Source of the DNA: Schmidtea polychroa
Taxonomy: Eukaryota
DNA length: 64,000 nt
Direction of reading: 5' to 3'
NCBI GenBank assembly: GCA_044892525.1
Contig: CM097885.1
Coordinates: 13,022,001-13,086,000, forward strand
Shown: positions 1 through 64,000 of the stretch, in pieces
How the letters are laid out: each line of letters starts with the position of its first letter
Position numbering within the stretch: the stretch's first letter is position 1
Program-made: the position numbers and the translations under genes
Notes under the pieces: model-generated
What the model was told of the DNA's origin: nothing
What the model saw: only the letters and a program-made list of their open reading frames with translations
Database searches by the model: none

Positions 1-176
1 GGAAATAGAAAAAAGATTGAAAGGTATTTTCGGGAAGAACATTGCTAAATTCCAGGAGATTGACAAGATAGTCGAAAATTTTTTCATTAAATACATTATT
101 TGCAGCAAAAGGCTTAAATTATCTTTTTATTGTTTTAAATAATAAATACTGCTACCAAGAAATCATCACTTTATAC

Positions 177-333
<157 letters not shown>

Positions 334-1240
334 ATATTTATTATTATTATTGTCGGGCTGAAACCGAGAACTGAGAGTTTGTTTTAATCGATCAAAAATA
401 CCTAACACAAAAACCGCCAATTTGAAAAAATTTATGATCAAGGTCTAATATAGAATAAATAAAATAAACATTAAGAATCAATAAACCCCGTATAATAGAA
501 TAAAGAGATAAATAAATGTAACAAAAAAATTGAACACAAAAAAATTTTTTTCGATAGGAAAATAATAAAATGTAAAATAGAATTATTTGAAAATTATTTA
601 AACGATATAAAAATTAAATCGTCAAAATAATAAAATTAGTTAACATTATGTAAATTGTTAAATTTATAGAATTAAATGGTTAGAATTATGTAACTTATTA
701 AATTTAAAGAATAAAAGTGTTTAAATTAATAAAAATTAATATAACTCAAATTATTTAAATTATAAAATTTATAAAATTAAAATTAATAAAAATTAAATAA
801 TTAATTAATTAAATTAATGAAATTAAAAACAAATAAATAATTGCACACACTCATGCATGTATGCAAAATTAAGTCAAAATTTCTCGCACTCTGATTGGAT
901 AGAGTGACAGCGCATGCATGAATGCGCATTCAAAATCAGTATAAATACTGATCACAAATTCATTTGAAAAACTTTTTTTTCCAGCACCACAATGTAATTT
1001 GCAGACAGTAAAGCTCTCAGTTTTCGATTTTATGCCATCGTGGATTTGGTAATTTATTTTTTATTCTTATTGTAATTTTTACGAAGTGTTTTAATTAATA
1101 AATTTTATATGCAATTAATGTCTCAGTTAAATTTTCTTTTGTTGTCCTTTTTAATGGTTTAATTTCATTTAGTTTCAAGTTTTAAATAATAGTTTTTATT
1201 GAGTTCAATTATATTATTTATTGGTTGTAAACGATGGTGC

Positions 1241-1378
1241 CGTGGAATTGAGATCCAGCATATCATGGTTTGGGGTACCTCCGGGATGCTCAGACTGGTG
1301 GGTATGCTGGTTTTTCAATCGCGCAGCTGATTTCGGGCCGAAATGTGGAGGCTTCTCCACGGGTCCGTCGCTGGAAGT
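1241..1378 (+). repeat. GC-rich dispersed repeat, homologous to 63602-63731 (minus)
   Basis: Shared core CGCAGCTGATT(T)CGGGCCGAAATGTGG.GGCTT..CACGGGTCCGTCGCTG. Confidence 0.75.
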
Positions 1379-1931
1379 ACTTGGGTCAAACATAGGTTAG
1401 GACTGAGAATACAGGCAGATCCCTGCTCAAATTTTTGAAGGACAATTTAAATATTATGGCAGGTGTGGATTAACTTGGAAATAAGGGCCGATCCCTGCTC
1501 AAATTTGTTTGCGAGATAGGTTAAATATTCATAAATATCAAGAAAATTACCTAGCAACCTTTATTAATAGAAACATATGGGCGCATCCCTGCACAAAATC
1601 TTGAAAGGAAACAATAGAAAACATCTAGAAATGAGGACCATAGCCGAATGAGATAGAAAAGTAGAAATAGAAAATGATCGATGACGTAAGACCTTCTATC
1701 GGCCGTCTAGAACCCGAAGAGAAAATACAATGGGGAGTAGTTTTAGAAATAGAGCTCACCTGCTCATTGTTTTTTCGCCTTTGTGTACAGTACCAACATG
1801 GTCGTCGCCATGGGTACACAAATGGTTTAAAGTACAATAGTCATGGAGGTGCTTAGGAAAGAATCGAGTGAATGCCTATGATTACCCCTAACGTATTTAA
1901 AATTTAAAATGACACACCCTTAAGTAACCAA

Positions 1932-2040
<109 letters not shown>

Positions 2041-2374
2041 AATAATATTATTATTATTATTATCATCATTATTGTTAGGGATAGGCCTGGAGCCTTAAAT
2101 TTAAAACAATAAAAAATTATTATATTTAGATATAGTGTAAATTCTACAGGCTAAAACAGCGTTGCTTGAAGCCAAGGTAGATCGTATTAAAGGGAATTGT
2201 TCTAACCATACTTAGATGAAATAAGCACAGGAGAAAATCAGGCTACTGGAATATTTTTTCTTCTTTCCCGTAGACAATGTAGCGCGTGTGTAATTGACCT
2301 ACTTTGAGTTACCAGGCCCTACTTTTAAAGTTTGACTGGCATTAAAATACTATGATTTTTAGAGAAAAGATTAT

Positions 2375-2703
2375 CTCAGTCTGCTTCGGTAGAATGTGAT
2401 GCGAGCACTATGAGAGAGGAGGTTCTTGTCCTTAAGTCTCGATGCTAACAGCGCAGCATTCGATGTTTACAACCTGAGATCACGAACAAGGTCATTAAGC
2501 TCATGTTGAGAAACGATGTGGAGCGTCATCGTTAGGAACAGATTCTTTTAATATTCATCTTCTTCAACATTGGAAGAAGATGAGAATTCTTCGTCACTCA
2601 TGCCGGAAAGATCATGAAATACAGGCACTTGAATCTCATCGCAGTGGAGCATAGGACGACGTACTGATTCCAGATCAGGATATTTGAGGCAGCTCCTGTT
2701 TTT
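2375..2703 (-). pseudogene. Degenerate DNA transposase fragment, probably Chapaev3/CMC-like
   Basis: Minus strand reads KYPDLESVRRPMLH..IQVP...FSQHELNDLVRDL.L*..AALLASRLKDKNLL..ITFYR and overlaps in sequence with the fragment at 34252-34280. Confidence 0.6.
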
Positions 2704-3142
2704 ACATATAAATAAAATAAAAGATAATAAATATAAATGGGCTCATAAAATCACCATTAAACATAATTAATTGCATTTGGGGCTTGACAATCTAAAACAC
2801 TACAAAAATGGTATATAACGGAACCGGGTTTAGACCCAACTGGATGTATCTCCACTCTTCAACTTATTATAATAAAAAATTCCAACCGCAAAAGCTCTGA
2901 CGATACACATAAAAATAAAAGAACTATTAGAACAGTTATAGGTTTTTAAGTAATTGCATAATTATATGCGCATTTATAAATTGAAAATTATATGAAAATT
3001 ATAAAATCTTTCTTAAGTCATGTAAATATTTATGGCTAAAATAAAATTGAAGTTCTTACAACGAGAATCTTTGATTTATTTGTTTTAAATTTCTTGAAAG
3101 AGATGTATTGAGAAAAGGAAATTTTTATTTGAAAGGGTAGCC

Positions 3143-4168
3143 AGTAGTATGATGTGGGCTCCCCAGACCATGGGCCCTCCAGACCACATATACCCCCTCC
3201 CCCCCGGGAAAATTTTTTTTTAAAAAATAAAAGGTCAAGGTCATTTATTATTTTTTTTTAATTTAATTTTTTGTTTTAATTAAGTGGTCTGGCGGGCTCC
3301 TACTTTTTTTCATCCAAAAAATTAATGTTCCCGCCAACGGATTTTATTGGACGATACATCATCTTAAAGCTCAGTCCAAGACCTTTCGAATGAGCTATAG
3401 GTATCTTATATATCTTTAATAGTTTTAATGTTATTAACAATTGATGACCACCATCTTTTCAACGTTAAATTATTATTATTTTCCAAAATATTATTAATTG
3501 GCCGGGAGGGCCCCTACTTTTTTTCATCCCAAAAATTAATGTTCCCACCAACAGATTTTATTAATCAAACACTTATTTTGAAGCTTAGTGCAAGACCTTT
3601 CGAATGAGCTATTGAAGGTATTATCATCATTAACATCAGCAAAGTTATTAACATTTTACCAAAAATCATTTTCAAGGTCATATAATTATTAAGTGGTCTG
3701 GCGGGCCCCTACTTTTTTTCATCCCAAAAGTTATCGTTCCCATTATCCGAATTTATTAATCGATAGCTTATTTTGAAGCTTAGTGCAAGATCTAACTATT
3801 GATATATAAATATTATTAATATAATTATTATTGGCAAAATTATTAACGTTTTCCCGAGACCATTTTCAAGGTCATTTATTTTTCAAAATATTATTATTTC
3901 CAAGGTCATTTATTTTTCAAGGTCATTTATTTTTCAAGGTCATTCCCAAGGTCATTTATTTTTCAAGGTCATTTATTTTTTCAAGGTCGGGTGACTCATA
4001 AAGGTCTTTTTTTTTCAAGGTCATTTTTTAATTTAAGTTTTTGTTTTAATTAAGTGATCATTAAATTTTTCAAGGTCATTTATTTTTTCAAAATATTATT
4101 TTTTTCAAAATATTATTTTTTCAAGGTCATTTATTTTTTCAAGGTCATTTATTATTATTATTATTATA

Positions 4169-4217
<49 letters not shown>

Positions 4218-4304
4218 ATCTATCCGACAAAATATTCTGTCCCCCTATGGGTACTGCACACAAATGTACTACTCACACTCAACAAGTCACAAGGGTACTG
4301 TTCA
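3143..4304 (+). repeat. Left terminal inverted repeat of the Polinton (~1.16 kb)
   Basis: Reverse complement of 18076-19237. Contains three ~200-bp sub-repeats (GGTCTGGCGGGC-CCTACTTTTTTT...), (T/C)CAAGGTCA arrays and a TTA tract. Confidence 0.93.
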
Positions 4305-4372
4305 CAAAGTTACTGGTAAAAATATTCAAGACAAAACTTTCTAAATTCTAAATATTATTCTTTAAATATACA

Positions 4373-4731
4373 CTAAAATTTATTAACACATTCACATTCA
4401 TCATCTCCACAGTTCATAACATTTTCAACAACATGATCTATACAATCCCTATATATACACGGTTCAGTATCTGTAAATTCCTCCATAGGTTCATCAATTT
4501 CTTGAATGCTTTCCTCATCATCTTGAGTGTTTTCTTCATCTGTTTCATCAAATTCCGAATCTTCACTCTCTGCTACCCAGTCTATATTTAATGCGTTTGT
4601 AACAGATAATATATCCTCCATTTTCACACCAGATATTTCTGCTAATTTTTCCAATAAAAAGTTTATTATAAATTCTAAATATTAAATAATTTGATAATTA
4701 ACTAATCATATTAACCTTTTTCTGTAGTCAT
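4373..4731 (-). CDS. Small acidic Polinton protein with Cys-rich C-terminus, probably 2 exons (4731-4716, 4674-4373)
   Basis: ATG ACT ACA GAA AAA G|GT at 4731-4714 and a 41-nt intron ending TTTAG at 4675 join in frame to the 93-aa ORF (MTTEKEFIINFLLEKLAEISG...). Function unknown. Confidence 0.55.
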
Positions 4732-4834
4732 TATTAGTATTTTAAAACTATAGTATATATTTGTTTATAGAAAATATAGAATATAAGCGAAAACAAATAT
4801 AACTAAATACATTTATTAAATACAACAACATTTA

Positions 4835-5254
4835 TTAAAATAACTGTGAAAGTCTAGCAGACATAATTTTCCAAATTGGAGAATACACATCATTATTATC
4901 AACTTTATATCCTTGGATTGTAATTGTTATATACCAATTTTCGTTTTCTTTGAAGCTGATTTCATCAAAGGAATCATAAAATTTTGCATATCGGTTGTTG
5001 AAAAATGCATTTTGATTGCATGATAGATTCGTATTCAACCTTTTGAAAACATCATCTATGGTTTTAATATCTAACATTGAAAGCGTGCCGGTTAAGAATT
5101 GAAATTGGGTAGGAATTAGCTTGATCGGTGACACCAATTTCATATTGATTTCTTCTTTTAAAAAATACATTTTGTAGTTGTGGAACATTTGAACAGGTTG
5201 TACAAGTTCTGGAACTACTTTTGGTTTTTCAGTGCTTGAAATTTTCTTGGTCAT
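4835..5254 (-). CDS. Polinton accessory protein, 139 aa, unknown function
   Basis: Clean ATG-started ORF; TATAAAA (minus strand, ~5288-5295) and a CCAAT/ATTGG box at ~5317 lie upstream. Confidence 0.65.
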   Translation of the reverse strand: MTKKISSTEKPKVVPELVQPVQMFHNYKMYFLKEEINMKLVSPIKLIPTQFQFLTGTLSMLDIKTIDDVFKRLNTNLSCNQNAFFNNRYAKFYDSFDEISFKENENWYITITIQGYKVDNNDVYSPIWKIMSARLSQLF

Positions 5255-5362
5255 TGTGAATTATGATTAAAATGAAATGGTACAGGGTTTTTATACCTAT
5301 GACTATTGTTTATCATCCAATCAGATTGCAGTATGTTTTTGTTTTAATTGAATGATAAATAA

Positions 5363-5827
5363 TTAATTAAGTGATAATAAAAAATCTAAAAATTCTTTTC
5401 CTTCAATTATTGATTTAATTTCAGATATGATATTATCAACTATACATTTGTAATCAATATTTTTTATTCCAAGAATTTCTATCTTACCGCTAGCGAATAT
5501 ATTTACACACATAGGGTTATATTTTATATATCTCAAAGCTGGAAATAATTCTGGTTCATAAAAGCATGGTATTAATTTAGCTAATTTATTTAAATTACAA
5601 GAAAAACCTATATCGGAAGTTACGGTTATCGATTGTATTTCTAAATCATAAACATTATATTCACTAGCTTTGATTATTTCCTTACACCCCATAATTCTAC
5701 ATTTACCAGTTTTGAAATATATTATTGGATATTTATTACTTCTATTGATAAGTTGTTGTGGTTTCCCTATTGGAAATACCATTTTTGATACATCAGTTTT
5801 TGCCCTGTAATTTATATTTGAAAGCAT
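5363..5827 (-). CDS. TATA-binding-protein (TBP)-like protein encoded by the Polinton, 154 aa, intronless
   Basis: YEPELFPALRY...VNIFASGKIEILGIK matches TBP repeat 2 (YEPELFPGLIY...LLIFVSGKVVLTGAK). IIYFKTGKCRIMGCK matches repeat 1 (ALIFSSGKMVCTGAK). DLEIQSITVTSDI aligns with DFKIQNMVGSCDV. Confidence 0.88.
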   Translation of the reverse strand: MLSNINYRAKTDVSKMVFPIGKPQQLINRSNKYPIIYFKTGKCRIMGCKEIIKASEYNVYDLEIQSITVTSDIGFSCNLNKLAKLIPCFYEPELFPALRYIKYNPMCVNIFASGKIEILGIKNIDYKCIVDNIISEIKSIIEGKEFLDFLLSLN

Positions 5828-5931
5828 TTTAATGAAATAATTTTAAAAACTTTGATATATATAGGTATTTAAAAACAGAGTTCATTTAAATTATCAATAT
5901 AAACAATAATTATATAGTTTAAATTTAAAAA

Positions 5932-6570
5932 ATGGAATTACGAAATGATGCAGTATACCAAATCGTTGGTCCAAGTGGTAGCGGGAAAACTTTATTTGTT
6001 TGTAAATTACTAAAATCAAATTTGTTTAAAACAAAATTCAACAATATTTATTGGCATAGGGGCGCCGACGAAGAACACGGATTGACGCAATCAAGTTTCT
6101 GTCAGTTGAAAAACATGAAAATAGTAAAGGGCTTTGATAAAAACTGGTCAAGTCGTTTGAAGAAAGATGATGTCATCATTATCGATGATTTGTATCAAGA
6201 AGCCAATAAAGAAAAGGACTTTAATAATTTATTCACAAAAATCAGCAGACATGTTGGTGTAACAGTTATTTTCATAACACAAAATCTATTTCATCAAGGT
6301 GGAGCACATCGAACACGTAATTTAAATGTACAATATTTAGTTATTTTCAAGAATCCTAGAGATGCAACTGTCATTGATTTTCTTGGACGACAAGCATACC
6401 CTAATAACCGTAATTTTCTTATCAGTGCATTTCAAGATGCCACGAAAATACCGCATGGGTATATATTTCTCGATTTCACACAACAATGCCCTGATGATAT
6501 ACGCGTAAAAACAGATATTTTCAACCCAAAAGGTGCCATGGTATATAAACAAAGTTCAAAACAAAGTTGA
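5932..6570 (+). CDS. A32/FtsK-HerA-type genome packaging ATPase
   Basis: Walker A GPSGSGKT, Walker B IIIDD, and SRH...IFITQNLF motif typical of Polinton ATPases. Confidence 0.93.
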   Translation: MELRNDAVYQIVGPSGSGKTLFVCKLLKSNLFKTKFNNIYWHRGADEEHGLTQSSFCQLKNMKIVKGFDKNWSSRLKKDDVIIIDDLYQEANKEKDFNNLFTKISRHVGVTVIFITQNLFHQGGAHRTRNLNVQYLVIFKNPRDATVIDFLGRQAYPNNRNFLISAFQDATKIPHGYIFLDFTQQCPDDIRVKTDIFNPKGAMVYKQSSKQS

Positions 6571-6583
6571 AAACATATAAATC

Positions 6584-7072
6584 ATGTTTTCAAAAACAAG
6601 GATATCGGGTAAAAAACAACCAAAAGTTCCACCAACAACTAGTTATACTCCATCTAAAGAACTTATTACAGAAAATTTTCCTGCAATGAATCTTATTTCG
6701 AAAAATCCTAAACCTAAAAGTAAAACCACTAAGAAAGTAAAAGTTGTTAAAAATCATCGGAGTTTCCCGTTTTTCAATACATTGTTAAAGGCACCAAGTA
6801 TGAAAAGAAACAGTATTTTGCAATCATTTCCAAATTATGTTGTCGATGATTTACTCGATATTATACTTAAAGTAGTCAAAGGCAAGATTAAAATCAGTAA
6901 ATCTAAAAAGCAATTATTGAGTAAACATAGGAAACCTTTGCTATCATTAGTAAATAATAAAAATCGTCAACAAATGAGAAAAATTATATATAAACAACAA
7001 GGGGGATTTATCGGTGCATTGATACCTTTAGCAATATCATTATTAGGTGGAATAATAGGAAGTCGATCATAA
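6584..7072 (+). CDS. Basic core-like protein with C-terminal hydrophobic tail (adenovirus pX-like)
   Basis: Lys-rich body ending QQGG|FIGALIPLAISLLGGII, resembling the GG-cleaved hydrophobic tail of adenovirus pX. Confidence 0.6.
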   Translation: MFSKTRISGKKQPKVPPTTSYTPSKELITENFPAMNLISKNPKPKSKTTKKVKVVKNHRSFPFFNTLLKAPSMKRNSILQSFPNYVVDDLLDIILKVVKGKIKISKSKKQLLSKHRKPLLSLVNNKNRQQMRKIIYKQQGGFIGALIPLAISLLGGIIGSRS

Positions 7073-7133
7073 ACAATGGGTGCTAATCCTTCATTACCAG
7101 ACATTAAATTTAATATTAAATCTTCTTGTTGTA

Positions 7134-8192
7134 ATGGAGAAGATTTGGACGAACCCGGAAGACGAAGCCGGTTTTGGTGGAGTGGCAAAATTAAGGAAAA
7201 GAGTTCCGAATTCGAAAAAGGAAACTCAGAAGTGGTTATCAGACCAGCTTGCCTACAGTTTGAACAAACCAATGCGGAAACGATTCCCAACAAGAGCATA
7301 TAAAACATATGGAATAAATGATTTATGGCAAATGGATTTGATGGAGATGATACCCTATTCGAAAATTAACAATGGGTATAAATATATTTTAACATGTATT
7401 GATGTATTCAGTCGGTTTGCCCGAGCAATACCCGTCAAGGCAAAATCTGCAGATGAAATGTCTAAAGCTGTTAATCATTTATTTAAAGATGGACATCCTA
7501 AAAACTTGCAAACTGATTTAGGTATTAATATTATTATTTTTATTATTATTATTATTATTATTTTAGGTAAAGAATTCTACAACAGTAAAGTCAAGCAAAT
7601 CCTCAATAAATTGAAAATAAACCATTACTCAGTACATTCTCAATACAAAGCTGCTCATGTTGAAAGATTTAACCGAACTTTGAGAGATAGATTAAAGAAA
7701 TTATTCCTGCATCAAGGTAATAAAAAATGGGTATTGGTTTTACCAAAAATAATAACCAGTTATAATCACTCATCATATCAAGGACTGAATGGATTAAGGC
7801 CGATTGATATCACGTCAAAAACAATCTATTCTAAAAAACCTGAAAAAATTACAAAACCGAAATATAAAGTAGGTGACCATGTTAGAATTAGTAAAATTAG
7901 TGCATCACCATTTATTAAAAATTTCGATACAAATTGGAGTGATGAAGTCTTTGTAATTTCAAAAATAAATACTAAACAGAATCCTGTAATGTATGTCATC
8001 AAAGACAATGATAACAATATTGTACAAGGAAAATTTTATGAACAAGAATTACAAGTTATTCCTCCCCCAAAAGTATTTAGAATTCAGAAGATATTGAAAA
8101 CTAAAAAGGTCGGCAAGGATAAACAATACTATGTCAAATGGCATGGTTATCAAAACCCATCATGGATATCAGAAAAGGATCTAGTAAAGTGA
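7134..8192 (+). CDS. Retroviral-like DDE integrase with C-terminal chromodomain; 45-nt intron at 7522-7566
   Basis: WQMDL, CIDVFSRFA, QTDLG|KEF, VERFNRTL, PKYKVGDHVRI, and chromodomain YYVKWHGY...SW. The first ATG is at 7134; removing the GT..AG segment restores TDxGKEF. Confidence 0.95.
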   Translation: MEKIWTNPEDEAGFGGVAKLRKRVPNSKKETQKWLSDQLAYSLNKPMRKRFPTRAYKTYGINDLWQMDLMEMIPYSKINNGYKYILTCIDVFSRFARAIPVKAKSADEMSKAVNHLFKDGHPKNLQTDLGINIIIFIIIIIIILGKEFYNSKVKQILNKLKINHYSVHSQYKAAHVERFNRTLRDRLKKLFLHQGNKKWVLVLPKIITSYNHSSYQGLNGLRPIDITSKTIYSKKPEKITKPKYKVGDHVRISKISASPFIKNFDTNWSDEVFVISKINTKQNPVMYVIKDNDNNIVQGKFYEQELQVIPPPKVFRIQKILKTKKVGKDKQYYVKWHGYQNPSWISEKDLVK

Positions 8193-9205
8193 ATTTTTAT
8201 ACTATTTTACCAAGCAATAGTTGCCCGCTTATTCATCCAGATAATCAAGCCAGTAAATTCATGGTCAATCTCCAGAATCCGATTTCTTTAAATGGTGACT
8301 GGGAAGTTGCACTGCAAGATTTTACATTCGTGTACAATACATTCCCATTTTATAGTCAATGTAAGATTGATTTCAAAAGGAATGCTATGAAAACATGTAG
8401 TGGTATCTTTATTATCAGTAATTATGATAAAACATATCATATTCCGAATCAAATATTAGATCAGCATTGCTCTATGTTTTACAAGGATGGATTAAATATC
8501 AGTTGTGATTTTAAACCATTTACAATAACATTCGAATATATTGAAGATGCCAGACGAATGGGTTGCAATAAGTTGAAAAATGAAGTTATGGAAACAGATT
8601 ACTTATTACGCTTTGATCTATTTGAAGCAAACAGTGTAATGAGAGAAGAAATCAAAATTTCAGTGTCGTATAATAATGAAGTTGAAGAATCATTCACCTT
8701 CGCTGACGAATTATATATTGATAAACTTGATGTGTTACTTAAATATTTAAAGTACAATTGTTCACACATATTTAAAAGTTTGGACATTGTGAAAGATTTG
8801 TTATTTACCTTCAGTTTGAATGATGACATTTGCGAAGTTACATTTGATAAAAATTTGACAAATACACTTGGATTAGAGAAGCAACAATATCGGGAAAAAT
8901 CGGCTGGTATACGTAAACCAAGAATACTTGAACATCATCAACAAATGTCCATATATACTAATATGATTGAACCTATAATTGTTGGCGATTCCAGTGTTCC
9001 TCTATTGAAATCGGTATGGATTGGAAAATATGAACATGATGAAGTTGTCAATATAAATATAGATAATCCTATGTATTTACCAATTTCAAGCTCATGTATA
9101 AACAATATAGAAATAAATATTCGTGACGATAGTGGAAAACTTATAAACTTCCCAAAAGACTCAAAAACTCATTTGACACTACATTTTCGTAAAGTAGATG
9201 GCTAA
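8189..9205 (+). CDS. Minor capsid protein (penton-like)
   Basis: N-terminal FYTILPSNS...PDN...F.V.L...L.GDWEVAL and C-terminal IYTNMIEP..VGD...PLL, YLPI, IEINIRDDSG..I.F, LTLHFR. Start uncertain: GTG at 8189 overlapping the integrase stop, or ATG at 8138. Confidence 0.88.
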   Translation: MNFYTILPSNSCPLIHPDNQASKFMVNLQNPISLNGDWEVALQDFTFVYNTFPFYSQCKIDFKRNAMKTCSGIFIISNYDKTYHIPNQILDQHCSMFYKDGLNISCDFKPFTITFEYIEDARRMGCNKLKNEVMETDYLLRFDLFEANSVMREEIKISVSYNNEVEESFTFADELYIDKLDVLLKYLKYNCSHIFKSLDIVKDLLFTFSLNDDICEVTFDKNLTNTLGLEKQQYREKSAGIRKPRILEHHQQMSIYTNMIEPIIVGDSSVPLLKSVWIGKYEHDEVVNINIDNPMYLPISSSCINNIEINIRDDSGKLINFPKDSKTHLTLHFRKVDG

Positions 9206-9560
9206 TTCCGATATTATTAGTATGTATAGTGATAGCCAATCTGGTGGTGAATTACCATATTTTATCGGTAAACAGTACGGAACAGGTTGGTTAAAAACAA
9301 TAGGGAGATTTGCACTTCCTATTCTTAAACGTATTGGTAGTTTTGGCATGAAAACTGCTAAAGATGTGATTATGAATGAACAGAAAATATTACCATCTCT
9401 AAAAACAAATGCTTTAGCGGAGTTAGGGAAGGTTCTACCTGGAGTTGCTGGTATGTTTCAAAAAGATACGCCTACAGCCCCAGCTCCAAAACGTAAAGGA
9501 CATGGAATATCGCGTATAAACAAACGAATGAAAGGACATGGAACTATATTTGCAAAATGA
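9198..9560 (+). CDS. Small conserved Polinton virion protein with amphipathic helix (putative protease substrate)
   Basis: QSGGELPYF..KQYGTGWLKTIGRFALPILKRIG pattern, located between the two capsid genes, with a basic C-terminus. Confidence 0.7.
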   Translation: MANSDIISMYSDSQSGGELPYFIGKQYGTGWLKTIGRFALPILKRIGSFGMKTAKDVIMNEQKILPSLKTNALAELGKVLPGVAGMFQKDTPTAPAPKRKGHGISRINKRMKGHGTIFAK

Positions 9561-10780
9561 TTTGTGGTAAATCTGAATTATGTATATTTGATAGACCATC
9601 GCCCCAGGCTGTAATAGAATTTGGGGCCTTTGAGGAAGTTTTTCCTATGAATTCAATTACTGATAGTAGAAATGATATCGAGTTTTATATTAATGGTTCG
9701 CAAACTGAATATTTAGATTTGAACGATACTTTATTGACTGTTCAGATCAAAGTTGTAGATAAAGATAGAAAAGTTTTGGATGCCAATGCGGATGTATTAC
9801 CAAACAATTTCATGTTTCATACTCTGTTTAAAGATGCAGTGTTGGGATTTAATAATATCAAGATTGAGGGCGGAAATAATACATTCATTCACAAGGCTTT
9901 GATAGAAACTATTTTAAATTACAATTCAGATACTAAAAATACCTGTCTTACACCTATAGGTTATGCAGCAGCAGATGATGAAAGAAAAAAGTGGGTTAAA
10001 GGTTCAAAAGTATTCACTATGTGCTCATCATTACAACTTGATTTTATGGATCAACCGAAATATTTACTACCGGGAGTTAATGTACATATTAGATTGAAAA
10101 GGTCCGATTCTGCATTGTCTCTTACTAGTGCAACTGGTGCACCAATATGTCAATTAGTTGATGCAAAATTATTGGTGAGAAGAGTTCGAGTAGACCCGTC
10201 AGTATTAGCTGGTCATCAATTGGGTCTTAATTCAAAACATGCAATTTATCCTTTAAAAACAAAGGAAATTGTACAATTTGCTATTGCTAAAGGTGCTTCA
10301 TCATTCTATAAAGAACAAATATTTGGTGACAGAAGAATGCCTAATTTTATTCTGGTAACATTTCAAAGTGAAACGCAATATAATGGGTCTTATACTGCTT
10401 CCAGCTCAATTTTCAAAAACTTTGGTGTTACTTCATTGACTTTGTCGAAAAATACTGATTATAGAGAAACATATACTCAAGATTTCGAGAATGATAATTA
10501 CTGTGCGACATATATGCAGAGTATTGTTAGAAATCTTGGTTATTTAGATAAAAACTTGAATTGTGGAATAACTCTTGAAGAATTTAAAAGCAAATATCCA
10601 TTTTTCACATTTGTTTTAGCCCCCGATTTTGATTTAAATCAGAGTCAATTACCACAAAACGGAAATTTACGACTGGATATAAAGTTTGCAAAGGCCATTA
10701 CTGAACCAGTACATGTTATAATATATGGAGTATTTGAAAATGAAGTTCAGATTACTGCAAATAGAACCGTGCTAGTATAA
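9557..10780 (+). CDS. Major capsid protein (double jelly-roll)
   Basis: CGKSELCIF..P.PQ, IEFYI.G...YLDL..T.L.V, QPKYLLPGV...IRLKR, GNLRLDIKF and final ENEVQIT..R motifs of Polinton MCPs; intact 407-aa ORF. Confidence 0.92.
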   Translation: MICGKSELCIFDRPSPQAVIEFGAFEEVFPMNSITDSRNDIEFYINGSQTEYLDLNDTLLTVQIKVVDKDRKVLDANADVLPNNFMFHTLFKDAVLGFNNIKIEGGNNTFIHKALIETILNYNSDTKNTCLTPIGYAAADDERKKWVKGSKVFTMCSSLQLDFMDQPKYLLPGVNVHIRLKRSDSALSLTSATGAPICQLVDAKLLVRRVRVDPSVLAGHQLGLNSKHAIYPLKTKEIVQFAIAKGASSFYKEQIFGDRRMPNFILVTFQSETQYNGSYTASSSIFKNFGVTSLTLSKNTDYRETYTQDFENDNYCATYMQSIVRNLGYLDKNLNCGITLEEFKSKYPFFTFVLAPDFDLNQSQLPQNGNLRLDIKFAKAITEPVHVIIYGVFENEVQITANRTVLV

Positions 10781-11192
10781 ATGTATACAGAAACACCAAA
10801 AAGTTGTCATGGAGTAAGTTTTTCAATACTGTTTAATTTATTAAAGTAGTTCTGTTCAGGTCAATAGAATTGGAAAACAGATATTGGGAAATGAATTTGT
10901 AGGAGTTTTTCCTCTCGATAAAATCCCATATTTGAGCATTAATCAAGCCATAATCGTCAATACTCAATCGTCTCATCTTGGTGGAGAACATTGGATTGCT
11001 ATATATATGAAACCTAGTAATATATTCGTGTTCGATCCAATGGGTTTCTATTACCCTGCTTTGTTGGTATCAAAACTACAAACAATGGGGAAACCTATTG
11101 TATATAATAAAACTATGTTTCAAAATCCATTAACACAAACTTGCGGTCAACATTGTTTAGCTTGGTTGTTGTATAAAAAAATTGATGTTTAA
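10781..11192 (+). CDS. Adenain/Ulp1-like maturation cysteine protease, probably 2 exons (10781-10813, 10860-11192)
   Basis: FVGVFP.D, IVNT...GEHW, FDPMG, Q....TCGQHC (His/Asp/Gln/Cys catalytic set). The ATG follows the MCP stop directly; a GTAAGT..CAG 46-nt intron removes an in-frame stop. Confidence 0.88.
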
Positions 11193-11221
11193 TAAATGTA
11201 TCCTTTCCTTTGTTGTTGTTG

Positions 11222-11650
<429 letters not shown>

Positions 11651-11749
11651 TAATTAAATTTATTTTGAAAAATATTATTATCTAACTACACAATCATTGT
11701 GCATGCACAAAGTCATGACTAACAAAGATATGCAATCCCATTTGATACC

Positions 11750-11840
11750 ATTTGATTGGCTGATAGAGGAAAAAGTATTCAGAAATGTGTCTTAATTCTG
11801 ATTGGTTGAGACATGGAAATATTCCTGTTCTATATAAACA
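11750..11840 (+). promoter_or_regulatory. Candidate Pol II promoter of the pPolB gene
   Basis: Two GATTGG (reverse CCAAT) boxes at ~11754 and ~11800, and TATATAAA at 11831, about 80 nt before the ATG at 11915. Confidence 0.55.
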
Positions 11841-11914
11841 TTGACAAATTCCAAATTCATCACAATTTTATCAAAATTTTCAATTTCTAATTTTTCAAAA
11901 TTACAAACTTTAAA

Positions 11915-12967
11915 ATGTCTAACAATAACAACAACATATTAAGAAGTCTATTGACTAACGGTAATTTTATTATTTATTTATTTATTATATTTTATTCTTT
12001 ATTTTTTAGATGTGTTCGATTGGTATCAAGTTACTGAGGACGAAAGAATTTTGAATGTTGATAGGATTTTCGGTAAATTTAAATATTTTAATTTTTATGA
12101 AATTATTATTATTTTATTTAGAACCTATTATAATTAGCGACGATGATGATGTCGTGTTTATTGGACAAACTAATGCCCCGGATAATGATGCCTTATTTAT
12201 TAGGCAAAACAATGTTTTCAATAATCAAAGTAAATTTATTTTATTTTAGTATATTATTTTTTAAAAATCATTTAGTGTTTAATGTTGACATGGACGCCCC
12301 AATTAATAATGATGAGGAAAACAATATGGAAAATGTCCTCACTTCTATTGAGGAGAATAATGCTCACATATCTATTGATGAAAATAATGCCCTCACTTCT
12401 ATTGAGGAGGTAGCTGATGAGGAATCTGATTCCGATCAGGAATCACAATGTAAGCATTTATTTATTTTTATATTTCTTTAACAAAAATTTTTAAAATTTT
12501 CTTAATAACTTTTTTAAACATTTGCATAAATCTTAATCGTAAAATTATTATGTTTTTTGAATTATTATTGTAATTATGACGAAATTATGAAGAAATTACT
12601 ATGATGGAAATTATAAAGAAATTACTATGATGAAAATTATGAAAATACTATGATGAAACTAATATGACGAAAATGAAGAAAATTATGAAAATGTTATATT
12701 GAAATTATTATAACGAAAAATAGAGGAAATTATGAAAATGATGAAATTATGAAAATGATATTTGATGAAATTATTATGAAGAAATGAAGAAATTATTATG
12801 AAGAAATGATGAAATTATGAAAATGATATTTAATGAAATTAATATTATGATGAAATGATGAAATTATTATGAAATTATTAGGTTATGCAAATGTTTAAAA
12901 AAGTGATTAAGAAACTATAGTTTTAAAATATTCCTTGTAGTTTGCAATGAGCAACTACATTAGTTTA

Positions 12968-13046
<79 letters not shown>

Positions 13047-16000
13047 TATCTTGTAGTCTGCAGTGAGCATGCAGCTACATATCTCTTTTATTATGATTGC
13101 CCCAATAAATGTAGTCTGCAGTGAGCATGCAGCTACATATCTCTTTTATTATGATTGCCCCAATAAATGTAGTCTGCAGTCAGCATGCAGCTGCATCAAC
13201 TATTTATTACGTAATAAATACAATCTTTAAATGTAGTCTGCATGCAGCTGCATCAACTATTTATTACGTAATAAATACAATCTTTAAATGTAGTCTGCAT
13301 GCAGCTGCAACAAACTATTTATTGTGTAATAATTAACCCTTATTAAATATAGTCTGCATGCAGCTGCATCAAACTATTTATTTATTATGCAATAATTACA
13401 ATCTTTAAATGTAGTCTGCAGTGAGCATGCAGCTACATCAATAATAATAATACTAATATTTTTATTCTATACATATACTCTCTTTCTAATATTATTTTAA
13501 TAATTTAATATGTTTAGTTAGCATGCAACTAAAGACTCTTATTATATAAACATGTAGGTTACAGTGAGCATGTAACTACAGAAACAATAATAATAATAAA
13601 ATCCCTATTATAGTTTACAAGACTTTATTAATATTTTACAATTATTAATATTTATTTCATTTTTATATTGTATTTAAATGAAACATATATCAATAATTGC
13701 AAAAGAACTAAATGATAAAAGAAATATAAATGATATATTAATTTCATGATTAATAATAATTGATAAATATAATTAACAGGCAAATTTTATCCACATTACT
13801 GCCAGGCTTCAACTGGTCACTCAAATTTATGTCACAAAGTGATGAAAAAATATTATGGTCGTAAATTTTATGGCATCAAGTACTATATATGCCCAATATG
13901 CGAGACTTCCCATAGCATTAAATATTTAGAGTTTTACAGTATACATAAATCCCATTTAAATCAGTTCTCTTTAAATAAAAAGGATTTATTTAACAAACTA
14001 CGAAATACTGCAAAACCTATAATTAAAACTAATGTAAATAATATTACAAAACATGTAAATAATATTACAAAACCTGTAATTAAAACTAATACAAAACATG
14101 TAAATAATATTACAAAACCTCTAATTAATAATGTTATTAATGTAAATAATAATTTAAAAAGACCTGCTGTTAGTATTGGGTCTGATGCTCCCTCTAAAAT
14201 TAATAAATTAGAACAAATAACTGTGGTTAATAATATTCAAGTAGGCGGTTCAGTCGATATTGACGATGAACCTGAAATCGAAATTGATTTTAAGGGGGTT
14301 CGAAAGAATCTAAGATTTAATGTAGAAAAGGATAACATCGTTCAAATAACCATAACCGATAAAATCGTTAAGTTAAAACATGAAATAAACAGAATGGGGT
14401 CGGTGAAAATACAATTCTCTGTATTGATTCAATTTGAAAAAGATGGTGAAATTAAAGATAATTTCTTCTCGAATAGGGCAGAGGCTTTTTCAGATAGTTT
14501 TCTAAGTGAGGGGGTTCACAAATTAAATAATAAAATAGAAAAATTCACATATTTGGGTAGTGGATGGCGGGTTGTTAAAATCAAAGAAATAGATTTTATA
14601 TTAACAAAATTTACACATATGAATAGGCTAGCTGGACATAGTTACATCCCCACCCCATCATCTTTAAAATCTAAAAATGCAATAGTAAATGTTAAAAACA
14701 CCGATGATATGTGCTTTATATATAGTATTTTAGCACTTTTAAAACGTAATATTATACATAGACATAGGAACCGTGTTAGTTCCTATGAAAATTATCTCAA
14801 CGAGTTAAATTTTGACCCCATTTCCGACTGCCCAATGAAACTATGTGATATTCCTAAATTCGAGATGAAAAATAAGGATTTAAATTTAGCAATAAATGTT
14901 TTAACTTATAGAACGACCCCTGCTAAGCCTTTTGAAAATATAGTTGACGATAATTATATTCCACATCATCCCAAATTGGATATAATTCACCAATCTAAGG
15001 TTATAGGTGGTGAACCCATATACTTACTTCTATTGGAAGACGGAGATAATTTTCATTATACCGCAGTTTTTAATTTGCAAAGATTAATGAATTGTCGCTC
15101 TAGCAGTGAATGCGGCGTTAGAATTAAAGTGAACTGGTGCCCCCATTGTCTTAACGGATTTAGACTTAAAAATGCATTTGATATTCACGTTGCCTTATGC
15201 ATTAAAAACCAGATAGGTACTACTTTATATACCCTACCTAAAGAGAAAAATTTAATTTTTCAAAATTATGCGAAAACCATAACCCTGCCATTCGTGATAT
15301 ATGCAGACTTTGAATCAATTTTACCGGGGGATATAATACACCATCAAAAGCATTTGCCAATAACAGCAGGTTTATTATTAATAAATAATTATAATAACTC
15401 CAAATTTTATTATGAGTTTGTTGGGGATGATTGCATCTTATCTTTCTTGCGTAAGGTGGAGGAAATTCCTATGACAATTGTCCTACCATATTACGAAATT
15501 AATGGGAAAAAGCCCATGCAAACCTTGTCTTTCGCTGAAGAGCGGGCCTTTCGTGATTCCAGAACCTGTTATCTTTGTAAAAAATTCATTAGAAATAGAG
15601 TTAGGGATCATTGTCACTTTTCAGGTAAGTATCTTGGTGCTGCTTGTAGGAAATGTAATGTGTCTCGACGAATTCAGAAACAGTTACCTGTGGTTTTTCA
15701 CAATTTGAGGGGGTATGATCTTCATCATATTTTGAAGTATGGTTTGAATAATTTTCCTTCTTGGGAATTAAATATTATTCCGACCACTACTGAGAAATTC
15801 ATCTCTCTTATCGCGTACATTAACAAATTGTCTGTTCGTTGTATTGACAGCATGCAGTTTGTTAATTCGTCTTTAGCAAAAGCGGTTAAGACTCTTTCCG
15901 ATCTGCCTTTAACTTCTTCTGTTTTCGATGGCGCAATTGTTCGAGCCAAAGGTATCTTTCCTTATGACTTTGCCACATCTCTTGAGGTTCTAGAATCGAC

Positions 16001-17714
16001 TCTTGAATTGCCACCTATTTGGGATTCTGTGTCTAATGATGAATATGCATTAGCCTAAGTTATTTGGACTCAGCAAAACTGCAATAACATGTTAGATTAC
16101 ATGTTAACTTACCTTAAATTAGACGTGTTTCTCCTCGCAGACTATTTCCAACAATTCCGTGCAAAGGCCGTTGCTTACAATGGTCTTGAGCCTCTTAATT
16201 TCTATGGCATTCCCGGTATGTCATGGGCCTCTGCGCTTATGACATTAACGGAACCCATTGAACTTTTGCAGGACATGGAAATGTTTAATTTCTATGAAGG
16301 AGGGATACGGGGTGGGTTAACATTTGTTAACAAACATTATGTTGCAAGTTCTGAAGACACAGAACTCTTGTATATTGATATTAATAACTTGTATGGTTGG
16401 GCCTTAAGCCAAAATCTGCCTTATGCTGACTTTGTTTGGGTGTATGATGATCTTGATTCTGTCTTGAATGAATGTATGAATGCTGATATCGATAACCTTC
16501 CATATGGCTATACTATGGAGGTAGATATCGATATACCTGATTGTTTGCATGACTTTCTGAATGATTTTCCGCTTGCTCCGGAAAAGATGTGCCCGCCAAA
16601 TTCTAAAGTTGAGAAGCTGATGCTCACGCATTGGCCAAAGAAGAACCATGTTCTTCATTGGCGACTTCTCAAGTTGTATATAGAATTGGGGGCTATTATT
16701 AAAAATGTACATAGACCAATCAAATTTGAGCATGCACCCATTTTTAAATCTTACATAGACAAAAACACTAATTTGAGAGCCAATTCTACATGCGAATTAT
16801 ATAGGGATCTATACAAATTATTTAATAATAGTCTGTATGGGAAATCCGTAGAAAACCTTAAAAAACGGATGAATTTGAGGCTATGCAATTCAGCTGAAAA
16901 GATGATTGTATATGCTTCAAAGCCGACTTTCAAGAAATCTATCAAAATTGATGATGACTTGATTGCTGCACATCTCAATAAGGATTCTATATGTTTAGAC
17001 AGGCCTAGTTACATTGGCCAAACGGTGCTAGACCTGTCTAAACTGAGGATGTACCAGTTGCAGTATAAAGAATTGGCTAAATATAGAAATGAATTTAAAT
17101 GTGAGATAAATATCGTTGCCGGCGATACTGACTCCTTTTTTCTTGAGGTTAGGCACTGTAAGCTTGACACTCTTTTGCCGTCAATGATTCGTGACAATCT
17201 TTTAGACACTTCCAACTATGACCCTGCACATCCCTTATACTCTAGAAACCTTGATTCGGTGATAGGTAAATTTAAAGATGAAAGTAAAGGTCTAGGGTAT
17301 AAGGAATGGGTTTTCTTAAGACCCAAGTGCTATAGTTTGTTAGGGGTTAAAGATCATTTAAAGGCAAAAGGAGTTAGGTTAATAGGTACAGAAATTAGGC
17401 ACGATTCATATTTAGAATGCTACAATAACGACGTAGTATTTTCTGTGCCACAAAGTAAGATAGGGACGCGGAACCATCAATTGTACACATTTAAAAACAA
17501 TAAAATCGCGTTGACAAACAACGACGACAAGCGGTTTTGGGTGGGGAAAAATTCCAGTCTCGCATTTGGTCATTATTTAGCACTAGATGATATAAATGAT
17601 GATCAAATATTTGAAGAAGTTGGGGCACTATTCGGAGGATTAAGTCCAGATTTTGTTTCTGGTGATGATCCTAATGATGAAATTGATATTGACGATGTAC
17701 AATTGAGTGATTAA
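11915..17714 (+). CDS. Protein-primed family B DNA polymerase; predicted exons 11915-11960, 12010-12072, 12122-12229, 12276-12449, 13780-17714; single in-frame TAA at 16056-16058
   Basis: Exonuclease motifs YADFES, FHNLRGYD, YLKLDV. Polymerase motifs YIDINNLYG, KLFNNSLYGK, GDTDS. Also GSGW, an NTDDMCF...FHY region and an EndoVII-like CxxC..RDHCH insert. The two large ORFs share a frame, and four phase-1 GT-AG introns join the upstream exons in frame. Confidence 0.93.
12937..13580. repeat. Array of ~10 palindromic units GTAGTCTGCA(GTGAGCA)TGCAGCT(A/G)C with ~58-bp period
   Basis: Copies at about 12937, 13053, 13111, 13169, 13232, 13290, 13350, 13411 and 13554, plus an isolated copy near 18016. 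Confidence 0.85.
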
Positions 17715-18075
17715 GCGATTTTAATATATCTTTTTCCTGTGATAAATAAATATAACTTTGTAAAAACATTGATTTGTGTTGATTTTTATTAATGAAAAGT
17801 TTTCGTATTTCTTTCTATGGATAAAAATCATTATATTGTGTAATATTATTAAACATTCCTTAAGTGTTTAAACATAGAAAGTATATTAAAAATTGTTTTA
17901 TTATTGAAAACTAGTAATGTTGTCACTATGGAACAGGACTTTGTTTTGAGCCATTAAAAGAATTTAAATTTTTATAAAGTTTTATTTAATTTGATAATAC
18001 TGTTCATATTTACTTTAGTTTGCAGTGAGCATGTAACTAAATATCTTTGAAAAAAAAATAATAATAATAATAATA

Positions 18076-18162
18076 TGAACAGTACCCATGTGACTTGTTG
18101 AATGTGAGTAGTACCCATGTGAGCAATACCCATAGTGGGACAGAATATTTTGTCGGATAGAT

Positions 18163-18238
<76 letters not shown>

Positions 18239-19237
18239 TATAATAATTATAATAATAATAATAAATGACCTTGAAAAAATAAATGACCTTGAAAAAATAA
18301 ATGACCTTGAAAAATATAATGATCACTTAATTAAAACAAAAAATTAAATTAAAAAATGACCTTGAAAAAAAAGTCCTTTATGAGTCACGCGACCTTGAAA
18401 AAATAAATGACCTTGGAAAATAAATGACCTTGGGAATGACCTTGAAAAAATAAATGACCTTGAAAAAATAAATGACCTTGGAAATAATAATATTTTGAAA
18501 AATAAATGACCTTGAAAATGGTCTCGGGAAAACGTTAATAATTTTGCCAATAATAATTATATTAATAATATTTATATATCAATAGTTAGATCTTGCACTA
18601 AGCTTCAAAATAAGCTATCGATTAATAAATTCGGATAATGGGAACGATAACTTTTGGGATGATAAAAAGTAGGGGCCCGCCAGACCACTTAATAATTATA
18701 TGACCTTGAAAATGATTTTTGGTAAAATGTTAATAACTTTGTCAATAATAATGATGATGATACCTTCAATAGCTCATTCGAAAGGTCTTGCATTGGGCTT
18801 TAAAATAAGTGTTTGATTAATAAAATCTGTTGGCGGGAACATTAATTTTTGGGATGAAAAAAAGTAGGGGCCCTCCCGGCCAATTAATAATATTTTGGAA
18901 AATAATAATAATTTAACGTTGAAAAGATGGTGGTCATCAATTGTTAATAACATTAAAACTATTAAAGATATATAAGATACCTATAGCTCATTCGAAAGGT
19001 CTTGGACTGAGCTTTAAGATGAGGTATCGTCCAATAAAATCCGTTGGCGGGAACATTAATTTTTGGGATGAAAAAAAGTAGGAGCCCGCCAGACCACTTA
19101 ATTAAAACAAAAAATTAAATTAAAAAAAAATAATAAATGACCTTGACCTTTTATTTTTAAAAAAAAATTTTCCCGGGGGGGAGGGGGTATATGTGGTCTG
19201 GAGGGCCCATGGTCTGGGGAGCCCACATCATACTACT
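18076..19237 (-). repeat. Right terminal inverted repeat of the Polinton
   Basis: Near-identical reverse complement of 3143-4304; similarity decays at the inner end. Confidence 0.93.
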
Positions 19238-19730
19238 GTAGCCTAATTGATTTAGAATGAATTTATTCAAGATATAGAATTATTCAATTTATTTGCATAT
19301 TGAATTGGAGCCCTGTCATGGTTAATATGTATGGAAATGTATTGAACGAGGTAAATGCAATATTATATCTATATGGTTGACACATTTCAGGAGATTGGAA
19401 CACATTGATAATCCTTACCTGATGAATTATTAAACATATATTCATCAAAAGAAATTGATAAATGAAGTTAGATAAAATACATTTCAAGAATATTTCTTAT
19501 CAAAGTTTGATGGAGTTATGGACGGTTATATTCTATAGGCATCACATTATTTCATAGGCACTCCATAATGCTATTCCATAATTACTCCCAACAGTAATAG
19601 AATGCAATTACATTTCTTTTTATTTCATTTAAACAAACTTAAATTATTATTAAAACCATGACTGCGATATTTGGTTAACTTTTATTATTACTTTTATTAC
19701 TTTTGTTATTAGTATTATTATAAAAATACA

Positions 19731-19906
<176 letters not shown>

Positions 19907-20749
19907 CATTATTATTATATAAAAAATAATAAGAAGAAACATAAGAAATTTTAAAAATTTTTATTAAGGCAATCCAGTAAATTTGAAAAAATCCATAAAC
20001 TATAAAGTAGTATATTGTGCAGGAGTATTTTTATGTAGGTCAATTCAAAAGTAAGGGCCCACTCACTCAAAGTAGTCACATACACACAGGATATATATTT
20101 TCAATAAAAGTTTCAAAATATTGATGATAAAATTCAATATTGGGTGTTCACAGGTGAGTTTTCAACAGTATAGGGATAATTTCACTGTGAAGATGGAGAT
20201 GGGGTAATTTATGAGATCTTATTTAAATAAAATTTTGTTATATTTCTCAAGTATTCAGTAGAATACGATGATTGATGAAATCAATTTAATATATTTATTA
20301 TACTATTTGTTTTCCATAAAACATATTTTTTCAGATTGTTTAATATTTAAAAAAACATACTAGGCCATCAAATGTATAATTAGTATTAAATAGTCTTAGT
20401 AATTATATCTCCTAGAATGACATGAGTAGGTAGTTAGTGGCCCCCCGCAGCAATGACCCCCCGGGGGGAGGGGGGTTCTGCTGCAACTTTTTTTTTGCTG
20501 CAACTTTTGATTACGCAATTTTTCAGACTATAGTGAGGGGGTCTCGATGGTCCTGGGATTTCCAATACAAATAAAATTTTTTCAATACAAAAAGGTGGTC
20601 TACACTAAAAAAGCATGGTAATTTAAGGTCTCAAGATATTTTCAATACAAATAGATGGTCTACACTAAAAAAGCCAAGGATTTTTCAGACTATAGTGAGG
20701 TGGGTCTTCTTGGTCCTGAGAACTTCAATATAAAAAAGGTGGTAAATTT

Positions 20750-21270
20750 TTTCAATTACAGTAAATAATGGTCCAAATTTTTAAAATACAGTAAATTATG
20801 GTTCTAAAAAATTAAAATACAGTAAATAATGGGTCTAAAAATTAAATTACAGTAAATTATGGTCCAAATTTTAAATTAAAGTAAATTATGGGCTAAGATT
20901 TTTGAATTAAAGTAAATGATGGTCTAAATAAGTAAATCAAGGTCCAAAATTTTAACTTAGAGTAAATTATGGGCTCAGATTTTTGAATTAAAGTTATCAA
21001 TGGGCTCAAATAACTAAATTAAGGTTCAAATTTTTAAATAAAAGTAAATTATGGGTATAAAAATTCAATTACAGTAAATAATGGTCTAAATTTTTGAATT
21101 AATGTAAATTTAGGTTCTAAAATATTAAATTAAAGTAAATAATGGTCCAAATTTTAAAATTAAGTAATCAATGGTAAAAAATTTTAAATAAGTAAATTAA
21201 AGTAATAATTTTTAAATAAGTAAATTAAAGTAATGTAATAAGTAAATTAAAGTAAGATTTTTAAATTTAT
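20750..21270 (+). repeat. ~30-bp subterminal tandem repeats (AAATTACAGTAAATTATGGTC..)
   Basis: Directly visible; mirrored at 32280-32860. Confidence 0.8.
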
Positions 21271-21549
21271 TAACAAAATGTTGAAATAATAGAAGGTGTT
21301 TGAGAATTGAAATTTTTTAATGAAAATTTTTATGAAATAATTTTTTAAGTAATTTTTAATGGAGATTTTTATGAAATATTTTTCAATGGTAATTTTTATT
21401 GGAAATTTTTATGGAATAATTTTTTAAGTTAATTTTTAATGGAGATTTTTATGAAATATTTTTCAATGCTAATTTTTAATGGAACGTTTTAAGATAATTT
21501 TTAATGGAAATTTTTATGAAATATTTTTCAAAGACAAATTTTAATAATA

Positions 21550-22900
21550 ATTCAACAACAAACCAACAACTTAGTACCAACATGTATTTACAATTAGATA
21601 CTAACAACCAAAAACAAGCAACCAACTAGGTACCAGATACCAAGTACTAACAACCGCCAACAACCAGATACCTACAACTAGTTACTAACAACATGTTACC
21701 TGATACCAAGTACTTACAACTAGATACCTTGCACTAACTAACTCTCAAACAACCAGATACTTACAACCAAGTACAAGATACCAAGTACTAACAACCGAAA
21801 ACAACCAGATACCTACAACTAGTTACTAACAATTAGTTACTAACAACCAGTTACCTGCTACTAAGTTCTTACAACCAAGTACTAACTACCACCTACCATG
21901 TACTAACAACCAAAAACATGCAACCAACTAGCTAACTAACAACCAGTTACCTGATACCAAGTACCTACAACTAGATACTAACAACATGTTACCTGATACC
22001 AAGTACTTACAACCGACAACAAGCAGGTACTAAGCATCATCAACCAACTACTAAGTACATACAACCAACTAACAACTACTTACAACCAACATCAACCAAC
22101 TACCTACAACTAGTTACTAACAACCAGTTACCTGATACCAAGTACTTACAACCACCCACCCATTAACCAACATCAATCAGCTAACAACTAGCTACCACCT
22201 ACCCATTAACTAGCTACAACCAGCTAACTAGGTACTAGATACCAAGTACTAACAACCCACAAAAACCAGCTAACAACCAGCTAACAACCACCTACCAAGT
22301 ACTAACAACCGACAACAACCAGTAACTTACGAACATGTATTTACAACCAGATACCTACAACTAGTTACTAACAACTAGTTACCTGATACCAAGTACATAC
22401 AACTAGATACTAACAATCAGTTACCTGCTACTAAGTACCTAAAACCACCTAACAAGTACTAACAAACGACAACAACCAGGTACTAAGCATTATCAACCAT
22501 GTACTAACAACTAGATACCAAGTACTAACAACCAGTTACCAACTACTAAGCACCTACAACCACCTACCAAGTACTAACAACCGCCAACAACCAGATACCT
22601 ACAACTAGATACTAACAACCAGTTACCTGCTACCAAGTACCAACATCAACCAACTAGCTACAACCTACCAAGTACTAACAAACGCCAACAACCCATTAAC
22701 TAGCTACTAAGTACTATCAACCTACAACAACCAGGTACTAAGCATTATCAACCAAGTACCTACAACCAACAACAACTAGCTACCACCTACTAAGTACTTA
22801 CAACCAAGTATAAGATACCTAGTACTAAGCACTGTCAACCAAGTACTAACAACTAGATACCAGGTACTAAGCACTGTCAACTAGATACCAAACACTTACA
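21550..22900 (+). repeat. C/A-rich shuffled short-motif array (ACAACCAGTTACC, GATACCAAGTACTAAC)
   Basis: Dozens of permuted copies, mirrored as a shorter G/T-rich array at 31290-32015. Confidence 0.85.
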
Positions 22901-23207
22901 ACTAAATGACCACATGAAATTATTGGTTAAATATGAAAATAAGGGTTATATTTAGTTGTTAAGTAAATTATGGTGTAAAATTAAGTAATAAAGAATAATT
23001 AGGTAAATTAAGGATAAATTAAGGAAAATTAAGGTTCAAAATTTAAAATTAAAGCTAAAGGAGTAAATTAAAGTAATAATTTTTAAATAAGTAATGTAAT
23101 AAGTAAATTAAACTAAGATTTTTAAATTTATTATCAAAAGATTGAATAACCACCAACTTTTTTGAGAAATGTAATTTATAATGAAAATTTAAATGGAAAT
23201 TTTAATG

Positions 23208-23280
<73 letters not shown>

Positions 23281-37610: not shown

Positions 37611-37766
37611 TTATCTCCTGGTATGAACACGGACAAATTGTTATTATTCAGAAATAAAATGATTATGCTTTATTTTGAATTTAAAAATGAACACTAACAA
37701 GAGAACTTGTCTAACAACCGCGCACACAAACGCGATACAAAAGCCACGCCAAAATCGGCGGAAACA

Positions 37767-37871
<105 letters not shown>

Positions 37872-38049
37872 CTATTATATATACAAATATCGTAATGTAA
37901 ATATAAAGTTGTTGTTGTATTATTATTCTATAAATCACCAAATTAAAAAGAGGTGTTTAAATAAAGACATTTGCTATTTTAGTTTTAAATAACAATAATA
38001 TTAATAAAATATAAAAATAATATTTACCCTAAAATCCCGTGTTAAACAC

Positions 38050-38600
38050 GCAATCAATGTTAATGAAGCCTCAGTTAGAGAAAAATGGAAAACAAAAATG
38101 ATGAAACCTAATAAAAGAGTCAAAAAAGAGAGAAGTGAACATTGGCTAGTTTTGGAAGCTGAATTAAAGGCGGGAAATAAAAGTGTTTCCACAACTTCAA
38201 TAAAAGCCATTTAATTAACAAATCGACAAAGGATTGAAGACTTCAAAGAAAGTACCCAGTGATTTAATAGGTTGATACATAAAAAATGAGCTGTGTAAGA
38301 GCTGTTACTTCAGTTGGACGAAGCTTGCCTGTAAACTCGAAAGGAAAACTCGAGCTTTTTAAACTCTTTATAAATGAAAAATTAGTTTGCGTAGAAAAAA
38401 ATCAGATTGGAAACATGGAAGAAGTTCCAACGAGTTTTGACATGCCTAGTAACTTCACTATTGAAACAAAAGGTAAAGAAGACGTGAAAATTAAAACGAA
38501 TAGTTCAGAAAAATGCAACTTCACAGTTGTTATTTCTGTGACTTTTGACGGTAGGAAATTCCTTCCACGGTTATATGTAAAAGACAGTCCCAAATGAAAA
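38050..38600 (+). pseudogene. Degenerate pogo-family transposase fragment
   Basis: QIGNMEEVP.SFDMPSN.TI..KG...V.IKT...EK..FTVV.....DG.K matches the first-D region of pogo DDE_1. Confidence 0.75.
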
Positions 38601-39046
38601 TTTTCCACCCTTAAATTTTTGTAAAACCTAATGAAAAGTGCTTTCAAATTTATAAGAAAATCCAGGATCATTTTTAAGCCTAAATAGTAATAACAATAAT
38701 ACTAAGTAACAATAAATAGTAACTATATTAAATAATTATTTGTTTGAATAAAAATTTAATATTGATTCGATCGATCTATAATATCTATAGTTTTTTCTAT
38801 CTTTTATGATGACAATGAGCCTGTAGAGTAGAGTTCAATAATGATTAAGTAATGGCCATGTTTATTTCATTATTTATTTAAATAAAATTAATTAAAAATA
38901 AGAAACATAATTACTATTTTAATCTTTTGAAGCTCAATTTTATTTTTGTAATTCAAACAGTCTAGTGCAAATTCCTTTTCTCAAAAAAGCAATAACGGAC
39001 AAGATTGACTTTAGTACTTTATAATGTTCTTATTTTAAAGTTTAAA

Positions 39047-53755
<14,709 letters not shown>

Positions 53756-55899
53756 TTCTATATTTTAAAATATTAATTTTACTATATTATGAAATATTAT
53801 GAAACTGCACTCTTAAAACCTTATTATAAATTTGAAATTAAAGATACTACTATAAATAGATTTTTATACGGCTAAACAAACAAAATTATTATTTTCGAAT
53901 TCTTATAATAGTTAGTTTTTCATATAAAAGCATAATCTAAAATATCGCAATTTTTCGAAGACAGGCTAAAATTTTTCTAATAATTTTCATTTTAAATTAA
54001 ACTTGTACTTTTTACCTTTAAATAAACTGATATGTTTTTATGTAGAATACTTGAACTTTGTGCATGGTATTGATGTTTTAGTCGAAAATAGATGTATTAT
54101 ACCAGTAAAATTATTTATCTTTTTCTTCTTCACATTGGATTTCTTCACCAATAATCTTCCAATTACTAAAATGACAAAAACAAGTTCAGTTAAAATGCAA
54201 AACTAAAATGATAATTATTAAGAAAATAAATTCAGTCCGTTTTTTATATAACATGTGGCTCATAATCATTTTTGTTTGGGTTTGTATAAATAGACACAAA
54301 TAAAATTTACAAGTGCAAAAGTCAATATTTATTGTGTTGAGTTCATGTTATTTATTTTTTCAATATTTATTATCAAATTTCATATCAATATTTAGCAGGG
54401 AGCAAATAAAAAGTAAAAGACGAATATAACAATTTAAACTTGATGGGGATTGTTTAATTTAGATTTTCAAAACGTCAAGAAGATAAGAACTTTAAAATTA
54501 CAATAAACATTGTTATTTGTTTGGTTTGAGTTATTTTAATCAAAATGTTTAGGTGAAATCCTATCGATCTCAAATAAAACCCCACAATTATTTTGATGAC
54601 TTAACAAAACAAGTTTAGTTGAACTTTTCAAGAATATAATATAATGATAGTTTTCTTGCATGGATATCCATAGTACTCTTACTCTAAATAAAAATATTAA
54701 ATTAAAAATAAAATATCAATAAAAAAATTTTTTTCTGTATTTTCTCAAAAAACCTAAATATGACATGGTTTTCATTACCTATGTTTTTACCTTCGAAAAG
54801 CCGATTCAAAAAGTTAAAACGACTCTGATTTAATAGAAATTCACATTACTTCTTTTATAACTTTTGTTAAATTTTTTGATCTCTATTTGTCTTCCATCAT
54901 TTTGGCTATTTGGATAAATCTTTTGTTCAATTTTAGGGCTCTCTTTCTATTTCATTCAGTTGCGAATTAGATTACTTTTCCACGAAGAACCGGAAAAATA
55001 TTTACAAATTAAGTCATTTTTGTTTTAGCTTGAAAGCCTGAAATTTTACCTGCCAAGCTCTGTAATTTTGTTTGCAATTAAATTGATTTATTTTTCTCAA
55101 TTAAATAATTAATTAGTTTATTTTTTCTAAATAACATTGTCTAGGAATTCACAATTAATTTTATATTAATAAATTCATATTAATCTCATTTTATAATTTT
55201 TTCAATTTATTGCACTGCATTTTTTAGCAGTTTTGTTTGAAATTTTATATTTTAATTGTTTTGCATATAATTCTGCATCTCTGCATTTATTTGTCATAAA
55301 CCCAACATAAAGTTAAAATATTTTCGATTATTAGATAATCCCTTTCAAAAGGATTATCTAATAATTGAAATGGTTTCATATAACACTTATTTTGCAGCAA
55401 AGACTTATCTTAACATTCACTTGGTAAACAATTTTTTTTTAAATTTATTTATTATAGCCATCATACCATAATAAGTGATTCTATCCGAACGGTTTCTGAA
55501 AGATGAGCACAGTTTGACAGAAAATATTCAGCCGGGCAATGAAAAAGTTGTGATTAAATAAAAATTAAAAAATAAATGATACCACACTACAGTCCGACAC
55601 TGTAACTGATATTTGAATTAATTATAATAATATTTTATACAAATTTCCCATGTTTATGAACTTAATGTAAATTATAGAAGTAATAATTATATATTTATAA
55701 CCTTTAAAATCATAAATGATAAATTAATTTTGTTTTAATCTACGAAAAGTTAATAAATATTACTAGTTGACTGCCCAAATTAGCCTAGTTAATTAGTACT
55801 ACGGAAATGTTCGTGATATAATAATGGTATTACCAAAAGGAAACAATTGACAATGCATGGAACTCTAATTTAGTTGTTTCGTGAAATTTTTTAAATACA

Positions 55900-56038
<139 letters not shown>

Positions 56039-56199
56039 TAAAAATAATAATAATAATAAAAATAATAATAATAAAAATAATAAATATAATAAAAATAATA
56101 ATAAAAACAATAATACTAAAAATCATAAAGAACCTTTTTGCGATTGTCGACACAGATTTCTTTTCAATTGACATTGTATCTATTAAAAATACTTGACTA

Positions 56200-56276
<77 letters not shown>

Positions 56277-57760
56277 TAAGGAAAATAAACTTATTATTGT
56301 TTCTATATAGAATATTATTTGTTTATATATGGTGATTATCCAAAAGATGCAGAATTCGAAAAATATTTATTGTAAAAGGAAGTAGATTTTAATCAAGCGA
56401 TTATTTCTTCACAAGCTATCGCGGCAAAAATGGATTTCCAAAAATTTATAAGTAGTTAGATGTGAGGCCTGTCGCCACCATTAATTATCACACACTGGTT
56501 AGCAAAAGAGCTCCCTCCTCTACCACCCCTTCAAGGGCAAGTCGCGATTATTGATTTAAAAATTTTAATATTTTTATTGATTTAAATGTGCATAGTAGTG
56601 TATATAATGAGAACACCGGCTCACCCTACGCATCTAAGGTATTACTAATTTAAAAAATCTTAATATTAACGATTTTTAAAACTAAAAAAATATTTTAAAC
56701 ATAAATGGGTGCTTCTAAAAAAATAGATACCCAAAATACATGTGTAATAGAAACTTCAATCTAAAGTTTTGTTGAACCAAGTAATTTTTCTATCTAGTCT
56801 TGTCTAAAATATGTGAGGGTAAGCCGGTGTTTCCATTATATAATAATTGAAAAATTGAAAAATATAAAAATTTCTAAGGGATGTCGTTGACTAATTACCT
56901 TAAAAGTTTGTACAGCTACTAAATCGAGTATGCTAATCAATATTTCGTTAAAAAAAATTTGAAAAAAAATTGACCGAAATGGATTTTGAACCCATTGGTA
57001 TTGACAATACCATCGAGTGCTATTACCACTAAGCTATTACTGCTAAAAATACTAAAAAATAAGTTGTTATTGTTTGAATATTTATTGATGAAATTAATAA
57101 TTAATTATTTTTTTTATTTGTAATCTTGATGTCTTGTAATTTAAAAAATAAAAAAATTTATTTTTCCACTGTCCTCTAAACAGTTTTTTTTTATCCGGAT
57201 CATTTTTTTATTTATCAATTTTAACCTCTTTCGTTTATCGAATCTCTTCCAATATACAAGCTGGCCAGACTCATACATCAGAATCAATTCGATAGTTGTA
57301 ATGCATCTCAATGGTGATATTATCAGCATTACCGAAAGTACAAATGAATTCGAAAGCGAATCCGAAAGAGGAAACCAAAGACAAATAAGTCGACTCGAGT
57401 GGGGATCGATCCCATGGGTGTACGAAAGACTGGTGGCGGTTCGCCAACCACACCCATTTCAATAAAATATTTTTTCCCATTAAACATAGAAAATTAAATA
57501 TTCTACTTAAAAACTAAAAGTAGTAGAATATTATGAAAATAAATAGTTTGACTTTGGATTTTAACCGCTGTCTATTCTTACTACTGATTGAGTCCCACTG
57601 CGCTATCAGGGTTCGGATTTCTGTCATTTTTTAAAATTTTATATTTATAAAATTCTAAAAATTAGAGGGTCACATTATGAATAGTAAAAATATAACTTTT
57701 ATTGGTAAAACAAGTTTTACCAATAAAAGAAAAATTGAAATTTGAAATTTTTATTATAAA

Positions 57761-58594
57761 AATGAACAATATAAATCTCGAGATTTCAGAAAAACATAAA
57801 TTAAATCTTGATTATGATAAACAGTTTATTCATGAAATCAAAAAAAATGATGTACTTAAAATTTGTCCAACCTCTGGTTCCATTTCAAATTTAAATCGTT
57901 CAGGTGATATAGTTTTTCAATCTCTTCAAACATCAAACCCTATAGATATTTGTAATGCAAAATTATATTACAAAATTGAATTACATATTGAAGCAAACAA
58001 AGATATAACCCTAGAAAATAATTTCTTCCCAAATTTCTTCTCCAACATGAGATTAAAATTAGGACCTTCAGAAGTTGAAAATATTTTGAATCCGGGTGTA
58101 TATTCTTCAATGTTAAATTTTGTTTTGACTGGTTGTGATTACAAAAATGAATATGGTGAATTAACAGGTTGGATCCCTGATGTAAATAAAGGTGATACCG
58201 ATAAAGATGGTTTAAATACAAATTATGGTTATAATAAACGTGTTTAACTTTACAAATCTAAAAAATTTGAAGGTTATTTTGAATTAAAATATTTATTTGG
58301 ATTCCTTCAAAACTATAATCGTATACTCCATAATGTTTTCATAGAATTACTTTGTAATAGAATAGAAGATAATAAAGTATTATTCTATGACGTTGCAGAT
58401 ACAAAAGGTAAATTAAAATTAACAACGATTGAATTACATATACCAGAAGGGACATTAAATCCGCATGCTGAAATTAAACTCCTTGAAAGATTAAACTCCA
58501 ATAAATCTATAAATGTTAATTATTTAAATAGAATTTGTAGTGTATTTGACATGAAAGAAGGTTCAACATACTCTATAAAAATAAAAAATATCTA
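57761..58594 (+). pseudogene. Truncated Polinton major capsid gene (different clade from 9557-10780)
   Basis: NLNRSGDIVF, LENNFFPNFFS...EVENILNPGVYSSM, then after an in-frame TAA at 58245: LKYLFGFLQNYNRILHNVFIEL..NR. Confidence 0.7.
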
Positions 58595-59193
58595 AAAGTT
58601 CAAGTTCATGAAAATGATCATACTTGGTCTGCTGATTTAGTCTTTATGCCAACCAAATCATCAGACCTCGAAAAATATAAAATAATTTTAACTGTAATAG
58701 ATTTATATACAAGATTTGCTTTTGCAAGATGTTTAGAAAATAAAACAGGATATTCTATTACAGAAGCATTTGAAAATATATTTGAAGAACATCAAAGAAT
58801 TCCAAAATATTTATGGTGTGATAAAGGAACAGAATTTTATAACAAAGTTTTTACAAAATTTTTGCAAGAAAATGATATTAAATTATATTCAACAGAAAAC
58901 GAAGGAAAAGCAGTCGTAGTTAAACGATTAAATAGAACGTTAAAATATAAAATGTGGTTTTGGCTCTAAAACAAGAATTAGAAAAACCAAAGTTTAAAAT
59001 TGGTGACCGAGTAAGAATATTTAAATATAAAAATAAATTTGAAAAAGGATTCACAGCGAAATGGACAAATGAAATTTTTATTATAAATAAAGTACATCAT
59101 ACAATTCCAATAACATATGGTATCATCGATGAAAATAATGAAGAAATATTAGGTAGATTTTACAATAATGAATTACAGAAATCAAGTTTTTAA
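58595..59193 (+). pseudogene. Deleted Polinton integrase
   Basis: WSADL, VIDLYTRFAF, CDKGTEFYN, VVKRLNRTLK (catalytic E replaced by K), then a frameshift to PKFKIGDRVRI...KGFTAKWTNEIF...GRFYNNELQK. Confidence 0.88.
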
Positions 59194-59605
59194 TATTTTA
59201 AAAACAAGTTTCAAACAAGATTTTTTTGTAACTCATCGCTTTCTCTATCCAAATAAATATAATTGTATTTTTTTCAATGTTTAGCAACAAACACATCAAA
59301 CATATACTTGCCAGGTTCAACATTTGAAAATAAATCACTGTAAATCATATTCTTGTCACGCTTATCTAATTTAAAAAAGATGAAACAATTGGATTTTTTC
59401 TTGCAACTCGGTTATTATATCTTTATTCATTCTTTTGAATCCTTTCATTGAAAATAAATGTTTATAATTATTTGAAATTTCTGAATTTAGAAAGTTTTGA
59501 TTTGATTCATTTCCCTCCGATATTTTGTTTTAACTATAATCTTGTATTTTATAATATTGAACCTTGAACCTTTGAAACCTTTTATGGATTGCTCCAATGA
59601 ATCTT

Positions 59606-60025
59606 TTATCTCATTGGAGTATTTTTTAATATATGATGAAATTGAGGATGTTGCAAGTTCTTCAGAACCAAATATATCAATTTGATTAAATTCATCGCAA
59701 TTTTCCTCTTCTTGTTCACTTTCTTCATTTTCTTGACCACATTCTCTAGCATGTTTTTTAATTTTTTATGACATATTAAACAAGAAAATGTTTCTCTAAT
59801 TCTTTTAATTCCAATACAATTTCTATAATGTATATCAAACCCTGAGAATAAATATCTCTCTCTACACTTGTCACAAATTTTAGAGTTTGTATCATCTAAA
59901 AGATTTTCATTAAATAAATGATCTTTTGATTTTTTATGAGAAGTTAATGCTGTCTTTGTTTTGAATTTTTTATTACACAAATTACAAAAATAATTTTCAG
60001 TATTCAAATTTCTCGAAGTAGCCAT
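59606..60025 (-). pseudogene. C2H2 zinc-finger ORF fragment within the Polinton remnant
   Basis: YFCNLCNKKF.....LTSHKKSKDH followed by further CxxC motifs; the C-terminus looks frameshifted. Confidence 0.55.
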
Positions 60026-62888
60026 CTTTTTTAAAAAATATTTTTTCACTGGTTCAATTTTTATATTTTTATATTTTTATATTTTTCAATTTTTATATTT
60101 TTACTATTCATAATGTGATCGTCTAATTTTTAGAATTTTAGAATTAAATATATAATTAAATATCATTATAAATATAAAATTTTAAAAAAATGACAAAAAT
60201 CCGAACCCTAATAGCACAGTGGCAGTAGTAAGAATAGGCAGCGGTTCAAATCCCAAGTCAAACTATTTTTTTTTCAACACAAAATAATATTAAAAATATT
60301 ATTTTCATAATATTCTACTACTTTTAATTTTTAAGTAGAATATTTAATTTTCTGTGTTTAATAGGAAAAAATAAATTTTAAAAACAAGATTGCTGGCTCA
60401 GTGGGAATAGACTACCACAGTGGTTCAAATAAATTGTGGTTCAAATACCAACTGAAATCAATTTTTTTCAACATAAAATATTAAAAATAAATATTAAAAA
60501 AATATATAGTGTGGGTATCTTAGGAAATACATCTTGTATATTTTATTTTTTTATTAATTAATTAATTTTTTAACATAAATATGAAAAAATATTTTATTGA
60601 AATGGGTGTGGTTGGCGAGCCGGGAACTACCTCCACCAGTCTTTCGTACACCCATGGGATCGATCCCATAATGTGCTCATTCATTTCGAAATGTTTCTCG
60701 GTTGTTTTCGAACCTCTTTCGGATTCGCTTTCGAATTCATTTGTACTTTCGACCAGCACGCTTAAAACACCGATGAAATCGACTTCGTGAGCGAGAAGCG
60801 AATAATAAGGCGTGCTGCTATTATCGAATTGATTCTGATGTATGAGTCTGGCCAGCTTGTATATTGGAAGAGATTCAATAAACGAGAGAGGTTAAAATTA
60901 ATAAATAAAAAAATGATCCGGATCAAAAAAAAACTGTTGAGAGGACATTGGAAAAATAAAATTTTTATTCTTTAAATTACAAGACATCAAGATTACAAAT
61001 AAAAAAAATAATAAATTATTAATTTCATCAATAAATATTCACACAATAACAACTTATTTTTTAGTATACCAATGGGTTCAAAACCCATTTCGGTCACTTT
61101 TTTTTTCAAATCTTTTTAACGAAATATTGATCAGCATACTCGATTTAGTACCTGTACAAATTTTAAGGTAATTAGTCAACGAAATCTCTTAGAAAATTTT
61201 ATATTTTTCAATTTTTATATTTTTATATGTTAAAGTGTAATGGGAACACTGGCTTACCCTTACCTTTTTTAGACACCACTAGATAGGAAAATTACTTTGT
61301 TCAACAAAACTTTAGATTGAAGTTTCTATTAAACATCTTTATTTTTTTTCAATGTTAAAAATCGTTAATGTTAAATTTTTTAAATTAGTAAATTCCTTTT
61401 ATTGATTTTTAAGTGCAAAGTGCTGGGGTGCTACTCGGTTGACTCAAACGACTTTTAAGTCCCGTCTAGAGTATGATAGTCCATTAAACTAACGTATTTC
61501 ACTTTTCCGTCAACCTTAAGTTGAACTCCACACGATCTGCATTCCGACATAATACCCATGAATTGCTTCATGTTGGTACTGTATTATGCCGGCGAGACGC
61601 CAGAAAACAGGTGAGCCCCTGCCTTAGGACTACTCCTTCCTGAGGCCTCGACTTCCCTTTCCCTGACTGCCGATAGAAGGTCTTACGTCTTCCTACTCTT
61701 CCTCTATACTCGACATTCCATCGTTTTCTGAGTTCATTGCCAGTTATACACTATTCAAAGATGTCAGTCAACCAAATTATCTCGTAGAGAAAAAAGAAAA
61801 TAAATTTTACCGATACTCAAAACAGAACCCAATGATTTAAACAAAACTGATTTATTAAATTGCCAACATACAAGAAAAGCACAGATGTTACAAACGAAGG
61901 CAGTTCATCACATCGAAAAATCACAAGAGTTGTAACTAGAAACTTCGGCCTGCACAAGGAACTTGGTCACTTTTCCCATTCTGTTTCTGCTAATAATGCT
62001 TCTAGGTCGAAAAATTCAGACGCATTCTCCTCCCATGTGACGCCAGCTGCGGAGATAATGCGCCCTGGAATTCCGATGTTCATACTGGTTGCAGGAGCAA
62101 CACTACCTTCCGTTGATTCAACACCAGAAACTCGCTTCTTTTCTTTTTCTGCAACTCTTTCCTTCTGCTTTCGTTTTCGTTCGGCTCGAGATAGCTGTCG
62201 CCGTTTGGGCTTGAAGGAGGAACTGATAGTGGGGGGGTGCACTGGATGTGGAAGCAATTTTTGGATTTACTTTGCTAGTGCCCGTGAAGATTACATCGTT
62301 AGATTTGTGTGAGAGCTCCGACTCCACACACCCTTGGCATGATCTCTCCGATGTGCGCGGTCTATCGAGAGGCTGATCGTGATGCGTGGGGAATACATTA
62401 TCCTCCTCGATGATCGGAATGCTTACGATCTTTTTCGCATCTTGTTAATCTGCAAATTTCATAGCGGAATGATCAATTATCATAAAATCGTGGAAATTAA
62501 CGGTGCCTATCGTGATTATGCAACTGTTCTAAGGTTGTTAGAAGATGGTTCGCTGTATTTTCGCAGCCTGCTGTCCTCCGTGCGTGCATCGAATGAAATT
62601 GGAATTATTCAGAAAGAAACTCACTTCTCGTGGAATCACAGACTGGCCACTTAACGAGCAGTTCTAGCTTACAATGTGCTAAGTACTGTAAACAGGCATG
62701 ACAATGGATCATTTTCGAGAGTAAAGTTAATGTTTTCGTTTTGTTGTTCAAAATATAATGTACACAATCGTTTTCGCGTTTATTTTTCGAATGCCTATAG
62801 CTTAAGGGGATGATGAGAGGAAAAAATAGACTTATGCTGATTTAGATTATACGAGGAGAATATGAACGGTGAGACGGATCTTGTAGGG

Positions 62889-63153
62889 CAGGGATATTCA
62901 ACTGGCGGCCCGCGGGCCTGATCAGGCCCGCCGAAATTTGAAAAAGGCCCTTTCACTATCTTGGAATATTACACATATATAAAAATATTTGGTGATATCT
63001 GCATAAAAACGCACAGGTACTTTTTTATGTATAATATTTGACCTTAAGACTTTGTAATCCGCTACAAAACTAACTACTTTTTAATTGATACGGCCCTCGA
63101 TTGCCGTTATAAGAAAAATTTGGCCCTTCATAATATTTAGTTGAATACCCATG
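62889..63153. mobile_element. hAT-type MITE, 265 bp
   Basis: TIRs CAGGGATATTCAACT / AGTTGAATACCCATG with 8-bp TSD TTGTAGGG (62881-62888, 63154-63161). Confidence 0.88.
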
Positions 63154-64000
63154 TTGTAGGGTTTTGATGAATTGGAAAAGATTGAAATGAATTTTATTCT
63201 CGTGTGTTGATACTAGTGTGAGGGATGGAATTAGATGAGATTCGCATGGTGCTATTACTTATGAGAATATCCTGAATCAAATATCGCCTCGACGAAATCT
63301 ATTTTCGGAGTAATGAGTGGGTCTAAAATATAATTCATCAAAGCTGAGCTTTCGTACTCTTACTGACGTGATGAGATGCTTAAGGTGAAGTGACGAATTT
63401 GTGCAAATTTTTTCAAATGTACAGATAGTCTAAGATTGGTTAAGAAACTGCTAATTACGACAAATGTGCAACACCCTCAATCACTGTGTAGGCCTACTCA
63501 TGACACTTCCTGCCTCCTATATTTCGACAATACGACCTCTTTTCTAATACTCTGCATTGACTTTATTTTCACAACAGTATTTCCCACTAGTTTAGGCGCA
63601 TCTTCAGCGACGGACCCGTGAGGAAGCCCCCACATTTCGGCCCGAATCAGCTGCGTGACTGAAATGCTCCGTACCCACCGGCTGAGCACCCGAAGGCCCC
63701 TCACACCATGGTAAGAAACATATCAGCTCCACGTTATTCAGTGAATTTTTATTAAAGCATAAAAACATAAAACATAAAAAATATATAAAACTCGCATTAA
63801 AAATAGTTGCTACTAATTTAATCATAAAAATAATTATTTAATAATATCGAGTGAAAAGGAGAAACGTTCTTCAAAAAACTTTCTAATTTTACATTCAAAT
63901 ATTACAAATAATTGTTTTCATAGATTACTTAATCAGACATAATAATACAAAACCAAAATTTACCAATGTATCCGTTCAAGATTTCTTGATAAGTAAGATT

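Follow-up and report, generated by a model that had tools for sequence, protein, structure and literature searches.

Beta- and gammaherpesviruses encode TATA-binding protein (TBP)-like late factors (EBV BcRF1, KSHV ORF24, HCMV UL87) that read a non-canonical TATT box (PMC4922670, PMC7498053, PMC4893493). These factors are several hundred residues long (the BcRF1 model in a viral fold library has 577 aa), operate as part of a complex of six viral proteins and make direct contact with Pol II. They offer the closest working analogy to the gene described below: a nuclear DNA virus with its own TBP-like factor, which recognizes a variant TATA on late (structural) genes and brings in host Pol II. 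TBP homologues are also encoded by giant viruses (Nucleocytoviricota), among them Heterosigma akashiwo virus, mimivirids and, in a B263R-like form, asfarvirus. The viruses that use these giant-virus TBPs carry an RNA polymerase of their own. Cellular TBP and TRF and archaeal TBP (PF00352) complete the comparison. Members of the TBP family have four DNA-kinking phenylalanines, two per repeat.

Polintons/Mavericks have been treated as wholly dependent on host transcription, and to our knowledge their gene expression is essentially unknown. A gene labelled 'TBP' appears on the map of a MELD (adintovirus-like) virus in the Fig. 5 legend of Starrett et al. 2021 (PMC8502044). It is likewise a TBP-like gene in a Polinton/adintovirus-related element, and the legend's label does not establish that it belongs to the same family as ours. 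Section 3.4 and the legends of that paper (PMC8502044) contain no description of TBP architecture, distribution, selection or promoters. In article text and legends, this label was the only mention we found of a TBP or a late-box promoter motif in Polintons, Mavericks or adintoviruses; a 'TATA' match in PMC12220804 turned out to be the name of an author.

Here we analyze a 64-kb window (the whole stretch of Schmidtea polychroa DNA under study) in which a Polinton carries a TBP-like gene, TBPL. Taking the sequences together, we see a slightly better than even chance that TBPL is a viral TBP expressed early from a host-type promoter, and that it reads a late box and brings in TFIIB and Pol II of the host.

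RESULTS

A Polinton with a TBP-like gene

The element spans 3142-19238 between TIRs that align over 839 columns with 97.9% identity and 3 gaps (blastn). The flanks beyond its two ends have only TAGC in common, and no target-site duplication is claimed. With DNA_pol_B_2, rve, a packaging ATPase, an adenain-type protease and long TIRs, it can be classed from its sequence as a Polinton/Maverick. Its features are given below, together with the position relative to the ATG of the late box, YATAAAC[A/G] (TATAAACA-type; also written T/CATAAACA), which lies upstream of packaging and capsid genes on the coding strand only.

3142..3978, left TIR (blastn against the reverse-complemented right end)
4373..4621, minus strand, 82-aa acidic ORF with a Cys-rich tail; no Pfam family
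4835..5254, minus strand, orf139, putative SSB adjoining TBPL; OB-fold model, co-conserved
5363..5827, minus strand, TBPL (TBP-like gene, P0001), 154 aa, open from ATG to TAA
5828..5931, divergent intergenic region between the head-to-head TBPL and ATPase genes, 104 bp
5932..6570, plus strand, packaging ATPase (Pox_A32 / FtsK-HerA type; PF04665 E 2e-7); late box at -33
6584..7072, plus strand, orf162, basic protein conserved downstream of the ATPase; late box at -39
7134..8192, plus strand, retroviral-type integrase with chromodomain (rve E 3.5e-8, Chromo E 2.3e-4); late box at -65
8138..9205, plus strand, orf355, conserved, between the integrase and MCP genes; ATAAACA at -19
9198..9560, plus strand, orf120, small conserved protein; ATAAACA at -100
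9557..10780, plus strand, putative double jelly-roll MCP (Atlas feature lead); late box at -41
10845..11192, plus strand, adenain-type cysteine protease frame (Peptidase_C5), 115 aa stop to stop
13842..17714, plus strand, DNA polymerase gene (Pfam DNA_pol_B_2 E 6.7e-16) with one in-frame stop
18401..19238, right TIR (same blastn pair)

The putative MCP had zero Pfam matches; its assignment follows a lead from the Atlas feature search, in which 13 of 30 matches fell in PF21738 DJR-like_dom clusters (score 0.98). orf355 is possibly a minor capsid protein. The protease frame matches Peptidase_C5 at E 1.3e-6 (28.7 bits, cut-off 21.3), and its first ATG in this copy, at 11007, falls past the conserved N-terminal part. 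At the position of the polymerase stop, six related loci have a sense codon. Because this copy combines a broken polymerase gene with a private Glu117 in TBPL, it may be inert. Neither the ORF list nor Pfam reveals RNA polymerase subunit genes among the Polinton's ORFs, and the element must use host Pol II.

The neighbor of TBPL, orf139, has tblastn matches in 24 of 80 metagenome loci. Its model (pLDDT 90.8) resembles OB-fold single-stranded DNA-binding proteins of phages and viruses (VIA Z 6.7-7.1 to ASFV CP312R, DUF2815, Enc34 SSB and T7 gp2.5; best Foldseek match only E 0.085), and we regard this identity as putative. It was considered as a protein partner of TBPL and set aside on account of this likeness. 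TATAAAA and ATTGG lie ~47 and ~72 nt before its ATG. The sequence TAGGTATWWAAAA, which occurs before orf139 and the ATPase gene, was dropped as a promoter motif, since 43 matches with at most two mismatches were found and 58 were expected.

A preliminary description had put the TBP-like ORF inside the TIRs and divergent from the ATPase block. That is where it lies, with the ATPase gene on the plus strand beyond the intergenic region. This region holds a TATATATA run ~35 nt before the TBPL ATG and, on the plus strand at 5899-5905, an ATAAACA late box 33 nt ahead of the ATPase start codon.

One complete and one reduced TBP repeat

The same description reported an intact 154-aa ORF with TBP signatures; the frame is indeed open and contains the three motifs it named, YFKTGK (37-42), YEPELFP (90-96) and IFASGK (110-115). 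Residues 62-125 match Pfam TBP (PF00352) at E 7.1e-14 (51.9 bits, cut-off 22.9). By phmmer at E <= 10, 39 PDB sequences matched: 35 TBPs, with E from 5e-16 to 1.4e-6, and four others at E >= 0.97. These scores place TBPL in the TBP family far beyond chance. With a profile of the TBPL family, 35 TBP sequences in PDB were matched, with E between 5e-21 and 2e-15. The gene can also be taken as intronless, as proposed, because 30 of 31 aligned homologues start at the same M-x-x-N-I-N-Y and an upstream exon is unneeded.

The AF2 model (pLDDT 94.9, pTM 0.83) predicts a two-lobed saddle with a continuous curved beta-sheet that covers the whole TBP saddle. The fold searches suggested in the preliminary description returned only TBPs at the top. 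In Foldseek against PDB, 44 of 44 matches at E <= 1e-3 were TBPs and the next stood at E 3e-2; in VIA, TBPs filled the top 38 of 38 entries and the best non-TBP reached Z 6.2. The model aligned with the TBP saddle at Z 12.6 and 2.5 Å rmsd over 141 residues (model 1-141 on TBP 6-177).

The two lobes differ, however. TBPL consists of an N-terminal half-repeat made of strands only (~1-58) and a complete TBP repeat (~59-154), rather than two complete repeats with two helices each (S1-H1-S2..S5-H2). According to DSSP on the model, the N half has strands at 2-10, 25-28, 35-38 and 42-48 and a sole helix of four residues at 54-57, and the C half has helices at 79-83 and 127-153. This bears out the claim that repeat 1 is shortened and has partly lost its helices. 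HMMs (Pfam, phmmer, family profile) detect the C-terminal repeat alone; by profile-profile alignment (hhalign) the N half is recognized as a repeat of the C half with 85% probability (E 6e-6). Among aligned homologues, F95 and F111 are invariant and F38 is at least 90% conserved. The counterpart of Phe95 in repeat 1 is Lys22 in the hhalign register, in which the set of four is incomplete. The assertion that the first intercalating Phe is missing holds in this register; a mostly conserved Phe18 lies four residues upstream.

The best conserved part of the protein is its C-terminal stirrup, in which E91-P92-E93-x-F95 is invariant in 32 sequences. Columns conserved at 90% or more make up 9/13 of the stirrup, 8/15 of strands S4'-S5' and 1/33 of helix H2'. 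Position 117 is Glu in this copy and Val in 29 other sampled copies; it sits at a conserved hydrophobic strand position.

How does TBPL compare with described TBPs? It shares family sequence and saddle fold with the cellular and archaeal proteins, and its C-terminal repeat has both Phe, the SGK strand and the EPELFP stirrup of cellular TBP. It differs in being encoded by a mobile element, ~35 residues shorter and on a separate branch, with an N repeat that lacks H1 and retains H2 as a four-residue remnant, and with Lys22 for the first Phe in the profile register. Giant-virus TBPs, likewise virus-encoded and of TBP fold, are its best matches in a viral structure library, where the strongest reaches E 1.8e-7 and 20 stand at E <= 1e-3; those in that list have 186-608 aa, compared with 154 aa. 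BcRF1 ranks 36th there, at E 1.3e-2 and TM 0.36, a weak match that serves for fold comparison only. Unlike the herpesviral factors, TBPL is a small, bona fide PF00352 protein with the TFIIB stirrup kept. We regard the herpesviral proteins as probable functional analogues and do not treat them as the same family.

The stirrup and TFIIB

TBP's C-terminal stirrup is the part clamped by TFIIB and Brf1 (PMC6066478). In complex prediction, TBPL with the TFIIB core scored 0.52 against 0.00 for the best control, which the tool grades as 'weak support'; scores of 0.60 or less were given to only 5 of 78 of the tool's solved complexes and to all 4 mismatches that passed. This pass may reflect memory of solved TBP-TFIIB complexes. 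The TFIIB used was a database sequence 92% identical to a host exon, the host cyclin repeats being split by introns. The first TFIIB-family match in the genome reads as Brf1 and was rejected as TFIIB.

These features also count for a different role. TBPL could be a general substitute for or competitor of host TBP, acting on ordinary TATA and/or as a TFIIB decoy, perhaps so that transcription is tilted in favor of the element or regulators of host TBP are evaded, in which case a host forkhead-type factor would read YATAAACA. Both Phe and the EPELFP stirrup are retained in the C-terminal repeat and the TFIIB prediction, with the reservation about memory just given, also fits this account. A decoy, however, would need no strong strand conservation in both halves of the putative DNA-binding sheet. 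The part of the account that concerns the box is weighed with the promoters below.

A regular gene across a broad Polinton clade

In its own genome, all 150 of 150 scored TBPL copies are full length and free of stops, and a first look returned 4115 candidates for TBPL compared with 5012 for MCP. The Polinton is present in its host in thousands of near-identical copies, and because of these the system may be active now. Beyond this genome, 77 of 94 candidate homologues were accepted. The family comprises 3381 cluster representatives (50% identity) at E <= 1e-3 and 59 at E <= 1e-30; among the members read in the nine clusters found, not one has a curated name or an accession in NCBI or UniRef. 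Of 80 metagenome loci with a TBPL homologue, another element gene is present at 55, a hallmark gene at 42, and two or more at 25, and synteny persists down to MCP identities of 26-28%. In some metagenome loci TBPL lies near the polymerase gene.

Selection was gauged on metagenome pairs because the own-genome copies were ranked by protein score. In all 41 of 41 pairs dN/dS lay between 0.036 and 0.42 (median 0.16). Among 30 own-genome loci, a sample biased by that ranking, the variable sites were 9 synonymous and 1 nonsynonymous. Complete ORFs numbered 64 among 81 loci. Over 60 residues or more, identity between TBPL and host TBP/TRF frames does not exceed 30%, and in the tree a 99/96 split parts 45 of 45 sampled TBPL family rows from 24 cellular-type rows (7 of them host). 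These comparisons support the view that TBPL is no host retrocopy and has no recent derivation from host TBP. Across this broad Polinton clade TBPL is a regular gene, under purifying selection and always amid the element's genes.

The preliminary description had called for a phylogeny with host TBP/TRF and for a search of other copies with dN/dS, and had allowed that the gene might be peculiar to a single copy. It is instead widespread, selected and apart from host genes; with the Pfam match and the model, this upholds the description of an element-encoded, asymmetric TBP homologue that keeps its EPELFP stirrup. Could TBPL still be a captured fragment of host TBP, decaying neutrally and without function? 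The private, non-conservative substitution in this copy and its broken polymerase gene are what one would expect of decay. They are set against dN/dS below 0.43 in every pair, the complete ORFs, the intact own-genome copies, synteny at very low MCP identity and a clade separate from host TBPs, and we give this explanation practically no credence.

A positioned box before the late genes

We counted YATAAAC[AG] on the coding strand in the 150 nt that precede each gene, at distinct loci and with starts assigned by rule. All these loci were found via the TBPL gene and are related, so the counts are of non-independent events. The box precedes the ATPase gene at 25 of 28 loci (shuffle expectation 0.5; reverse strand 0), and 15 of these 25 instances fall between -34 and -38. 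It also precedes INT (12/17 loci), orf355 (5/8), orf120 (6/6) and MCP (8/8), and no late-gene set has a reverse-strand instance. The counts leave out the protease, where 3/6 rests on an internal ATG, and the polymerase, with 3 evaluable loci. Before TBPL itself the box occurs at 0 of 60 loci. Instead, TATAWAW is found at 31 of 60, compared with 18 in the shuffle, and 26 of its 39 instances lie between -47 and -33. Within the window, six of seven plus-strand genes have ATAAACA at -19 to -100, a result matched by 0 of 200000 random 7-position sets. Across the 64 kb, ATAAACA is not enriched (28 found, 42 expected).

The preliminary description proposed that the protein redirects the host's polymerase to promoters of the element. 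This gains indirect support from the conserved box of the late genes, which is absent before TBPL, and the tie between TBPL and the box is, as far as sequence goes, one of co-occurrence. A search for Polintons that lack TBPL bore on the same point: in IMG/VR it gave 1 weak TBPL match and, for ATPase, 0 (single protein) and 1 (alignment), and the two loci it produced were uninformative. Some elements of this genome match the window's element at 85-95% identity in ATPase, INT and MCP, yet in 9 of 10 loci their TBPL is only 53-59% identical to its counterpart there, and the box is unchanged. This argues against tight co-adaptation of protein and box.

The constancy of the box would suit a substitute or decoy with a forkhead-type reader, as introduced above. 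The forkhead-factor consensus is RYAAAYA, which ATAAACA fits. However, the box never departs from the coding strand and, before the ATPase gene, keeps a fixed short distance to the ATG. Strand bias and fixed distance are the behavior of a core promoter, unlike that of an orientation-free enhancer site. We consider this explanation rather unlikely, though still a serious one.

A role outside transcription also has to be weighed: TBPL might be an architectural DNA-bending factor in protein-primed replication or integration, at an origin or the TIRs. Proteins with the TBP fold bend AT-rich DNA, TBPL adjoins the putative SSB orf139, and the polymerase gene is close by in some loci. Nevertheless, neither TIR has a match to ATAAACA, the most conserved part of TBPL is a TFIIB-docking stirrup that replication would not need, and the promoter class of TBPL differs from that of the late genes, as a regulator's would. 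We think such a role improbable.

DISCUSSION

Our preferred reading, an early viral TBP that reads the late box, can be set out in three steps. First, ordinary host machinery would transcribe TBPL early, from its canonical TATA-type promoter. Second, TBPL would bind YATAAAC[A/G] before the genes for the packaging ATPase, integrase and capsid and their neighbors. Third, its invariant EPELFP stirrup would dock host TFIIB, so that Pol II turns on the late morphogenesis genes. Because the packaging and capsid genes share the late box and TBPL never has it, the promoters suggest an early-to-late transcription switch of the element's own.

What might the reduced N-lobe contribute? In TBP the C-terminal repeat occupies the 5' half of the box (TATA), which would leave the deviant 3' half (AACA) to be read by the rebuilt N-lobe of TBPL. 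Without its helices, this lobe would also lack the surface used by regulators of host TBP. In its fullest form, the idea is that TBPL is the smallest known working TBP, a one-and-a-half-repeat saddle whose helix-less N-lobe shifts the half-site from TATAAAAG to YATAAACA, runs a self-contained two-step programme that reaches the late box of every morphogenesis gene, and escapes notice by host regulators of the convex N-lobe. Polintons and beta/gamma-herpesviruses would then have come separately to a 'private TATA code' for their late genes. We put this forward tentatively and expect it to fail somewhat more readily than to hold.

If the early-to-late reading is true, an element-encoded TBP and a positioned box on packaging and capsid genes would amount to a virus-like early-to-late programme. 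Its parts, a small protein, an 8-nt box and a docking loop, lend themselves to direct tests. The family is large, with at least 59 clusters at 50% identity and E <= 1e-30, and would serve as a natural experiment on what share of the N-terminal repeat the TBP fold can dispense with, and with what effects on DNA specificity and host regulation.

The TBP-like protein and its setting

The Polinton studied here encodes a TBP-like protein, TBPL, and the preliminary description of such an open reading frame is confirmed. TBPL and the packaging ATPase lie head-to-head with 104 bp between them.

Features of the Polinton (window coordinates where given)
3142-3978 and 18401-19238: terminal inverted repeats (TIRs), 839 columns, 97.9% identical (an initial pass gave the inner 724 nt)
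5363-5827, minus strand: TBPL, intact ORF of 154 codons
10845-11192: protease frame, adenain-type
Packaging ATPase, Pox_A32 type (Pfam)
Integrase (INT), rve plus chromodomain (Pfam)
Protein-primed PolB (Pfam)
Putative double jelly-roll capsid protein (MCP), an Atlas lead only

Sequence and predicted fold both place TBPL in the TBP family. Residues 62-125 score 51.9 bits with the Pfam TBP model, PF00352 (cut-off 22.9, E 7.1e-14). In the PDB, 39 sequences are matched at E <= 10; TBPs make up 35 of them (E 5e-16 to 1.4e-6), and the remaining four have E >= 0.97. The motifs named earlier are present: YFKTGK at residues 37-42, YEPELFP at 90-96 and IFASGK at 110-115. Because both repeats of archaeal TBPs align to the same stretch, residues 61-140, TBPL has one full repeat by sequence; the family profile gives the same outcome.

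The structure was predicted from A1, an alignment of 32 family members (pLDDT 94.9, pTM 0.83). All 44 Foldseek matches in the PDB at E <= 1e-3 are TBPs, the next match having E 3e-2. VIA-align places model residues 1-141 on residues 6-177 of M. jannaschii TBP, with 141 residues aligned at an rmsd of 2.5 A (Z 12.6), and its first 38 entries are TBPs (best non-TBP Z 6.2). These superpositions indicate that both saddle lobes are present in the model. They are accommodated in about 35 fewer residues because the N half, by DSSP, has a single four-residue helix (54-57) beside strands 2-10, 25-28, 35-38 and 42-48, while in the C half helices 79-83 and 127-153 accompany the normal set of strands. Comparing N-half with C-half columns, hhalign shows the halves to be related (85% probability, E 6e-6), and in that register the N-half counterpart of Phe95 is Lys22. 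Phe38, Phe95 and Phe111 are retained; Phe18, itself mostly conserved, precedes Lys22 by four residues in the sequence. Textbook TBPs have two complete repeats and four Phe. TBPL has neither, the latter by alignment register, and is therefore a derived TBP variant. DSSP, hhalign and superposition agree that the proposal, an asymmetric TBP whose first repeat is cut down, was right.

Conservation follows the same geography. Invariant in A1 are E91, P92, E93, F95 and A97 of the C-terminal stirrup, P105, C107, N109, F111, G114, K115 and G120 of strands S4'-S5', and L79; in the N half, N4, I5, N6, Y7, P23, F38, G41, C43, R44, M46 and G47 reach at least 90% conservation. Columns at that level number 9/13 in the stirrup, 8/15 in S4'-S5' and 1/33 in helix H2', so selection holds the sheet and stirrup rather than the convex helices.

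Copies, homologues and selection

TBPL is neither a one-off nor a host retrocopy. In the 781-Mb assembly containing the window, all 150 scored matches are full length, stop-free and 99-100% identical; all 102 scored capsid gene matches are 100% identical, and first-look candidates number 4115 for TBPL against 5012 for the capsid gene. A database search returned 77 homologues among 94 candidates, mostly of 144-160 aa and 33-95% identical. Searching 1.84 billion cluster representatives with the profile gave 3381 matches at E <= 1e-3, the weaker of which include ordinary TBPs, 755 at <= 1e-10 and 59 at <= 1e-30. Of ten family proteins looked up in the collection, nine were found, each in a separate cluster; among the members read in those nine, there were no NCBI or UniRef accessions, and the only names were automatic JGI ones.

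A metagenome scan yielded 80 loci with TBPL. Other element genes lie beside it in 55, a hallmark gene in 42 and two or more in 25; the 25 loci with no other element gene are contigs of 1.0-4.4 kb. Synteny is kept in three loci (L082, L085, L087) although their capsid proteins are 26-28%, and their ATPases 36-40%, identical to those of the window. The ORF is complete in 64/81 loci. In all 41 pairs with at least 65% identity and dS > 0.03, which are non-independent, dN/dS is 0.036-0.42 (median 0.16; ATPase, 0-0.12), which marks TBPL as a gene under purifying selection. Neutral decay is contradicted, and we give it practically no credence.

Identity to host TBP and TBP-related genes is at most 30% over stretches of at least 60 residues (best E 3e-6). 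In a repeat-domain tree, built on 87 columns and so with little resolution within groups, one split (99/96) sets all 45 sampled family rows and both repeats of P0149 against 24 two-repeat TBP rows, 7 of them from the host. Each point on which the preliminary description might have fallen was thus found in its favor: the TBP fold is there, and the gene is not single-copy, nested in host TBP or neutral. P0149 itself, a 219-aa protein from the cluster-representative search, has two full Polinton-type repeats that nest in the TBPL family in the tree; it appears to have arisen by a renewed, secondary duplication of the complete repeat.

The copy in the window is probably inert as an element, judging from four features of its sequence. 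The PolB frame is interrupted by a TAA at 16056-16058, where six related loci have a sense codon; the protease frame has no ATG ahead of its conserved part; long trinucleotide repeats fill 11185-11444 after it; and codon 117 of TBPL is a Glu private to this copy, where 29 of 30 sampled genome copies have Val. In the PDB alignment the counterpart of residue 117 is a Val in the strand SGKVVITG.

Two promoter classes

The 150 nt ahead of start codons in the window and the loci, which are related, have rule-assigned starts and were all found through TBPL, so that only TBPL-carrying elements are compared, fall into two classes: those with YATAAAC[A/G] on the coding strand (the late box) and the TBPL type. 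Of 28 distinct loci, 25 have the late box ahead of the ATPase, where mononucleotide shuffling predicts 0.5 and the reverse strand has none; 15 of the 25 instances lie at -34 to -38. It also precedes INT (12/17 loci), orf355 (5/8), orf120 (6/6), the capsid gene (8/8), orf162 (6/9, with approximate starts) and orf139 (3/13); within 150 nt upstream of TBPL it occurs in 0/60. Only the base preceding the core is biased (T in 39 and C in 19 of 64 instances). ATAAACA stands ahead of six of the seven plus-strand genes of the window (ATPase -33, orf162 -39, INT -65, orf355 -19, orf120 -100, MCP -41), a score matched by 0/200000 random sets of seven element positions; across the whole window it is not enriched (28 found vs 42 expected).

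Upstream of TBPL, 31/60 loci have TATAWAW (18 expected from shuffling, 12 on the reverse strand), and 26 of its 39 instances fall between -47 and -33. TTGTTTWA occurs in 24/60 (shuffle 2.3; reverse strand 1), oriented and mostly at -65 to -54, largely in loci that lack a canonical TATA box. CCAAT/ATTGG, at 20/60, is little over the shuffle value of 14.5.

Ten host-genome elements of other subfamilies, close relatives that share the window's offsets and are non-independent, carry the late box before the ATPase (6/7 evaluable), orf162 (8/8), INT (7/7), orf120 (9/9) and MCP (8/8), and before TBPL in 0/10. In these elements (L129-L138), TBPL is 53-59% identical to that of the window in 9/10 loci, as against 85-95% for ATPase, INT and MCP, and the box is unchanged. 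The TBP cassette has therefore either been exchanged or changes much more rapidly than the genes around it. In several of these elements a long (TA)n tract separates TBPL from ATPase.

Neighboring gene and other observations

The gene orf139 (4835-5254, minus strand) adjoins TBPL in 24/80 loci, named within L032-L063, and is co-conserved. Its model is an OB-type barrel (pLDDT 90.8) whose top four structural matches are viral or phage-related: ASFV CP312R, DUF2815, Enc34 SSB and T7 gp2.5 (Z 6.7-7.1; Foldseek E only 0.085). Three of the four are described as ssDNA-binding, and the model makes orf139 a candidate SSB for protein-primed replication. It is intronless in the window. Seven loci (L036, L043, L045, L047, L049, L053, L063) have an apparent short AT-rich intron before its frame (…CAAG/GTAA…TTTAG/); if true, those metagenome elements are spliced in the nucleus.

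Elsewhere in the host genome, two clusters (C3:38.2-39.1 Mb and C1:23.8-24.2 Mb) hold 13 open frames, each 301-310 aa long and weakly matching TFIIB-cyclin (E 1.5e-8 to 1e-6), a putative amplified TFIIB-like or cyclin-like gene family. The window also contains a large inverted repeat at 24627-29424 that is unrelated to the Polinton (arms 24962-26509 and 27544-29091, 1548 nt, 99%; outer arms 24627-24940 and 29111-29424), flanked by 2-kb bins (22001-26000 and 28001-32000) with strong GC skew of opposite sign.

How TBPL may act

The position (~35 nt before the ATG) and strict orientation of the late box are those of a core-promoter element. TATAAACA differs from the canonical TATA box in its 3' half only. 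In TBP-DNA structures the N-terminal repeat covers the 3' half of the box, and by analogy with these structures the altered half would lie on the side of the rebuilt N-terminal repeat of TBPL. The N-lobe helices of TBP are the surface bound by host TBP regulators; their loss from TBPL would remove that surface too.

With modest confidence, we favor a mechanism in which TBPL would be expressed early from a host-type TATA promoter, would then bind the late box and, so bound, would nucleate a Pol II complex via TFIIB. The earlier interpretation, that TBPL retargets the host polymerase or acts as a decoy, is partly supported. Complex prediction with residues 100-308 of a TFIIB 92% identical to the host exon supports the pairing weakly (0.52, three concordant runs, partner pLDDT 86, best of three controls 0.00); in calibration, values <= 0.60 were reached by only 5/78 solved complexes and by all 4 passing mismatches. 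Since TBP-TFIIB is a solved textbook pair, this pass may reflect likeness only.

In the main rival, which we consider rather unlikely, TBPL competes generally with TBP or acts as a decoy for TFIIB, and the late box is read by a host forkhead factor. ATAAACA does fit the forkhead consensus RYAAAYA, and there is some decoupling of protein and box, nine of the ten other-subfamily elements keeping the box despite their divergent TBPL. We do not favor a role in replication or integration and think it quite improbable: the stirrup is the best-conserved part of TBPL, and the late box is absent from both TIRs.

Among viral folds, TBPL is matched best by giant-virus TBPs (E 1.8e-7 and weaker), which are longer proteins; giant viruses with TBPs have their own polymerase. 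Functionally, beta/gamma-herpesviruses offer the nearest precedent, a late-gene TBP-like protein that reads a TATT box (PMC4922670, PMC7498053, PMC4893493). We found no evidence of herpesvirus kinship in the viral fold library, where BcRF1 ranks 36 (E 1.3e-2). A 'TBP' gene label appears in the Fig. 5 legend of Starrett et al. 2021, and in its preprint, for MELD viruses from non-animal datasets (PMC8502044). The published text searched on polintons, mavericks or adintoviruses with TBP, TATA or promoter motifs yielded nothing beyond that label. Virus-encoded TBP homologues are thus already known; what TBPL adds is its unusually reduced architecture, its residence in a Polinton, and a late-promoter box to match.

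Follow-up and report, generated by a model that had tools for sequence, protein, structure and literature searches.

The genes of intact vertebrate Mavericks are described as lacking introns (PMC8097293), and the core genes of a nematode element are intronless in the account given of it, with introns confined to cargo genes (10.1101/2022.07.12.499685). Introners have been reported in dinoflagellate Maverick-Polinton-like elements (PMC11957031) and group I introns in protist PLVs (PMC12220804). Adenoviruses, which are thought to descend from polintons (PMC11161782), make pTP and Ad-pol from separate mRNAs that have three 5′ exons in common (PMC11304566). The accessible text of PMC8502044, 10.1101/2023.08.22.554363, PMC6431247, and PMC7851563 holds no report of spliced Maverick polymerases. 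In the literature outside Repbase, most subscription journals, and supplementary files, we found no account of a coding leader spliced to the protein-primed family B polymerase (pPolB) of an animal Maverick; earlier annotation of one is possible.

We analyzed a window of 64,000 nucleotides from Schmidtea polychroa (contig CM097885.1, positions 13,022,001 to 13,086,000), in which a complete Maverick/Polinton of 16,095 bp occupies window positions 3143-19237. Its terminal inverted repeats (TIRs) of about 1.16 kb are 94.9% identical over 1167 aligned nt, and a 6-bp target-site duplication (TSD), GTAGCC, flanks the element at both sides. Pfam searches identified a family B polymerase (PF03175, E 9.5e-17), an rve integrase (E 4.3e-8) with a weak chromodomain match, a packaging ATPase (Pox_A32, E 1.9e-7), an adenain protease (Peptidase_C5, E 1.3e-6), and a TBP-like gene. 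Of the Maverick/Polinton hallmarks, TIRs, a 6-bp TSD, and genes for the protein-primed family B polymerase, integrase, ATPase, and protease are present. Two capsid-sized ORFs (9497-10780 and 8123-9205) gave no match in the Pfam search; their place and size are, we presume, those expected for Maverick/Polinton capsid genes.

The genome searched for other copies comprised 781 Mb in 1012 contigs, and the four largest contigs supplying loci measured 93-272 Mb. A 237-aa piece of the polymerase used as the query gave at least 150 matches at 94-100% identity, among 10,798 candidates in the genome, and for many of the sister polymerase matches listed, the surrounding open frame spans about 1350-1400 codons. 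The element belongs to a high-copy Maverick/Polinton family with very many young copies. The window copy has an in-frame stop at 16056-16058, overlooked in the earlier note, that breaks pPolB; therefore, this copy cannot make a full polymerase. The features of the element are as follows, in window coordinates.

3143..19237, unstranded, whole Maverick/Polinton element, delimited by the TIR alignment and the TSD
7522..7566, plus strand, 45-nt (ATT)n insert within the integrase core, with intron-like GT..AG ends (length in copies, 42-123 nt)
10814..10859, plus strand, candidate protease intron, 46 nt, which would connect the protease frame with a short upstream exon that has an ATG (10781)
11755..11837, plus strand, promoter-like region of putative function, with inverted CCAAT (ATTGG) at 11755 and 11801 and TATATAA at 11831
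11915..11960, plus strand, leader exon 1, with the ATG, 46 nt, phase 1 (a nonhomologous 52-nt exon 1 in other copies)
11961..12009, plus strand, intron 1, 49 nt, GT..AG
12010..12072, plus strand, leader exon 2, 63 nt
12073..12121, plus strand, intron 2, 49 nt, GT..AG, whose removal fits one contig end
12122..12229, plus strand, leader exon 3, 108 nt (in many copies, 87), which includes PIIISDD (SIM-a-like) and DDDVVFI (SIM-r-like)
12230..12275, plus strand, intron 3, 46 nt, GT..AG
12276..12449, plus strand, leader exon 4, 174 nt (120-201 in copies), acidic, with internal repeats; its last base opens a split Cys codon
12450..13779, plus strand, intron 4, 1330 nt, repeat filled, GTAAGC..CAG (899-1467 nt in sister copies)
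13780..17714, plus strand, last exon, with a zinc-finger-like region, an N/T/K/P repeat linker, predicted TP, vOTU, exonuclease, and polymerase

The earlier note had proposed that an ATG at 11915 begins four exons separated by introns of 49, 49, and 46 nt, and this structure held at every boundary: exons of 46, 63, 108, and 174 nt precede the pPolB exon, and all introns run from GT to AG and fall in phase 1. A fourth intron of 1330 nt had been said to land exactly in the pPolB frame. We scanned 32 YAG sites between 12490 and 13900 and found that a phase-1 join gives a long frame at 13779 only (758 codons, versus 70 or fewer at the others), which confirms that claim. The leader is stop free, and its 131 codons, counting junction codons, include 29 D/E versus 4 K/R, in agreement with the acidic leader of roughly 130 residues described in the earlier note. 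GC content is 6-9% in the three short introns versus 28-37% in the exons. Of the CCAAT and TATA boxes reported upstream, the TATA box is as described, but the CCAAT boxes are inverted; the boxes are retained across 12 aligned rows, with point changes in the second CCAAT box in one row. The large ORF had been taken to start at a GTG and to be open further upstream. That GTG stands at 13839, but an in-frame ATG follows directly at 13842, and the frame is open just 7 nt 5′ of the acceptor (stop-to-stop ORF from 13773).

GT and AG abound in AT-rich DNA, and these exons could be a chance or decayed arrangement or a noncoding 5′ leader. Protein searches with the N-terminal 256 aa of the polymerase, and with exon 4 against longer proteins, returned no match, which is compatible with a chance arrangement; because both searches were empty, no database protein spans a junction. 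What tells against such an arrangement is the behavior of the sister copies, which had been named in the earlier note as a place to look for conserved splice sites. Because the copies are related, their counts are not independent events; with that reservation, among 30 loci chosen by the leader (the window's own copy among them), the ATG, introns 1 and 2, and donor 4 are kept in 30/30 and the intron 3 acceptor is kept in 29/30. All four exons are in phase in 28 of these loci, which bears out the expected conservation, and two loci have a one-base deletion. Donor 4 is GTAAGC in 14 loci and GTTAGT in 16. A further 20 loci were chosen by the polymerase; the leader is present in 18, of which 17 are in phase 1 throughout, and one polymerase-chosen locus has a stop, one has a lost donor, and one has a frameshift.

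Exon lengths differ in threes (108 or 87 nt for exon 3; 174, 201, 180, or 120 nt for exon 4), which argues against chance, and the length of intron 3 differs by single bases. The alternative exon 1 also stays in phase: in 9 of the 18 leader-bearing loci, a nonhomologous 52-nt exon 1 and an altered exon 2 start (60 nt) occur with the ATG, GT-AG ends, and phase 1 kept, and exon 2 carries a frameshift in one of these nine. Intron 4 could be delimited at both ends in 47 of 50 loci, at lengths of 899-1467 nt (residues modulo 3, 15/22/10), with an AG acceptor in 46 of the 47 and TGC (Cys) as the split codon in every one. The copies are mosaics in which the exon variants are variously combined, a pattern that suggests recombination between copies. 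Among the 30 close loci, substitution-variable columns number 1/49, 0/49, and 0/47 in the short introns and 8/46, 12/63, 16/108, and 49/201 in the exons. The short introns are thus less substituted than the exons, the reverse of the usual pattern, and their near-pure A/T makeup or fast leader evolution may be the cause.

Five divergent loci from the same genome (L051 to L055) have a pPolB middle part that is 51-69% identical to that of the window; exon boundaries in these loci were partly set by hand from donor and acceptor lists. The leader has five exons in L051 and L052, where units resembling exon 3 are duplicated, and three short nonacidic exons in L053 and L055; all exons of these four loci are phase 1 and stop free. 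L054, on the minus strand, has the same start and last junction, and because one acceptor is missing, it was left out of the exon tally. Exon 2 is 68% identical at the protein level to that of a divergent family, and the 18 base changes between them fall 4/3/11 by codon position. This third-position bias, together with a layout common to four families, argues against chance, and we consider the reading as a chance, decayed, or noncoding arrangement largely refuted by these comparisons and barely credible. The locus has the donors, acceptors, frame-preserving exons, and conservation across copies of a spliceosomal GT-AG multiexon gene.

The last junction codon is TGT (Cys) in all five divergent loci, in which the equivalent of intron 4 measures 199-1545 nt and differs in sequence and length among families. 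Using the pattern C-x4-6-C-x3-6-H-x2-4-C, which was defined after inspecting the sequences, we found the motif complete in the window and all five divergent loci (6/6) only with the split codon, and in each of the six it precedes the earliest Met in the frame (codon 19-21). The last splice therefore very likely completes the leading cysteine of a motif predicted to bind zinc, and the split-cysteine motif is our best evidence that exon 4 would join the polymerase. Five of the 150 database relatives listed match the pattern within their first 400 residues. Among these relatives, only P0003, a close full-length relative that is 50% identical in the C-terminal part, has the motif within the first 110 residues, where it occurs in two copies in one uninterrupted frame. 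A BLASTP comparison of the window's N terminus with P0003 gave an alignment limited to the downstream C2H2 part (E 1e-4).

The same junction decides how much weight to give to a reading in which there are two genes. In it, exons 1 to 4 would form a small spliced gene of their own that stops shortly after donor 4 (about 140 aa), with polyadenylation inside intron 4, and pPolB would start independently at the ATG at 13842. Intron 4 contains five AATAAA sites, an unused donor 4 meets a stop 10 codons later, TATA-like words at 13543 and 13725 together with the in-frame ATG would permit an unspliced product, and the read evidence touches the exon 2-3 junction alone. However, four families whose introns 4 differ all retain the donor, acceptor, and split Cys codon, and the codons from the acceptor to the first Met are open, with Cys and His kept, in 6/6 loci. 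Moreover, no inverted CCAAT box lies 5′ of 13842. We regard two separate genes as very unlikely. The preferred reading is that of a spliced leader joined to pPolB, to which we assign a probability of roughly 0.8, with the join between exon 4 and pPolB drawn from the comparison of copies and families. The host-style multiexon polymerase gene proposed earlier is thus well supported by that comparison, and one contig end adds a little to it.

That contig end came from reads of runs X1, X2, X3, and X8, compared over 11700-12440; none of the runs is recorded as RNA, and three are merely guessed to be RNA. In X1, a contig end placed from 12117 carries nine loose letters that equal window 12059-12067, the register of the exon 2-3 join, and together with five letters on the intron end, these nine spell the final 14 bases of exon 2 in the correct register for exon 3. 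A second X1 contig starts at 12121. X1 also has contigs that retain intron 1, intron 2, and DNA 5′ of the TATA box. X1 and X8 both yielded intron-retaining contigs over 11700-12440, and no contig of X2 or X3 matched that interval. Among the contigs of the four runs over this interval, no joint across introns 1 to 3 was found, and the only joints were local go-backs within the exon 4 repeat. A search by exact pattern, which copies with other differences would escape, found no genomic copy that lacks intron 2. Of the junctions at which the earlier note had looked to reads for confirmation, 12072/12122 is fitted by one contig end, and 11960/12010 and 12229/12276 are fitted by none in this interval. 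The evidence for exon 2-3 splicing is therefore suggestive only, consisting of a single contig with 14 letters on the short side from a run merely guessed to be RNA. Planarian Polintons are described as de-silenced upon differentiation and PIWI knockdown (PMC8532177); therefore, existing RNA data could test the junctions.

The unspliced contigs of X1 and X8 would also suit a role for intron 4 as a switch, in which spliced transcripts would make the full polymerase, those that retain the intron or are polyadenylated early would make a short acidic protein or be degraded, and the splicing state of the host would thereby gate replication. The cysteine arises only through splicing, retention would lead to an early stop, poly(A) signals exist, and exons that are all in phase 1 permit skipping. 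However, these contigs may be DNA, any AT-rich intron is expected to contain stops and AATAAA, and the donors and acceptors are ordinary. We consider this reading quite unlikely.

If the leader is spliced onto pPolB, as we prefer, host RNA polymerase II would transcribe the gene from the putative inverted-CCAAT/TATA promoter, and the host spliceosome would join the four small phase-1 exons to the large polymerase exon, adding an acidic, probably disordered N terminus of about 130 residues. The product would then comprise, in order, the leader, zinc fingers, linker, TP, vOTU, and polymerase. If the vOTU cleaves off the TP, as modeled in PMC11161782, the leader would remain on the TP side. Exons can be swapped, extended, or duplicated without a frameshift, since all the introns are in phase 1. 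The leader is most likely a fast-evolving, flexible host-contact or spacing segment rather than a catalytic one. A more specific proposal, which we consider doubtful, is an exon-shuffling cassette on a viral replicase, in which symmetric phase-1 micro-exons swapped and duplicated between lineages would tune host contacts, tandem SUMO-binding motifs included, and the zinc-ligand-making last splice would gate the replication protein.

Two further genes of the element bear on splicing. The (ATT)n insert of the integrase is present in 11/11 rows, and because it is always a multiple of 3 and stop free, its splicing can only be inferred. The protease probably bears an intron as well; its candidate intron is 46-47 nt long in 25/31 rows, one of the 25 being without AG. 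Introns in pPolB, in the integrase, and probably in the protease would mean that the element is transcribed in the nucleus and relies on the host spliceosome, and the family offers a natural setting in which to study how introns are retained and exons shuffled in a viruslike element.

Exon 3 had been likened to tandem SUMO-interacting motifs. It does fit the patterns SIM-a and SIM-r, taken from PMC5825156, and the acidic segment lies outside any Pfam domain. In 20,000 shuffles, the two patterns occurred singly at rates of 5.4% and 6.7% and together at 0.5%. SIM-a is missing in 4/4 divergent loci and SIM-r in 2/4; SIM-r occurs twice in each of L051 and L052, a sister family, and L053 and L055 have neither pattern. 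A search for the host SUMO family gave at least 150 matches, among which SUMO itself did not stand out; many of them sat in long ORFs or in arrays of tandem ubiquitin-like units. The likeness therefore stands as a fit to published patterns but does not extend to the divergent family that has neither, and a lineage-restricted SUMO-binding role of exon 3 is a possibility that we put forward tentatively.

To place the leader relative to the domains of the polymerase, we used a structure model of the product of 13782-15500 (81-row alignment, mean pLDDT of 73.8). It contains a confident C2H2-like element at residues 33-61, followed by a disordered linker, and a confident alpha/beta domain at residues 186-276; residues 1-32 have a pLDDT below 50. 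The predicted TP (about 14337-14609) and the vOTU (Cys 14712, His 15054) both lie within the last exon, and 95% of the 81 aligned rows retain this Cys and His. The best fold matches, to adintovirus and MELD virus proteins, were strong; Foldseek gave weak matches to Y-family polymerases (best E, 0.017) and, against the PDB, nothing at E ≤ 0.001. The Y-family matches agree with the resemblance between the TP and a little finger domain set out in PMC11161782. In this model, a putative TP and the vOTU upstream of the polymerase fit the TP-vOTU-Exo-Palm plan of that paper, and because that plan fits the last exon, the leader would be an addition ahead of the TP and not the TP itself. With the leader, 316 residues precede the TP, versus a median of 110 residues (range, 0-302) across 80 relatives from the database, many of which gene callers may have truncated. 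A Maverick is usually annotated as a set of ORFs without introns, and ORF callers would therefore pick the wrong pPolB Met and miss the N terminus and a zinc ligand. A weak Pfam match of exon 4 to IpaB_EvcA (E 0.004, below the cutoff) is compositional and was rejected.

With described Maverick/Polintons, including adintoviruses, the element shares the TIRs, 6-bp TSD, pPolB, integrase, ATPase, protease, and vOTU Cys and His, as far as PMC11161782, PMC8502044, and PMC8097293 set these out. Described Mavericks have intronless core genes, whereas this family has a coding leader of three to five exons on pPolB and introns in the integrase and probably the protease; it thereby departs from the intronless description of PMC8097293, which is descriptive and not strictly defining. 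Like the dinoflagellate elements of PMC11957031, it has spliceosomal introns within an integrated Maverick-like element. However, the dinoflagellate introns are described as introner insertions, mostly postintegration, and those of the window are short, AT rich, all in phase 1, common to copies and families, and clustered in the leader. As with described SIM-a and SIM-r sites, exon 3 matches the patterns in an acidic segment, here known from sequence alone.

The earlier note had compared the leader with the spliced E2B leaders of adenovirus. The shared 5′ exons of adenovirus E2B are largely noncoding and contribute only a few residues. Adenovirus likewise has, in the published account, several small 5′ exons that a long splice connects to the terminal coding exon of a gene for protein-primed replication, and the comparison stands for this layout. 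It does not extend to the products, since adenovirus has separate pTP and Ad-pol mRNAs and an inactivated vOTU, whereas the window has one gene, about 130 leader residues, and a predicted TP and an intact vOTU in the polymerase exon. Because the TP domain is predicted inside the last exon, the likeness is architectural only. Taken together, these comparisons describe a family-wide gene structure that is real and is new within a known class of element; its layout resembles that of adenovirus E2B, a likeness that need not reflect shared ancestry of the splicing.

L051 and L053 are two loci of divergent Maverick/Polinton families in the same S. polychroa genome (G000, contig C1 near 5.47 Mb and 3.48 Mb). 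The capsid-size open reading frame and protease of both loci are 93 to 97% identical to the counterparts in the window, whereas the middle part of the polymerase is only 51 to 69% identical. Because of this difference in identity, polymerase-plus-leader modules appear, from sequence comparison, to have been swapped onto one capsid module.

The polymerase gene itself contains repeats. In intron 4, an array of ~57-nt units with a conserved core (window 13050-13450) is present too in the divergent family of L051 and L052, and an N/T/K/P-rich linker of the polymerase (window 14011-14163) differs in copy number among copies, in frame. Each inverted end of the element carries three ~171-nt repeats (window 3276-3855 and 18526-19105). 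In the integrase, the (ATT)n insert at window 7522-7566 ranges from 42 to 123 nt across copies. Since it is always in frame and stop-free, the catalytic core would gain a stretch of hydrophobic residues if the insert were retained.

Other features of the element and the rest of the window are as follows.

5363-5842, minus strand, gene for a TBP-like protein (PF00352, E 7e-14)
4373-4681 and 4835-5260, minus strand, two small ORFs beside the TBP-like gene
24962-26509 and 27544-29091, foldback arms of 1548 nt each, 99% identical
40936-42807, minus strand, hAT-family transposase ORF of 623 aa

The large foldback region (window about 20900-32900) contains nested inverted arms, with no long ORF in that interval.

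Genome-wide, there are at least 150 ubiquitin-like matches, many of them within open frames of 500 to 1400 codons. Polymerase matches also occur across the genome as back-to-back inverted pairs with 2 to 5 kb between them, including at two further divergent loci, L052 and L054. Examples, among others, are:

C1:150506171/150508122, inverted polymerase pair
C2:58446667/58448705, inverted polymerase pair
C1:260973941/260976963, inverted polymerase pair

Back-to-back polymerase pairs are a recurring rearranged form.

Follow-up and report, generated by a model that had tools for sequence, protein, structure and literature searches.

Do animal Polintons still act as viruses, and how do they handle the small-RNA defence of their host? 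Both questions are touched by a Polinton-like element in a 64-kb stretch of DNA (the whole of the DNA analyzed here, referred to as the window). Vertebrate DNA viruses are known to employ clusters of Pol III RNAs, as exemplified by VA RNA, EBER and TMER. A preliminary description of the window had placed ten A-box and B-box motifs in the arms of this element and had proposed VA-like small RNAs; of this overall reading, the anatomy of type-2 Pol III genes within the inverted arms is supported by boxes, spacing and T-runs, and the likeness to VA RNA holds by analogy only.

The element is a 4.8-kb deleted Polinton-like remnant with broken genes and with Pol III-type units inside both inverted arms. 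The left arm (56594..57695) begins with AGTAGT and contains a sub-terminal inverted repeat (56601-56627 / 56816-56842), and the homology of the right arm (60093..61391) to the left arm ends about 50 nt before the left terminus. With a length of 1.1-1.3 kb, the arms represent the long inverted ends that are a feature of Polintons/Mavericks; they diverge from each other by 0-10% over most segments, two segments reaching 37% and 51%. Polinton ends are AG...CT together with a 6-bp target-site duplication, and the window's first Polinton shows both. On the right side of the remnant, no end matching the left AGTAGT and no 6-bp target-site duplication were found, and the number of candidate end pairs was zero. 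The gene encoding the double-jelly-roll major capsid protein is broken into two pieces (57696..58595, plus strand), of which the first is 84% identical to full-length P0002, itself assigned to PF21738, and the second matches PF21738 (E 1.5e-8). The rve integrase gene is also in two pieces (58550..59193, plus strand; PF00665, E 4e-12), the second being assigned from position and resemblance only, and shows 32% identity to the integrase of the window's first Polinton. A C2H2 zinc-finger reading frame (59606..60076, minus strand; PF12171, E 6e-6) is directed inward from the right arm. Because protein-primed DNA polymerase B, packaging ATPase and protease are all absent from the reading frames between the arms, this copy was classified as a Polinton-like remnant. 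Like the Polintons/Mavericks and adintoviruses described in PMC8502044, it has long inverted ends, an AGTAGT start, an rve integrase and a double-jelly-roll capsid gene; unlike them, it is reduced to 4.8 kb of broken genes that include no polymerase, ATPase or protease, it has neither a right terminus nor a target-site duplication, and its arms differ by two hypervariable segments.

All ten motifs of the preliminary description are present. The A boxes at 60212, 60394, 57036(-) and 57605(-) and the B boxes at 60243, 60438, 60656, 56992(-) and 57566(-) were confirmed, as were the positions of the T9, T7 and T8 runs; TGGCGAGCCGG, which had been placed at 60612, starts at 60613, although 60612 gives the better tRNA register. 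This A box is a poor match to the consensus, and both A-box patterns used missed it. The strict A-box pattern has four matches on both strands of the 64-kb window, all four inside the arms, and is absent from the window's first Polinton. Three A+B pairs in 56600-61430 were reached by none of 1000 dinucleotide shuffles, and all four matches to the A+B+T pattern in the window lie inside the arms and are directed outward; these figures come from A/B patterns that were composed after the motifs had been seen and from units that are not independent of one another.

The units had been said to differ from one another, and they do fall into four types; they are not five unrelated units, the one at 57605(-) being the left-arm copy of the one at 60212(+) (alignment z 14.6). 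In the right arm, unit 1 (60205..60274, plus strand) has an A box at 60212, a B box at 60243 (20 nt between) and T9 at 60266-60274; in the left arm (57536..57612, minus strand) it has an A box at 57605, an off-consensus B box at 57566 (28 nt between) and a T-run interrupted by a 32-nt gap. Unit 2 (60387..60468, plus strand; A box 60394, partial B box 60422, B box 60438, T7 60462-60468) is found in the right arm only, the left arm having a 218-nt gap at this place. Right-arm unit 3 (60604..60966, plus strand) combines a weak A box at 60612 with a palindromic B box at 60657, T4 at 60705 and a first T5 at 60962, giving a predicted RNA of ~363 nt. Its left-arm counterpart (57150..57455, minus strand) has an A box cut by a 10-nt gap, a B box at 57412 and T7 at 57156 with no T4 before it, giving a predicted RNA of ~305 nt. 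Unit 4 is represented in the left arm (56962..57043, minus strand) by an A box at 57036, a B box at 56992 (33 nt between) and T8 at 56969-56962, and in the right arm by a remnant (61068..61106, plus strand) with a B box at 61075 and T9 at 61098-61106, the A box being lost in a 49-nt gap. The units at 60212, 60394 and 57036 are paralogues (alignment z 5.3-6.2), and any relationship of the 60612 unit to the other three types is weak at best (z 0.4-2.5). Moreover, units 1 and 2 are homologous beyond the terminator (60243-60301 and 60438-60496, 80%), which points to DNA duplication and not to retroposition.

In this copy, tRNA-like spacing between the A and B boxes is found only in left unit 4, right unit 2 and right unit 3 (33, 32 and 33 nt, respectively), the rest being damaged or missing. 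In the three short unit types, the T8, T7 and T9 runs begin 23, 24 and 23 nt from the start of the B box, the distance at which a tRNA gene terminates; a T-run of this kind has a chance of ~0.05 per position, although the units are paralogues. Unit 3, as the preliminary description had not noticed, lacks a strong terminator nearby, with the first T5 or longer run at +256 and +305 from the start of the B box. The spacing of 20 and 28 nt in unit 1 is below the range of yeast type-2 promoters, given as a 32-93 bp span in PMC12409998.

The promoter of unit 3 leads into a 147-179-nt domain with a computed stable fold that is specific to the promoter strand. In the right arm (60713..60891, plus strand), this core is predicted to form a four-way junction consisting of a closing helix, a small hairpin, a variable helix (60752-60761/60810-60819) and a long hairpin (60823-60879), and the same junction is predicted in the left arm (57225..57371, minus strand; variable helix 57332-57326/57304-57298, long hairpin 57293-57237). 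On the promoter strand the core reaches z -5.0 in the left arm and -3.8 in the right, a stability equalled by 0 of 300 shuffles, whereas the opposite strand gives -2.3 and -0.8; for the 57-nt long hairpin, the values are -5.5 and -3.8 as compared to -0.3 and +0.9. With 120-nt windows, z in the right arm reaches only -2.5. The left long hairpin has 23 pairs, including 7 G-U and no A-C, with a tandem G-A, and one substitution breaks a hairpin pair in the right copy. Within the variable segment, the two arms differ at 51% of aligned sites, as opposed to 0-4% in the flanks, and the segment closes as a helix in both (7/7 and 9/10 pairs; 61 and 25 of 20000 shuffles), the two helices not being alignable base by base. 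Since only two copies of the module are available, both from one decayed element, these pairs do not amount to a real covariation count. With its two arms, this copy provides two natural versions of the folded domain next to each other. Of all the promoters, that of the long RNA is the weakest: the A box departs from the consensus and is interrupted in the left arm, and the palindromic B box is readable both ways; in addition, the T4 located 48 nt past the B box in right unit 3 could stop Pol III. T-runs are only weakly depleted in unit 3 (174 and 987 of 5000 shuffles), a figure biased by the end that was chosen.

As the preliminary description had noted, the units cannot be folded as tRNAs. 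ARAGORN found no tRNA genes; against the Rfam tRNA model, unit 4 scored 15.4 bits (cut-off 29, E 0.68) and units 1-3 gave no match. Placed in the tRNA register, unit 4 (57036) has a D-arm of 3 pairs plus U-U and a T-arm of 5 pairs, and only 3 of 7 pairs in the acceptor stem, and identity as tRNA genes was rejected for all units. Unit 4 also contains a hairpin with a 7-nt loop and GTC in mid-loop, to which no anticodon was assigned because the loop lies 5 nt outside the tRNA register. Rfam searches yielded no matches over 56400-61600 at E up to 5 and none over 1-60400 at the gathering score, and small stretches gave sub-threshold matches only. Hammerhead ribozyme, SRP RNA, RNase P/MRP, 7SK, vault RNA and telomerase RNA were dropped after comparison by eye with known motifs; SECIS was dropped in the same way, as the tandem G-A is present and the remaining features are absent. 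Because they fail both ARAGORN and Rfam, routine annotation would miss these units.

Both arms carry a cluster of outward-facing tRNA-derived units with the build of Pol III genes, and it is likely that elements of this kind would make small RNAs of their own. The best explanation for the locus as a whole, which is considered probable by a modest degree, is that the arm units are putative Pol III genes belonging to the element that have partly decayed here. Directly visible are the boxes with their spacing and T-runs, the orientation and paralogy of the units and their location in both arms; the strand-specific folding is computed. Three of the unit types would yield U-ended RNAs of 70-85 nt, and the fourth would serve as the internal promoter of a 300-360-nt RNA with a predicted four-way junction and a long G-U-rich hairpin; both the ends and the sizes of these predicted RNAs are defined. 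Following established type-2 promoter biology, TFIIIC would bind the B and A boxes and place TFIIIB upstream, and Pol III would transcribe up to the T-run. In what is the weakest step, the RNAs would work in trans and, being abundant, would serve as decoys or substrates of the host's dsRNA and small-RNA machinery of the Dicer type. Protection of the element by such a role, comparable to what viruses gain from their TMERs and VA RNAs, is suggested by analogy and is rather doubtful.

Among the alternatives, the one that survives best is that the units act in cis only, with TFIIIC, alone or together with Pol III, being recruited by the boxes so as to protect the inward capsid and zinc-finger promoters from host heterochromatin or to hold the ends open, and with RNA as a by-product. 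Several unit copies are located between the element ends and the first genes, and the short units no longer have a cloverleaf and show weak folding (z +1.4 to -2.0), both consistent with this role. Barrier activity is described for tRNA genes and ETC sites in PMC12409998, which the units resemble in their B-box clusters and in possible TFIIIC binding at a boundary, and a cis effect of TMER promoters is left open in PMC4337559. However, ETC sites are presented in PMC12409998 as extended B boxes that lack TFIIIB and Pol III, whereas the present units retain A boxes, exactly placed T-runs and a folded downstream domain, and a strand-specific G-U-rich domain is not needed for a cis function. As an account of the entire locus, a cis role is unlikely; for the three short units a purely TFIIIC-based cis role may apply, leaving the terminators and the strand-specific folding of the fourth type unexplained.

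It is distinctly unlikely that the folded domain, possibly along with its promoter, was passively captured from a host locus (an rDNA spacer or an unannotated Pol III RNA gene) and owes its folding to selection in the host. Pre-rRNA spacers often contain long G-U helices, which agrees with such an origin, but the domain lies directly behind an A/B promoter on the same strand and matches no Rfam family at E up to 10 apart from one weak snoRNA match. Moreover, the two versions of the variable helix between near-identical flanks suggest change within the element under a constraint on structure, unless the capture involved two host variants.

Ordinary SINE heads, the remaining alternative, find no support within the window: target-site duplications were at chance level in all five units tested (same length in 505-1870 of 2000 shuffles; unit 2 was outside the test), the short units terminate at a T-run of their own and carry no tail, all units point outward, and no copies exist elsewhere in the 64-kb window. 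Tailless short units and the lack of duplications and dispersed copies in the window set the units apart from the tRNA-derived SINEs described in PMC4758252, which they resemble in the tRNA-derived head with A and B boxes and in the body of unit 3, unrelated to tRNA. Insertion and decay of ordinary tRNA-derived SINEs or tRNA pseudogenes in the arms is very improbable, even though single-module tRNA SINEs and head-body-tail SINEs are known (PMC4758252), unit 3 could be read as head, body and A-rich stretch (A-runs ahead of its T-run), and unit 2 occurs in one arm only.

Returning to the putative Pol III genes of the element itself, relatives were sought with protein-based searches, which confirmed no loci in viral_contigs and gave two in half of the metagenome_contigs collection, neither with an A box; the only one with an end in view, L001, is a distant relative (31% capsid identity). 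Exact DNA patterns of the core domain had no matches in viral_contigs or in prokaryote genomes, as expected for an animal element. Of 18 rows of sequencing runs, 10 contained part of the window, with no RNA run listed as containing it; none reached half of the words in the window, six from two studies reached shares of 0.28-0.47, and the small shares were set aside. The literature searched contained no description of non-tRNA Pol III units in Polinton ends. Read as a new RNA class, the long RNA would combine a tRNA-derived leader, a predicted four-way junction with an exchangeable helix and a G-U-rich hairpin. It is conceivable, if rather doubtful, that an animal Polinton lineage encodes this class of 300-360-nt Pol III RNAs together with satellite tRNA-like RNAs in its terminal repeats and uses them as decoys against Dicer/dsRNA defences, as an independent counterpart of adenovirus VA RNA. 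If true, this would be a sign that Polinton elements face antiviral defence as true viruses.

tRNA-type genes are carried by Polinton-related elements in the descriptions of polinton-like viruses, virophages and MELD viruses (PMC12220804, PMC8502044), as in the present remnant; those genes were detected by Rfam/ARAGORN, whereas the present units fail both and could not decode. Adenovirus VA RNA is characterized in PMC7589676 by box A, box B, a U-run terminator, a GGGU-ACCC central stem and a terminal stem; inhibition of PKR and cleavage by Dicer are further traits of VA RNA. The units share with VA RNA I/II the internal boxes and the U-run terminator, along with a proposed tRNA origin, a long duplex and a double-jelly-roll capsid gene in the carrier (PMC7589676). 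The proposed VA likeness stands as an analogy and falls short in two defining structural features on the predicted folds: the GGGU and ACCC words pair upstream of the B box, in the 5' head of unit 3 (60604-60610 with 60647-60653), and not in a central domain, and in both arms the long RNA forms local pairs at its 5' end and no terminal stem, with no Rfam match. The location in inverted ends is a further difference from the VA RNA of PMC7589676. TMERs of murine gammaherpesvirus 68, as described in PMC4337559 and PMC8223928, differ from the predicted units in having a cloverleaf; mature miRNAs are produced from TMERs, and miRNA hairpins downstream of a 5' tRNA-like fold within a single transcript were not found on the predicted folds. 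The three short types have no hairpin after the T-arm, and the head of unit 3 is predicted to fold as a rod, the sole long hairpin being nested in the four-way junction ~170-210 nt from the start. In both systems, mutually related, tRNA-like type-2 units are clustered near the genome end, and a tRNA-like head precedes a hairpin of pre-miRNA size (PMC4337559, PMC8223928). The units are best read, by analogy, as working like herpesvirus TMERs or VA RNA yet belonging to neither family.

The putative Pol III units lie in the two inverted arms (56594-57695 on the left and 60093-61391 on the right) of an element whose 2.4 kb of intervening sequence holds broken genes: a double-jelly-roll capsid gene (PF21738) in two pieces, the first of which is 84% identical to the full-length capsid protein P0002, an rve integrase, also in two pieces, and a minus-strand zinc-finger frame. 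As terminal repeats should, the arms cease to match at one shared inner point and then lead into different genes, which read inward. AGTAGT opens the left end, which also carries a sub-terminal inverted repeat (56601-56627 and 56816-56842, 188 nt apart). Searches for a right terminus and for a target-site duplication of the element found neither, and a polymerase gene is absent from it. Because the capsid proteins do not align and the integrases are 32% identical, the element is a Polinton-like remnant of a family other than that of the Polinton at 3143-19237. A distantly related metagenome contig (L001), with a related capsid gene (31% identity) followed by ATPase-like and minor-capsid-like frames named by eye (1997-6145), has a similar sub-terminal inverted repeat in the same place at its AGTAGT start (15-36 and 145-166, 108 nt apart), and these repeats may be an end structure that both elements use in replication. 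No A boxes were found in the end region of this contig.

The Polinton at 3143-19237 is flanked by a perfect 6-bp target-site duplication (GTAGCC), its ends match at about 95% across 1.16 kb, and it has frames for pPolB, an rve-chromo integrase, an A32 ATPase and an adenain protease. The integrase frame (7080-8192) contains an in-frame isoleucine-rich run within the rve core, which probably represents a small intron or insertion rich in microsatellite sequence. A TBP homologue of 154 aa (5363-5827, minus strand; PF00352, E 7e-14) lies head to head with the ATPase gene, in a family without Pol III units; no strict A box was found in this Polinton. Elsewhere in the window are a large nested palindrome at about 20400-33400 (arm pairs reaching 1548 nt at 99%, with tandem repeats inside and every ORF shorter than 100 aa), a hAT-type transposase of 616 aa that includes a Spin-doc zinc finger (40936-42786, minus strand) and a MITE-like inverted repeat at 43517-44336 (271 nt, 93% complementary, 278 nt apart).

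Four types of unit, every one facing outward, were recognized in the arms. Unit 1 has its A box at 60212 in the right arm and a copy at 57605 in the left arm; unit 2 (60394) occurs in the right arm only, the left arm having a 218-nt gap there; unit 3 is found in both arms (60612 and 57447); and unit 4 (57036, left arm) has a right copy without the A box, at a 49-nt gap. All ten motifs of the preliminary description are present in the window where it placed them, save TGGCGAGCCGG, which starts 1 nt away, at 60613. Its listing of five differing units needs correction: units 1, 2 and 4 are mutually paralogous (alignment z 5.3-6.2), with unit 3 distant from them (z 0.4-2.5), and 57605 is the left-arm copy of 60212. 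The clustering of boxes in the arms is not due to chance. All four matches to a strict A-box pattern on both strands of the 64 kb fall inside 57026-60405, and all four window matches to a combined A box, B box and T-run pattern lie in the arms. Three A+B pairs were found in 56600-61430, a number reached by 0/1000 dinucleotide shuffles; the shuffle figures overstate the case because the patterns follow a general consensus and were composed after the motifs had been viewed.

The T-run begins 23-24 nt past the start of the B box in right unit 1, unit 2 and unit 4, which we take to be tRNA-gene geometry. The A and B boxes are 20 nt and 28 nt apart in the two copies of unit 1. In left unit 4, unit 2 and right unit 3 the distance is 32-33 nt, near the bottom of the 32-93 bp range reported for type-2 promoters in yeast (PMC12409998). 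Unit 4 keeps a D-arm and a T-arm, with 3/7 pairs in the acceptor stem. An ARAGORN search found no tRNA gene and the Rfam tRNA model scored unit 4 at 15.4 against a cut-off of 29 bits. The short units, whose predicted folding is weak, are tRNA relics retaining promoter and terminator. Several units are damaged in this copy of the element, which may therefore be silent regardless of how intact members behave.

The preliminary description overlooked that unit 3 has no strong terminator close by. The first run of at least five T past its B box lies at +256 in the left arm and +305 in the right, in a homologous place, with a single T4 at +48 in the right arm, so that the predicted RNA would be about 305 nt and about 363 nt long, respectively. 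Its core domain (57371-57225 and 60713-60891) is predicted to form a four-way junction, with folding z of -5.0 (left) and -3.8 (right) on the promoter strand vs -2.3 and -0.8 on the opposite strand; scanned in 120-nt windows, the right arm does not stand out (best z -2.5). One branch is a predicted 57-nt hairpin, which in the left arm has 23 pairs, including 7 G-U and 0 A-C, plus tandem G-A. If a DNA palindrome decayed at random, G-U and A-C should arise about equally often, which would make 7 to 0 an outcome of about 1 in 128. In a second branch, 51% of aligned sites differ between the arms, against 0% and 3.8% in its flanks; this branch is nevertheless closed in both arms by a predicted helix (7/7 and 9/10 pairs) whose pairing was matched by 61/20000 and 25/20000 shuffles. 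Two substitutions fall within conserved helices, one retaining the pair as G-U and one breaking it. With only two sequences to compare, and variable helices that resist base-by-base alignment, the variable branch would show that a helix has been retained and gives no measure of covariation. Another hypervariable segment, 37% different between the arms, follows the unit 3 B box directly (57372-57401 and 60668-60712); it is predicted to pair with sequence close to the 3' terminus of the long RNA, using different partners in the two arms.

Together with established type-2 promoter biology, this anatomy suggests, at somewhat better than even prospects, that the clustered units are Pol III genes borne by the element: TFIIIC would bind the boxes, TFIIIB would be placed as at other type-2 promoters and Pol III would transcribe the units. 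That the RNAs might act as decoys or Dicer substrates is a tentative analogy. A barrier at which TFIIIC acts only in cis is unlikely, and passive carriage of host DNA in the arms, possibly rDNA spacer, is still harder to credit. SINE debris is the least probable explanation. Compared with the SINE features given in PMC4758252, none of five units tested (unit 2 was not among them) has a target-site duplication above chance, and a tail is absent from the short units. Homology between units 1 and 2 continues beyond the terminator, and no further copy occurs in the 64-kb window; within that window, the units do not appear to be the ordinary SINE heads raised as a refuting case.

As element-borne Pol III genes, the units resemble, from sequence alone, the TMERs (tRNA-miRNA-encoded RNAs) of murine gammaherpesvirus 68 (MHV68), which form a cluster of tRNA-like Pol III units at one genome end, but lack the cloverleaf followed by hairpins that TMERs have (PMC4337559 and PMC8223928). 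Judged by anatomy, the cluster would work similarly to adenovirus VA RNA, whose terminal stem is missing from the predicted RNA here and whose central domain (PMC7589676) holds the GGGU-ACCC pairs that here lie in the predicted head. The cluster fails defining features of both systems; Pol III gene anatomy in the arms, as earlier proposed, is supported, and the likeness to VA RNA is one of analogy. Bovine leukaemia virus reportedly has Pol III miRNA genes. Polinton-like viruses and MELD viruses are known to carry true tRNA genes (PMC12220804 and PMC8502044); the units here are not tRNAs. Titles and abstract openings in a literature search, whose scope excluded Repbase reports and most subscription journals, gave no description of such units in Polintons; novelty may also be affected by the genome maps and the ncRNA tables that supplement PMC8502044 and PMC12220804, respectively. 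Lying at a Polinton end, a location for which no description was found, the cluster appears akin to known viral Pol III small-RNA clusters.
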